A DNA stretch of 64,000 bases from Opitutales bacterium (GCA_965226885.1 CBDDEL010000014.1:320001-384000), one strand, 5' to 3'; counted from the stretch's first letter, positions 1 to 64,000 are shown. Notes: generated by a model not told the origin, from the sequence alone. Program-made: numbers and translations.

Positions 1-1076
1 TTTCACCTGGCGGCCGCCAATGATCCGCTCGTGCGCCTGTTTGATGACCACCGGGATTTGCTCGCTCATGCGCTCCATCCGGGCGAGGATCTGTTGGACC
101 TGTTTTTCGCTGTAATCGCTTTGCTCCCAGCAGGCTTGCAATAATTCCCGGTGACTGCGGGCATGCTCCCCGATCCGTTTGAGCAGCTTTTTCATCTGCC
201 TCAAGATACCCTTGCGCTGCCGCGCGCTGTCCTTTCGCCGCCGGCTGTGAGTCCTGTGAGTCATCTGTATGCACAGCCGATTCATCTGCCGAGCCAAGGG
301 CTCCGGTTCGATCGGCATGCGATGGCGCAAACCGGCCTTCTCGCGGATCAGCCGGATCGCTTTGAGCAACGTGCCGGCTACATCCTTGAGTAATACCCAG
401 TCCGTCGGCCAATGAATGTTAGCCTCCAAACAGGTGCCGTCGATCAGGCAAATGGTGGTGTCAATCGGCTTGTCCAATCCCACCTGCCGGGCCAGAAGGG
501 CATCGCCCACCACCTCAGTCAAGGTCCGGTGCAAGGCCCTCAACTGCTCTTCGCTGAAAAACTTCGAGGCCCGCTCCAGGGTGCTTTTGGAGATGCCCCT
601 GATGCCATCGATCTGCCGGACACGGCAAAAGTCGGCCAACAGATCGCTGCTGCCCAGAGCCCGCGACAAATGCCGAAACGAAATCCCTCCGAGCAGACGG
701 CCCAGCGTATCCATGCGCAGTGCCTTGATGGCAAAACTGGCCCGCTGCCGCCGGGCCTTTAGACCCATTGGCGGCCACCCCTCCAAGGCCAGCTCAATGG
801 CCTGCGATTCCACCTCCGAGTCGATCAGCAGCCGATCGATTCGATCAATGGTGGCGCGGAAGTTATCGTAATCGAGGCACCGGTCGACCACAGTTAAAGC
901 TGGACGCAGGAGGCATTGGATGGCTATATTTTTCATAGAAAGGGCTATATTGATTTTCGCTAACTCAATTATAGAACCCTTTTTTGGCCGGATCGAGCAA
1001 AAACTTGCTCTTTCCGGCTCTTTTTATCAACGTCATCCAGTTGACTATAAAATCTTTATATTTTTGGGACAGCCTC
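1..1076 (-). mobile_element. IS5-like/ISNCY DDE insertion sequence, partial (runs off window start)
   Basis: Near-identical to the full copies at 8294-10110 and 18482-20298; terminal IR TTTTGGGACAGCCTC ends at 1076; transposase ATG at 936; carries an in-frame 9-bp duplication at 245-262. Confidence 0.9.
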
Positions 1077-1079
1077 TAA

Positions 1080-1820
1080 TTACCGGCGTTGGTTCCAGGT
1101 TTTGGATTGGTAGTGGTGGCGGGTGGTTTTTTCTTTTTCTTTGGGGAATTGGGGCCAGGGTTTTTCCTCTGTTTCGGAGTTGGTTAGTTGAGTGAGTTCG
1201 TTTGTGTAGATTTTTTTGAATTGGGGGGGTAATAGTTTGGGGGTTTGGGTGATGGAGCCTTGCAGGAGGAGGCCGTGGCGGTTGCGTTTGAGGGCGGCTC
1301 CGGCTATTTTCCTTTTTGTCGCGGGGTCGATGACATCGCATGGTTCGGCTTTTTCAAAGCATACCGTTGGCCGTGAGGATTTGCCTGGTTTTCTCTTCGG
1401 TGCGGAAGCGAGTTCGGCCTGGAGGCCGCATTTCATGAGGGCGTTGGCCAGGGCCTGATGGACTGTATTGTAAACATGGGTGGCGTCCATTTTGGAAAAT
1501 GAGTGGCTGGGTGGAAAGACGATACTGTAGGTCCAGTCATGGCGGTGATCAACAATGCCTCCACCGGTGGGCCGCCGGCAAATTTGGGCACCCGGTGTCG
1601 CTATTTGTGCCTCGACCCAGGCAAACTTCTGGCTGTAGCCAAACGTGAAGGCGGGCGGTCCGGTCCAACCGTAATGGCGAAAACGCACGGCCTCCGGTTC
1701 CGGGTAATCTTCCAGCAGAAGGAGGTCTTCGGCCATGTTATCGAAGGCGTTGCCAAACCTGTCGGGTAATATGTGCATTTGGTCGTTCAATGCTGATCCA
1801 ATTGTGGAAGATATTGCCAT
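1080..1820 (-). CDS. Lipoate-protein ligase family protein (LplA/LipM-like)
   Basis: NMAEDLLLL, RHYGW, RRPTGGGIVDH, CF, KIAGAALKR and LLQGSI motifs; start uncertain (1820 or 1778). Confidence 0.85.
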   Translation of the reverse strand: MAISSTIGSALNDQMHILPDRFGNAFDNMAEDLLLLEDYPEPEAVRFRHYGWTGPPAFTFGYSQKFAWVEAQIATPGAQICRRPTGGGIVDHRHDWTYSIVFPPSHSFSKMDATHVYNTVHQALANALMKCGLQAELASAPKRKPGKSSRPTVCFEKAEPCDVIDPATKRKIAGAALKRNRHGLLLQGSITQTPKLLPPQFKKIYTNELTQLTNSETEEKPWPQFPKEKEKTTRHHYQSKTWNQRR

Positions 1821-1862
1821 AGCGCCAATTAAGAGCAAGTTTTGAAGCTTTGAAGTATTAAG

Positions 1863-2960
1863 ATGACATCCTACAGCGATTTGGCGCGAAAAGCCGCTCT
1901 CGACATACCGGTCTATAATCCCGGCAAACCCATTGAAATGGTGGCTATGGAATGCGATTTGGACCCCGCAACAATCCTCAAAATGGCCTCCAATGAGAAT
2001 CCCCTGGGGGCTTCCCCAATGGGCCTTGAGGCCGCTCGTAACGCGCTTTCCGGAGTGTCCCTCTACCCAGAAAACAGAGCCTATTTTTTGCGTCAAAAAC
2101 TAGCCGGAATTCGTGGGGTGCATCCCGATCAACTGGTCGTCGGTCATGGTTCGAACGAAATTATTCAATTGCTTTGCGCTGTTTTTGTGGAGCGTGGAGT
2201 TGACGTAGTCATGGGGGAGCACGCTTTTATCTCTTACAAACTTGCCGTTTTATTGCAGGAGGGAAATTGCCTGGAGGTTCCCTTAGTCGATTATTGCCAC
2301 GATTTGAAAGCCATGAGGGACGCGGTGACGCCGCAAACCCGGCTCATTTTTCTACCCTCCCCCAACAACCCCACCGGAACCTGCAATTCGGAAGCGGAAA
2401 TCTTGGAATTCGTTCGCAGCCTACCCGATCATGTGATTTTCTGCCTGGACGAGGCCTATGCCGAATACCTCGATCAACCCCCGGATTTGCGACCGCTCAT
2501 CTCGGAGGGCCGGAAGGTCATTTGCACGCGCACCTTCTCAAAAATCTACGGTCTGGCCGGTTTTCGCATCGGTTATGGCTATGGGCACCCGGAACTGGCG
2601 GACTTACTCAACCGGGTGCGCCCCCCCTTTAATGTAAACTCGGTGGCGCTGGCGGCGGCCCTGGGGGCGCTGCAGGACGAGGCTTTTGTGGCGAAGTCAA
2701 AATCCACCAATTTCGACGGTATGGCTCAATTAAGGGAAGGCTTTGATCAACTCGGGCTGGAATATGTGCCCAGCGTGGGCAACTTTATCCTTGTCCGCTT
2801 TGAGAATTCTGACAAAGTGTATTCTTATTTACATGACAGAGGAATCATTGTCCGCCCCCTTACAGGCTATGCCCTTCCCGAACATCTGAGAATAACCGTG
2901 GGCACAGAAGACCAGAACCGGAGCCTGCTCAATACTTTGGGCGAGTTTTTCGGGAATTAA
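1863..2960 (+). CDS. hisC: Histidinol-phosphate aminotransferase
   Basis: YNPGKPI, KMASNENPLG, PNNPTG, DEAYAEY, RTFSKIYGLAGFRIGY (PLP lysine). Confidence 0.93.
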   Translation: MTSYSDLARKAALDIPVYNPGKPIEMVAMECDLDPATILKMASNENPLGASPMGLEAARNALSGVSLYPENRAYFLRQKLAGIRGVHPDQLVVGHGSNEIIQLLCAVFVERGVDVVMGEHAFISYKLAVLLQEGNCLEVPLVDYCHDLKAMRDAVTPQTRLIFLPSPNNPTGTCNSEAEILEFVRSLPDHVIFCLDEAYAEYLDQPPDLRPLISEGRKVICTRTFSKIYGLAGFRIGYGYGHPELADLLNRVRPPFNVNSVALAAALGALQDEAFVAKSKSTNFDGMAQLREGFDQLGLEYVPSVGNFILVRFENSDKVYSYLHDRGIIVRPLTGYALPEHLRITVGTEDQNRSLLNTLGEFFGN

Positions 2961-2990
2961 CTTGATGTTGCTAATGATAACGGCTCTCTC

Positions 2991-4295
2991 GTGAATCCTG
3001 AACAGGTTGAGATACTGCTGCGCCTGTTCGGCGCAATGGGCTTGCTTTTTATGAACGCCTTGCTCGTAGCCGGCGAGTTCAGCATTATTAGATTGAGGCT
3101 GAGTTATTTTAATCCGGATTATCCAGAAAAACTCAAGGCGCGAAAACTCCCCCAGACATTGCTCGAAAATATCGACCAATCTGTTAATGTGGCGCGGTTT
3201 GGAAATCTTGTTTGCGCCCTGGGATATGCCCTCACGGCCTATCCGCTTTTTTATTATTTCCTCAAGGAAAGTGGTTTGCCGGATGCCTGGAGCGCCCGCC
3301 ATTTGGCTTTTTTGTTAACATTCGCAGTCTATTATTTATTTGGCGAACTGCTCCCCCGGGGTTTGGCCGTGGCATCACCGGTGCGCGTTTTGCACACGGC
3401 CACCCTGCCCGTAAGATTGGCCGGCCTGATGGGTCTGCCGATAGTCGGACCCTTCAAAAGGCTTTCCAGGTTTATCCTGAAGCGATTCGGCATGGAACCC
3501 GGTCTGGAATGGGAGGCTCTGGATATTGACGAGCAGCTTGATTCCTTGAAGGAGACTCCGAATAGCTCCCAGGTTTTGCTCAAAGTGATTAAGAACGCTT
3601 TGCAAATGCGAGAAGTGAAAGTGCAGGATATCCTTCTGCCGCGCAACCAGGTGCGGTATTTCGACGTCAATGTGGAAAACACCGTCAATCTCAAACTGGC
3701 CGAAGAGACCGGGCACACCCGCTTTCCTCTATGCGACGGCGATCTGGACAATTGCCTGGGCCTCATCCATATCAAGGATATTTTTCGATCCAGAGAAGAC
3801 TCCAAGGTTCTCGATTTTCGGCGTATCAAGCGCGAAATGATATGGGTAAGCGAAAACGACCCACTGGAAAAAGTCCTCCGCAAGCTTCTTTTGCGCAAAA
3901 CCCACATGGCCCTGGTGACGGATGAGTTCGGCGGCGCCAACGGTGTCGTTACCCTGGAATTGATCCTCGAACAATTGGTGGGTGAAATCCAGGACGAATT
4001 CGATGCCGAAGAAGAACTCATCCAATTGACGGGAGCCGATGAATATGCGATTTACGGACTGGCTTCGATCCGGGATATGGAGGAGGCCCTGGGGATTTCA
4101 TTAGAGAATAAAAATGAAGTGGCCTCATTTGGCGGGTTGATCACGGCTGAATTGGGCCGAATTCCCGACAACGGAGAAACCCTCGAATTGGAGCAACTGG
4201 AGGTGACCATTACCGAGGTGGACGAAACTCGAGTCATCGCCACCCGCGTCAAAGTCAGGCAGCCCTACAGGGACGGGCCAAATGAAGTGGGCTGA
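2991..4295 (+). CDS. Hemolysin/CorC-family membrane protein (DUF21-CBS-CorC)
   Basis: N-terminal TM segments, GELLPRGLA, HTRFPL, DEFGGANGVVTLE, LVGEIQDEFD. Confidence 0.9.
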   Translation: MNPEQVEILLRLFGAMGLLFMNALLVAGEFSIIRLRLSYFNPDYPEKLKARKLPQTLLENIDQSVNVARFGNLVCALGYALTAYPLFYYFLKESGLPDAWSARHLAFLLTFAVYYLFGELLPRGLAVASPVRVLHTATLPVRLAGLMGLPIVGPFKRLSRFILKRFGMEPGLEWEALDIDEQLDSLKETPNSSQVLLKVIKNALQMREVKVQDILLPRNQVRYFDVNVENTVNLKLAEETGHTRFPLCDGDLDNCLGLIHIKDIFRSREDSKVLDFRRIKREMIWVSENDPLEKVLRKLLLRKTHMALVTDEFGGANGVVTLELILEQLVGEIQDEFDAEEELIQLTGADEYAIYGLASIRDMEEALGISLENKNEVASFGGLITAELGRIPDNGETLELEQLEVTITEVDETRVIATRVKVRQPYRDGPNEVG

Positions 4296-4360
4296 AATTT
4301 GTATTGCTTTTCGATAATCAGGGCAACATTCCGATCACCCCGGCCCCTGTCTGTCCCTGT

Positions 4361-4392
4361 AAAAAAGAAGAACCGGCAAAAACCGGCTCTTC
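4361..4392 (-). terminator. Probable intrinsic terminator
   Basis: Minus strand GAAGAGCCGG-loop-CCGGTTCTTC followed by T6, downstream of the 4497-4727 gene. Confidence 0.55.
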
Positions 4393-4496
4393 CAACCAAA
4401 CTCGAATGCTTTTTATGCTAAATATTTTAAGTTACTTGAGCTAGGAGCTTTGGATAAATATAAAATCGGTAAGTCCGCCTGAAAACTTAAGCAAAT

Positions 4497-4727
4497 TTAG
4501 ATAAAAAAGTGAGAAGTTGTAGCGTTCCTGGCAAAATGGACCCTGGTGCGGTACCACTTGTCCTGGTGGTACCGAATCCACTCCAGCAATGCTCGATCAT
4601 AACCGATATCGTAGCCGACCTTTTCCGATTTCTTTTTTTTGTAGCGCCGGATTTCTTCTTTTTCCTCCAGGCACAATTGCAAGAATGTGGATTTTTCGAA
4701 CCCATTAACTTTCGGTGCTGATTTCAT
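4497..4727 (-). CDS. Small DUF4032-like hypothetical protein
   Basis: EEIRRYK..SEKVGYDIGYDRALLEWI resembles the E-I-x-H-K-W..SEK-x-G-x-DIG motif family common in Verrucomicrobia. Confidence 0.6.
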   Translation of the reverse strand: MKSAPKVNGFEKSTFLQLCLEEKEEIRRYKKKKSEKVGYDIGYDRALLEWIRYHQDKWYRTRVHFARNATTSHFFI

Positions 4728-4857
4728 AATACTGAATATAAAATATAGTCGGCATAATAATTCCTTATATTAAGAAATATTTTTTCTCATACTTCCCTAT
4801 CAAATTCCAAATGATTTTGGATTGCCTCGGTTGACGCCTCCTGCGATGTTTCGGCCC

Positions 4858-6264
4858 ATGGCAAAAAAACCACAGGCAACCTGGGGGGGCCGTTTCTCCG
4901 GGAATCCATCGGAATTGATGATCCGTTTCAGCGAATCGGTCTCCTTTGATCGGAGGCTGGCACCATTCGACGTGCTAGGGAGTAAGGCTCACGCCGCCAT
5001 GCTTTGCCATGTAGGTTTGCTCACGGTCGAGGAGCGAGATGCCATACAAGGCGGCCTGGATGCCATTTTGCGGGAAATCGAAAGGGGCGAGTTCCAATGG
5101 GATGAGACCCTCGAAGATGTGCACATGAATATCGAGCAGGCGCTCAGCGGCAAAGTTCCGGCCGCTTCCAAACTGCACACCGGGCGCAGCCGCAACGATC
5201 AGGTGGCAACGGATATGCGTCTTTTTTTCAAATCGGCCTGTGCCGAACTCGAAAACGCCATTAAAAGCCTTCTCGCTGCTCTGGTTGAAAAAGCGGGCCA
5301 GCATTGCGATATAATCGTCCCCGGCTACACCCATTTGCGCAGGGCCCAACCGGTGTCCTTAGCCTATCATTGGCTCGCTTACGTGGAAATGTTTAACCGC
5401 GATGGCGAACGATTTCGCTCGGTTGCGGAACACGCCAATACCTGTCCCTTGGGCTCCGGCGCCCTGGCCGGCAGCACCTTGCCTCTGGACCGCGAATTTA
5501 CGGCGCACGAGCTTGGATTTGTAGATAAAAAAGGCCGTCCTCAGTTGACCCGCAACAGTCTCGATGCCGTGGCCGATCGCGACCTTTTTCTGGAATTTGC
5601 GACCGCCTGCGCTATCTGCGGGACCCATTTTTCCCGCATGGCCGAGGATCTAATCATTTGGAGTTCGGAAGAATTCGGTTATCTCGAATTGCCGGAAGCC
5701 TTCACCACCGGTTCGAGCCTCATGCCGCAGAAAAAAAACCCCGATTCCCTCGAATTGATCCGGGGCAAAGCGGCGCGCCTGCAAGGAAACGCGCAAACCC
5801 TCTTCACGCTCCTCAAAGGTTTGCCCATGACCTACAACCGCGACCTGCAGGAAGACAAACAGCCCGTCTTCGATTCCCTCGACCATACTATGATTTCAAT
5901 CCAGGTTCTCAGCGCGGTTGTCGCCGGGCTGACAATCCGTGCAGACGTTTGCAAAGCGGCCGCCGCTGACCCGCAATTGCTGGCTACCGACCTCGTCGAT
6001 TACCTCGTGCAGCGACAGGTGCCTTTTCGGGAAGCCCACCACGCGGTCGGCAAGCTGGTTGCTCTGGCCGAGCAGGTGGGTTTGCCCATGAAGGAGCTTA
6101 CCTATGCTCAGGCTCGTCAAGCGCACCCCAAAATCGGGCCGGACTGGTACAAAGTATTCCACCTCGAAACGGCGCTTAAAAACCGCGAGAAACCCGGTAT
6201 GCCCGGCCCCCAGCAAATCCGCCAGGAAATCTCCCGCTGGCTCCAGCACCTGGCCGAGGGATAA
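4858..6264 (+). CDS. argH: Argininosuccinate lyase
   Basis: [39 protein letters not shown] signature. Confidence 0.97.
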
Positions 6265-6432
6265 AAACTTCGACAGGTGAGGCCAGAACTCGGCTGAGCG
6301 AGATCAACCAATTGGTTCAAATGGTTGAGTTATTAATACTTCAGAAAAATATACCAGAATGGACAATTCGGTGGTATCCCAAGTGAATACTCTGATTTTT
6401 TCAGATAAAATTAGGATTTGAGTCGTTCAGAT

Positions 6433-6950
6433 TTAATAGCGTAAGCGTAAGCCACCGTTGATCAGCCGTGGGTGGCCGATGGAAATGAGACCATTAGATG
6501 CCATTCCGGTTTCAAAGTTTTCATTGAGCAGATTTTCAATACCAAGAAATACCTCGATATTGTCATTGAGCCTAATTGTGCTGGCCCAATCCACGACCAC
6601 ATAGTCACCAAGTTCTAACGAATTTGTGTCGTTTTCGTACTGCGAGCTGGTATAGCGCACCTGCCAAACCTGTAACCAGTTTTTAACTGGTTCCCAATTA
6701 AGCGAAATAGCGAATTCGTGGGCAGGTGTCTGAGCTAGGCGATTCCCTTTCAGTTCCGGCTGGTCCTGGCTTTCACTAATGCGAGCATCGCTGTATAAAT
6801 AACTCAGGGCAATATGAAAACGGTCGCCAAAATCAAGGCCGGTCTCGAACTCAAAACCGTCCACTTCAGCCCGATCAAGATTTCGGCGCTGCCTGCAAGA
6901 ACCTCCGCTAGGCACGAACCCGCATGGCGCAATATTGCCGGGACCTTGGG
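6433..6950 (-). pseudogene. TonB-dependent receptor, C-terminal fragment truncated by IS1380
   Basis: beta-barrel pattern, GNRLAQTP, GIENLLNE, HPRLINGGLRLRY with terminal aromatic residue; 5' part replaced by IS at 6955. Confidence 0.85.
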
Positions 6951-8293
6951 CTAACCCGGATATTTCGTAAAAAAAGTATCGTTGATATGCTTAACTGCTG
7001 ATATACAGCAGGATAGATCAATAATTAAAGCAATATCAGCGATGACAAAAGGTAAACAATTAAAGCTACAGTTGACAAGGGTAAAAGGCCGCCGTGTGCG
7101 GGTTGATTTCAAGGGCGGAGAGGTTACTTCGGATGCCGGACTGCTTTTGATCCGGGAAGTGGATCGGCAGTTGGGCTTGACCGAACGAGCGGCCCGACAG
7201 TTAGTGGACAAACGGCAGAAGGGCAAAGTACGCCATGAGGTATTGGGGATGCTGCGGCAGCGCGTTTACGGGCTGGTGGCGGGCTATGAGGATTTGAACG
7301 ACTTTGATACCCTGCGCCACGATCCATTGTTGCAAACGGTAACGGGGCGCATTGAAACGTTGGCCAGCGCGCCGACTGTGTGTCGTTTTGAAAACGGGCA
7401 GGATCGGCGGGCGGCCTTTGCGGTAAACGAGCTGTTGGTCGAACAGTTCATGGGCTCCTTTGCCGAGGAACCCGAAGAGATCATCCTGGACTTTGACGGC
7501 ACCGACAATCCGGTGCACGGGCTCCAGGAGGGACGTTTTTTCCACGGTTATTATGATCATTACTGTTTTCTGCCGCTATATGTTTTTTGCGGTGATCAGC
7601 TGCTGGTGGCCTACCTGCGGCCGAGCAAGATCGATGCCAGCAAGCATGCCGGGGCCATCCTCAAATTGCTGGTTAAACGGATTCGCCAAAGCTGGCCCCG
7701 TACGCGGATTATTTGGCGCGCCGACAGTGGATTTTGTCGAGACCGGATACTCTCTTGGTGCGACCGCAACGAAGTTAGTTACATCGTGGGGATGGCTCGC
7801 AATGCACGCTTGCAGCAAGACGCCCAGCAGTTGCAAAAGCAGGCCAAAGAATGGTTCGAACTAAGGGGTAAAAAACAACGGTTATTCCAGGACTTCGTCT
7901 ATGCTGCCGATTCGTGGCGATGGCTGCGGTTGGTCATCCATAAAGCCGAACACACCGCACAGGGGTCCAACCCGCGCTTCGTGGTGACGAACCTGCCGGG
8001 CGATCCCCAGGAGCTTTACGACAAGGTATACTGTGGCCGCGGTGAAATGGAGAACCGAATCAAGGAACAGATGCAATTGTTCAGCGAGCGCACCAGCGCC
8101 CATCAATGGTGGGCCAATCAGTGCCGATTGCTCTTGTCGGCGCTGGCCTACACCTTGATGGAAGCCATGCGCCGGTTAGCCTTAAAAGGGACGAAGTGGG
8201 CGCGGGCCCAATGCCACACCCTGCGGCTCAAATTAATCAAGATCGGAGCGGTCATCGTGCGCAACACCCGAACGATTCACTTTCACCTAAGTG

Positions 8294-10110
8294 GAGGCTG
8301 TCCCAAAAGGGTGATTTTTGCGAGGGCTTTTGATAGGCGCTCATTTTAGAGTTATTTGCATTTGGGAGAGTATCAACTTTGCTCTCCTATGACGTTAGGA
8401 TACTGGTTTTGGGGTCCGGTTGCCTGGTTTTCTTTGTATGAGCCGACAGTACGGCTGTGAAAAAGTATTGTCCTTGCTTTTCCGCTCTCTAGGCCGCCGC
8501 TTTGGTTTTTAGTTCGTCTTGCTGGGCCAGCATCTTGGCTACTTTCCATAGGTTGTGCGAGAGTACCGACCAGGCTACGCTGATCGAGCGGTTGGCAAAG
8601 CCTTTGCTGCGCAACCGCCCGGCCTGCCAGCGATTCTTCAATACCCCGATCCGCCCTTCGGTGCTGGCCCGGCGCTTTTGCAATTGTCTGAACAGTGGTT
8701 CCTCCATCCGTTTTTTCAACTGCTTCGGATCGCGTGGACAGAGCGCGTCGTAGATTCCCTCCTGGGCTAACTGCCGGCGGGCCCGCTGGGAGGCAAATCC
8801 CCGGTCCGCGCACATGGCCGCTATGGGTTCTTCCAGGTTGAAGCGGTTCTGTCTTTGCAAACTCTCTTGCATTTGTTCATTTTCGCTTGGAGTTCGGCTG
8901 CCGTAGAGTTTCCAGTCCAGCAGGTACCCTTCAACGCTTTCTCCCAAAAACAGGGTGTTGCCGAACTCGACCTCTTGGCCCGCTTTACCTCGCACAATCA
9001 CCTGCCCATCGAGTTCGTAAACACTCAAGACTTTCTCTGCGTTTTTCACCTGCCGGCCGCCAATGATCCGCTCGTGCGCCTGTTTGATGACCACCGGGAT
9101 TTGCTCGCTCATGCGCTCCATCCGGGCGAGGATCTGTTGGACCTGTTTTTCGCTGTAATCGCTTTGCTCCCAGCAGGCTTGCAATAATTCCCGGTGACTG
9201 CGGGCATGCTCCCCGATCCGTTTGAGCAGCTTTTTCATCTGCCTCAAGATACCCTTGCGCTGCCGCGCGCTGTCCTTTCGCCGCCGGCTGTGGGTCATCT
9301 GTATGCACAGCCGATTCATCTGCCGAGCCAAGGGCTCCGGTTCGATCGGCATGCGATGGCGCAAACCGGCCTTCTCGCGGATCAGCCGGATCGCTTTGAG
9401 CAACGTGCCGGCTACATCCTTGAGTAATACCCAGTCCGTCGGCCAATGAATGTTAGCCTCCAAACAGGTGCCGTCGATCAGGCAAATGGTGGGGTCAATC
9501 GGCTTGTCCAATCCCACCTGCCGGGCCAGAAGGGCATCGCCCACCACCTCAGTCAAGGTCCGGTGCAAGGCCCTCAACTGCTCTTCGCTGAAAAACTTCG
9601 AGGCCCGCTCCAGGGTGCTTTTGGAGATGCCCCTGATGCCATCGATCTGCCGGACACGGCAAAAGTCGGCCAACAGATCGCTGCTGCCCAGAGCCCGCGA
9701 CAAATGCCGAAACGAAATCCCTCCGAGCAGACGGCCCAGCGTATCCATGCGCAGTGCCTTGATGGCAAAACTGGCCCGCTGCCGCCGGGCCTTTAGACCC
9801 ATTGGCGGCCACCCCTCCAAGGCCAGCTCAATGGCCTGCGATTCCACCTCCGAGTCGATCAGCAGCCGATCGATTCGATCAATGGTGGCGCGGAAGTTAT
9901 CGTAATCGAGGCACCGGTCGACCACAGTTAAAGCTGGACGCAGGAGGCATTGGATGGCTATATTTTTCATAGAAAGGGCTATATTGATTTTCGCTAACTC
10001 AATTATAGAACCCTTTTTTGGCCGGATCGAGCAAAAACTTGCTCTTTCCGGCTCTTTTTATCAACGTCATCCAGTTGACTATAAAATCTTTATATTTTTG
10101 GGACAGCCTC
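8294..10110 (-). mobile_element. IS5-like/ISNCY element, complete (1817 bp)
   Basis: IR GAGGCTGTCCCAAAA at both ends; 6-bp TSD TAAGTG (8288-8293, 10111-10116). Confidence 0.95.
8489..9970 (-). CDS. DDE transposase (IS5-like/ISNCY), 493 aa
   Basis: IDGTCLEANIHWPTD, GKAGQEVEFG, ADRGF, RRASTEGRIGVLK motifs. Confidence 0.9.
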   Translation of the reverse strand: MKNIAIQCLLRPALTVVDRCLDYDNFRATIDRIDRLLIDSEVESQAIELALEGWPPMGLKARRQRASFAIKALRMDTLGRLLGGISFRHLSRALGSSDLLADFCRVRQIDGIRGISKSTLERASKFFSEEQLRALHRTLTEVVGDALLARQVGLDKPIDPTICLIDGTCLEANIHWPTDWVLLKDVAGTLLKAIRLIREKAGLRHRMPIEPEPLARQMNRLCIQMTHSRRRKDSARQRKGILRQMKKLLKRIGEHARSHRELLQACWEQSDYSEKQVQQILARMERMSEQIPVVIKQAHERIIGGRQVKNAEKVLSVYELDGQVIVRGKAGQEVEFGNTLFLGESVEGYLLDWKLYGSRTPSENEQMQESLQRQNRFNLEEPIAAMCADRGFASQRARRQLAQEGIYDALCPRDPKQLKKRMEEPLFRQLQKRRASTEGRIGVLKNRWQAGRLRSKGFANRSISVAWSVLSHNLWKVAKMLAQQDELKTKAAA

Positions 10111-10354
10111 TAAGTGAGAGTTATCCTTGGGCCAGTCTTTTCAACCATGCGGCCCGCCGATTGGTGCCAACCTAAAGGGTGCATTGGTGCTGCCCCCGGC
10201 ACTACCGAACCAATGGGGGAAAGGGGGCAGTGTCTCTACACCCTGAAAAACACCTAAAAATCAAGACGATCTGCTCAAAATACAAAGAAATCCATCTCCA
10301 ATAGCAATAACGAGCACGAGCCAAACTTTACCCTTCATGAAATATCCGGGTTAG

Positions 10355-11455
10355 CCCGGATATTTCGTAAAAAAAGTATCGTTGATATGCTTAACTGCTG
10401 ATATACAGCAGGATAGATCAATAATTAAAGCAATATCAGCGATGACAAAAGGTAAACAATTAAAGCTACAGTTGACAAGGGTAAAAGGCCGCCGTGTGCG
10501 GGTTGATTTCAAGGGCGGAGAGGTTACTTCGGATGCCGGACTGCTTTTGATCCGGGAAGTGGATCGGCAGTTGGGCTTGACCGAACGAGCGGCCCGACAG
10601 TTAGTGGACAAACGGCAGAAGGGCAAAGTACGCCATGAGGTATTGGGGATGCTGCGGCAGCGCGTTTACGGGCTGGTGGCGGGCTATGAGGATTTGAACG
10701 ACTTTGATACCCTGCGCCACGATCCATTGTTGCAAACGGTAACGGGGCGCATTGAAACGTTGGCCAGCGCGCCGACTTTGTGTCGTTTTGAAAACGGGCA
10801 GGATCGGCGGGCGGCCTTTGCGGTAAACGAGCTGTTGGTCGAACAGTTCATGGGCTCCTTTGCCGAGGAACCCGAAGAGATCATCCTGGACTTTGACGCC
10901 ACCGACAATCCGGTGCACGGGCTCCAGGAGGGACGTTTTTTCCACGGTTATTATGATCATTACTGTTTTCTGCCGCTATATGTTTTTTGCGGTGATCAGC
11001 TGCTGGTGGCCTACCTGCGGCCGAGCAAGATCGATGCCAGCAAGCATGCCGGGGCCATCCTCAAATTGCTGGTTAAACGGATGCGCCAAAGCTGGCCCCG
11101 TACGCGGATTATTTGGCGCGCCGACAGTGGATTTTGTCGAGACCGGATACTCTCTTGGTGCGACCGCAACGAAGTTAGTTACATCGTGGGGATGGCTCGC
11201 AATGCACGCTTACAGCAAGACGCCCAGCAGTTGCAAAAGCAGGCCAAAGAATGGTTCGAACTAAGGGGTAAAAAACAACGGTTATTCCAGGACTTCGTCT
11301 ATGCTGCCGATTCGTGGCGATGGCTGCGGTTGGTCATCCATAAAGCCGAACACACCGCACAGGGGTCCAACCCGCGCTTCGTGGTGACGAACCTGCCGGG
11401 CGATCCCCAGGAGCTTTACGACAAGGTATACTGTGGCCGCGGTGAAATGGAGAAC
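10355..11455 (+). mobile_element. IS1380 element, 3'-truncated by IS3
   Basis: Left IR at 10355, 4 bp after the previous copy; transposase stops at GEMEN where IS3 begins; the remainder is absent after the IS3. Confidence 0.93.
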
Positions 11456-12780
11456 TGATGTGCACTGGAAAAAGTGGACACGAGATTCTCCTAAATGGAG
11501 AATCGAAGCATGGGAAGAAGACGCAGTATAGAGTTCAAAAATGAGGCAGTTCAACTGATGATACTCGATGGTCTGAGCGCCACCGAGGTATCGACCAAAC
11601 TTGGGGTCAACACCAACCAATTGTATAGGTGGAAGAGGCTCTATCTGGACGATCAGCAGGGCGAAGCCACCTCAAAGCGACAGAGCAGTCCGAAGGAGAT
11701 GGCGGCCGAGATAGATCGTCTTCGCAAAGAGCTGCGCCGCTCGGAGCGGATCAACCAGATACTAAAAAAAACGGTGGGCTACTTTGCCAAGGACGAACAA
11801 TGAAGTACCAGTTTGTCAAAGACAACGAGGGGCGCTTCAAGATCGAGGAAATATGCTCGGCGATGGGGATTTGTCGCAGTGGCTATTACTGCTGGAGGCA
11901 CCGAGCGCCCTCGGCCCGGCGGATCGAGGACGAGGGAATCAAGGGGGCGATCCTGAAGGTACACAAAGAGGCCAAGGGCCGCTATGGGCATCGGCCAATG
12001 CACCGCCATCTGAAGGATGATGAGGGCATCGATTGCGGCCGTGACCGGGCTCTGCGTCTGATGCGTGAAATGGGAATCAAAAGCACCCAGAGTAAACGCT
12101 TTAAGCCATTAAAAACCAACAGTAACCATCCCTATGGTTACAGCCCCAATGTGCTTAAAAAGCATGGCCAGCCGACCCATATCGACGAGGTCTGGGTGGC
12201 GGACACGACCTACCTACGGACCCTGGCCGGTTGGATGTACTTGGCCACGGTGATGGACCTGTTCAGCCGACGCCTGCTGGGCTGGAGCGTTTCCAACCAC
12301 AACGACGCGAAGCTGGTTGGCAAGGCCCTCAAAGCCGCGGCCATGACCCGCGGCACACTGCGCACCGGGATTATTCATCACAGCGATCGGGGCAGCCCCT
12401 ACGCCAGCGACGACTATCAGAGGCTGGTCTCTGAACTAGGCATGAAGCCGAGCATGAGCGCCCAAGGCAACTGCTACGACAACGCGGCCATGGAATCGTT
12501 CTACGGCCGCTTCAAGACCAGCACGATTCGAGGCCGCCACTTTGCCGACGAGCGCGAACTGCGATCAACTGTCTTCGAATACGTGGAAATCTTCTACAAC
12601 CGATATCGCAAACATTCCTCTCTGAGTTACCAAAGCCCAGTCCAATTCGAGGAAAATATTTGCCCCCCATGGGGGGCAACGAGAAAACAAAACCCTTTAC
12701 CAAAACAAGCCGCCTGACACACTAATCAATAAACAATGAATATAAGAGAATCCCGTGTCCAACAAATCCAGTACACGTCA
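11456..12780 (+). mobile_element. IS3-family element (orfA 11495-11803, orfB 11800-12717)
   Basis: TG...CA ends with imperfect IRs; HTH orfA; rve integrase WVADTTY, HHSDRGSPY, DNAAMESF; no TSD. Confidence 0.95.
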
Positions 12781-13055
12781 ATAGAACGCATCCTAGGAAC
12801 AGTTGCAACCCTTGTGTGAGCTCTTTAGGGTAGATGATGGGCATAAGATAACGCTCGATGAAGCCGCTTGAATACCCAGATGACCCGCTCGCCTGTCGTA
12901 GCGAGTTCTCGAGGGGAGTAAGGGGACAGAACCACCCAAAGAATTCCAAAGCCGCGCCCCAAGCCACTGCGGGACCAAGCCACTGCGGGAATATGGAGCC
13001 AAGGTACCCAACGCCAGCAAAGGGCGAGCAAACCACCGAAGAGCGCGAAGATGAT
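12781..13055 (-). pseudogene. DUF2784-like membrane protein fragment
   Basis: WLHIPAVAW|GAALEFFGWFCPLTPLENSLR..GFIERYL; frameshifted by a 16-bp duplication at 12959-12990; both ends cut by IS. Confidence 0.75.
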
Positions 13056-13696
13056 TGATCGGACCCCATCTTTGCTACCAGCTACCACTTTAAGTGAGAG
13101 TATTTCCGTAGGTTTGGTATTGTAGGTTTTGCAGCGGGTGGCGCAATGAGGCCGTAGGCCGAATGGAGCCAGCCGCTGCTTTGTTGATTGTTCGCCAGAG
13201 TCTGGCAAATGTATTTGGGGAGAGAAAGCCTAATCGGCTGTGGGGGTGTTTCGCGTTGTATTTGTGTCGCCATTGTTCGACCACCACACGCGCTTCGGTC
13301 ACGCTCAGGAACAGTTCCTGATTAAGGCATTCATCGCGCAAACGATTATGAAAGGATTCTATATGTCCATTCTGCCAAGGGCTTCCTGGATCAATGTATG
13401 CAATGGCAATTTCCTGCCGCTGCAGTTCTTCTTTGACTTGGTGGGCTATAAACTCCGATCCGTTGTCCGAGCGGATGCACTGAGGTTTGCTGTTCTCCTT
13501 TATGGCTTTGTTCAATACCTCTACCACATCGGTACTTTTCAGTGAGCGCGCAACCTTAATGGCCAGGCATTGTCGGGTATGTTCATCGATCAGTGTCAAG
13601 AGCCTGAGCGGACCGCCCCGGTCGGTGCGATCCGCCACAAAGTCCCAACTCCACACATGGTTGGGCTGCACTGCTCGGGTCAGGGTAGCTGTAGAG
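13056..13696 (-). mobile_element. IS3-family (IS407-like) 3' remnant
   Basis: WSWDFV, RSDNGSEF, PGSPWQNGHIESF; IS end at about 13056; 5' part removed at the IS1 boundary. Confidence 0.85.
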
Positions 13697-14498
13697 GGTA
13701 GTGTATAAAAAAAGAATGTTATTTTGTATTTTTAGCTGTACAAATAGCGTTAGGCAGTTTATTCTTAGTGCATGGTTACTAAAATTATTAATTGTCGGCA
13801 CTGTGGAAGTGAAAATATCATTAAATTTGGCAAGACGCCCAACCATAAACAGCGCTACCGCTGCCATGATTGTGGTAAACAAAGCCGCGAAAACCCCACA
13901 GTGAAATACACCGAAGAGCAAAAAGAAATGATCCTTCGAGTCTATCAGGAACGCAGCAGTCTACGCGGTTTACAGCGCGCCTTCGGGGTGAGTCCCAACA
14001 CCGTTTTGAGTTGGTTAAAAAAAACGACAATCGCTGCGACCGCTCAAAAGCACGATTCTTGCGGCCCGCCGCCATGATGTCATTGAACTGGACGAACTGT
14101 GGTCTTTTGTGGGGCGCAAGAGCGATGCCCAATGGGTTTGGATCGCTCTTTGCCGACGCACCCGTCAAATCCTCTCCTATGCCATTGGGCCTCGGGATTG
14201 GTATCGTTGCCGGGAACTTTACGAGCGTCTGCCACGGGCCTACAAAAGATGTGCCACCTACAGCGACTTTTGGAGCACTTATGATGAGGTCTTTCCTCAT
14301 AACCGATCCGTGGGAAAAGAAACCGGTGAAACGGCCCATGTGGAACGATGGAACAATACCCTGCGCCAACGACTGGGTCGTTTCACACGCAAAACCCTCT
14401 CCTTTTCCAAGCTTAAGAGTATGCATGAAACCTGTCTGAGACTTTTCATTCATCAATATAATCAAGAATTAGCCACCATTCCTACTTAATACACTACC
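13697..14498 (+). mobile_element. IS1-family element type A (802 bp)
   Basis: IRs GGTAGTGTAT / ATACACTACC; InsA zinc ribbon CxxC..CxxC from 13772; InsB ELDELWSF..HVERWNNTLRQ to 14489. Confidence 0.95.
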
Positions 14499-14750
14499 GG
14501 AAATTGAACACTCCCCCGAAGCGGGGAAAAATATGGACGGCAGTGTTAAATCCGGAAAGTTCATTGTTTTGCACAGTCACCTTATCCACATCTTCCCCAT
14601 ATATCCCTGATGATTCTGTCCCGAGAACATGGATATGCTGAATTTTCGTTTTATCGGCCAAAATAACACCGTAACCACCATTGGTTGAATTAGTGGAATT
14701 AGTTATCATCGGCAGCTTATCTTTGTTAGCACCTTTCCCAATTTTACCTA
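14499..14750 (-). pseudogene. Parallel beta-helix protein fragment (duplicate of 53423-53674)
   Basis: PMITNS..GYGVILAD..GIYGEDVDKVTVQNNEL; matches the second copy. Confidence 0.6.
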
Positions 14751-15506
14751 GAGGCTGTCCCAAAAATATAAAGATTTTATAGTCAACTGGATGACGTTGA
14801 TAAAAAGAGCCGGAAAGAGCAAGTTTTTGCTCGATCCGGCCAAAAAAGGGTTCTATAATTGAGTTAGCGAAAATCAATATAGCCCTTTCTATGAAAAATA
14901 TAGCCATCCAATGCCTCCTGCGTCCAGCTTTAACTGTGGTCGACCGGTGCCTCGATTACGATAACTTCCGCGCCACCATTGATCGAATCGATCGGCTGCT
15001 GATCGACTCGGAGGTGGAATCGCAGGCCATTGAGCTGGCCTTGGAGGGGTGGCCGCCAATGGGTCTAAAGGCCCGGCGGCAGCGGGCCAGTTTTGCCATC
15101 AAGGCACTGCGCATGGATACGCTGGGCCGTCTGCTCGGAGGGATTTCGTTTCGGCATTTGTCGCGGGCTCTGGGCAGCAGCGATCTGTTGGCCGACTTTT
15201 GCCGTGTCCGGCAGATCGATGGCATCAGGGGCATCTCCAAAAGCACCCTGGAGCGGGCCTCGAAGTTTTTCAGCGAAGAGCAGTTGAGGGCCTTGCACCG
15301 GACCTTGACTGAGGTGGTGGGCGATGCCCTTCTGGCCCGGCAGGTGGGATTGGACAAGCCGATTGACACCACCATTTGCCTGATCGACGGCACCTGTTTG
15401 GAGGCTAACATTCATTGGCCGACGGACTGGGTATTACTCAAGGATGTAGCCGGCACGTTGCTCAAAGCGATCCGGCTGATCCGCGAGAAGGCCGGTTTGC
15501 GCCATC
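14751..15506 (+). mobile_element. IS5-like element 5' half, truncated by IS21
   Basis: IR at 14751; transposase 14891 to about codon 205, then the IS21 end TGTAAACGCC. Confidence 0.92.
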
Positions 15507-18001
15507 TGTAAACGCCGGGATGAAACCGGTACGGGGGTCGGGGTAAAACCGGTACGCTTGGAATAAGGTTTAGGTTAGTAATTGCAGGTACGTCAAGGTT
15601 TAGGGTTTGGGAGTTGGTTTTGGGGATTGGCTTGGGGTCGGTGAGGAGGCCGGAGGCCGACGAGCCGGGCCCAAGGCGTTTATTGTTTTGTGCCACGGCG
15701 ACGGCGTCGAGCATCGCGCAAGCGGTAGCTTTGCCCGTTGGCTTCGAGGATATGCACCCGATGGGTGAGTCGGTCCAGCAGAGCTCCGGTGAGCCGTTCG
15801 GAACCGAGCACTTCGATCCAGTTCTCAAAGGGCAGGTTGGTGGTGACGATGAGACTGGTGCGCTCGTAAGCGCGGCTGACCACGTCGAAGAGCAGTTCGG
15901 ACCCGGTCTTGGAAAAAGGGACGTAACCGAGTTCGTCGAGGATGAGTAGGTCGAGCCTTTCGAGTTGCTTCATGAAGCGCTGCAGGTCGTGGTTGTCGCG
16001 TTGCTCGAGCATATGGGTAACCAGGGCGGTGACCCCGAAGAAACGGATCCGCCGGCCCTGGGCACAGGCGGCAAAGCCCAGGGCGGTGGCCAGGTGCGTT
16101 TTACCGGTACCGGCGTTACCGAGGAGCAGCACGTTTTCGCGCTGGTCGACATACTCCCCGCGCATGAGCTCTCGGATGAGCGCTTCGTTGAGCGAGGGCT
16201 GCGCTTCAAAGGCGAAGCTCTCGAGGGTCTTGAGCACGGGGAAACGGGCGTTTTTGATCCGCCGCTGGGCGGCCCGCTGTTCGCGTTCAATGAGCTCCCG
16301 TTCGACCAGATGCAACAAAAAGGCGGCGTAATCGAGCCGGTCCCGGGAACAAGCCGCGGCCACCGCCGGCCATTCGCGCAGGATGGTGGGCAACTTCAGT
16401 TTCTTGAGGTGATGGTGTAACAGCAGCTGGTTTTTTTCTTCCTTCATAAAGCCCCTCCTGGAATCTTGAGCAGTTCGCTGTAGGCACCGAGGTCAGGGGC
16501 GGCCACACGGACGTGACGCAGGTGTGGATGGCCGTCCAGCCGGAAGGTTCTGCTCCCGTAGTCTTCCTGAGGATAGAGATACTGGGCGATGGCCTCACGA
16601 GTCAGTCCCCCCACCCGCAGGGCCGAGACGACGGCCTGCTGCAAGGCCGCCATGGGGTGTTTCTCCAACAGCCGCAGCACCCGGATATACTCCCGGGTGC
16701 CTTCGCCCCCGCATTGGCTTTCGAGCCGGCGTCTGAGGACCTGCAGGCACTGCGGCAACTGCCAGCCCGAGAGTGGGCGGGCGAAGTCCAAAGCGCCCGG
16801 TTTTTTCTCCAGCAAAGCCAGGTAGTGCACCGGCTCGAAAGAGACTTGCTCTTTATCCCAAATGCGGCGGTGCCGGGCCACCTCTTGGCCCCCACAGAAG
16901 ATCACCACCTGCCGACAGGACCCTTCCACCACCACCGGATGGTGGGCGCAGCGCACCAGCGAGAGGCTGCTGACGCAGGTCGAGCGTTTGCGGCTCGCTT
17001 CAAAGGGTATGGGCGGCAACGCCAGCATGACGGCGCGCTCCTCGGCCAGCAGTTCCTTTTTCACCGCCCTTTTCCCGCGTAATTTACGCTCCATGTCCCG
17101 CTCACATGCCTCCAACAGCTTTGCGTTGAGTTCCTCCAGGTCCCGAACCTGCGGTACCGGTACCAGGAAGTTGGCCCGGGCATAACGCACGATCCCCTCG
17201 ACCACGCCCTTCTCGTTGGGCCGGGCGGGCAGACAGAAGTGTTCCTCGAACAGGTAATGGCTCTGTAGCTGCAGAAACCCGTCGGTCAGCTTGCGTTCAC
17301 GCGAACCGATAATCTTACCCACCGCCACCTTCGAGTTGTCATAGCTGATGCGCCGGGGCACCGCCCCGAAAAACTCAAAAGCTCGCAGGTGCCCCTCCCA
17401 GAAGCTCTCCGTGCACTCCCGTTCGAACACCTGCACGAAAAAGGCATCGCTGTAGGGCAGGCTCATGGCAAAAAATGGCCGCCTACGCAATTGCCCCGCC
17501 TCCTTCACCAGGGCATGACCGAAGTCCACCTGTCCCTCCCCGGGGCGGTGCTCCAGCGGCACGAACACTTCCCGCCGCCTCGCTCGCGCAGCTCGGCCAC
17601 CACCTCCTTGACCGCCGTGTAGCCCCCTTGGTAGCCCTTCTCCCGACCCAAACGCTGGTAGATCCGTTTGGCCGTATGGCGCTGCTTCTTGGGCACGTTC
17701 CGGTCCGCTTTGAGCACCTCCTCGATCCAGCCCACATACGGATCGATCTTGCGCTCTCGCCTCTTCTTGCGCCGGTATCCCGGCGGCTGGGAATAGGCCA
17801 GCATCTTTCCCAGGGTCTCCCAGTGCAGTCCCTCTTCTCGCATTACAGAGCGCTTGCTCTGCTTGTCCCGCAGCACTTTGTGCCGCACTCTTGTCCATTG
17901 CTTCATATCTCGATACACTCCTCCTTTCTAGGATAAGCGTAATAAGCGTACCGGTTTTAAAGCGCCCTCTTTACCGTACCGGTTTTTCCCCGGCGTTTAC
18001 A
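15507..18001 (-). mobile_element. IS21-family element (istA frameshifted and with a 33-bp deletion)
   Basis: TGT...ACA ends with repeated ACCGGT motifs; istA 16444-17918 split across two frames. Confidence 0.95.
15680..16447 (-). CDS. istB: IS21 helper ATPase IstB
   Basis: GNAGTGKTHLA Walker A, LLILDELGY Walker B, ALLDRLTH. Confidence 0.95.
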   Translation of the reverse strand: MKEEKNQLLLHHHLKKLKLPTILREWPAVAAACSRDRLDYAAFLLHLVERELIEREQRAAQRRIKNARFPVLKTLESFAFEAQPSLNEALIRELMRGEYVDQRENVLLLGNAGTGKTHLATALGFAACAQGRRIRFFGVTALVTHMLEQRDNHDLQRFMKQLERLDLLILDELGYVPFSKTGSELLFDVVSRAYERTSLIVTTNLPFENWIEVLGSERLTGALLDRLTHRVHILEANGQSYRLRDARRRRRGTKQ

Positions 18002-18481
18002 ATTTATCGAGTGCATCAACTTCAGCCCCGTTTTGAATGAAGAGTTCGCAAAGGTCAGTGCGTCCTTGTAATGCTGCCTCATGTAAAGGTGTATACTTCT
18101 CTGCGGCAGCGAGGTAGTTAACATATGCTCCATGTTTTATGAGAAGCTCCGCAATGGTTTTTGATCGGTCGACTCTTTGACTCTCCCTTGGACCGATAGC
18201 AATAGGTTCTGATGTAATAGTGGAGAAAAGAGCTGTTTTAGATACACCTTTCATTACCCGAATATTTGGATCAGCTCCGTTTTTGAGAAGTGTTTTAACA
18301 GCATCTACATAAACATAATTTTGATGGACTGCCCATCCGAGGATAGCGATTTCTCCATCTTTTATCTTGTTAACGTCTGGATTGTTTTGAAGGAGATTTG
18401 CAATTTCTGTTTCAAATTTTATCTCAGCATCCAGCTTTTCGGTAGGAAATTTTATCTCAGCATCCCGCTTTTCAGTAGGTA
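18002..18481 (-). pseudogene. Ankyrin-repeat protein fragment between IS elements
   Basis: LLKNGADPN, LLIKHGAYVN, YTPLHEAALQG..FIQNGAEVD. Confidence 0.8.
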
Positions 18482-20298
18482 GAGGCTGTCCCAAAAGGGT
18501 GATTTTTGCGAGGGCTTTTGATAGGCGCTCATTTTAGAGGTATTTGCATTTGGGAGAGTATCAACTTTGCTCTCCTATGACGCTAGGATACTGGTTTTGG
18601 GGTCCGGTTGCCTGGTTTTCTTTGTATGAGCCGACAGTAAGGCTGTGAAAAAGTATTGTCCTTGCTTTTCCGCTCTCTAGGCCGCCGCTTTGGTTTTTAG
18701 TTCGTCTTGCTGGGCCAGCATCTTGGCTACTTTCCATAGGTTGTGCGAGAGTACCGACCAGGCTACGCTGATCGAGCGGTTGGCAAAGCCTTTGCTGCGC
18801 AACCGCCCGGCCTGCCAGCGATTCTTCAATACCCCGATCCGCCCTTCGGTGCTGGCCCGGCGCTTTTGCAATTGCCTGAACAGTGGTTCCTCCATCCGTT
18901 TTTTCAACTGCTTCGGATCGCGTGGACAGAGCGCGTCGTAGATTCCCTCCTGGGCTAACTGCCGGCGGGCCCGCTGGGAGGCAAATCCCCGGTCCGCGCA
19001 CATGGCCGCTATGGGTTCTTCCAGGTTGAAGCGGTTCTGTCTTTGCAAACTCTCTTGCATTTGTTCATTTTCGCTTGGAGTTCGGCTGCCGTAGAGTCTC
19101 CAGTCCAGCAGGTACCCTTCAACGCTTTCTCCCAAAAACAGGGTGTTGCCGAACTCGACCTCTTGGCCCGCTTTACCTCGCACAATCACCTGCCCATCGA
19201 GTTCGTAAACACTCAAGACTTTCTCTGCGTTTTTCACCTGGCGGCCGCCAATGATCCGCTCGTGCGCCTGTTTGATGACCACCGGGATTTGCTCGCTCAT
19301 GCGCTCCATCCGGGCGAGGATCTGTTGGACCTGTTTTTCGCTGTAATCGCTTTGCTCCCAGCAGGCTTGCAATAATTCCCGGTGACTGCGGGCATGCTCC
19401 CCGATCCGTTTGAGCAGCTTTTTCATCTGCCTCAAGATACCCTTGCGCTGCCGCGCGCTGTCCTTTCGCCGCCGGCTGTGGGTCATCTGTATGCACAGCC
19501 GATTCATCTGCCGAGCCAAGGGCTCCGGTTCGATCGGCATGCGATGGCGCAAACCGGCCTTCTCGCGGATCAGCCGGATCGCTTTGAGCAACGTGCCGGC
19601 TACATCCTTGAGTAATACCCAGTCCGTCGGCCAATGAATGTTAGCCTCCAAACAGGTGCCGTCGATCAGGCAAATGGTGGTGTCAATCGGCTTGTCCAAT
19701 CCCACCTGCCGGGCCAGAAGGGCATCGCCCACCACCTCAGTCAAGGTCCGGTGCAAGGCCCTCAACTGCTCTTCGCTGAAAAACTTCGAGGCCCGCTCCA
19801 GGGTGCTTTTGGAGATGCCCCTGATGCCATCGATCTGCCGGACACGGCAAAAGTCGGCCAACAGATCGCTGCTGCCCAGAGCCCGCGACAAATGCCGAAA
19901 CGAAATCCCTCCGAGCAGACGGCCCAGCGTATCCATGCGCAGTGCCTTGATGGCAAAACTGGCCCGCTGCCGCCGGGCCTTTAGACCCATTGGCGGCCAC
20001 CCCTCCAAGGCCAGCTCAATGGCCTGCGATTCCACCTCCGAGTCGATCAGCAGCCGATCGATTCGATCAATGGTGGCGCGGAAGTTATCGTAATCGAGGC
20101 ACCGGTCGACCACAGTTAAAGCTGGACGCAGGAGGCATTGGATGGCTATATTTTTCATAGAAAGGGCTATATTGATTTTCGCTAACTCAATTATAGAACC
20201 CTTTTTTGGCCGGATCGAGCAAAAACTTGCTCTTTCCGGCTCTTTTTATCAACGTCATCCAGTTGACTATAAAATCTTTATATTTTTGGGACAGCCTC
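18482..20298 (-). mobile_element. IS5-like/ISNCY element, complete (transposase 18677-20158)
   Basis: Both IRs present, 1817 bp, intact 493-aa ORF; flanks TAGGTA / TAATTA do not match. Confidence 0.95.
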
Positions 20299-20376
20299 TA
20301 ATTAGTTCATTTGTTTCACTTTTTTGCTTATCTCCTTCAATTGACATTTCGGAAATTTCGACAATTATGTAGAGCT

Positions 20377-20694
20377 ATGATCACCTTGACAGAAAAAGCT
20401 GCTCGCCGCGTCCGCGACTTGCGATCGGAAATTGACGATGAGAGCAAACTGCTGCGTCTTTTGGTCGAAGCCGGCGGATGTTCCGGCATGGAATACGGGA
20501 TGTCCTTCGATCATAAGAAGGAAGGCGATGTAGAATTGGAGAGCGTCGGCGTGCGCTTCATCATCGATTCCCAAAGCCTCTCCCACATGAAAGGCTCGGA
20601 AGTGGATTTTGATGATGGGCTGCACGGGAAAGGTTTCGAAATCCGCAATCCCAACGCCGAATCCACTTGCGGGTGCGGCCGCTCCTTCAACTGA
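20377..20694 (+). CDS. HesB/IscA/ErpA Fe-S cluster assembly accessory protein
   Basis: ITLTEKAA, GGCSGMEY, NPNAESTCGCGRSF. Confidence 0.95.
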   Translation: MITLTEKAARRVRDLRSEIDDESKLLRLLVEAGGCSGMEYGMSFDHKKEGDVELESVGVRFIIDSQSLSHMKGSEVDFDDGLHGKGFEIRNPNAESTCGCGRSFN

Positions 20695-20721
20695 ATTTGA
20701 TTATTTGCTTTGCCCGTTGCC

Positions 20722-21192
20722 TTATTGCGGGAACTGATAGAGAAGAAATTCCGATTCGTATATCATTTGACCGGTTTCGGCGCCTCCATCATCCAGAATG
20801 TCATCGACGAGGGCAAAAATAACACTGTTATCCTGGCCTGGAGTGTCGAGGACAAGTTCCGGCGTGTAGCCGCCTCCGGGAGAATAATAGTCCCAGGAAG
20901 CTCCGCTCAGGGCGGATCCATCCCGCCATGTCGCTCTACTGATCCAGCCGGAAAATACCCCTGGAAATCCGCCACCCGTCACCTGGGGGAAAACGCCAAT
21001 TTCCAATACGTAGGCCTCGATGGCGTCGCGGAATGTGCGGACGTCGTTGGCGATGGTTGTGGCCTGCGCCTTGGCGCGAACTTTATTATAGGCGGGAATG
21101 GCCATGACCGACAACAAACCAATGATAACGACCACAATCATTATCTCCACTAGAGTAAACGCGCTACTTCTTCTAACTCTTTCCACAAGCAA
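20722..21192 (-). CDS. Type IV pilin / pseudopilin-like protein
   Basis: A|FTLVEIMIVVVIIGLLSVMAIPAY prepilin N-methylation motif. Confidence 0.9.
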   Translation of the reverse strand: MLVERVRRSSAFTLVEIMIVVVIIGLLSVMAIPAYNKVRAKAQATTIANDVRTFRDAIEAYVLEIGVFPQVTGGGFPGVFSGWISRATWRDGSALSGASWDYYSPGGGYTPELVLDTPGQDNSVIFALVDDILDDGGAETGQMIYESEFLLYQFPQ

Positions 21193-21303
21193 TACCTATA
21201 ACAAAAATTAACCATTTGGTTTTTTTAAAAAACACGATTCGGTATTAATTTCGGAATATATTCACTGCGGGTTAAGAAGAATTTTCGAAAAAGTCTCGAT
21301 TAT

Positions 21304-22674
21304 TCAGGTTTGGAATTGGATTCGCTGGGCGGTGGATCGGTGGTTGGCCAAGAGTTGGTCGAGCTCGAGACCGGGGATGCGACCCTCTCGCACTCGGATG
21401 CGGCCATTGACGATCAGGGTGTCCACCTGACGGGGAAAGCACAGGATGAGGGCTTCGACCGCATTTTCGGCTCCGCTGCTGAAAATATCCTCAGCCGGGA
21501 AGATCGCCAGGTCGGCGCATTTGCCGGTTTCCAGGGAACCGAGGTCATCGCTGCGGCCCAGGCAGGCCGCCCCTTCGGTCGTGGCCAATTGGAGGGCCTC
21601 CATAACGCTCATGGCGCCGGCGCCGTATTTGACCCGGGCCAGGAGGAGCGCCTGCCGCACCTCATTGAGCATGTGCCCGGAGTCATTGGAGGCGCTCCCG
21701 TCAACCCCCAGGCCGACTCTGGCGCCTGCTTTTTGCAGGTCATTGACCCGGCAAATTCCAGCACCCAGCCGCATATTGGAGCAGGGGCAGTGGGCGATGC
21801 CCATCTTTCGCCTGCCGAGATGGGCAATTTCACCTTCGTCGAAGTGGATTCCGTGGGCCAGCCATACGCGTTGCGTTTCCCAACCGCAATCGGCCAGAAA
21901 CGGCAATTGCCGGCGCCCCAGGTGGTCGAGCGCATATTGATCTTCGGCCAGAGTCTCCCCGCAATGGGTGTGCAAACCCAGGTCCAGAGCAGTAGCCAGG
22001 CGGGCGCTTTCGGAATATAGGGTGGGGGACGCGCAGGTGAGAGCCGATGGGGCCAAAAACAAACGGCTCATGCTGCCGCCTTCAGGATCGTGGTAGCGGT
22101 CATGCAGACGCTGGCAGTCATGCATGATTTCGTCCATCGTTTCGGTTGCCCATTGCGGTATGATTTCCGAAGCGGTGTCCATGGAACCGCGACCGGCGTG
22201 AAACCGCATCCCCATATCTCTGGCGGCCTCGAATTGGGCGTCGATATAGCCGGCGCTTGATGATGGAAACAGGTAGTGATGATCGGCGGTCGTTGTGCAT
22301 CCGGTCAGCATCAATTCGGCCATGGCGACCTTTGTGGCGATGAAGATGTCATCCGCGGTCAGGTTTTTGAATAGCGATGTGATGCAGGTCAGCCAGGGGA
22401 GAAGGGCAAAGTTCGTAGCCGGTGAGTGAGCCCGGGCCAGATTTTGAAAAAAATGATGGTGAGTATTGATCAGCCCCGGCAGTGCGATGCCTTGGCGGGC
22501 GTCAATGGTTTCGCTATCGGCAGATTCCTGCTCCGGCGGTTGACCACATCCTATGGCGCAAATCCAGCCGTCTGCTATGTCAATCCAAGCGTTTTTCAAT
22601 ACCGAACACTTCGCATCCATCGTGACGAGATGGCCGATATTCTTTATGCGGAGTCGAGAGCTGACAGAATTCAT
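21304..22674 (-). CDS. Amidohydrolase, 8-oxoguanine deaminase-like
   Basis: PGLINTHHHFFQ, GCTTTADHHY, HTHCGET, HCPCSNMRL, GLGVDGSASND. Confidence 0.88.
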   Translation of the reverse strand: MNSVSSRLRIKNIGHLVTMDAKCSVLKNAWIDIADGWICAIGCGQPPEQESADSETIDARQGIALPGLINTHHHFFQNLARAHSPATNFALLPWLTCITSLFKNLTADDIFIATKVAMAELMLTGCTTTADHHYLFPSSSAGYIDAQFEAARDMGMRFHAGRGSMDTASEIIPQWATETMDEIMHDCQRLHDRYHDPEGGSMSRLFLAPSALTCASPTLYSESARLATALDLGLHTHCGETLAEDQYALDHLGRRQLPFLADCGWETQRVWLAHGIHFDEGEIAHLGRRKMGIAHCPCSNMRLGAGICRVNDLQKAGARVGLGVDGSASNDSGHMLNEVRQALLLARVKYGAGAMSVMEALQLATTEGAACLGRSDDLGSLETGKCADLAIFPAEDIFSSGAENAVEALILCFPRQVDTLIVNGRIRVREGRIPGLELDQLLANHRSTAQRIQFQT

Positions 22675-22753
22675 TTCCAGGGACCATAGTGATTGCTGCT
22701 TTAGTTAGTCAGCAGAAAAATGCCACGGCCACAGGGGATTGTCTTGCCCGGCC

Positions 22754-23828
22754 CTAAGCTGTAAATTTTCTGCCGAGTCCTAATTTGGCCAGCTCCTGGT
22801 GATAGACAATCGATGTGCGGTCCGCGCGGACATGCACTTCCTCGGCCAGATCGAGCGGCAGGCGTTCCGGGGTTTGCCTTTCGACAATAGCTCGGTCTTC
22901 GCTGTAAAGCTTGTCCTGAAAAGCGAGACATCCTCTACCGGTTGATTGCGGTCAAAGTTTCGGGTCACAATGGCAAAGAGACGCGATTGTTCCGCTGAGC
23001 AGGGACTGTTGGCGTTCAGAATGGTGATGATTCCTCCTTCCGGTTCCGGGCAATGAATCACCAGCCGGGCTGTAAAGGGTAGGTAGATGTGGTAAACCCT
23101 TCTCCAAATAGCTTCGTCTATTTCGCTGTTGGAAGTATCGGCAAGGCGAGGGGCATTGCCAACCGTGCTGATGTAATCGGCATAAACTCCATAGGATGTA
23201 GGTTTGACCTTGTAATTGGGCACCAAGACATCCTCTTGGCGGGAAAAAGAATCGAAGTGGATGAAAGCGAAATGGGCTACGTCGGAAAAGCTCTCGATCT
23301 GCCGTCCCGAAGAGATTTTCCAATCCATTGGCGGCACATTTATGTTTTGATATTCCGCATCGTCGAATTCCGGAAATTCGGCCATCATCCCCTTTGGTTC
23401 CGTTCCCAGGCAGACCCATATCAAGCCGTACTTTTCCTGGCAGAGGTAGGTTTTCAAGCAAAGCCGCCCGGAGATCGGCGCCTCTGGGTTTGCTGGTACA
23501 AGTGTGCACTTCCCATGAGCATTGTAGCGATAACCATGATAGGCGCAGACGATTTCGTCGCCCTCCATTGTTCCGATACTGAGCGGCGTTCCCCGATGGA
23601 GGCAGAGATCCCGTGCCGCGGTAATTTTATTACAAGTGCGATAAAGCACAATTTCCTCATCCAGCAGTTTTCTTGCCACGGGCGCGTCTTGAACCTCATC
23701 GCTATATGCTACCGGATGCCAATAGGATGCCAATAGACTGAAAGAATTTCCCAATCGCTTGTAGAAAATGTGCACCCGTCCGGCATGATCACCGATTTCT
23801 CATTATTCATGGCATTTGATTCATCCAT
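22754..23828 (-). pseudogene. Rieske non-heme iron oxygenase alpha subunit (VanA/Ndm-like), two frameshifts
   Basis: CLHRG..CAYHG Rieske ligands, ESFSDVAHFAFIH; N-terminus (CTFSTSDWEILSVYWHP) shifted by an 11-bp duplication at 23714-23735; C-terminus (EDRAIVERQTPERLPLDL..ADRTS) in another frame after about 22928. Confidence 0.85.
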
Positions 23829-24054
23829 GCACAGGCTTCAATTTCCAATGGCAGCATTCAAAAATTATTAAAAACGCTTGCCAAGGATAAATCATATAAA
23901 CAGGCAAATTCTATTCCACCTCAACCCGAACGCATTGGAAACTCCAATGCGCGGTAGAGTTGAAAGGTTTATTCTTAAAACCTGCCTGCGACCCTGGTTT
24001 ATGTATTATCTTGTAGCGGTAGCTATACTCTGTGGATGTCTTTGACTCTATTAA

Positions 24055-25847
24055 TTATAATTCCTCGACCCAGAGAGTGTTGGCGATTCCGACATTTCCG
24101 GCCCAAGAACGGCCGCCGGCCCAGGATCTTCCCCCAGCCCATGAACGCCCGCCTGCCCATGATCTTCCGCCTGCCCAAGAACGCCCTCCGGCCCAGGAAC
24201 GCCCTCCGGCCCAGGATCTTCCGCCAGCCCATGATCTTCCGCCGGCCCAAGAACGCCCTCCGGCCCAGGATCTTCCCCCAGCCCAAGAACGACCACCGGC
24301 CCAGGATCGGCCGCCTGCCCATGTCATTCCATAACCCCAGCCCATCTGGTTGTCTTCCCAGGTGAGGCCGGATGATTCCAGAGTCTCCGAATCTATCCAC
24401 TCCAGGGTGTCTGTCCAGGCGGCGCCCAATGCCACCGTGGCTGCCTCTTCCTCATCATAGATGGTGTAAATAAAAGCGGAACTGTCATCGCTGGTCAGAA
24501 CATTGATCGGGCCCATATAATGGTAGGACATTTCAACCGGATCGACTTCGTCTGGGTCCACCATGTCGTCACCGTTCAGATCGACCCATCCGATTCCGTG
24601 GGCCAGATCGGCTTCCAAATCCATGCCGTAATTGGCCCGGCCGTCTTCCGGAATGTCGGCTCCGAAAATAGCGTTTGGCGCCCATATACGGCCCATTCCT
24701 TGTTGGAAGATATTGTAAACCAGGTCCCCGTCTGCATCGTTGATGGCGGGAGCCGCTGTGTACATTAAGCGAAATTTGACCTGATCGGGATCCAGGTCCG
24801 GGAGTGCGTCCAGCATCAGGGCCACCACACCTGAGGCAACGGCGGTGGACATGCTGGTTCCACTCATGCGAAAAAGGCTGCTCGATTCCGTATAATCGGG
24901 GTGTTGCTGGACCAGGGTGGCCGAATTGGTGATGTCGTCGGGATCGTTGTACATGAAAGAAACAATCTTGCTGCCCGGGGCCAGAATGTCGGGTTTGGCG
25001 AAATTATCCAAGGTCGGTCCCGTGGCCGACCAATCCGGCAGGATATCGTCCGACCAATCGGCAGCCGTCATATTGCTGTCCACTGCGCCCACCGTAATCA
25101 CATAAGGGTCGTTGCCCGGCACGGTTATACTTTCGGCGTTGGGCCCGGTGTTCCCAGCCGCGCCCACCACCACAATGCCGCTGGCCCAGGCTTGTTCCAC
25201 AGCCCGGTTTAATGGATCCACAAAATAGGGGGTGGTGGCATATGCGCTCAGGCTTAAATTAAGAACCCGGATTTTGTAATAATCTTTGTTATCAACGACA
25301 AACTGGATTCCTTCGATGACGTCCTCGTAAGTTCCCATACCCTCGTCATCGAGTGCCCTCACACTGAAGATTTTTGCGTTCGGGGCGATACCCAGGTAGG
25401 TATTCGAATCCAAATCTTTGAAACGGCTGCCGATAATGCCGGCCACATGGGAACCATGGCCATAGTAGTCTCGGCTGTTCTGGGCGTCGCTAATGCAAAA
25501 ACCGTCGTATTGCCACATGCCGTTCAGGTCGTCGTCGTCCACGCCGTCCAAATTTTCATCCTCGAAATACCCGTCATCGATACACATCCCATCGTCCACA
25601 AAATCAACCTGGGCAACAAAATGAATGGCATCTTTCATCGTCAGGATTTTTCCCTTCAGCGCCTCTGCATCCCCGTCGATTTCCGCTTCCGGTATGGGAA
25701 AGAAATACACTCCCGAATCAAGGACAGCAACCGTTACTCCTCCGCCCTTTATCTTCTCTCTGTGCAGTTCGTCGGCGCCCACATCCATACCAACGGGCCA
25801 AGCTTTGTCGGTCGCCTTCAGGTCTTTGATATGCACCTTGACTTTCT
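24055..25847 (-). pseudogene. S8 subtilisin-like (AprX-like) serine protease: catalytic domain and repeat tail; gene split by IS
   Basis: AVLDSG, YGHGSHVAGII, AAGN, SGTSMS catalytic motifs; joins 30700-31023 via TSD GACTTTCT. Confidence 0.92.
24097..24321 (-). repeat. 18-bp coding repeat: (WAGGRS)x12 plus WAG
   Basis: 13 Trp codons spaced exactly 18 nt apart; DNA units differ only at synonymous positions. Confidence 0.97.
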
Positions 25848-27453
25848 GGTAGTGTATAAAAAAAGAATGTTATTTTGTATTTTTAGCTGTACAAATAGCG
25901 TTAGGCAGTTTATTCTTAGTGCATGGTTACTAAAATTATTAATTGTCGGCACTGTGGAAGTGAAAATATCATTAAATTTGGCAAGACGCCCAACCATAAA
26001 CAGCGCTACCGCTGCCATGATTGTGGTAAACAAAGCCGCGAAAACCCCACAGTGAAATACACCGAAGAGCAAAAAGAAATGGGTAGTGTTAACATTTTGA
26101 ATGTTTAAGCTGTACTTTTTAGCGTGATTATGTTGTGAACTGGGAATGGTCCATATCACAGTAAAATGTCCTCAATGCGGAAGCGATCACATCATCAAGC
26201 ACGGCAAGGATCCGAAAGGGGTTCAGAAGTATCGATGCAAGGGGTGTGGTTATCAGTTTCGGCTTCACCCCAAAAGTCGTGAGCATCCTCCGGCGCTGGT
26301 CAAGCAGGTGCTCCGTGCGCACCAAAACCGGATGAGCCTGCGTGCCATTTACCGTACCTTCGGGGTAGCCCCAAAGACGGTCATCGAATGGATTAAAAAA
26401 AAGTCCTGAGTTTGCCGAAGCTGGAGTCCACTCTGCTTGCCCGCCAGTGTAGTGATGTGCTGGAACTGGACGAGGTGTGGTCATTCTGGGGCGATAAGCG
26501 TTCGGGGCAGGTATGGCTATGGGTAGCCTTGTGTCGACGTACCCGACAGGTCGTCGGGTTTTCTCTGGGTGATCGTAGCGATCAAACGTGCTGGCAGTTG
26601 TATCACAACATCGCCCAGCCCTATCGCGACTGTGCCACCGTAAGCGATTACTGGGAAAGCTACGACAAGGTTTTCCCTCACAACAGCGCCAGCGGGAAAC
26701 AATCCGGCCAAACCGCCCATATCGAACGCTGGAACAATACCTTGCGACAGTCCCTGTCACGCTATGTGCGTAAAACGCTGTCATTCTCGAAGTCTTTGGT
26801 CATGCATTTTCGCGTCCTGTGCTTGTTCATCTGGGAATACAACAGCAATATCAAACATTCGTCATGTTAACACTACCAAGAAATGATCCTTCGAGTCTAT
26901 CAGGAACGCAGCAGTCTACGCGGTTTACAGCGCGCCTTCGGGGTGAGTCCCAACACCGTTTTGAGTTGGTTAAAAAAAACGACAATCGCTGCGACCGCTC
27001 AAAAGCACGATTCTTGCGGCCCGCCGCCATGATGTCATTGAACTGGACGAACTGTGGTCTTTTGTGGGGCGCAAGAGCGATGCCCAATGGGTTTGGATCG
27101 CTCTTTGCCGACGCACCCGTCAAATCCTCTCCTATGCCATTGGGCCTCGGGATTGGTATCGTTGCCGGGAACTTTACGAGCGTCTGCCACGGGCCTACAA
27201 AAGATGTGCCACCTACAGCGACTTTTGGAGCACTTATGATGAAGTCTTTCCTCATAACCGATCCGTGGGAAAAGAAACCGGTGAAACGGCCCATGTGGAA
27301 CGATGGAACAATACCCTGCGCCAACGACTGGGTCGTTTCACACGCAAAACCCTCTCCTTTTCCAAGCTTAAGAGTATGCATGAAACCTGTCTGAGACTTT
27401 TCATTCATCAATATAATCAAGAATTAGCCACCATTCCTACTTAATACACTACC
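25848..27453 (+). mobile_element. IS1 type A interrupted by IS1 type B
   Basis: IRs at 25848 and 27453; nested element at 26082-26877. Confidence 0.93.
26082..26877 (+). mobile_element. IS1-family element type B (insA 26146-26409, insB to 26870)
   Basis: IRs GGTAGTGTTAACAT / ATGTTAACACTACC; 8-bp TSD AAGAAATG; A AAA AAG -1 frameshift site. Confidence 0.95.
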
Positions 27454-27535
27454 GATTACCGGAATAAGTTATATTTTTCACTTAAAACGCAGTTTGGGCA
27501 CATATTATTTCTCAATTTATAAAGGATTTCAAATC

Positions 27536-27575
27536 ATGAAATCAATTTTTAACATGCAAGGACCGGTTTACCTAG
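27536..27575 (+). pseudogene. Displaced first 13 codons of the S8 protease (MKSIFNMQGPVYL)
   Basis: AAAGGA RBS upstream; ends in CTAG and joins in frame with the reverse complement of 31023 downward (LVSLLFLSATSSF). Confidence 0.75.
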
Positions 27576-29142
27576 CCCGGATATTTCATGAAGGGTAAAG
27601 TTTGGCTCGTTATTGCTATTGGAGATGGATTTCTTTGTATTTTGAGCAGATCGTCTTGATTTTTAGGTGTTTTTCAGGGTGTAGAGACACTGCCCCCTTT
27701 CCCCCATTGGTTCGGTAGTGCCGGGGGCAGCACCAATGCACCCTTTAGGTTGGCACCAATCGGCGGGCCGCATGGTTGAAAAGACTGGCCCAAGGATAAC
27801 TCTCACTTAGGTGAAAGTGAATCGTTCGGGTGTTGCGCACGATGACCGCTCCGATCTTGATTAATTTGAGCCGCAGGGTGTGGCATTGGGCCCGCGCCCA
27901 CTTCGTCCCTTTTAAGGCTAACCGGCGCATGGCTTCCATCAAGGTGTAGGCCAGCGCCGACAAGAGCAATCGCCACTGATTGGCCCACCATTGATGGGCG
28001 CTGGTGCGCTCGCTGAACAATTGCATCTGTTCCTTGATTCGGTTCTCCATTTCACCGCGGCCACAGTATACCTTGTCGTAAAGCTCCTGGGGATCGCCCG
28101 GCAGGTTCGTCACCACGAAGCGCGGGTTGGACCCCTGTGCGGTGTGTTCGGCTTTATGGATGACCAACCGCAGCCATCGCCACGAATCGGCAGCATAGAC
28201 GAAGTCCTGGAATAACCGTTGTTTTTTACCCCTTAGTTCGAACCATTCTTTGGCCTGCTTTTGCAACTGCTGGGCGTCTTGCTGCAAGCGTGCATTGCGA
28301 GCCATCCCCACGATGTAACTAACTTCGTTGCGGTCGCACCAAGAGAGTATCCGGTCTCGACAAAATCCACTGTCGGCGCGCCAAATAATCCGCGTACGGG
28401 GCCAGCTTTGGCGAATCCGTTTAACCAGCAATTTGAGGATGGCCCCGGCATGCTTGCTGGCATCGATCTTGCTCGGCCGCAGGTAGGCCACCAGCAGCTG
28501 ATCACCGCAAAAAACATATAGCGGCAGAAAACAGTAATGATCATAATAACCGTGGAAAAAACGTCCCTCCTGGAGCCCGTGCACCGGATTGTCGGTGGCG
28601 TCAAAGTCCAGGATGATCTCTTCGGGTTCCTCGGCAAAGGAGCCCATGAACTGTTCGACCAACAGCTCGTTTACCGCAAAGGCCGCCCGCCGATCCTGCC
28701 CGTTTTCAAAACGACACAAAGTCGGCGCGCTGGCCAACGTTTCAATGCGCCCCGTTACCGTTTGCAACAATGGATCGTGGCGCAGGGTATCAAAGTCGTT
28801 CAAATCCTCATAGCCCGCCACCAGCCCGTAAACGCGCTGCCGCAGCATCCCCAATACCTCATGGCGTACTTTGCCCTTCTGCCGTTTGTCCACTAACTGT
28901 CGGGCCGCTCGTTCGGTCAAGCCCAACTGCCGATCCACTTCCCGGATCAAAAGCAGTCCGGCATCCGAAGTAACCTCTCCGCCCTTGAAATCAACCCGCA
29001 CACGGCGGCCTTTTACCCTTGTCAACTGTAGCTTTAATTGTTTACCTTTTGTCATCGCTGATATTGCTTTAATTATTGATCTATCCTGCTGTATATCAGC
29101 AGTTAAGCATATCAACGATACTTTTTTTACGAAATATCCGGG
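27576..29142 (-). mobile_element. IS1380 element, complete (transposase 27745-29115)
   Basis: Both IRs, 1567 bp, CTAG on each side, intact 456-aa ORF. Confidence 0.96.
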
Positions 29143-29832
29143 CTAGGGGACCTGGAAAACCAGGCCAGAAGTCTCGACAACCTAGGGGCCTTGCGCATGG
29201 CGCAGGGAAATTATGAAACGGCCGGGAACAACTTCAACGCAGCTTTGCAAATCCGCGAAAAATTGGGCGAAAAATATGGAGTATCGCAGTCTCGGGCCAA
29301 CCTCGCTCAATTAGCTCTAACGGTAAATAACATCGAAGAAGCATTACCTCATGCGGTGGCTAGTATGGAATTGGCCAAAGAAACCGGCGGCAAGGAAATC
29401 GAGGTTTGGGCAGGCTGGGTTCTGGCGTTGGTGGAAGCTGAAAACGAAGAGATGGAGAATGCTTTGGCAACCGCTAACAGGGCATTGCAACTGGCCCAAG
29501 ATGAAGGGTTCCGGGATGAAGAAATCGATTGCCTGAGAACATGCGGAATTCTCATCGCAAGAACCGGTGCTTATATTAAAGCCGAAGAAACTTTACGACG
29601 GTCTCTCGATCTATCACTTGAGGGAAAGGATCCTTATCGTGAAGGCCTTGCTCATTTAAATCTAGGCTTAATCCACCTTGAAAAATTGGAACAAGATGTT
29701 TCTCCCGAAAGAGAAATATTGCGCAAGAAAACACAAGGCTTTCTGCATGCGGCGAAAGAAATATTTGAATCCATGGGTTCTTCCAAGAATCTTATTCAAT
29801 GCAACACCGCACTGAAAAACTGCACCTATTGA
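29143..29832 (+). pseudogene. C-terminal half of TPR paralogue 3, displaced and inverted
   Basis: LGDLENQARSLDNLG..GGKEIEV..DEEIDCLR..DPYREGLA aligns by eye with 35332-36263 and 39715-40646. Confidence 0.85.
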
Positions 29833-29896
29833 TAGTTCTAATTAATCACGTGATTATAACGTTCTGTTTAATTTGAATAAATTAGTCAGATTACCG

Positions 29897-30699
29897 GGTA
29901 GTGTATAAAAAAAGAATGTTATTTTGTATTTTTAGCTGTACAAATAGCGTTAGGCAATTTATTCTTAGTGCATGGTTACTAAAATTATTAATTGTCGGCA
30001 CTGTGGAAGTGAAAATATCATTAAATTTGGCAAGACGCCCAACCATAAACAGCGCTGCCGCTGCCATGATTGTGGTAAACAAAGCCGCGAAAACCCCACA
30101 GTGAAATACACCGAAGAGCAAAAAGAAATGATCCTTCGAGTCTATCAGGAACGCAGCAGTCTACGCGGTTTACAGCGCGCCTTCGGGGTGAGTCCCAACA
30201 CCGTTTTGAGTTGGTTAAAAAAAAACGACAATCGCTGCGACCGCTCAAAAGCACGATTCTTGCGGCCCGCCGCCATGATGTCATTGAACTGGACGAACTG
30301 TGGTCTTTTGTGGGGCGCAAGAGCGATGCCCAATGGGTTTGGATCGCTCTTTGCCGACGCACCCGTCAAATCCTCTCCTATGCCATTGGGCCTCGGGATT
30401 GGTATCGTTGCCGGGAACTTTACGAGCGTCTGCCACGGGCCTACAAAAGATGTGCCACCTACAGCGACTTTTGGAGCACTTATGATGAAGTCTTTCCTCA
30501 TAACCGATCCGTGGGAAAAGAAACCGGTGAAACGGCCCATGTGGAACGATGGAACAATACCCTGCGCCAACGACTGGGTCGTTTCACACGCAAAACCCTC
30601 TCCTTTTCCAAGCTTAAGAGTATGCATGAAACCTGTCTGAGACTTTTCATTCATCAATATAATCAAGAATTAGCCACCATTCCTACTTAATACACTACC
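29897..30699 (+). mobile_element. IS1 type A (803 bp, A9 slippery run)
   Basis: Both IRs; left flank GATTACCG, right flank GACTTTCT. Confidence 0.95.
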
Positions 30700-31023
30700 G
30701 ACTTTCTTTCCCCTTTTCGCGGATTTGATGCGTTTGTTTTCCACAATGGAGACAATCTCGGGATATGCGGCCAATTCACCCAAACGGAATGAGGGAATTT
30801 CTGCCGCTACGGCATTGATGATATGAAGATCGCTGGTGACCTCTCCTCCCAACTTTGCCACAATGTGCGCCGCCGTGCGGGAGTTTTGAGCCGTTGCGAT
30901 AATGGCTATGGAATCCGACTCGCTATCCCATAAACTTGTTTCAACATAAGCAGGTCCATTATTAACCGATGGATCTGGCTCATAAAATGAAGAGGTTGCA
31001 CTTAAAAAAAGTAGGCTTACTAG
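30700..31023 (-). pseudogene. S8 protease signal peptide / I9-like propeptide fragment
   Basis: Open frame LVSLLFLSATSSF...GGEVTSDLHIINAVAAEIP..LAAYPEIVSIVENKRI. Confidence 0.8.
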
Positions 31024-32589
31024 CCCGGATATTTCGTAAAAAAAGTATCGTTGATATGCTTAACTGCTGATATACAGCAGGATAGATCAATAATTAAAGC
31101 AATATCAGCGATGACAAAAGGTAAACAATTAAAGCTACAGTTGACAAGGGTAAAAGGCCGCCGTGTGCGGGTTGATTTCAAGGGCGGAGAGGTTACTTCG
31201 GATGCCGGACTGCTTTTGATCCGGGAAGTGGATCGGCAGTTGGGCTTGACCGAACGAGCGGCCCGACAGTTAGTGGACAAACGGCAGAAGGGCAAAGTAC
31301 GCCATGAGGTATTGGGGATGCTGCGGCAGCGCGTTTACGGGCTGGTGGCGGGCTATGAGGATTTGAACGACTTTGATACCCTGCGCCACGATCCATTGTT
31401 GCAAACGGTAACGGGGCGCATTGAAACGTTGGCCAGCGCGCCGACTTTGTGTCGTTTTGAAAACGGGCAGGATCGGCGGGCGGCCTTTGCGGTAAACGAG
31501 CTGTTGGTCGAACAGTTCATGGGCTCCTTTGCCGAGGAACCCGAAGAGATCATCCTGGACTTTGACGCCACCGACAATCCGGTGCACGGGCTCCAGGAGG
31601 GACGTTTTTTCCACGGTTATTATGATCATTACTGTTTTCTGCCGCTATATGTTTTTGCGGTGATCAGCTGCTGGTGGCCTACCTGCGGCCGAGCAAGATC
31701 GATGCCAGCAAGCATGCCGGGGCCATCCTCAAATTGCTGGTTAAACGGATTCGCCAAAGCTGGCCCCGTACGCGGATTATTTGGCGCGCCGACAGTGGAT
31801 TTTGTCGAGACCGGATACTCTCTTGGTGCGACCGCAACGAAGTTAGTTACATCGTGGGGATGGCTCGCAATGCACGCTTGCAGCAAGACGCCCAGCAGTT
31901 GCAAAAGCAGGCCAAAGAATGGTTCGAACTAAGGGGTAAAAAACAACGGCTATTCCAGGACTTCGTCTATGCTGCCGATTCGTGGCGATGGCTGCGGTTG
32001 GTCATCCATAAAGCCGAACACACCGCACAGGGGTCCAACCCGCGCTTCGTGGTGACGAACCTGCCGGGCGATCCCCAGGAGCTTTACGACAAGGTATACT
32101 GTGGCCGCGGTGAAATGGAGAACCGAATCAAGGAACAGATGCAATTGTTCAGCGAGCGCACCAGCGCCCATCAATGGTGGGCCAATCAGTGGCGATTGCT
32201 CTTGTCGGCGCTGGCCTACACCTTGATGGAAGCCATGCGCCGGTTAGCCTTAAAAGGGACGAAGTGGGCGCGGGCCCAATGCCACACCCTGCGGCTCAAA
32301 TTAATCAAGATCGGAGCGGTCATCGTGCGCAACACCCGAACGATTCACTTTCACCTAAGTGAGAGTTATCCTTGGGCCAGTCTTTTCAACCATGCGGCCC
32401 GCCGATTGGTGCCAACCTAAAGGGTGCATTGGTGCTGCCCCCGGCACTACCGAACCAATGGGGGAAAGGGGGCAGTGTCTCTACACCCTGAAAAACACCT
32501 AAAAATCAAGACGATCTGCTCAAAATACAAAGAAATCCATCTCCAATAGCAATAACGAGCCAAACTTTACCCTTCATGAAATATCCGGG
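31024..32589 (+). mobile_element. IS1380 element with frameshifted transposase
   Basis: Both IRs, CTAG flanks, 1566 bp; one T missing in a T-run near 31655. Confidence 0.95.
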
Positions 32590-33361
32590 CTAGCCAATTT
32601 CCACTGATATCGAAAAGAACACCCAAATTGGTATAGGCAACACCCATACCCCATGAAAAATTCAACTCACGATAGAGCTTGAGGCTTCGTTCTGTGTTTG
32701 CAATCGCTTCATCGAGCTTACCTTGCTGGTAGCAGATGCCGCCCAATGTGTTGTAGAGACTAGCCAGAGTGGCGGAATCTTTTACGTCTTCCGTATCGAC
32801 ATCTACTTCTTGAAAAACTTCGTGAGCCAACGATATCGCTCCCTCCAAATCCCCCTGGCGGAAATGAATCCAGGCCAGGCGGTCCTTCAGAGTGTGAGCT
32901 AAAGCGGGGTATTGCTGCGTGGTTGTTTCACTCAAATAGCTGAAACTTTTTTCCAGAAACCCTTTGGCTTCCGCAAAGGAGCCGGTGCGTTGCTTGACGT
33001 CACCCAATTCACGCAAAGTACGGACCAGAGTGGGAGTAAAAAGGGTATATTTCGCGCCTCCCTCCCATTTTTTCAGATGGTCCAGAGTATCGGAAAATAC
33101 CAGACCGGCCTCCTCGAATTCACCGGTAAATTTTAAAGCCTGGCCCAAACCCAAACGGGCTTCGAAAAATTCTTCTTTTTGCCCATTCAATTGAGCCGGT
33201 AAAATTTCTATGGCGCGTCTGTAGTGTTTGATGGCATCATCGTTAGCACATTGCCGCCTGGCTTCACTTCCAATTTCGATTAAGTAAGAGACAGCCTTTT
33301 CCGGCTGGTTGTTTTTTAGGTAGTACTGAGCTTTATCTTCAGGGTTGGTATTTGGTGACAT
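32590..33361 (-). pseudogene. TPR paralogue 3, N-terminal half
   Basis: AAGGAG RBS; EARLGLGQALK, DRLAWIHFRQG, ASLYNTLGG, AYTNLGVL; cut by IS1380. Confidence 0.88.
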
Positions 33362-33957
33362 AGTGGCATACTCCTTAATTTAGGGTTTTATTTTTAGTCG
33401 ATTTATATGTACAGGCATAACTACCACATAGATAGCAACTATGCCGCTTTGAAAAAGAAGGGGGATAGAAAAAGCTAATTTAGCTTTAAATTAGTTCATA
33501 GCGAACTAACGAATCTAGCTATCTATTGACTATAATCAAGGTTATAAAATGGGTATTTTGTTAAAAATATGTAAAAATACTTATTATTTACGTATAAGTA
33601 CTAATATATAATCTTGATTAAGCACGTATTACTGATATTAGCTGCAAGTTTTATAATGTATTAATAATTAATCTAAATAAACATAAAATAACTAATACAA
33701 TGTATTAGAATAATACATATAACTATTTTAAAACCAAAAGAGTGATGTAACCACGGATTACTCGGTTGGGCGCTTATAGCTGGAACAATAGTGTCTGTAA
33801 CCCGCTGTTGTTGGCATTGCCGGTCGCCGTACCGGTTTGAAAACGAGCGGCTTTATGAATCACCAGGGTTTAGCCTTGGTGATTGTTTTAAACCAAATTT
33901 TGGCTGAATCCTGCATCGCGTAGACAGTATCAGGCAGGGCGTCTTTCGGCAACCTGA

Positions 33958-35285
33958 TGACGTGTACTGGATTTGTTGGACACGGGATTCTCTTATATTC
34001 ATTGTTTATTGATTAGTGTGTCAGGCGGCTTGTTTTGGTAACGGGTTTTGTTTTCTCGTTGCCCCCCATGGGGGGCAAATATTTTCCTCGAATTGGACTG
34101 GGCTTTGGTAACTCAGAGAGGAATGTTTGCGATATCGGTTGTAGAAGATTTCCACGTATTCGAAGACAGTTGATCGCAGTTCGCGCTCGTCGGCAAAGTG
34201 GCGGCCTCGAATCGTGCTGGTCTTGAAGCGGCCGTAGAACGATTCCATGGCCGCGTTGTCGTAGCAGTTGCCTTGGGCGCTCATGCTCGGCTTCATGCCT
34301 AGTTCAGAGACCAGCCTCTGATAGTCGTCGCTGGCGTAGGGGCTGCCCCGATCGCTGTGATGAATAATCCCGGTGCGCAGTGTGCCGCGGGTCATGGCCG
34401 CGGCTTTGAGGGCCTTGCCAACCAGCTTCGCGTCGTTGTGGTTGGAAACGCTCCAGCCCAGCAGGCGTCGGCTGAACAGGTCCATCACCGTGGCCAAGTA
34501 CATCCAACCGGCCAGGGTCCGTAGGTAGGTCGTGTCCGCCACCCAGACCTCGTCGATATGGGTCGGCTGGCCATGCTTTTTAAGCACATTGGGGCTGTAA
34601 CCATAGGGATGGTTACTGTTGGTTTTTAATGGCTTAAAGCGTTTACTCTGGGTGCTTTTGATTCCCATTTCACGCATCAGACGCAGAGCCCGGTCACGGC
34701 CGCAATCGATGCCCTCATCATCCTTCAGATGGCGGTGCATTGGCCGATGCCCATAGCGGCCCTTGGCCTCTTTGTGTACCTTCAGGATCGCCCCCTTGAT
34801 TCCCTCGTCCTCGATCCGCCGGGCCGAGGGCGCTCGGTGCCTCCAGCAGTAATAGCCACTGCGACAAATCCCCATCGCCGAGCATATTTCCTCGATCTTG
34901 AAGCGCCCCTCGTTGTCTTTGACAAACTGGTACTTCATTGTTCGTCCTTGGCAAAGTAGCCCACCGTTTTTTTTAGTATCTGGTTGATCCGCTCCGAGCG
35001 GCGCAGCTCTTTGCGAAGACGATCTATCTCGGCCGCCATCTCCTTCGGACTGCTCTGTCGCTTTGAGGTGGCTTCGCCCTGCTGATCGTCCAGATAGAGC
35101 CTCTTCCACCTATACAATTGGTTGGTGTTGACCCCAAGTTTGGTCGATACCTCGGTGGCGCTCAGACCATCGAGTATCATCAGTTGAACTGCCTCATTTT
35201 TGAACTCTATACTAAAGCGTCTTCTTCCCATGCTTCGATTCTCCATTTAGGAGAATCTCGTGTCCACTTTTTCCAGTGCACATCA
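33958..35285 (-). mobile_element. IS3-family element, complete (orfA 34935-35246, orfB 34021-34938)
   Basis: Same element as 11456-12780; 4-bp TSD CTGA. Confidence 0.96.
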
Positions 35286-35331
35286 CTGATCAAAAGGGGG
35301 GCTCCAGAATTGCCGAAGAACCAAAATGCGG

Positions 35332-38300
35332 TTAATTGTTCAGGTATTTATTTAACTCCGCTTTGGCTTGTCGCAGGTTGTGCTCGCTGCCGAGATTTTG
35401 GAAAATTGTTATCGCTTCGCGGAAGTATTTAATGGCTTTATCACGCAATTGGGTGAGTTCCGGCGCTTCTTTTTCGAGATGAGTCAAGAATACCCGGCCC
35501 AGCTCCATTAGAGCCAGACCTTGTCGATAGGGGTCGCTTTGTTCTCGGGATAGATCGAGTGATCCTTGCAGAGATTGCTCAGCTTCGCTAAAATTCCCAC
35601 CTCGTGCCAGCAATAGGCCGACGATCCTCAGGCAATCGATTTTTTCATCTTGGTATCCGCCTACCCGAGCCATATGCCAGGCCTGCATGGCGGTCTGCAA
35701 GCCTTTGGTCAAATCGCCGCATTCGGCCTGCACCATGGCTAAAATCCAGCGTGCATAAACCTCGATTTCCTTTGCCCCTATGGCCATTGCCAATTCCAGG
35801 CTGATATTGGCATGACTGGCGGCATCATCGAGACGCTTTTCGAATAGAGCGATTTGAGCCAGGCTGGCCCAAGATTGGGCGACGCCCATACTTTCCCCCA
35901 GTTGTTCCCGGATGGCTAAAGCCGCTTCCAGATCTCGCCGGGTAGCTTTGTGGTCGCCCAGTGCCATGCGCAGGATGCCCAGGTTGTCCAGGCTGCAAGC
36001 CTGGTTGTCGAGGTCACCGATTTCTTTTTGCACCTTGTAGGCTCTTTCGTAATATTCAATGGCTTTTGACCAGTCACCTTCTATATCGTGAAGGACGCCG
36101 AGATTGGTTTGTGTCACACCCGTCCCCCGCAAGTTATTTTCCTCTTTATACAACTTCAGACTGAGTTCTAGTTGTTCAATGGCTGTGCCGAGATGGCCTT
36201 TTTGCCAATTGATCCCTCCCAGGGTGTTGTAGAGGCTGGCGAGGGTTCCGGTATCGTCCGATTTGTAAACGCCGGGATGAAACCGGTACGGGGGTCGGGG
36301 TAAAACCGGTACGCTTGGAATAAGGTTTAGGTTAGTAATTGCAGGTACGTCAAGGTTTAGGGTTTGGGAGTTGGTTTTGGGGATTGGCTTGGGGTCGGTG
36401 AGGAGGCCGGAGGCCGACGAGCCGGGCCCAAGGCGTTTATTGTTTTGTGCCACGGCGACGGCGTCGAGCATCGCGCAAGCGGTAGCTTTGCCCGTTGGCT
36501 TCGAGGATATGCACCCGATGGGTGAGTCGGTCCAGCAGAGCTCCGGTGAGCCGTTCGGAACCGAGCACTTCGATCCAGTTCTCAAAGGGCAGGTTGGTGG
36601 TGACGATGAGACTGGTGCGCTCGTAAGCGCGGCTGACCACGTCGAAGAGCAGTTCGGAACCGGTCTTGGAAAAAGGGACGTAACCGAGTTCGTCGAGGAT
36701 GAGTAGGTCGAGCCTTTCGAGTTGCTTCATGAAGCGCTGCAGGTCGTGGTTGTCGCGTTGCTCGAGCATATGGGTAACCAGGGCGGTGACCCCGAAGAAA
36801 CGGATCCGCCGGCCCTGGGCACAGGCGGCAAAGCCCAGGGCGGTGGCCAGGTGCGTTTTACCGGTACCGGCGTTACCGAGGAGCAGCACGTTTTCGCGCT
36901 GGTCGACATACTCCCCGCGCATGAGCTCTCGGATGAGCGCTTCGTTGATCGAGGGCTGCGCTTCAAAGGCGAAGCTCTCGAGGGTCTTGAGCACGGGGAA
37001 ACGGGCGTTTTTGATCCGCCGCTGGGCGGCCCGCTGTTCGCGTTCAATGAGCTCCCGTTCGACCAGATGCAACAAAAAGGCGGCGTAATCGAGCCGGTCC
37101 CGGGAACAAGCCGCGGCCACCGCCGGCCATTCGCGCAGGATGGTGGGCAACTTCAGTTTCTTGAGGTGATGGTGTAACAGCAGCTGGTTTTTTTCTTCCT
37201 TCATAAAGCCCCTCCTGGAATCTTGAGCAGTTCGCTGTAGGCACCGAGGTCAGGGGCGGCCACACGGACGTGACGCAGGTGTGGATGGCCGTCCCCAGCC
37301 GGAAGGTTCTGCTCCCGTAGTCTTCCTGAGGATAGAGATACTGGGCGATGGCCTCACGAGTCAGTCCCCCCACCCGCAGGGCCGAGACGACGGCCTGCTG
37401 CAAGGCCGCCATGGGGTGTTTCTCCAACAGCCGCAGCACCCGGATATACTCCCGGGTGCCTTCGCCCCCGCATTGGCTTTCGAGCCGGCGTCTGAGGACC
37501 TGCAGGCACTGCGGCAACTGCCAGCCCGAGAGTGGGCGGGCGAAGTCCAAAGCGCCCGGTTTTTTCTCCAGCAAAGCCAGGTAGTGCACCGGCTCGAAAG
37601 AGACTTGCTCTTTATCCCAAATGCGGCGGTGCCGGGCCACCTCTTGGCCCCCACAGAAGATCACCACCTGCCGACAGGACCCTTCCACCACCACCGGATG
37701 GTGGGCGCAGCGCACCGGCACCGAATAGTCGTTGCACTCGAAGCGCACCAGCGAGAGGCTGCTGACGCAGGTCGAGCGTTTGCGGCTCGCTTCAAAGGGT
37801 ATGGGCGGCAACGCCAGCATGACGGCGCGCTCCTCGGCCAGCAGTTCCTTTTTCACCGCCCTTTTCCCGCGTAATTTACGCTCCATGTCCCGCTCACATG
37901 CCTCCAACAGCTTTGCGTTGAGTTCCTCCAGGTCCCGAACCTGCGGTACCGGTACCAGGAAGTTGGCCCGGGCATAACGCACGATCCCCTCGACCACGCC
38001 CTTCTCGTTGGGCCGGGCGGGCAGACAGAAGTGTTCCTCGAACAGGTAATGGCTCTGTAGCTGCAGAAACCCGTCGGTCAGCTTGCGTTCACGCGAACCG
38101 ATAATCTTACCCACCGCCACCTTCGAGTTGTCATAGCTGATGCGCCGGGGCACCGCCCCGAAAAACTCAAAAGCTCGCAGGTGCCCCTCCCAGAAGCTCT
38201 CCGTGCACTCCCGTTCGAACACCTGCACGAAAAAGGCATCGCTGTAGGGCAGGCTCATGGCAAAAAATGGCCGCCTACGCAATTGCCCCGCCTCCTTCAC

Positions 38301-39509
38301 CAGGGCATGACCGAAGTCCACCTGTCCCTCCCCGGGGCGGTGCTCCAGCGGCACGAACACTTCCCGCCGCCTCGCTCGCAGCTCGGCCACCACCTCCTTG
38401 ACCGCCGTGTAGCCCCCTTGGTAGCCCTTCTCCCGACCCAAACGCTGGTAGATCCGTTTGGCCGTATGGCGCTGCTTCTTGGGCACGTTCCGGTCCGCTT
38501 TGAGCACCTCCTCGATCCAGCCCACATACGGATCGATCTTGCGCTCTCGCCTCTTCTTGCGCCGGTATCCCGGCGGCTGGGAATAGGCCAGCATCTTTCC
38601 CAGGGTCTCCCAGTGCAGTCCCTCTTCTCGCATTACAGAGCGCTTGCTCTGCTTGTCCCGCAGCACTTTGTGCCGCACTCTTGTCCATTGCTTCATATCT
38701 CGATACACTCCTCCTTTCTAGGATAAGCGTACCGGTTTTAAAGCGCCCTCTTTACCGTACCGGTTTTTCCCCGGCGTTTACACCGATTTATCTATTATTG
38801 AGCTTTCGATGGCGGCATTAGCGGTCTCCAGGGCATTCCGGAAATCTCCCTGCCGAAACCGGATCCAGGCAATTCGATCCATCAGTCTGCACCATAGCTG
38901 GCGTTGTTTTTCGTGCCTGGATTTGCTTAAATGATGCAACCCCAATTCAAGGTAGTTCATGGCTTCGGCAAAGGAGCCTTCGCGTTGCCGGACATCCGCC
39001 AATTCCCGTAAAGTTTCTACCAGGATCGGGGTAAAAAAAGCATGGCTGGCGCGATTTTCCCATTTTTCGAGGATTTGCAGGATGTCGAGCAGAACCGTTT
39101 GCGCCTCGACAAATTCGCCCCTCAGTTTGAGGGCATTGCCCAGGCCCAGCCGGGCTTCAAAAAACTTTTTATTATCCCCGTTGAGGCGTTTTGGGAGCAA
39201 ATCCAAGGCCTGCCGATAGTGCCGTATGGCGGACTCATTGGCGGAACAGCGCCTTGCCTCATCCCCAGCTTTAATCAGGTAATAGGCCGCTTTTTTCGGT
39301 TCATTGCTCTTTAATAATTGTAGAGCCTGGTCCTCTTCCTGTTCGGAATTTGGCAAGTGGGGTCTTTCTGTTTTGCGGAATATAATGCGCCCTGGCTTTA
39401 GGTCCTCTTGGGCTATCGGGAATTCAATTGGAGAGGATTTTAAATATCGGTTTAAAAAAAACAAGGAATATTGGTCTGAAATTTTGTTAAAAAAAGGTAA
39501 AATTTTCAT
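35332..39509 (-). pseudogene. TPR paralogue 2 (about 550 aa) interrupted by IS21
   Basis: Removing 36264-38782 and one CCGATT restores ..IDKSDDTGTLASLYNTLGG.. in frame. Confidence 0.9.
36264..38782 (-). mobile_element. IS21-family element (istA 37201-38708 with 3' frameshift; istB 36437-37204)
   Basis: TGT..ACA ends, 6-bp TSD CCGATT; retains the FECNDYSVPVR segment lost in the other two copies. Confidence 0.96.
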
Positions 39510-39714
39510 AAATCGTTAATTTTGACTTTCCCATGTTTATGAGACCGGCAGGTAGATGGTGCATCAAAAATTGCCTTTTCAGCACGTTCAATTAACACTT
39601 TTTTTTGGAAAAGGCTCAGCGTGAGCTTTCTCCAGGGTGTAGGTTGGTCTATGCTTTTTGGGGAGGGAGCAGGTAATGTGGCTGCCCGGGTAAACAGGGT
39701 GTCTAATTCCGAGT

Positions 39715-42700
39715 TTAGAGCTGACGGCTTTGGATGCACAATTGCAGCGTTGTCTCGGCTTTGCTGAGGTTTGGGTTTGATCCCAGAGTTTTGAAAATGC
39801 GGATGGCTTCGCGGCAATAATTTTCTGCTTTTTCTCGGGTTGGCTCCCCATTTTCTTCTTCCGTTTCCGCTTTGTTGAGCCATGCCTGGCTTAATTCCAG
39901 TAAAGCGAGTCCCTGCCTGTAGGGGTCTCGTTGTCGAAGGGAAAGTTCCAGGGAGCTTTGCAGTGATGGCATCGCTTGATTGAATTTGCCTCCGCGTGCC
40001 AGGAGCAATCCGACAATGCGCTGGCAGTCAATTTCTTCATCCACAAATCCACCCTCGCGAGCCATTTGGTGGGCCTTTTGAGCGGTTGCAATGGCGAGTT
40101 TTAATTCACCATTATTGGCTTGGACCATGGCTAAAATCCAAATGGCGCGAACTTCAATCTCTTTTCCACCAATGGCTTTGGCCAAACTGAGGCTAATTTC
40201 AGCGTGACGGGAAGCCGCCTTTAATTGATTTTCCAGCAATCTGAGCTGGGCCAGACTGCTACGGGACCGGGCCATTCCGAAGCTTTCTCCCAATTGTTCA
40301 CGAATCTTCAAGGCGGTTTTCAGGTTGTGCTGGGACGCCGAAAAATCTCCTTTGGCCAAATATAAAATCCCCAGATTATCGAGGCTACAGGCTTGATTTT
40401 CGAGGTCACCAATCGATTTTTGCAAGGAATAAGCCCGTTCGTAACAGCTAATCGCATTGGGCCAATCGCCCCTGATATCATGGAGAACTCCGAGGTTGTT
40501 GTAGGCAACGCCCATTCCCCCCGAATAATTCAATTTATCATACCATTGCAGGCTCCGTTTCACGTGGAAAATGGCTTTATCAAGTTGACCTTGTTGCCAG
40601 CATATTCCCCCCAGAGTATTGTGCAGACTGGCCCGAATTGCCGGATTATTAATCCGGCAATTGAATAGTAACAGTTAAGCGGCGTATTGAACATCCCGAT
40701 GATGGAAGAGTTTTTTAATCAAAATTGGTTTTCGTTGCCTGCTGCGCAGGTGGGTTCGCAGACTTCCCTGCAACTCAATTTGGCTGCGCGGGGCCGGCAG
40801 GTTCTTCAAGTTGGCTTTGACCGTGTTATTCAAATACTCATCGGGGTTCAATTTGGGACTGTAAGATGGTAGATAAAAAATCCCGATCCTATCGCGGTGG
40901 GCTTCAATCCAACCGGTTACTTTTTTAGCATGATGCACTCTCAGATTGTCCACAATGAGAAAGATTTTCCGTTTGGCTCCTTTGATTAACTGGCGCAGAA
41001 ATTTGATAAACAGTTCCACATTCAAGGCTCCCTTGTAAACCATGAAACGCAGCTTTCCACGGTTGGTTATAGTCGAGATCATGCTCGTGCTAAAACGACG
41101 CGCACTGCGTTTGGCAACTGGCGTTTTACCGCGCGGAGCATAACCTCTTCCCCGATGATCTTCGCTACTGATGCCGGTGATGCCGGTTTCATCTCCCCAG
41201 TGGATTTGGGCCTGTTGCGCTTTGGCTCTGGCTTCGATGGCCGGGTAAGTTTGATCAAGCCACCTCTTAATCGCCTCAGGCTGCTGCTCATAGGCTTGTC
41301 TTCGAGGTTTTTGTGGAGTGAAACCCCAACGGCGAAGATACTCGCCCACCGTGCGGATCGGCATCTTCAAAGCAAACTGCCTTTCAATCAACTCTTGCAC
41401 CGCTTGGCGCGTCCACAGGGCAAAGGGCATCTTAAGCTGGTCGGGTCTCTTATCGGTAATCATTCGGCACACCATGCGCTCTTGTTGGGAGCTCAATCTT
41501 CGACATTGGCCCTGCCGACGGCCCCGTTGTCCAAGCCGCAGGGCTTTTGGCCCTCCATTTCGGTAAAGGGCCCACCATCTGCGCACAGCGCTGATCGATA
41601 CCTTTAAAACCACGGAAACCTCTTCATAAGTGCAACCCTCTCTTTTCAGATCCACCGCCCGACACCTCAGCTCATATATAGTCTCTTCGCTTAGTGAACG
41701 CGCATCATTCCTATTCATGAACCTACTTTAGCATAAGTTATTGATATGTCACTATTTATTTGCCGGATTAATAATATCCGATTCGGTTTCAACATTCTCA
41801 ATAGCCTGGAGGGCAGCCTCAAGGGCCTTTTGTAGTTTGCCTTGCCGGAAATAGATCCAGGCCATGCGATCCAATACAGAGTTCAACAACTCCCGGTTAT
41901 TTTGCGGCGCTATTTTATCAATTTGTTGTAAACTTGTTTCCAGGTAGTTCAATGCGGGATCGAATGCTCCTTCACGTTGGTGAACATCGGCTAACTCCCG
42001 TCGTATTTCTACCAGGGTGGTTTTAATTGAGCTGGCTTCGGAGTCCCTGTCCCATTCCTCCAATTGATCCAGAGCTTCTGCCAGGATGCGCCGAGCTTCC
42101 AGGTATTCACCGGTCAGCTTCAAGGCATTGCCCAAGCCGAGCCAGATCTTTGAATACGATTCGCACTGCTTGATTGTGGGCTGAGCAAGCAAGGTGCATG
42201 CTTTTCTGTAATGTTCGATGGCGATCTCGTTGGCGCCGCTGTTTCTGGCTTTGGCGGCCGCTTTAATCAGGTAGGGCATGGCTCTTTTCGGTTTGCTGCT
42301 CTCATAGAAATGAAAGGCCATGGCCTGCGCCTTTTCACTTTGCGGCCAGATCGAACTTTTATTAATTGCGAGGGCGGCTTGCAGGTGAATTTTCTGCCGT
42401 GGCTGCTTCAATAATGTGCTGTAAATGCCTTCCTGAATCAAGCTGTGTCTAAATGCAAAACCGATGCTGGATTTGAAGGGTTTGGGAATAATGAATTGTT
42501 TAGCCACCAGTTCCTGCATTTGCTTGGTGATGGTTCTTGTGGTTGCGCGCTTCATTTCGATCAGTAGATCCATAGGAAACGATGAACCCAGCACCGCGGC
42601 ATGATACAATGTGCGCCGCAGCGCCGCGGGAAGTTCATCATAACGAGCAAGGACTAACCCCTGGAGGCTTCCGGGCACTTTTTGCAGCGCCTCATACGCT

Positions 42701-44323
42701 CCTTCCCGCACTCGCCATGTGCCATTGTTTTTTTCCAGTTTCTCCTGGTCGATCAACATGCGGATTATTTCCTCAACGTAGAAAGGATTGCCCGCGGCCC
42801 GATCTGCTATCCTTTTTTTGAGAGGCTCGGTCTCTGCGGAAGATTCGTTTATGATCTGCTCGATAAGGCATTGGCCCTCGGCATCTGTAAGAGCCCGCAA
42901 TTGAATATCGACAAACCGGCCAGGGTTTTTTTCGGCAGCTTTTAACAGCGTCTCCAAAACCGTTTCCCTCTCCAACTGCCGGGAGCTGAAAACAAGCATC
43001 AACGGCGCGTCAGCAACCGTTTGCACCAGATACTCGAGAAAATCCCGGGAGGCCGGATCAATCCAGTGCAGGTCTTCGAAAATCAAAACGGCCGGAGTTG
43101 ATTGGGCCAGTGTCAAGAGGAGTTTGCGCAGGGCGGAGTGGATCTGCTTTTGCAGCATCTTGGCGTCTAATTTTCGAAAAAGGGCATCGAATTTTTCATC
43201 CTCAATCTGCAGGCCCAGCACGAGGGCCAAATAAGGCCGCAATTCGTCATTCTCCAAACCATGCTTTTTGAGGAATGAAAGGAGCGCTTCACTCTGCATG
43301 GGCGCCGGATCGATCTGGGACAGGTTCAAAATATCTCTTAAAAGATCGGCTACCACCCAGAGGGGTTTGGAACGAGTATAGGCGGGGCAATTCCCCTGGT
43401 AAATGTCTATATTCAAATCATCGGAGGAGGACTTGAATTCAGCGATCAGCCTGGTTTTTCCCACACCGGCTTCGCCCCACACCGGCTTCGCCTGAGAGTA
43501 TGGCAATGCAGCTGCTGATTTGACTTATGACTTCACCCAATGCCTCTTGTAATTTCGCTAAATCTTCTTCCCGCCCGATCATCGGAGTACTTAATCCTGG
43601 CAAGCCTCGCAATCGATCCGGGTTTTCCTTTATGGCCAGCGCCTGATAAGCCGCCACGGGCTTTTCTATGCCCTTAAGCTCTATCGGAGGCAGCGGCCTG
43701 TATTCAAAAAGCGGTTTCGTCGGTTGGTAGGTTTCACTACTGGCCAGGATGGTGCCTGGTTGTGCGTTTTCCTCCAACCGTTTGGCCAGGTTGACGGTGT
43801 TACCAATAACCGTATATTCCAAATGACGGTCGGGACCAATTTTCCCGGCGATGACCGATCCGGAATTGATGCCGATGCGGATTTCGAAATGAATTCCGTA
43901 TTTCCTTTTCAGCCGTCTTTTCATGGGCGGTAAAATAGCCAACATCTCAAGGGCGGCCCTGACGGCTCGTTCCGGATCGTTTTCATGGGCCACGGGGGCC
44001 CCGAATAAAGCCATCAGCCCGTCTCCCATAAATTTATCAATGGTGCCCTCAAATTTGTAAACAACCTGGGCCAACAGGCGCATGGTTTCATTGATGAAAA
44101 GGTAAACCGTTTCACTATCAAGACCTTGGGATACACCGGTGAAATTGGAAATATCCAAAAACAGAATGGTAACCTCTCGCCTTTCACCAACCTCGTCTGC
44201 GGTTATGGCATTGATTTTTTCATTGAGAGTCTCCGGCATGAGATCCCAAAGATGTTTCATCCCTTCATCCTTCGTCATGGCTGCGGATGAACGGTCTTTC
44301 AATTCGTCTTGAGTTGAATTCAT
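39715..44323 (-). pseudogene. Class III adenylate cyclase - AAA/STAND ATPase - TPR protein (about 1155 aa reconstructed)
   Basis: ERREVTILFLDIS, IDKFMGDG, EYTVIGNTVNLAKRLE; Walker A GEAGVGKTRL; LIFEDLHWID; AAGNPFYVEE; TPRs. Frameshifted by a 16-bp duplication at 43461-43492 and interrupted by IS630. Confidence 0.92.
40649..41771 (-). mobile_element. IS630-family element (transposase 40675-41718)
   Basis: IRs TTAATCCGGCAA / TTGCCGGATTAA, TA duplication; WGDETG, VDNLRVH, PSYSPKLNPDE motifs. Confidence 0.95.
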
Positions 44324-44553
44324 GAAATCAGAAATTTTCTACCTTTTAAAAATCCTTCGATTTTTTGATTTTCAGGGGGGATTTTCATTAATGCATAGAT
44401 TGGTATTTATTCCAGTAAATTCCATCTTTGAAATGGGAAAGGGATTTCCCTAACCGGAACGGATTTTACTTGCCTCGCGCTGGGGCATGTGTGTCCGATG
44501 GAACAACGTTTAAATTGAGGCCTGAGGCTGATTACCCCTTCCGGCACAAAGCC

Positions 44554-45396
44554 ATGGAAAAAACTGATAATATCTCAAACAAGCCCGGGTTGCTCCACCG
44601 GTTGAGCGAATCCATCAAAAACCTGGGAAGCTATTACAGGAGTATTGACGCCGTTTATAGAAGCGAGCCGGCTTCGGAAAAAGAAAAAGAATTCGATTCC
44701 TTGCTGGAGGGTTATCCTCGCAACCACAATTATCGCATCCGGGGTAAAAAACTGATACCCAGTTACCGTCTCTTTTGCCGCGAGCGGCTTGTTGAGGACC
44801 TGTTTTTGGACGACATGGAGTCGTTTCTCGATATCGGGTGCTGCCGTGGCTATTATATATTCAAGGCGTCGGAAAAGCAGTCTTGCCGGTTGGCACTGGG
44901 CATCGATGTGTTTGAGCCTTTTATATCCATTTCCCGGCAGGTAAAGGGTTTTTTGGCCAGGGAAAACACCGATTTCAAAATGGCGGCGCTCAATGAAGTG
45001 GGCGGAAATCCGCAAAGCTACGGTGGCCCTTTCCAAACGGTTATGACGATTGGAACCTATCATTACCTTTTTTGGGGTAGCAGTCGCTGCGACAAGGCTT
45101 TTTTTGACCACCGGCGAATCCTCACCCTCCTGGCAGGATTGTGCGCGGAACGCCTGATTTTTTCTGGGCGTCTTGACTTGAAGCGACTGCCCTCAGAAAT
45201 CGCTGCCAAAGCCCGAGCGCATAAAAATGCGGATACCTACAATACGGTGGAATTCCTAAAAGTCGCAGCTGATTTTTTCAAAATCCGCGAAATCGGGTAT
45301 TTAGGCACCTACCCGCTTTACCTGATGATGAAAAAAAAAACCAGACTCTCACGGACTCGCAAAAACTGGGGTAGTGTTAACATTTTAAATGTTTAA
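44554..45396 (+). CDS. Class I SAM-dependent methyltransferase; 3' end runs into an IS1 remnant
   Basis: FLDIGCCRGYY motif I, GIDVFEP; last 8 codons come from the IS end at 45370; start uncertain. Confidence 0.7.
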   Translation: MEKTDNISNKPGLLHRLSESIKNLGSYYRSIDAVYRSEPASEKEKEFDSLLEGYPRNHNYRIRGKKLIPSYRLFCRERLVEDLFLDDMESFLDIGCCRGYYIFKASEKQSCRLALGIDVFEPFISISRQVKGFLARENTDFKMAALNEVGGNPQSYGGPFQTVMTIGTYHYLFWGSSRCDKAFFDHRRILTLLAGLCAERLIFSGRLDLKRLPSEIAAKARAHKNADTYNTVEFLKVAADFFKIREIGYLGTYPLYLMMKKKTRLSRTRKNWGSVNILNV

Positions 45397-45812
45397 GCTG
45401 TACTTTTTAGCGTGATTATGCTGTAAACTGGACGAGGTGTGGTCATTCTGGGACCATAAGCACTCGGGACAGGTATGGCTATGGGTTGCCTTGTGCCGAC
45501 GTACCCGACAGGTCGTCGGCTTTGCCCTGGGTGATCGTAGCGATCAAACGTGCCGGCAGTTATATCACAACATCGCCCAGTCGTATCGCAACTGTGCCAC
45601 CATAAGCGATTTACGGGAAAGCTACGATAAGGTTTTCCCTCACAACAGCGCCAGCGGGAAACAATCCGGCAAAACCGCCCATATCGAACGCTGGAACAAT
45701 ACCTTGCGAAAGTCTCTGTCACGCTATGTGCGTAAAACGCTGTCATTCTCCAAGTCATTGGTTATGCATTTTCGCGTCCTGTGCTTGTTCTTTTCGTCAT
45801 GCTAAAACTACC
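45370..45812 (+). mobile_element. Internally deleted IS1 type B derivative (no insA)
   Basis: Both ends retained; jumps from the left end straight to AACTGGACGAGG of insB; diverged from 26082-26877. Confidence 0.88.
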
Positions 45813-45947
45813 CGCGAATTTCCTGAGCCAAATATTAGGCTGGCGTATTGGCGATCAATCCGCTTTATCGTTGTTTTACAAGTGCTTTGTCAAACACGAC
45901 GACAAACCGCACAAAATAAAGGATAATACTCAAATAACTCTAATAAC

Positions 45948-46037
45948 GGAGAGGTGGCAGAGTGGCCGAATGTGCCTGACTCGAAATCAGGTGTACCGGC
46001 AACGGTACCGGGGGTTCGAATCCCTCCCTCTCCGCCA
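45948..46037 (+). tRNA. tRNA-Ser(CGA)
   Basis: GGAGAGG acceptor stem, anticodon arm CCTGA-CTCGAAA-TCAGG, long variable arm, GGTTCGAATCC, CCA end. Confidence 0.96.
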
Positions 46038-46234
46038 TTTGGTATCTTATTGTATATTAGTTGAATAGAAATCTAATGTTATCTTGCATTCCTGAAAATG
46101 GTATGGAATAAGAATACATCCGACAAAATACGCCTATATCTGGATAATTCAGGATTATTTTTCAGCCGCAAAAGATTCTCGCTTCCTAGGGTTTGATGGG
46201 GTATCCGATTGGTGGCCCTTTCTGCCGTAGGTGA

Positions 46235-46306
46235 GTCCATTGCTTCATGTCTCGATACACTCCTCTTTTCTCGGATAAGCTTACCGGTTTTACCCCGGCG
46301 GTCACA
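46235..46306 (-). mobile_element. Left-end remnant of a related IS21
   Basis: Matches the istA start (VYRDMKQWT) and a diverged terminal ..CCCCGGCGGTCACA. Confidence 0.7.
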
Positions 46307-46330
46307 TCACGAGGAATAAAGAAGAAGAAC

Positions 46331-48404
46331 CTATCTGGGACATTCTTTCCAATCCCAGATACCTATCAGTCCCAACAAGGCAATGTTGGGCAAAAGGAGA
46401 GGCACGAAGATAGGGGCATTGTAGACGATTTTATCAAAAAAATGAGGTTCGGTTGAGGCTAGAATCGATTGAAAATGGAGAACAAATCCTAAAACCCCAA
46501 CAAGGATTTGAATAACCAGGACAACTACACTCGAATTCAAGAGCGGTTGATCAGTCGGGGATACGATCAGGGTAAAAAGAAAACCCACCGCAACTGCGGA
46601 TGAAAAGACCGGTATCCATTCGGAGGTGGAAAAAAATCCGTTCTGGGCGTGATCGCACAGGGCCAACACAATGAAATGGACGGGGAAAACTGGACAGTGG
46701 AATAAGGTGGTCTTGAACCACTAAATCCGCTAACCTATGAATGTTATTAAATCACGAAAGAGAAGACAATACAGTGCTGAGTTTAAAGCCCGAGTGGCCC
46801 TGGAAGCCATCAGGGGCGCTCATACCATCAACGAGATCGCCGGTCGTTTTGAGGTGCATCCCAACCAGGTGACCCAATGGAAGAAGCAGCTTTTGCAGGG
46901 AGCAACGGAGCTGTTTTCGCGCCAGCGGCAGACTCTCAGCAAGGACAACGAGACGGAAAAAGATCACCTTTACCAGGAGATTGGAAAGCTGAAAGTAGAA
47001 TGCGATTGGCTAAAAAAAAAGTCTGAACAATTCGGTTGGTGAGAGGCGCAAGATGGTGCAACCACTTCAAGGAAAAATCAGTATCGGCAGGCAATGTCAG
47101 TTGCTGGGGCTGGCCCGCGGCAGCTATTACTATCGGGCCCGTGCCCAGTGCGAGCAGAACGTTCTCTACATGCATCGCATGGATGAGCTCTACACCCAAT
47201 ATCCGTTTTTTGGTTCTCGCCGGATGACCCAGTGGCTGCGTCGAGAGGGCCATGCAGTGGGACGAGGCCGCATCCAGCGGCTCATGCGCCAAATGGGCCT
47301 GGAGGCTATTTATCCGCGTCGAAACTTGAGCCAGGGGCACCGGCAGCACCGCATTTTCCCTTATCTGCTGCGGGGTTTGGCGGTCGAGCGGCCCGACCAG
47401 GTATGGTGCAGCGACATCACTTACCTGCGGCTGAGCCGAGGATTCCTTTTCTTGACCGTGGTGTTGGACTGGTTCAGCCGCTACGTGTTGAGCTGGCAGC
47501 TTTCCAACACCCTGGAGAGCCGCTTCTGTGTGCTCGCCCTGGAGGAAGCTCTGAGGCGGGCCCAACCTCAAATCTTCAACACCGATCAAGGCAGCCAGTT
47601 TACCGGCAGCGAGTTCACCTCGGTGCTGGGGCAAGCCGGGGTGCGCATCAGCATGGACGGGCGTGGCCGCTACCTGGACAACATATTTGTTGAACGCTTT
47701 TGGAGAACCCTCAAGTATGAAGACATTTACCTGCGCGAATACGCCACGGCAAAGGAAGCCAGCGAAGGGATAGCCCGCTACCTGGACTTCTACAACCACC
47801 TGCGCCCCCACCAAGCCCTGGGCTACCGGACCCCGGCCGAAGTCCATGCAATCGGAGCAAAACCAACCTCCCCGCCAATACAGCTTGCGGGCACCTGCGT
47901 GCCCGTCTTTGGCTAAGGACAAAATATATTTTTAAAAAATAATATGAACACGATTTCCACCTTAATCCCACGTCAAAATTGTCCAAACAACCCCGTCCAC
48001 TTCACAAAATTTCCGACGAATCCCCCAAAGGCCATAAAAATGACCCACCGTCTCCATTCATCCGTGTTCGGAGCAACCATTCGGTTCAAGAGGAGAAGAA
48101 AACCAATGCCAGAATAAGAAAGAGGCGCAGCAAAGGGTGCCGTATAAACCAAACTTTTAATGGTCAATTCTTCAAAAAACTGGCTTTTTAAGTGATATAT
48201 TAAACCGACGATACCAATGGCGACGGAGACTCCCCCGACGACCATTCCACCATAATAGAATGCCTTGGTTTTTCCTGACCTTGTATCGATTAACAGTACC
48301 CAAATCAACACGATGGGCGAACAACAGGAAAAGATAAAAGGGATCCATTCTGCCCAGTGAGCGAACCTGTTAATTGAGTGAGCGATGAAGATATCAATGG
48401 CTAG
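46331..48404 (-). pseudogene. Multi-pass membrane protein interrupted by IS3 and 5'-truncated by IS1380
   Basis: Internally duplicated H..F..EWIP / H..AP.F.P motifs; frame restored (GNFVLALCDH) after removing IS3 and the CAA duplication. Confidence 0.8.
46672..48004 (+). mobile_element. IS3-family element, another type (orfA 46737-47042, orfB to 47916)
   Basis: TG..CA IRs, 3-bp TSD CAA; WCSDITY, NTDQGSQF, DNIFVERFWRTLKYE. Confidence 0.95.
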
Positions 48405-49971
48405 CCCGGATATTTCATGAAGGGTAAAGTTTGGCTCGTTATTGCTATTGGAGATGGATCTCTTTGTATTTTGAGCAGATCGTCTTGATTTTTAGGTGTT
48501 TTTCAGGGTGTAGAGACACTGCCCCCTTTCCCCCATTGGTTCGGTAGTGCCGGGGGCAGCACCAATGCACCCTTTAGGTTGGCACCAATCGGCGGGCCGC
48601 ATGGTTGAAAAGACTGGCCCAAGGATAACTCTCACTTAGGTGAAAGTGAATCGTTCGGGTGTTGCGCACGATGACCGCTCCGATCTTGATTAATTTGAGC
48701 CGCAGGGTGTGGCATTGGGCCCGCGCCCACTTCGTCCCTTTTAAGGCTAACCGGCGCATGGCTTCCATCAAGGTGTAGGCCAGCGCCGACAAGAGCAATC
48801 GCCACTGATTGGCCCACCATTGATGGGCGCTGGTGCGCTCGCTGAACAATTGCATCTGTTCCTTGATTCGGTTCTCCATTTCACCGCGGCCACAGTATAC
48901 CTTGTCGTAAAGCTCCTGGGGATCGCCCGGCAGGTTCGTCACCACGAAGCGCGGGTTGGACCCCTGTGCGGTGTGTTCGGCTTTATGGATGACCAACCGC
49001 AGCCATCGCCACGAATCGGCAGCATAGACGAAGTCCTGGAATAACCGTTGTTTTTTACCCCTTAGTTCGAACCATTCTTTGGCCTGCTTTTGCAACTGCT
49101 GGGCGTCTTGCTGCAAGCGTGCATTGCGAGCCATCCCCACGATGTAACTAACTTCGTTGCGGTCGCACCAAGAGAGTATCCGGTCTCGACAAAATCCACT
49201 GTCGGCGCGCCAAATAATCCGCGTACGGGGCCAGCTTTGGCGAATCCGTTTAACCAGCAATTTGAGGATGGCCCCGGCATGCTTGCTGGCATCGATCTTG
49301 CTCGGCCGCAGGTAGGCCACCAGCAGCTGATCACCGCAAAAAACATATAGCGGCAGAAAACAGTAATGATCATAATAACCGTGGAAAAAACGTCCCTCCT
49401 GGAGCCCGTGCACCGGATTGTCGGTGGCGTCAAAGTCCAGGATGATCTCTTCGGGTTCCTCGGCAAAGGAGCCCATGAACTGTTCGACCAACAGCTCGTT
49501 TACCGCAAAGGCCGCCCGCCGATCCTGCCCGTTTTCAAAACGACACAAAGTCGGCGCGCTGGCCAACGTTTCAATGCGCCCCGTTACCGTTTGCAACAAT
49601 GGATCGTGGCGCAGGGTATCAAAGTCGTTCAAATCCTCATAGCCCGCCACCAGCCCGTAAACGCGCTGCCGCAGCATCCCCAATACCTCATGGCGTACTT
49701 TGCCCTTCTGCCGTTTGTCCACTAACTGTCGGGCCGCTCGTTCGGTCAAGCCCAACTGCCGATCCACTTCCCGGATCAAAAGCAGTCCGGCATCCGAAGT
49801 AACCTCTCCGCCCTTGAAATCAACCCGCACACGGCGGCCTTTTACCCTTGTCAACTGTAGCTTTAATTGTTTACCTTTTGTCATCGCTGATATTGCTTTA
49901 ATTATTGATCTATCCTGCTGTATATCAGCAGTTAAGCATATCAACGATACTTTTTTTACGAAATATCCGGG
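48405..49971 (-). mobile_element. IS1380 element, complete (transposase 48574-49944)
   Basis: Both IRs, 1567 bp; flanks CTAG / CTAA do not match. Confidence 0.96.
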
Positions 49972-50256
49972 CTAAAAGCCTCACTAAAAATAATCTTCTA
50001 TCTGACCGAGGATACTTATTTGAAAAATCCAAATATATCTTCCTCGACCCACTCCAAACTGCACTGGCATTCATTGCTATTCTTTCTTTTAAAAGAGGAT
50101 GAACATTAACCAGAGCCTCGCAAACATTGGGGACTTTCTTTAAATTATATTTTTCTAACAAAGAAAAATAAAAGTAAGCATCTGTAAACGCCGGGGAAAA
50201 ACCGGTACGGTAAAGAGGGCGCTTTAAAACCGGTACGCTTATCCTAGAAAGGAGGA

Positions 50257-51729
50257 GTGTATCGAGATATGAAGCAATGGACAAGAGTGCGGCACAAAGT
50301 GCTGCGGGACAAGCAGAGCAAGCGCTCTGTAATGCGAGAAGAGGGACTGCACTGGGAGACCCTGGGAAAGATGCTGGCCTATTCCCAGCCGCCGGGATAC
50401 CGGCGCAAGAAGAGGCGAGAGCGCAAGATCGATCCGTATGTGGGCTGGATCGAGGAGGTGCTCAAAGCGGACCGGAACGTGCCCAAGAAGCAGCGCCATA
50501 CGGCCAAACGGATCTACCAGCGTTTGGGTCGGGAGAAGGGCTACCAAGGGGGCTACACGGCGGTCAAGGAGGTGGTGGCCGAGCTGCGAGCGAGGCGGCG
50601 GGAAGTGTTCGTGCCGCTGGAGCACCGCCCCGGGGAGGGACAGGTGGACTTCGGTCATGCCCTGGTGAAGGAGGCGGGGCAATTGCGTAGGCGGCCATTT
50701 TTTGCCATGAGCCTGCCCTACAGCGATGCCTTTTTCGTGCAGGTGTTCGAACGGGAGTGCACGGAGAGCTTCTGGGAGGGGCACCTGCGAGCTTTTGAGT
50801 TTTTCGGGGCGGTGCCCCGGCGCATCAGCTATGACAACTCGAAGGTGGCGGTGGGTAAGATTATCGGTTCGCGTGAACGCAAGCTGACCGACGGGTTTCT
50901 GCAGCTACAGAGCCATTACCTGTTCGAGGAACACTTCTGTCTGCCCGCCCGGCCCAACGAGAAGGGCGTGGTCGAGGGGATCGTGCGTTATGCCCGGGCC
51001 AACTTCCTGGTACCGGTACCGCAGGTTCGGGACCTGGAGGAACTCAACGCAAAGCTGTTGGAGGCATGTGAGCGGGACATGGAGCGTAAATTACGCGGGA
51101 AAAGGGCGGTGAAAAAGGAACTGCTGGCCGAGGAGCGCGCCGTCATGCTGGCGTTGCCGCCCATACCCTTTGAAGCGAGCCGCAAACGCTCGACCTGCGT
51201 CAGCAGCCTCTCGCTGGTGCGCTGCGCCCACCATCCGGTGGTGGTGGAAGGGTCCTGTCGGCAGGTGGTGATCTTCTGTGGGGGCCAAGAGGTGGCCCGG
51301 CACCGCCGCATTTGGGATAAAGAGCAAGTCTCTTTCGAGCCGGTGCACTACCTGGCTTTGCTGGAGAAAAAACCGGGCGCTTTGGACTTCGCCCGCCCAC
51401 TCTCGGGCTGGCAGTTGCCGCAGTGCCTGCAGGTCCTCAGACGCCGGCTCGAAAGCCAATGCGGGGGCGAAGGCACCCGGGAGTATATCCGGGTGCTGCG
51501 GCTGTTGGAGAAACACCCCATGGCGGCCTTGCAGCAGGCCGTCGTCTCGGCCCTGCGGGTGGGGGGACTGACTCGTGAGGCCATCGCCCAGTATCTCTAT
51601 CCTCAGGAAGACTACGGGAGCAGAACCTTCCGGCTGGACGGCCATCCACACCTGCGTCACGTCCGTGTGGCCGCCCCTGACCTCGGTGCCTACAGCGAAC
51701 TGCTCAAGATTCCAGGAGGGGCTTTATGA
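50257..51729 (+). CDS. istA: IS21 transposase IstA (11-aa internal deletion)
   Basis: QVDFG, YDNSK, EKGVVEGIV DDE motifs. Confidence 0.9.
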   Translation: MYRDMKQWTRVRHKVLRDKQSKRSVMREEGLHWETLGKMLAYSQPPGYRRKKRRERKIDPYVGWIEEVLKADRNVPKKQRHTAKRIYQRLGREKGYQGGYTAVKEVVAELRARRREVFVPLEHRPGEGQVDFGHALVKEAGQLRRRPFFAMSLPYSDAFFVQVFERECTESFWEGHLRAFEFFGAVPRRISYDNSKVAVGKIIGSRERKLTDGFLQLQSHYLFEEHFCLPARPNEKGVVEGIVRYARANFLVPVPQVRDLEELNAKLLEACERDMERKLRGKRAVKKELLAEERAVMLALPPIPFEASRKRSTCVSSLSLVRCAHHPVVVEGSCRQVVIFCGGQEVARHRRIWDKEQVSFEPVHYLALLEKKPGALDFARPLSGWQLPQCLQVLRRRLESQCGGEGTREYIRVLRLLEKHPMAALQQAVVSALRVGGLTREAIAQYLYPQEDYGSRTFRLDGHPHLRHVRVAAPDLGAYSELLKIPGGAL

Positions 51730-52493
51730 AGGAAGAAAAAAACCAGCTGCTGTTACACCATCACCTCAAGAAACTGAAGTTGCCCACCATCCTGCGCGAA
51801 TGGCCGGCGGTGGCCGCGGCTTGTTCCCGGGACCGGCTCGATTACGCCGCCTTTTTGTTGCATCTGGTCGAACGGGAGCTCATTGAACGCGAACAGCGGG
51901 CCGCCCAGCGGCGGATCAAAAACGCCCGTTTCCCCGTGCTCAAGACCCTCGAGAGCTTCGCCTTTGAAGCGCAGCCCTCGCTCAACGAAGCGCTCATCCG
52001 AGAGCTCATGCGCGGGGAGTATGTCGACCAGCGCGAAAACGTGCTGCTCCTCGGTAACGCCGGTACCGGTAAAACGCACCTGGCCACCGCCCTGGGCTTT
52101 GCCGCCTGTGCCCAGGGCCGGCGGATCCGTTTCTTCGGGGTCACCGCCCTGGTTACCCATATGCTCGAGCAACGCGACAACCACGACCTGCAGCGCTTCA
52201 TGAAGCAACTCGAAAGGCTCGACCTACTCATCCTCGACGAACTCGGTTACGTCCCTTTTTCCAAGACCGGGTCCGAACTGCTCTTCGACGTGGTCAGCCG
52301 CGCTTACGAGCGCACCAGTCTCATCGTCACCACCAACCTGCCCTTTGAGAACTGGATCGAAGTGCTCGGTTCCGAACGGCTCACCGGAGCTCTGCTGGAC
52401 CGACTCACCCATCGGGTGCATATCCTCGAAGCCAACGGGCAAAGCTACCGCTTGCGCGATGCTCGACGCCGTCGCCGTGGCACAAAACAATAA
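51726..52493 (+). CDS. istB: IS21 helper ATPase IstB
   Basis: Walker A and B motifs; same protein as the 15680-16447 copy. Confidence 0.95.
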   Translation: MKEEKNQLLLHHHLKKLKLPTILREWPAVAAACSRDRLDYAAFLLHLVERELIEREQRAAQRRIKNARFPVLKTLESFAFEAQPSLNEALIRELMRGEYVDQRENVLLLGNAGTGKTHLATALGFAACAQGRRIRFFGVTALVTHMLEQRDNHDLQRFMKQLERLDLLILDELGYVPFSKTGSELLFDVVSRAYERTSLIVTTNLPFENWIEVLGSERLTGALLDRLTHRVHILEANGQSYRLRDARRRRRGTKQ

Positions 52494-52666
52494 ACGCCTT
52501 GGGCCCGGCTCGTCGGCCTCCGGCCTCCTCACCGACCCCAAGCCAATCCCCAAAACCAACTCCCAAACCCTAAACCTTGACGTACCTGCAATTACTAACC
52601 TAAACCTTATTCCAAGCGTACCGGTTTTACCCCGACCCCCGTACCGGTTTCATCCCGGCGTTTACA

Positions 52667-53422
52667 GATGGCGCAAACCGGCCTTCTCGCGGATCAGCCG
52701 GATCGCTTTGAGCAACGTGCCGGCTACATCCTTGAGTAATACCCAGTCCGTCGGCCAATGAATGTTAGCCTCCAAACAGGTGCCGTCGATCAGGCAAATG
52801 GTGGTGTCAATCGGCTTGTCCAATCCCACCTGCCGGGCCAGAAGGGCATCGCCCACCACCTCAGTCAAGGTCCGGTGCAAGGCCCTCAACTGCTCTTCGC
52901 TGAAAAACTTCGAGGCCCGCTCCAGGGTGCTTTTGGAGATGCCCCTGATGCCATCGATCTGCCGGACACGGCAAAAGTCGGCCAACAGATCGCTGCTGCC
53001 CAGAGCCCGCGACAAATGCCGAAACGAAATCCCTCCGAGCAGACGGCCCAGCGTATCCATGCGCAGTGCCTTGATGGCAAAACTGGCCCGCTGCCGCCGG
53101 GCCTTTAGACCCATTGGCGGCCACCCCTCCAAGGCCAGCTCAATGGCCTGCGATTCCACCTCCGAGTCGATCAGCAGCCGATCGATTCGATCAATGGTGG
53201 CGCGGAAGTTATCGTAATCGAGGCACCGGTCGACCACAGTTAAAGCTGGACGCAGGAGGCATTGGATGGCTATATTTTTCATAGAAAGGGCTATATTGAT
53301 TTTCGCTAACTCAATTATAGAACCCTTTTTTGGCCGGATCGAGCAAAAACTTGCTCTTTCCGTCTCTTTTTATCAACGTCATCCAGTTGACTATAAAATC
53401 TTTATATTTTTGGGACAGCCTC
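52667..53422 (-). mobile_element. IS5-like element 5' half truncated by IS21
   Basis: Same IS21 junction as 14751-15506. Confidence 0.92.
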
Positions 53423-53939
53423 TAGGTAAAATTGGGAAAGGTGCTAACAAAGATAAGCTGCCGATGATAACTAATTCCACTAATTCAACCAATGGTGGTT
53501 ACGGTGTTATTTTGGCCGATAAAACGAAAATTCAGCATATCCATGTTCTCGGGACAGAATCATCAGGGATATATGGGGAAGATGTGGATAAGGTGACTGT
53601 GCAAAACAATGAACTTTCCGGATTTAACACTGCCGTCCATATTTTTCCCCGCTTCGGGGGAGTGTTCAATTTCCGAACCTATTTTGGAGGCATTCAAATC
53701 CGGGGCTTGAACCGGATCGACAAGATGAAGGTGACCATAAAATATAATTATATTCATGATGCGGACACAACGGGCATTGCAATTTATACAGAAAATGACA
53801 CAGAGTTAGAGGCTGACGTGAAGGGAAATAGCATCTTTCGCGTTGGCAAGCTTCCTTTCAATCCTGATCCATTCCCACCAGATAGACCAGATCTCTTATT
53901 ACCTTCGTTTATAACCAATAATGGTCTTGCAATCGTTTC
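53423..53939 (+). pseudogene. Parallel beta-helix protein internal fragment
   Basis: GIYGEDV.KVTVQNNEL, VTIKYNYIHD..GIAI, VKGNSIF repeats; bounded by IS on both sides. Confidence 0.65.
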
Positions 53940-54741
53940 GGTAGTGTATTAAGTAGGAATGGTGGCTAATTCTTGATTATATTGATGAATGAAAAGTCTC
54001 AGACAGGTTTCATGCATACTCTTAAGCTTGGAAAAGGAGAGGGTTTTGCGTGTGAAACGACCCAGTCGTTGGCGCAGGGTATTGTTCCATCGTTCCACAT
54101 GGGCCGTTTCACCGGTTTCTTTTCCCACGGATCGGTTATGAGGAAAGACTTCATCATAAGTGCTCCAAAAGTCGCTGTAGGTGGCACATCTTTTGTAGGC
54201 CCGTGGCAGACGCTCGTAAAGTTCCCGGCAACGATACCAATCCCGAGGCCCAATGGCATAGGAGAGGATTTGACGGGTGCGTCGGCAAAGAGCGATCCAA
54301 ACCCATTGGGCATCGCTCTTGCGCCCCACAAAAGACCACAGTTCGTCCAGTTCAATGACATCATGGCGGCGGGCCGCAAGAATCGTGCTTTTGAGCGGTC
54401 GCAGCGATTGTCGTTTTTTTTAACCAACTCAAAACGGTGTTGGGACTCACCCCGAAGGCGCGCTGTAAACCGCGTAGACTGCTGCGTTCCTGATAGACTC
54501 GAAGGATCATTTCTTTTTGCTCTTCGGTGTATTTCACTGTGGGGTTTTCGCGGCTTTGTTTACCACAATCATGGCAGCGGTAGCGCTGTTTATGGTTGGG
54601 CGTCTTGCCAAATTTAATGATATTTTCACTTCCACAGTGCCGACAATTAATAATTTTAGTAACCATGCACTAAGAATAAACTGCCTAACGCTATTTGTAC
54701 AGCTAAAAATACAAAAGAACATTCTTTTTTTATACACTACC
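53940..54741 (-). mobile_element. IS1 type A (802 bp)
   Basis: Both IRs; near-identical to 13697-14498. Confidence 0.95.
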
Positions 54742-55346
54742 GGATTCCGCAACGTCGACACCGATTAGTCCTCCTCGCATCGCGTTTGGGGTCGATACAG
54801 ATTATGACGCCCGAAGAATTCGGGGCACCACATTGCTCGGTCAGGGAAGCCATCTCGAATCTTCCACCAATCCAGGCAGGGGAGGTTCACCAAGATGATT
54901 CCTTGCATCAAAGTAGCTCTTTGTCACCAATGAATCTACGCAGAATTCGTTCATCTAAACCCGGTGGAACGTGGCGGGATTGGCGAGCCAATCTCGTGGC
55001 CGACTGCCACCGAAAATCGACTGGCAAAACCTATCCAAGCGTATATGGCCGAATGTCCTAGGATGAAACCTCACCGACCATAACCACGCAGTTTTTCGGA
55101 TTCGGTAATGGACGATTCGGACATCCAGAACAGGATCGGGCAATTTCGCTCAGAGAAGGCGCGATTCTGCAAAGTTTTCCTCACAACTACGCCTTTGTTC
55201 CGAAAGACCAGTCACCTATTAGAAAAACTGTTGGCAGACTCATCGGGAATGCTGTCCCAGTGAAATTAGGTGAAGTTATCGGCAAAAGTATTCTCCACCA
55301 TATTGCCGAGCTAGGATCAAAAGCGCGTCGTATACCTGAATCGTAA
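54742..55346 (+). pseudogene. C5-cytosine DNA methyltransferase, C-terminal fragment with internal stop
   Basis: IPQRRHRL (motif VIII), YGRMS*DETSPTITTQ, HPEQDRAISLREGAILQSFP (IX), IGNAVPVKLG (X). Confidence 0.9.
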
Positions 55347-55352
55347 AAAAAA

Positions 55353-55430
55353 TGGCGTCCCGTAGGGGATTTGAACGCCTGTTGCAGGGATGAAAACCCT
55401 GAGTCCTGGGCCGGGCTGGACGAACGGGAC
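55353..55430 (-). tRNA. tRNA-Glu(TTC), degenerate copy
   Basis: Full-length copy of 56653-56730 with two substitutions (T-stem mismatch, D-arm change). Confidence 0.75.
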
Positions 55431-55557
55431 AGCCGGAAATTGGTGCTCTCCGAAACCAGGTCTTTGCTTTCGGCTAGTGGTTGATTTTTCTTGCAGTATT
55501 CATGCCGGTAAATATGAGCATGACAGGAAAGCATCTACTAGCTTATACTACATCGAA

Positions 55558-56535
55558 ATGAATACCCTGATTGACTTAAGCATCATCGTGGAATGGGAAA
55601 ACGTTCTGCTCTCCGAGGATGAGCGCTGTTTCCATATGTTGCGCAAATTGAGCAAGCAACTGGGCGAGATCAATCGTAGGGCCGAAGTAATCGTGCTCTT
55701 CAACCCCGATCAAATTGATCGTGCCAGCATTGAAACAGTATTGCAAAAACACTTCGTACTGGGAGACTCCAACGATTCCGTAGACCTACGGCTGGAAGAG
55801 GCGCTGGGCAGGCATTATTTCGAACTGAAGAATGAGGGCGCCGCTCGCGCCCGGGGACAAATCGTGATTTTCATCGATACCGACGCCGTGCCTGAAGACA
55901 ATTGGCTAAAAGAGATTTCACAACATTTCTTTGACTATTCTGAAATTTGCGTTGTCGCTGGACACACTTACCTTTCTCACGAATCCCTATTCGAAAAAGC
56001 CTTTGCCTTGGGGTGGTTTTTCCCATTGCGCAATCCAAAGAACGCAATCCAATCGAATAGTAAGGGTTTCTTCGCCAACAACCTCGCGTTCCGACGCGAT
56101 TTTTTCCTGAAATATCAATTTCTGGATTTGCCGGAAGGACTTTGCCGCGGAGCCTGTATCCAACTGGCACACACACTGGTCTCATCCGGTATTTCCATCT
56201 GGACCAACACCGCTGCCCGTGCCCAACACCCGCCTCCTTCAGATTTACGGCATTATGTGCTCCGAGCCTTCGGCGAAGGCCGGAACAATGTACTTCTTCA
56301 GACTAGAGCAGGCCGGAATCTTTTCCTATCGCTCGGCAGGAGTTACCTATGGTTTGTGACACGGGTCGTATCAGCAGGACGCCGCATGAAAAACGAGCGC
56401 CAACGCGTTGATCTGGCGTTCTGGCAAACTCCGGCTGCTTTCAGCATTATGGTATTTTATTATTGCCTCGCTTGTTGTGGCAGTAGCGCGACTGTGCTGT
56501 TTCCCCGTTACGCGAGGAAGCATTGGCAGTTTTGA
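55558..56535 (+). CDS. GT-A fold (family 2-like) glycosyltransferase
   Basis: LSIIV, EVIV, KNEGAARARGQIVIFIDTDAVP (DxD), ANNLAFRRD. Confidence 0.8.
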   Translation: MNTLIDLSIIVEWENVLLSEDERCFHMLRKLSKQLGEINRRAEVIVLFNPDQIDRASIETVLQKHFVLGDSNDSVDLRLEEALGRHYFELKNEGAARARGQIVIFIDTDAVPEDNWLKEISQHFFDYSEICVVAGHTYLSHESLFEKAFALGWFFPLRNPKNAIQSNSKGFFANNLAFRRDFFLKYQFLDLPEGLCRGACIQLAHTLVSSGISIWTNTAARAQHPPPSDLRHYVLRAFGEGRNNVLLQTRAGRNLFLSLGRSYLWFVTRVVSAGRRMKNERQRVDLAFWQTPAAFSIMVFYYCLACCGSSATVLFPRYARKHWQF

Positions 56536-56652
56536 TAAGTGAGGCGATTGGGATTCGCCCAAAGCAGAAAGAATCCAGTTTTCCTTCTACTTGATCGATC
56601 CACGGGGAGGGCACCGCTTTGGATCAAAAAAAATACCAATCGTACAAAAAAA

Positions 56653-56730
56653 TGGCGTCCCGTAGGGGATTTGAACCCCTGTTGCAGGGATGAAAACCCT
56701 GAGTCCTGGGCCGGGCTAGACGAACGGGAC
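56653..56730 (-). tRNA. tRNA-Glu(TTC)
   Basis: GTCCCGT acceptor stem, CAGGG-TTTTCAT-CCCTG anticodon arm, GGTTCAAATCC, CCA end. Confidence 0.95.
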
Positions 56731-56873
56731 AGCCGGAAATTGGAGCACCCGAAACTAGGTCCTTGCCCCACCTGCGCAAGTCTTTTTTTATATTTTTCCC
56801 TCAAGGCCTCAATGAATGCCCGGCCGGTTTCCAAGACCCGTCATAAAACACGATTTTTATACAGTCTGTTCGC

Positions 56874-56902
56874 TTGACATGGCCGGGAGAACTGTGTTTC
56901 TT
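56874..56902 (+). promoter_or_regulatory. Putative sigma70 promoter of the rpmH operon
   Basis: Perfect TTGACA, 17-nt spacer ending in TG, weak -10 TTTCTT. Confidence 0.4.
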
Positions 56903-56924
56903 GGCAACCTTTTCTTCACCAACC

Positions 56925-57059
56925 ATGAAGCCGACCTATCATCCATCCAAAATCAAGCGAAAGCGCAAACTGGGCTTTCGCGCCCGCAAATCCACCCGCG
57001 GGGGGAGAAAGATCCTGGCCGACCGCCGTCGCCGAGGCAGAATCCGCCTTAGCGCCTGA
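56925..57059 (+). CDS. rpmH: 50S ribosomal protein L34
   Basis: [27 protein letters not shown]. Confidence 0.97.
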
Positions 57060-57075
57060 CGCGTCCGCCGCCGCC

Positions 57076-57516
57076 ATGCGCCAATGTTTTACCGCCCGGC
57101 AGCACCTCCGGCGCTCGGTTGAGTTTGCCACTGTGCGAGCCAAAGGCCGCAGGGTCGATTGTGGAGCCTTTATCCTGCAATTGCTGGTGCGCGCCGACCT
57201 GGAAGAGGGTGCGCCCGTCCATCGAAAGCTCGGTGTGATCGCCTCGAAAAGGGTGGGGCCGGCCGTTGCGAGAAATCGGGCCAGAAGGGCGATGAGGGAA
57301 ATTTTTCGACTCAATCAGGAATCGCTTCCCCAAAACTGCGATGTGGTTATGGTTGCGCGGGCCTCAATCGATCGCTACGGATTCGATGAATTGCAAAGAC
57401 GATACCTCAATGCCTGCAAAAGAGCGGCCAAAGTGAGGAGAGGAGCGGCCAAAGTGAGGAGAGGAGCGGCCAAAGTGAGGAGAGGAGCGGCCAAAGTGAG
57501 GAGAGCAAAATTATGA
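57076..57516 (+). CDS. rnpA: Ribonuclease P protein component with repeat-extended C-terminus
   Basis: KRVGPAVARNRARR motif; lies directly after rpmH. Confidence 0.93.
   Translation: MRQCFTARQHLRRSVEFATVRAKGRRVDCGAFILQLLVRADLEEGAPVHRKLGVIASKRVGPAVARNRARRAMREIFRLNQESLPQNCDVVMVARASIDRYGFDELQRRYLNACKRAAKVRRGAAKVRRGAAKVRRGAAKVRRAKL
57422..57505 (+). repeat. 21-bp tandem repeat x4 (AAKVRRG)
   Basis: GAGCGGCCAAAGTGAGGAGAG repeated with identical DNA. Confidence 0.95.
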
Positions 57517-57881
57517 TCCATCAGTTAAAAAGATTGTATGGGGCCTTGGCCCGGCTTCCGGCCACCCTGGCCATCGGGCTGGTTGTCATTTACAAGATGC
57601 TGCTGTCGCCGGTTAAAAATGTCCTTTTCGGCCAACATGCGGCCTGCCGGTTTCACCCCACATGTTCCACTTATGCCTGCGAATGTTTTCGCTCTCATGG
57701 GTTTTGGGTAGGCGGCTATTATTCCGTCCGCCGAATTTTGCGCTGCCATCCTTTTCACCCGGGCGGTTATGATCCGGCCCCGGTCCCGGCAAATACTCAG
57801 CCCGGCAAAACCGAAACCCCTAATCAAGTTGGGGCCGAAGACCAAGGCTTTATTCAGAAAGGCGATTTAACCAGTGGATAA
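57513..57881 (+). CDS. yidD: Membrane protein insertion efficiency factor
   Basis: CRFHPTCSTY, RILRCHPFHPGGYDP. Confidence 0.95.
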   Translation: MIHQLKRLYGALARLPATLAIGLVVIYKMLLSPVKNVLFGQHAACRFHPTCSTYACECFRSHGFWVGGYYSVRRILRCHPFHPGGYDPAPVPANTQPGKTETPNQVGAEDQGFIQKGDLTSG

Positions 57882-59757
57882 AAATTATACCCTGGTCGGC
57901 ATTTTAATGCTTGTGGCTGCCTTTGGCCTCTTTTTCCTGCAAAAGCCGGAAAGGGATCGTCTAGCCAGAGAGAGGGCCGAGGAAGCCGCCCAGTTTCAAG
58001 AGGCTGAAACGACCGGGCCGGAAGAGGGCGCAGGATCGTTTCGAGGAGAACCGGGCCAGGCCCCGGGGCCTTCACTGAATTCTTTTTCCGATAAAAACGG
58101 CATAATGGGCAATGGCGGTGATCCCATTATCGGCCAGGCCCAAGCGGGACCTGAAATCGAGACCCGCCCGCCGGAGGAAACTTACATTATCGAAAACGAT
58201 TTGATACGGGTCAAATTCACCACTTACGGCGGCGCCATCAAGGAGGTGGAGCTTAAAAAATATCCCGCTATACAGGGAGATGACGCCCCTTATGTATTTA
58301 ATGAAGGCAGCGATATCCCCGCGCTCAGCATCAGCCTGGCCGGAGCGGATGGATCGGTCGAGGAGTACGCGCCCGCTTACCAGCTTTTGAGTGGAGGGTC
58401 CGGTTCCCGCAAAATTGAATTTACCTATGAACTGGCTGCCGGGGTGGTGCTGGCGCGCTCCTACGAGTTGTCCAAGGGGACCGAAGGGGCCAGCCCTTAC
58501 ATCATCAAACACACCACCCGTTTCATCAATCAAACCCCCACTGTTTTTTCCATCAACCATATATTCGTCAATGTCGGCACCGCCCCCCCGACTGATGCCG
58601 ACAGTCGCCGCGAGTATCTCAACTTCAGTTATTACGACGGCGAAGATTACGAGAAAATCAGACTCAATAAATTCGAAGGCGGCGGATTTTTGGGATTCTT
58701 CAAAAAAGATCCCATCAGCGACATCCAGCTACCCGGCAAGACAGTCTGGGCCTCCGCCAAAAACCAGTTTTTCGCCTCCATCGTGACGCCCGCTCCGGAA
58801 ACGCCCGGCATTGGGATTTTCGCCCGGCCAGCCAACCTGCCCCCTAAAACTCCGCGGGGCGAACCTGTCGTCGGCATCACCGGGGGCATCGAATTCGACC
58901 TCCAAAACGTCAATGCCCATTCCGAACGCAGTCTGGAAATGGACCTTTACGTGGGCCCCAAAGAGTATTCCCGGCTCATCAGCCTCGATCAAAAACAGGA
59001 ATACGTAATGCAGCTCGGATTTTTCGGCTTCATTGGAAAATTCCTCCTCTGGATGCTGCTCGGCCTCAACAACATGGTCGGCAACTATGGCATAGCCATC
59101 ATTATGATGACCATCATCATCCGGCTGACCCTCTGGCCCCTGACCGCCAAAGCCGCCCAATCTTCCAAGAAAATGCAGAAGATTCAGGAGCCGCTCAAAG
59201 AGATAAAGGAAAAATACAAAGACCAGCCCGAGAAAATCCAGAAAGAGACCCTCAAACTTTTCCAGCAGCACAAGATCAATCCGGCCGCCGGCTGTATTCC
59301 CATTTTGATCCAGATGCCCATCTTTTTCGGGTTGTTCCAGATGCTCCGTAGCGCATCGGAGCTGCGCTTTGCCGAATTTTTGTGGATTGAAGACCTCTCC
59401 ATGTCCGACACCATTGCTACCCTGGGCGGTATTCCGGTCAATCCACTGCCGCTGGTTATGGGCGTCACCATGCATTACCAGATGAAGATGACGCCCATGA
59501 ATATGGACAGCGCGCAGCAAAAAATATTCAGAATGCTGCCTTTATTCTTTCTCTTCATCTGCTATACTTTTTCCTCCGGCTTGGTTCTTTACTGGACCGT
59601 TTCCAATTGCTTCACCATCCTGCAACAGTACCTAACCAATCGCAAAAAAGACACCGTAGAAACCGTCGCAATTTCCACCAAGAAGACGGCCCACGGCCAG
59701 GCCCATCCGGCGGCCACCCGCAAAAAGAAAAAATTTAAAAAACCTCCCAAAAAGTAA
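57874..59757 (+). CDS. yidC: Membrane protein insertase
   Basis: GNYGIAII, NPAAGCIPILIQMPIFF, FLWIEDLS, GLVLYWTVSN. Confidence 0.96.
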   Translation: MDKNYTLVGILMLVAAFGLFFLQKPERDRLARERAEEAAQFQEAETTGPEEGAGSFRGEPGQAPGPSLNSFSDKNGIMGNGGDPIIGQAQAGPEIETRPPEETYIIENDLIRVKFTTYGGAIKEVELKKYPAIQGDDAPYVFNEGSDIPALSISLAGADGSVEEYAPAYQLLSGGSGSRKIEFTYELAAGVVLARSYELSKGTEGASPYIIKHTTRFINQTPTVFSINHIFVNVGTAPPTDADSRREYLNFSYYDGEDYEKIRLNKFEGGGFLGFFKKDPISDIQLPGKTVWASAKNQFFASIVTPAPETPGIGIFARPANLPPKTPRGEPVVGITGGIEFDLQNVNAHSERSLEMDLYVGPKEYSRLISLDQKQEYVMQLGFFGFIGKFLLWMLLGLNNMVGNYGIAIIMMTIIIRLTLWPLTAKAAQSSKKMQKIQEPLKEIKEKYKDQPEKIQKETLKLFQQHKINPAAGCIPILIQMPIFFGLFQMLRSASELRFAEFLWIEDLSMSDTIATLGGIPVNPLPLVMGVTMHYQMKMTPMNMDSAQQKIFRMLPLFFLFICYTFSSGLVLYWTVSNCFTILQQYLTNRKKDTVETVAISTKKTAHGQAHPAATRKKKKFKKPPKK

Positions 59758-59769
59758 AAAACTAAAGAA

Positions 59770-60513
59770 ATGTCCGGCCATAGCAAATGGGCAACCACCA
59801 AACGGCACAAGGCGGCCGTTGACGCCAAACGCGGTAAAATTTTCAGCGTCATCTCCAAAGAGATCATCATGTCCGCCCGCCAAAGCGGTGGGAACCCCGA
59901 ATTCAATGCCCAATTGCGAACCCTCATCATTAAAGCCAAAGGGGCCAACATGCCGGCCGATAATATCGACCGGGCGATCAAAAAAGGCACTGGCGAACTG
60001 CCCGGCGTCACCTACGAGGAAATCACCTACGAAGGCTATGCCCCCGGCGGCATCGGCATCATCGTGGAAGTGACCACGGACAACAAAAACCGCAGCGCCT
60101 CCGAAGTCAGAAGCACTTTTACCAAAGCCGGCGGCAGCCTGGCCGGTCCCGGAGCGCTCGCCTTTAATTTCAAGAAAAAAGGCCAGTTCCTCATCTCCTC
60201 CGACAAAACGGATGAAGACACCCTCATGTTGGCCGTCCTCGATGCCGGGGCAGAAGACATTATAACGGAGGATGACCATTTCGAGGTAATCTGCCCCATG
60301 AACGCCTTCGACCAGCTAACCCATGCCCTCGACAAGGAAGGCATCCAGCCCGATGACGCCACCCTGGCCTGGATCCCCAGCAGCCTGATCTCCCTCACCG
60401 ACGCCGATATGGTCAAAAGAATCCTCCGCCTCATCGATGCCCTCGACGACCTCGAAGACGTCCAAAACGTTTACGCCAACTACGACATCGACGACAGCCT
60501 GCTGACCAACTAG
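59770..60513 (+). CDS. yebC: YebC/PmpR family protein
   Basis: MSGHSKWAT, YEGYAPGG, TDNKNRS, DVQNVYAN. Confidence 0.95.
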   Translation: MSGHSKWATTKRHKAAVDAKRGKIFSVISKEIIMSARQSGGNPEFNAQLRTLIIKAKGANMPADNIDRAIKKGTGELPGVTYEEITYEGYAPGGIGIIVEVTTDNKNRSASEVRSTFTKAGGSLAGPGALAFNFKKKGQFLISSDKTDEDTLMLAVLDAGAEDIITEDDHFEVICPMNAFDQLTHALDKEGIQPDDATLAWIPSSLISLTDADMVKRILRLIDALDDLEDVQNVYANYDIDDSLLTN

Positions 60514-60554
60514 CGGCCACGGCCGCGGCGCTCAATAAGCCGGGCTTTTCTTTT

Positions 60555-63282
60555 CTACGGTTGAAGTGGATTAATTTTCTCCTGCGGACGCAGACGAAAA
60601 GGAAAAATTCCATCGCAAACCTCCTGTCCGCTGAGCATTCCGCCGGCTGTATAGAAAACGCCGTTGAATTCGAGCAAACCGCGATGGTCCATGGTGGCCG
60701 TCTCTTTGGGAGCAAAGGTCCGCCATCGCCACTGTTTGAGGTTGTAAGCAAAAACCCGCTTGGAAGGCTCGCTTGGCTGGCCGTTATATCCAATGCCGTT
60801 GAAGTTGTAGGGATTGTCCGAGCCACCGGCAAAGACCACTAACCCGGATATTTCATGAAGGGTAAAGTTTGGCTCGTTATTGCTATTGGAGATGGATTTC
60901 TTTGTATTTTGGGCGGATCGTCTTGATTTTGAGGTGTTTTTCAGGGTGTAGAGACACTTCCCCCTTTCCCCCATTGGTTCGGTAGCGCCGGGGGCAGCGC
61001 CAATGCGCCCTTTAGGTTGGCACCAACCGGCGGGCCGCATGGTTGAAAAGACTGGCCCATGGATAACTTTCACTTAGATGAAAGTGAATCGTTCGGGTGT
61101 TGCGCACGATTACCGCTCCGATCTTGATTAATTTTAGCCGTAGACTGTGGCATTGGAGCCGCGCCCACTTCGTCCCTTTTAATGCGAACCGGCGCAAGGC
61201 TTCCATCAAGGTGTAGGCCAGCCCCGACAAGAGCAATCGCCACTGGTTGGCCCACCATTTATGCGCGCTGGTGCGTTCGCTGAACAATTGCATCTGTTCC
61301 TTGATCCGGTTCTCCATCTCACCGCGGCCACAGTATACTTTGTCGTAAAGCTCTTGGGGATCGCCCTGCAGGTTCGTCACCACGAAGCGCGGGTTGGACC
61401 CCTGTGCGGTGTGTTCGGCTTTGTGGATGATAAGGCGTTGCCGCCGCCACGATTTTGCCCCATACTCGAAGTGCTGAAACAGCCGTTGCTTTTTGCCGCT
61501 ACCCTCGAACCATTGTTTGGCTTGCTCCTGCAACTGCCGGGCCGCTTGCTGCAAGCGTGCATGGCGGGCCGTTCCCACTATAAAATAAACCTCGTTGCGC
61601 TCGCACCACGAGAGAATCCGATCCCGGCAGAATCCGCTGTCGGCACGCCAAATAATCCGCGTATGGGGCCAGCTTTGGCGAATCCGTTTAACCAGCAATT
61701 TGAGGATGGCCCCGGCATGCTTGCTCGCATCGATCTTGCTGGGCCGCAGGTAGGCCACCAGAAGCTGATCGCCGCAAAAAACATACAGCGCAAAAAACAG
61801 TAATGATCATAATAACCGTGGAAAAAACGTCCCTCCTGGAGCCCGTGCACCGGATTGTCGGTGGCGTCAAAGTCCAGGATGATCTCTTCGGGTTCCTCGG
61901 CAAAGGATCCCATGAACTGTTCGACCAGCAACTCGTTCAGGGCAAAGGCTGCCCGCCGATCCTGCCCGTTTTCAAAACGACACAAAGTCGGCGCGCTGGC
62001 CAACGCTTCAGTGCGCCCCGTTACCGTTTGCAACAAAGGATCGCGGCGCAGGGTGTCAAAGTCGTTCAAATCCTCATAGCCCGCCACCAGCCCGTAAACG
62101 CGCTGCCGGATCATGGCCAGCATCTCATGGCGCACTTTGCCCTTCTGCCGTTTGTCTACTAATTGCCGGGCCGCTTGCTCGGTCAAGCCCAACCGCCGAT
62201 CCACTTCCCGGATCAAAAGCAGCCCGGCATCCGAAGTAACCTCACCGCCCTTAAAATCAACCCGCACACGGCGGCCTTTTACCCTTGTCAACTGTAGTTC
62301 TAATTGTTTACTTTTTGTCATCGCTGATATTGCTTTAATGTTTAATCTATCCTGCTGTATATCAGCAGATAAGCATATCAGCGATACTTTTTTTATGAAA
62401 TTTCCGGGCTAATGGGTTTTCCCGAAATGCGCCCGTTGCGGCCATGCGATAACCTGGCTTTCCGGGGTGGGGCGGCAGTTTTTTCCAGCTTATAACGGCT
62501 GGATCGGTCGGATCGATCTGCCCGAGGTAAACCTCATTGGTCATTTCAAATTTCCGCTTACCATCTCCATTTTTAGGAGGCACGATGCGAACCCCGTCGG
62601 CAATCACCAGCCGGTTTTCCACCATGCCCCCGGCATGACCGAAGACGGGGGAGCCGGGATAATCGGTCGCCCCAAACCAATGATCTTTTTCGGTATCGTA
62701 AACCTGGACCAGGGAAACGTTTCCTTTGTCGTGCCATCCGCTGACCAGATAAACATAGCGGTCTTTATAAACAAGGGCGACGGAATCATCAACCGGTGTC
62801 GGAATGGGAGACCGTTCCCCATAGACGGCGGATTGGGGATTATAGGCATGCACCTGCGGTTCGGAAAATTCGGTCCCATCGGCGGCCACGCGATAACCCC
62901 CGAAAATATAAATTTCCCCTCCAACGGTGGCGGCAACCCCCTCCAACCGGCCATGCAATCCCGGAACCGGCGGTAAAACACGTCCTTTTTTGCCCACCAG
63001 ATGATATTCAAAAGCGGATAGTTTTGTATCACGAAAAGTCTTCCCCGGGCACAAACCCAAAAAACTATAAATAACCGGTCTGCCATCGAGAACCGCCAAA
63101 GCCACCGCATTATTGGAAATCCTCTCCGGCAATCGAGCCTGCACACCATCCCCTTCCAAATAGAGCGCCTGCGCCTCGTGATTGAGGGTGTCCCCTTCAT
63201 CGCCCGCATCCTGTGAGAAGGCAGGCGACACACCCAGCAATAGCAATGCGAGCATTGCAAGTGCTGGCGCAATTCGTTTCAT
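60555..63282 (-). pseudogene. Secreted Kelch-repeat protein interrupted by IS1380
   Basis: Signal peptide; IYIFGGY, YLVSGW, VFGHAGG; frame restored (ENPLVVFAGGSDNPYN) by removing the IS and the CTAA duplication. Confidence 0.88.
60843..62408 (-). mobile_element. IS1380 divergent isoform, transposase frameshifted
   Basis: IRs, TSD CTAA; many substitutions relative to the other five copies; frameshift near 61790. Confidence 0.94.
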
Positions 63283-64000
63283 CGTTGGATCGCTAGTATA
63301 CGCGCCGCCCGCTGCTCCAAAGATTCAGCTTCTTCGTCTCGTTTCGTAGCTCGATACAGCGCCGCCAAATTCTCAAGGCTCGAGGCCACATCGGGATGGT
63401 CCGGCCCCAGCGTCTTCTCGTAAATCGTCAAAGCGCGCTTGAAGAGCGGCTCGGCTTGAGCGTATTGGCTTTGGATTCTGTAGAACTCGGCCAGGTTGTT
63501 CAGACCCGTAGCCACATGTGGATGATTGGGACCAAGAGTCTTCTCCCAGATCGCCAGCGCCCGCTTCAAGAGCGGCTCGGCCGGTCTGTACTGGCCTTGG
63601 GTGCCGTAGAGCCAGGCCAGACCGCTCAGGCTCACGGCCACATCGGGATGATCCAGCCCCAGCGCCTTCTCACGGATCGCCAACGCCCGCTTGTAGAACG
63701 GCTCGGCCGGTCCATACTGGCCTTTAGTGTTGTAGAGCAAGGCCAGGTTGTTGAGGCTCGAGGCCACATCGGGATGATCCGGCCCCAGCGCCTTCTCACG
63801 GATCGCCAGCGAGCGCTTGTAGAGCGGCTCGGCCTGTGTGTAATGGCCTTGGTTGTCATAGAGCGAGGCCAGGTTGTTGAGGCTCGTGGCCACATGTGGA
63901 TGATTGGGACCAAGAGCCTTCTCCCAGATCGCCAGCGAGCGTTTGTAGAGCGGCTCGGCCTGTTTTGTAGAGCGGCTCGGCCTGTATGTAATGGCCTTGG
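63279..64000 (-). CDS. Kinesin-light-chain-type TPR (42-aa repeat) protein, partial, probably frameshifted
   Basis: LGPDHPDVASSLNNLA..AEPLYKRALAIREK repeats; 22-bp duplication at 63942-63985. Confidence 0.85.
   Translation of the reverse strand, partial: KAITYRPSRSTKQAEPLYKRSLAIWEKALGPNHPHVATSLNNLASLYDNQGHYTQAEPLYKRSLAIREKALGPDHPDVASSLNNLALLYNTKGQYGPAEPFYKRALAIREKALGLDHPDVAVSLSGLAWLYGTQGQYRPAEPLLKRALAIWEKTLGPNHPHVATGLNNLAEFYRIQSQYAQAEPLFKRALTIYEKTLGPDHPDVASSLENLAALYRATKRDEEAESLEQRAARILAIQR

Follow-up and report, generated by a model that had tools for sequence, protein, structure and literature searches.

In the RRNPP systems of Firmicutes (Rap-Phr, NprR-NprX, PlcR-PapR, AimR-AimP), the gene for a cytoplasmic TPR receptor lies beside the supplier of a short exported peptide, and maturation of the Phr peptides is carried out by secreted proteases of the subtilisin type. 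Peptide sensing by membrane histidine kinases is represented by AgrC-AIP and ComD-CSP. The TOMM system kinase/cyclase fusion proteins (TIGR03903) and the mycobacterial Rv0386-type cyclases are cyclase-STAND-TPR proteins, for none of which we know of a ligand. Plant burpitides, fungal borosins and kexin-processed repeat peptides, on the other hand, derive from enzyme-fused multi-core precursors. The locus described here, positions 24,055 to 44,323 of a 64,000-nucleotide stretch of DNA from an Opitutales bacterium (the window), shares features with each of these systems.

Upon in silico excision of eight IS copies (seven insertion sites, one copy nested), reversal of two IS-mediated inversions and reduction of a 16-bp tandem duplication to one copy, four co-directional ORFs of 1155, 550, 485 and 714-728 aa are obtained, which encode, in this order, a class III cyclase-STAND-TPR protein, two TPR-only proteins and an S8 subtilase ending in (WAGGRS)12. 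A preliminary description made from the sequence alone had proposed these four consecutive genes, and Pfam and the rebuild bear it out; likewise, all seven target site duplications (TSDs) that it named are found at IS junctions, and its scattering of the genes is real, although the unique fragments number eight and not seven. The IS borders were set by blastn depth against the window's own genome and by junction sequences, with Pfam matches in addition for the IS630, IS21 and IS3 elements, IS4-like copy A, IS1 copy A and the copy nested in the latter.

Gene 1 (minus strand, as all features unless stated otherwise) consists of a 5' part at 41774..44323 and a 3' part at 39715..40646, separated by an IS630-family element with a 347-aa DDE_3 transposase (40647..41773; TSD TA). 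Gene 2 (38783..39509 and 35332..36263) is split by an IS21 element carrying istA and istB (36264..38782; TSD CCGATT), and an IS3-family element (33958..35285; TSD CTGA) occupies the spacer between genes 2 and 3. The 5' part of gene 3 (32594..33361) ends at the frameshifted IS4-like copy B (DDE_Tnp_1_4; 31020..32593, plus strand), the inverted partner of copy A (27572..29146), which encodes an intact 456-aa transposase; both have CTAG ends. Between the two copies lie the 5' end of gene 4 with its start codon and a signal-peptide-like N-terminus (30700..31019), moved there by the inversions, IS1 copy B (29897..30699, plus strand) and the inverted 3' part of gene 3 (29147..29896, plus strand; ORF 29191-29832). 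Part of the spacer that separated genes 3 and 4 (27454..27571, plus strand) then precedes IS1 copy A (25848..27453, plus strand), which splits gene 4 and itself harbours a second type of IS1 (26082-26877; TSD AAGAAATG), and the main part of gene 4 (24055..25847) follows. As the flanks of the IS1 copies are exchanged (GACTTTCT/GATTACCG for copy A, GATTACCG/GACTTTCT for copy B) and the C-terminal fragment of gene 3 lies on the plus strand, two nested inversions, one between the IS4 pair and one between the IS1 pair, need to be reversed. The four genes have been damaged solely by IS elements, through insertion and through rearrangement that cost the gene 3 product 16 aa, and by the 16-bp duplication. 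All four genes are thus broken, as had been recognized before, and the module in this genome is dead.

The gene 1 product possesses a class III nucleotidyl cyclase domain (Guanylate_cyc, PF00211; 93.4 bits, cut-off 21.9) and a STAND NTPase domain (AAA_16; 61.6 bits, cut-off 32.6), with Guanylate_cyc and AAA_16 matched on 43439-44323 and AAA_16, at the score given, and the first TPRs on 41752-43506. The cyclase motifs FLDISNFT, IDKFMGDG and EYTVIGNTVNLAKRLE are visible, including the K and T residues which we take to be ATP-specifying. The frame is broken within the P-loop by the 16-bp tandem duplication (43460-43491), the removal of which restores the Walker A motif GEAGVGKT; with one TA retained at the IS630 site, the open frame spans 1160 codons from stop to stop and 1155 aa from the first start codon. 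Contigs from a run of another study (X3) join 40646 to 41772 and lack the duplication; as they carry neither the IS630 element nor the duplication, the rebuilt cyclase allele occurs in nature. Further TPR_12/TPR_MalT matches extend over 39715-40563 in gene 1, 38778-39509 and 35332-36585 in gene 2, and 32567-33361 and, on the plus strand, 29191-29832 in gene 3. The rejoined gene 2 product has 550 aa and that of gene 3 485 aa; the latter is 89% identical to its G004 orthologue, compared with which it lacks 16 aa at the IS4 junction (16 gaps against L012). The two TPR-only paralogues have no further Pfam domain. By inspection, no signal peptide is found in the TPR proteins of the unit, and these putative receptors look cytoplasmic.

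Among NCBIfam models, TIGR03903 is the best match of the cyclase-STAND protein, with which it shares class III cyclase, P-loop STAND NTPase and TPRs in identical order. Membership can be rejected, the scores being 186.8 and 77.7 bits for a cut-off of 705.75 and a kinase domain being absent. In contrast to the TIGR03903 and Rv0386-type proteins, the window protein has neither a kinase nor a LuxR domain, and a candidate ligand is encoded next door.

This candidate is the tail of gene 4, a secreted-type S8 subtilase ending in (WAGGRS)12 as initially described (Peptidase_S8, PF00082, on 24055-25836; 159.9 bits, cut-off 21.8). The rejoined protein of 728 aa, or 714 aa from the first Met, aligns, at 72% identity, from one end to the other with the G001 orthologue, which is intact and has 718 aa; residue 15 of the rejoined protein lies opposite G001 residue 1. 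The columns of the Asp-His-Ser triad and the oxyanion Asn (D40, H127, S328 and N229) are invariant in subtilase alignment A1, and the match to the nearest solved structures, chains 9ues and 3afg, is limited to the catalytic domain. Assignment to the type VII secretion mycosins (TIGR03921) fails at 129.1 bits for a cut-off of 278.75. As a signal-peptide-like N-terminus is present in all full-length orthologues of the genus, the subtilase acts outside the cytoplasm. Downstream of the catalytic and a middle domain, the twelve identical WAGGRS units (24106..24321) are preceded by degenerate W-spaced units and followed by the C-terminal cap WAGNVGIANTLWVEEL. Ten different 18-nt units encode the twelve repeats, with a mean pairwise difference of 3.9 nt, and all nucleotide differences are synonymous, none non-synonymous.

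With 300 other Verrucomicrobiota genomes sampled, the module is confined to a single genus of Opitutales and has probably been acquired horizontally, while the subtilase family is found mainly in Chloroflexota. The preliminary description made its idea dependent on synteny in other genomes, and here the idea survived: the subtilase adjoins sensor genes both in the genus and across Chloroflexota. In five of the six genus loci retrieved the neighbour is a TPR-only or cyclase-STAND-TPR gene; in the sixth, L016, the subtilase is the only module gene within 8 kb. Family-wide, an orthologous cyclase-STAND-TPR gene stands beside the subtilase in 17 of 78 loci, a 7-TM sensor in 24, starting -162 to +391 bp from the subtilase stop, and a TPR-only or weak STAND protein in 6; the 31 loci without such a sensor are mostly on truncated contigs. 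When at least 5 kb are available on both sides (35 loci), a sensor is adjacent in 28 (15 7-TM, 10 cyclase-STAND-TPR, 3 TPR-only or weak STAND) and none in 7. The subtilase family thus habitually adjoins a sensor of one of two unrelated architectures, an adjacency kept while gene order varies between co-directional, divergent and convergent. Partner type is clustered on the subtilase tree, with both types in both deep clades.

With respect to the cyclases, the subtilase-adjacent copy is the best match to the window cyclase-STAND protein among 4-27 paralogues in all five Chloroflexota genomes tested; close cyclase paralogue pairs without a subtilase also exist (L095, L097). A cyclase-STAND orthologue is missing from G001, in which the TPR-only gene and the subtilase are present, so that cAMP is dispensable as an output. 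The 7-TM partners, histidine kinases or HD-GYP proteins nearly devoid of an extracellular domain, are fused to HisKA/HATPase_c in 23 of 26 cases, and in three loci an OmpR-type regulator follows the histidine kinase. Five genomes contain 13 genes of the 7-TM family, 9 of which immediately follow such a subtilase; every copy is next to this protease family in four of the five genomes, and in G341 four of eight 7-TM genes have no subtilase within 4-5 kb. The three 7-TM domains tested have no Pfam match up to an E-value of 1; MASE9 (PF20972), the nearest lead with an Atlas feature score of 0.80, is not matched either. Like AgrC and ComD, these receptors are polytopic, with about seven TM segments, and mostly kinase-fused, here encoded directly after the subtilase. 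They differ from AgrC-AIP and ComD-CSP in that no AgrB- or ComAB-type export/processing gene is present and the 7-TM domain lies outside Pfam families, and the window module itself is of the apparently cytoplasmic TPR type.

Throughout the family, the subtilases bear arrays in which one W-[SGAT]-G-G-x-x(-x) unit is repeated without change; 70 distinct units were found, identical within one protein and different between proteins. The Trp is invariant in all 70, and GG occupies positions 3-4 in about 85%. In 43 arrays with at least five identical units, these are encoded by varied synonymous codons (median 2.43 nt per unit pair). Judged at the codon level, the repeat tail is a family-wide feature under purifying selection for the peptide. 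At L078, where two subtilase-kinase pairs stand in tandem, the units differ (GGYLWT and GGYVWA), and the 7-TM parts of the two sensors have diverged no more than the kinase parts. In the seven Chloroflexales loci, which all have a convergent cyclase, the place of the array is taken by an 8-13-mer with RR, KR or RK that recurs exactly, in two or three dispersed copies; the copies differ by 1-8 synonymous nt, and the motif varies by species. These prohormone-like dispersed copies with a dibasic site fit the protease as its own multi-copy signal precursor.

The reading we prefer, at a probability of roughly 0.45, is that the window holds a defunct copy of a signalling module acquired by horizontal transfer, in which the secreted subtilase would most likely be its own multi-copy signal precursor. 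Sec would export the pre-pro-enzyme, and its array would be processed to hexapeptides; in the simplest case the subtilase would itself cleave behind the invariant Trp, yielding AGGRSW-type peptides. The ligand of the neighbouring receptor would be either the released peptide or the uncut array. In the window module, the STAND cyclase and the two TPR-only paralogues would act as receptors through their cytoplasmic TPR domains, with ligand binding leading to STAND oligomerisation, pairing of the cyclase domains and elevated cAMP; in the sister modules, a membrane 7-TM histidine kinase or HD-GYP protein would take this role. Peptide signalling had been suggested from the outset, and adjacency of sensors in relatives and peptide-level selection on the repeats speak for it. 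The specific proposal of SWAGGR release by cleavage after Arg does not hold in general, as Arg occupies that position in only 20 of the 70 distinct units while the Trp is invariant. Repeat and TPRs, whose co-variation had been named as a check at that stage, co-vary weakly (partial Mantel r = 0.23, p = 0.04, n = 11), and the module contains no importer gene, though the TPR receptors look cytoplasmic.

An unlikely but serious competitor is that the W-G-G array is structural, a stalk spanning the wall or a ladder of Trp residues that binds glycans or surfaces, in a surface protease, with the sensors only regulating the protease or sensing its proteolysis products and not the tail. Conserved degenerate W-spaced units ahead of the array and a conserved ...TxWVxD/E cap behind it would suit a folded repeat domain, and the further domains or membrane anchor which follow the array in L024, L025, L036 and L040 would suit a stalk; 13 of 120 homologues terminate in [LFIY][FYL]LP..., which resembles a sorting signal, similar units are found with both receptor types, and the repeat regions of some surface proteins are likewise conserved mainly at the peptide level. 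Yet every residue is fixed in every unit, even at positions freely variable between species, and neighbouring paralogous modules retain distinct, internally uniform units. In the Chloroflexales members, the dispersed exact 8-13-mers lie in variable spacers, which makes a regular stalk impossible. A structural role also leaves unexplained why two unrelated sensor types stand beside one protease family, including all 7-TM copies in four of five genomes.

Still less probable is that the array is the multi-core precursor of a modified (RiPP-like) peptide, with tailoring enzymes encoded elsewhere and the cyclase-STAND-TPR protein as pathway regulator, a role that has been proposed for kinase/cyclase fusion proteins near TOMM clusters. 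The TIGR03903 match and TPR matches to the RiPP-associated HaaT and FxSxx proteins, all below the NCBIfam cut-offs, point in this direction, as does the occurrence of enzyme-fused multi-core precursors in plants and fungi, which likewise bear many identical short cores on the same polypeptide as the enzyme acting on them. Those precursors belong to eukaryotic natural-product pathways with peptide modification, whereas here a bacterial secreted S8 protease is partnered by a sensor and no modification is implied. No conserved tailoring enzyme adjoins the subtilase in the 22 loci with Pfam-scanned neighbours or in the genus loci, a lone radical SAM gene (L039) is not recurrent, the window module and the genus loci contain TPR, cyclase and subtilase genes only, and the TIGR03903 score is far under its cut-off. 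A STAND-based defence system, in which the TPR-STAND protein senses an invader protein, the cyclase makes a second messenger and the subtilase is effector or unrelated neighbour, recalls the STAND NTPases with TPR sensors and peptide-processing partners among the conflict systems described in PMC7159879, and would agree with the apparent horizontal transfer and with weak NCBIfam matches of the subtilase to the anti-phage S8 peptidase IteS (26-40 bits, cut-off 900), but is highly improbable given the signal-peptide-like N-terminus in all full-length genus orthologues and an alternative partner that is an ordinary membrane histidine kinase, with an OmpR-type regulator behind it in three loci.

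If the subtilase is its own signal precursor, the module would resemble RRNPP systems in the putative arrangement of a TPR receptor gene beside the supplier of a short exported peptide. Unlike in RRNPP systems, there is no small adjacent gene for an exported propeptide; the sole candidate precursor is the tail of the protease of about 715 aa with its 12 identical copies. Also, a STAND-gated class III cyclase takes the place of the HTH domain or phosphatase/anti-activator as output, the TPR-only proteins have no output that can be recognised, and the hosts are Chloroflexota and one Opitutales genus. The adjacency of sensors in intact relatives suggests a form of peptide signalling in bacteria that has not been described so far. 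We tentatively consider that it may be widespread, with a W-x-G-G-x-x(-x) array cut into many copies of one short peptide, for which the receptor would be either a 7-TM kinase or HD-GYP protein or, once the peptide has been taken up, the TPRs of an adenylate cyclase gated by STAND. Should this be so, the cyclase-STAND-TPR proteins, a large orphan family, would have their first ligand.

The region 24055–44323 carries fragments of four genes interspersed with insertion sequences, as identified with Pfam. On the minus strand these are Guanylate_cyc with the start of AAA_16 (43439–44323), AAA_16 with TPRs (41752–43506), TPR_12/TPR_MalT matches (39715–40563, 38778–39509, 35332–36585 and 32567–33361) and Peptidase_S8 (24055–25836, 159.9 bits), with one further TPR_12/TPR_MalT fragment on the plus strand (29191–29832). 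The intervening ORFs were assigned by Pfam to the transposase families DDE_3 (IS630 type), IS21 IstA/IstB, IS3-type rve, DDE_Tnp_1_4 (IS4-like) and IS1. When the region was compared by blastn with the window's own genome (5.48 Mb), sharp steps in depth marked the IS ends; depth reaches about 325 with the IS4-like element, 215 with IS1, 145 with IS3, 80 with IS21, 48 with another IS1 type and 20 with the IS630 type. The window contains no fewer than 15 IS copies, and IS expansion is extreme in this genome, which has 5.48 Mb compared with 3.4–4.3 Mb in sister genomes. A fragment of a different TPR protein (63279–63893, minus strand; TPR_10/NPHP3-type TPRs, 227 bits) adjoins another broken IS4-like copy and is by tblastn unrelated to the TPRs of the module.

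All target-site duplications listed in the preliminary description (TA, CCGATT, CTGA, CTAG ends, GATTACCG, GACTTTCT and AAGAAATG) are present at the junctions. As two IS1 copies have exchanged flanks, judged by their junction sequences, and two IS4-like copies form inverted repeats of 942 and 637 nt (100% complementary) that enclose the plus-strand TPR fragment, two nested inversions besides the insertions are needed for the present order. In addition, a 16-bp tandem duplication at 43460–43491 shifts the frame in the P-loop of gene 1. Upon removal of the IS copies with one target-site copy kept per junction, reversal of the inversions and omission of one duplication copy, the four co-directional genes that had been proposed were recovered, encoding a class III cyclase-STAND-TPR protein (1155 aa), the TPR-only paralogues TPR2 (550 aa) and TPR3 (485 aa) and an S8 subtilase (728 aa, or 714 aa from the first Met). 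The rejoined subtilase aligns over its full length with the intact 718-aa orthologue of a sister genome (G001; 72% identity), and TPR3 is 83% identical to the orthologue of another (G004), with 16 aa absent at the IS4 junction. Independent support for the reconstruction comes from X3, a public sequencing run of another study, in which one contig is identical over 433 nt and lacks the 16-bp duplication and a second joins 40646 to 41772, representing an IS630-free allele.

Strains differ in the out-of-frame tandem duplication of the cyclase gene, as contigs of X3 and of a further public run, X5, lack the 16-bp duplication and contain as a second tandem copy the 20 nt that are single at 43678–43697 of the window; this reflects either separate decay events or a gene prone to slippage. 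The window's own genome shows no further copy of the subtilase, STAND or TPR genes, and its sole module copy is destroyed by IS expansion. Together with the different cyclase frameshift in other strains, this indicates that the module is being lost in this species. Among the public runs listed, no RNA run matches the locus. Downstream of the subtilase, an amidohydrolase gene (21304–22674, minus strand) is also the subtilase neighbour in G004 (L012:4859–6286), which points to a chromosomal setting common within the genus; G001 has methyltransferases at this position.

The co-location of W-x-G-tailed S8 proteases with cyclase-STAND-TPR or TPR-only genes, anticipated in the preliminary description, was found in loci of the genus and of Chloroflexota. 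Within the genus, the subtilase adjoins a TPR-only gene in four loci (L011, L012, L013 and L015), has a full cyclase-STAND-TPR on one side and a decayed TPR gene on the other in L014 and stands alone within the 8 kb examined in the sixth, L016; no cyclase-STAND orthologue was found in G001. A one-genome-per-species scan, which reported 592 relatives, left 78 loci: four from Opitutales MAGs, about 65 from Chloroflexota and a few from Acidobacteriota or Actinomycetota. In 17 of these a cyclase-STAND-TPR gene (cyclase domain 42–68% identical) lies immediately beside the subtilase, or 9.5 kb off in L019, in co-directional, divergent or convergent orientation. Another 24 loci encode, −162 to +391 bp behind the subtilase, a roughly 500-aa protein with a common seven-helix N-terminal domain (7-TM sensor), six have a TPR-only or weakly similar STAND protein as sole partner, and 31 have no partner, most of them on contigs ending within 3 kb. 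Among the Chloroflexota or Opitutales loci flanked by 5 kb or more on each side (35 loci), the counts are 15 7-TM, 10 cyclase, three TPR-only or weak STAND and seven without partner.

The outputs of the 7-TM proteins are HisKA/HATPase_c (23/26), HD_5 (2/26) or none seen (1/26), and in L050, L053 and L066 they are followed by an OmpR-type regulator. The domain itself, which has no Pfam match at E up to 1 and for which Atlas points weakly to MASE9, comprises about 240 aa with seven predicted helices and conserved FN.GM, PW, N.WLL, LQ.G and FFLPI.LSAYAFRLY motifs; it is carried by L078:7819–9321, L039:12182–13663 and 24 further genes, fused to histidine-kinase or HD-GYP outputs. Locus L078 contains two tandem subtilase-kinase pairs with the internally uniform units GGYLWT and GGYVWA, respectively, whose sensor and kinase parts have diverged equally (55.9% versus 57.6% identity). 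Tandem cyclase-STAND-TPR genes without intervening stop form open frames of about 2330 aa in L030:9–7013, L035:1379–8359 and L049:887–7894, the first copy being a close orthologue and the second 27–30% identical; these genes may be fused or merely in frame.

In the window, the repeat tail of 12 WAGGRS units draws on 10 different 18-nt sequences; unit pairs differ on average at 3.9 positions, all of them synonymous. The six subtilase copies examined from the four sister genomes each contain 10–14 WAGGRS or WAGGRA units and then a WAGxxGxxxTxW[VI]xx end. In a search of 5.8 billion proteins, 3517 matches were obtained among 8000 scored candidates, the best of which (43–60% identity, about 700 aa) derive mostly from Chloroflexota MAGs. 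At least three identical tandem units are present in 44 of 120 proteins among the matches listed and in 54 of the 78 genomic loci, giving 70 different units, 29 of six and 41 of seven residues, in which Trp is invariant and followed by S/G/A/T and then, in about 85%, by Gly-Gly, with the other two or three positions variable. Where five or more units of an array are identical (43 arrays), unit pairs differ by a median of 2.43 synonymous nt. It is established that selection acts at the peptide level on every unit of the tail. The release of SWAGGR by cleavage after Arg, as originally proposed, does not hold as a general rule since position 5 is Arg in no more than 20 of the 70 units; from the unit pattern, the invariant Trp appears to be the better P1 candidate.

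Seven Chloroflexales loci are without an array and instead show an 8–13-mer with a dibasic pair (for example VEPSRRLVWV) that recurs exactly in two or three dispersed places, with spacers of about 15–50 non-repeated residues between them. Its copies are 1–8 synonymous nt apart and the motif varies between species, a layout that resembles a prohormone and not a solenoid. Searching 1.84 billion representatives with the tail only gave 91 matches, mostly unrelated low-complexity hexapeptide repeats, with no clear non-subtilase carrier, and Pfam at E up to 1 gave no match on the tail. An AlphaFold2 model built from a 14-row alignment is of low confidence throughout (mean pLDDT 46.6), with poor values in the catalytic domain too and values of about 20 in the tail; the prodomain has sub-threshold matches only (Inhibitor_I9, E 0.052; CspB_prodomain, E 0.0056). 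With respect to other C-termini, a short [LFIY][FYL]LP[LAMVF][LVI].. motif follows a linker in 13 of the 120 listed homologues (P0001, P0002, P0004, P0012, P0023, P0028, P0033, P0034, P0047, P0063, P0069, P0070 and P0085), and the subtilase at L040:1726–5238 ends in a TM helix with basic tail; both types of ends may be Chloroflexota sorting signals. A second subtilase gene of this family is located upstream of the repeat-bearing copy at L025:4939–9291 and at L036:4388–8575; its product starts with a PQQ-type beta-propeller and has additional domains at the C-terminus, and a solute-binding protein follows instead of a sensor.

Cumulatively, these data establish that subtilase and sensor form a functional module and that the candidate receptors are of two unrelated architectures, which mirror the two classical bacterial ways of reading exported peptides. 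In the simplest unifying mechanism, the tail of the subtilase would be the ligand source for the adjoining sensor, a tentative reading with a probability of roughly 0.45. Alternatively, with a lower probability, the tail could be a structural stalk with a regulatory neighbour. Conserved caps flanking the array speak for a stalk and weigh against a ligand source, as do extra domains or a TM anchor after some arrays, the absence of an importer gene from the module, the occurrence of similar units with both receptor types and the weakness of the co-variation of repeats and TPRs proposed as a check (partial Mantel of unit against TPR distance with cyclase distance controlled for, r = 0.23, p = 0.04, n = 11, the rows being related). 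That the adjacency arose by chance is rejected on the basis of reciprocal-best and whole-genome counts.

Five Chloroflexota genomes encode 4–27 AAA_16-TPR paralogues each, and in all five the subtilase-adjacent copy is the best match to the window's cyclase-STAND protein (E 1e-99 to 1e-168); genome G043 holds a third pair (L096, unit TYGTWAG). In L095 and L097, close cyclase pairs in tandem, neither a subtilase nor a repeat-bearing ORF was found nearby, so the link is not obligate. Five genomes contain 13 genes of the 7-TM family: in four of them every copy, five in total, is directly behind such a subtilase, and the fifth genome, G341, has four of eight in this position and four without a subtilase in the 4–5 kb examined. 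Partner types are clustered on the maximum-likelihood tree computed from 65 subtilase domains, with 5 changes for 7-TM versus a shuffled mean of 15.8 and 8 versus 14.7 for the cyclase, and both types occur in both deep clades; as kin share labels, this clustering shows persistence of the pairing and not co-evolution.

Strong subtilase matches are present in all four same-genus genomes; 36 other genomes of the order gave none (best E 7.7e-17), nor did 300 further Verrucomicrobiota genomes at E ≤ 1e-60. The Opitutales subtilases group in a single clade (support 100/99) within the Chloroflexota rows of the unrooted tree; transfer was presumably in the direction of Opitutales. The nearest relatives of the cyclase are subtilase-linked Chloroflexota copies, and the genes were probably acquired together as one module.

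By analogy, the module would work like RRNPP or Agr/Com peptide signalling, but it departs from the RRNPP definition in precursor and output. With NCBIfam, the assignments of the cyclase-STAND-TPR protein to TIGR03903 and of the subtilase to the mycosins were rejected, and no family scores above its cut-off for the module proteins. For conflict systems, the coupling of STAND-TPR proteins with peptide-processing genes has been discussed, but not the combination of this module (PMC7159879). No description of repeat-tailed subtilases beside sensors was found in Creative Commons PMC papers and bioRxiv.

Peptide signalling through cytoplasmic TPR receptors is regarded as a speciality of Firmicutes; the hosts of the module are Chloroflexota, filamentous bacteria prominent in wastewater, mats and sediments, and one host-associated Opitutales genus. 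For cyclase-STAND-TPR proteins, a class of orphan sensors that includes mycobacterial members, the module offers a concrete candidate ligand that is readable from the adjoining gene and cheap to test; comparisons can draw on 70 natural variants of the unit and on receptors of two architectures. If true, the subtilase would be the first bacterial protease known to us that carries its own multi-copy signal.
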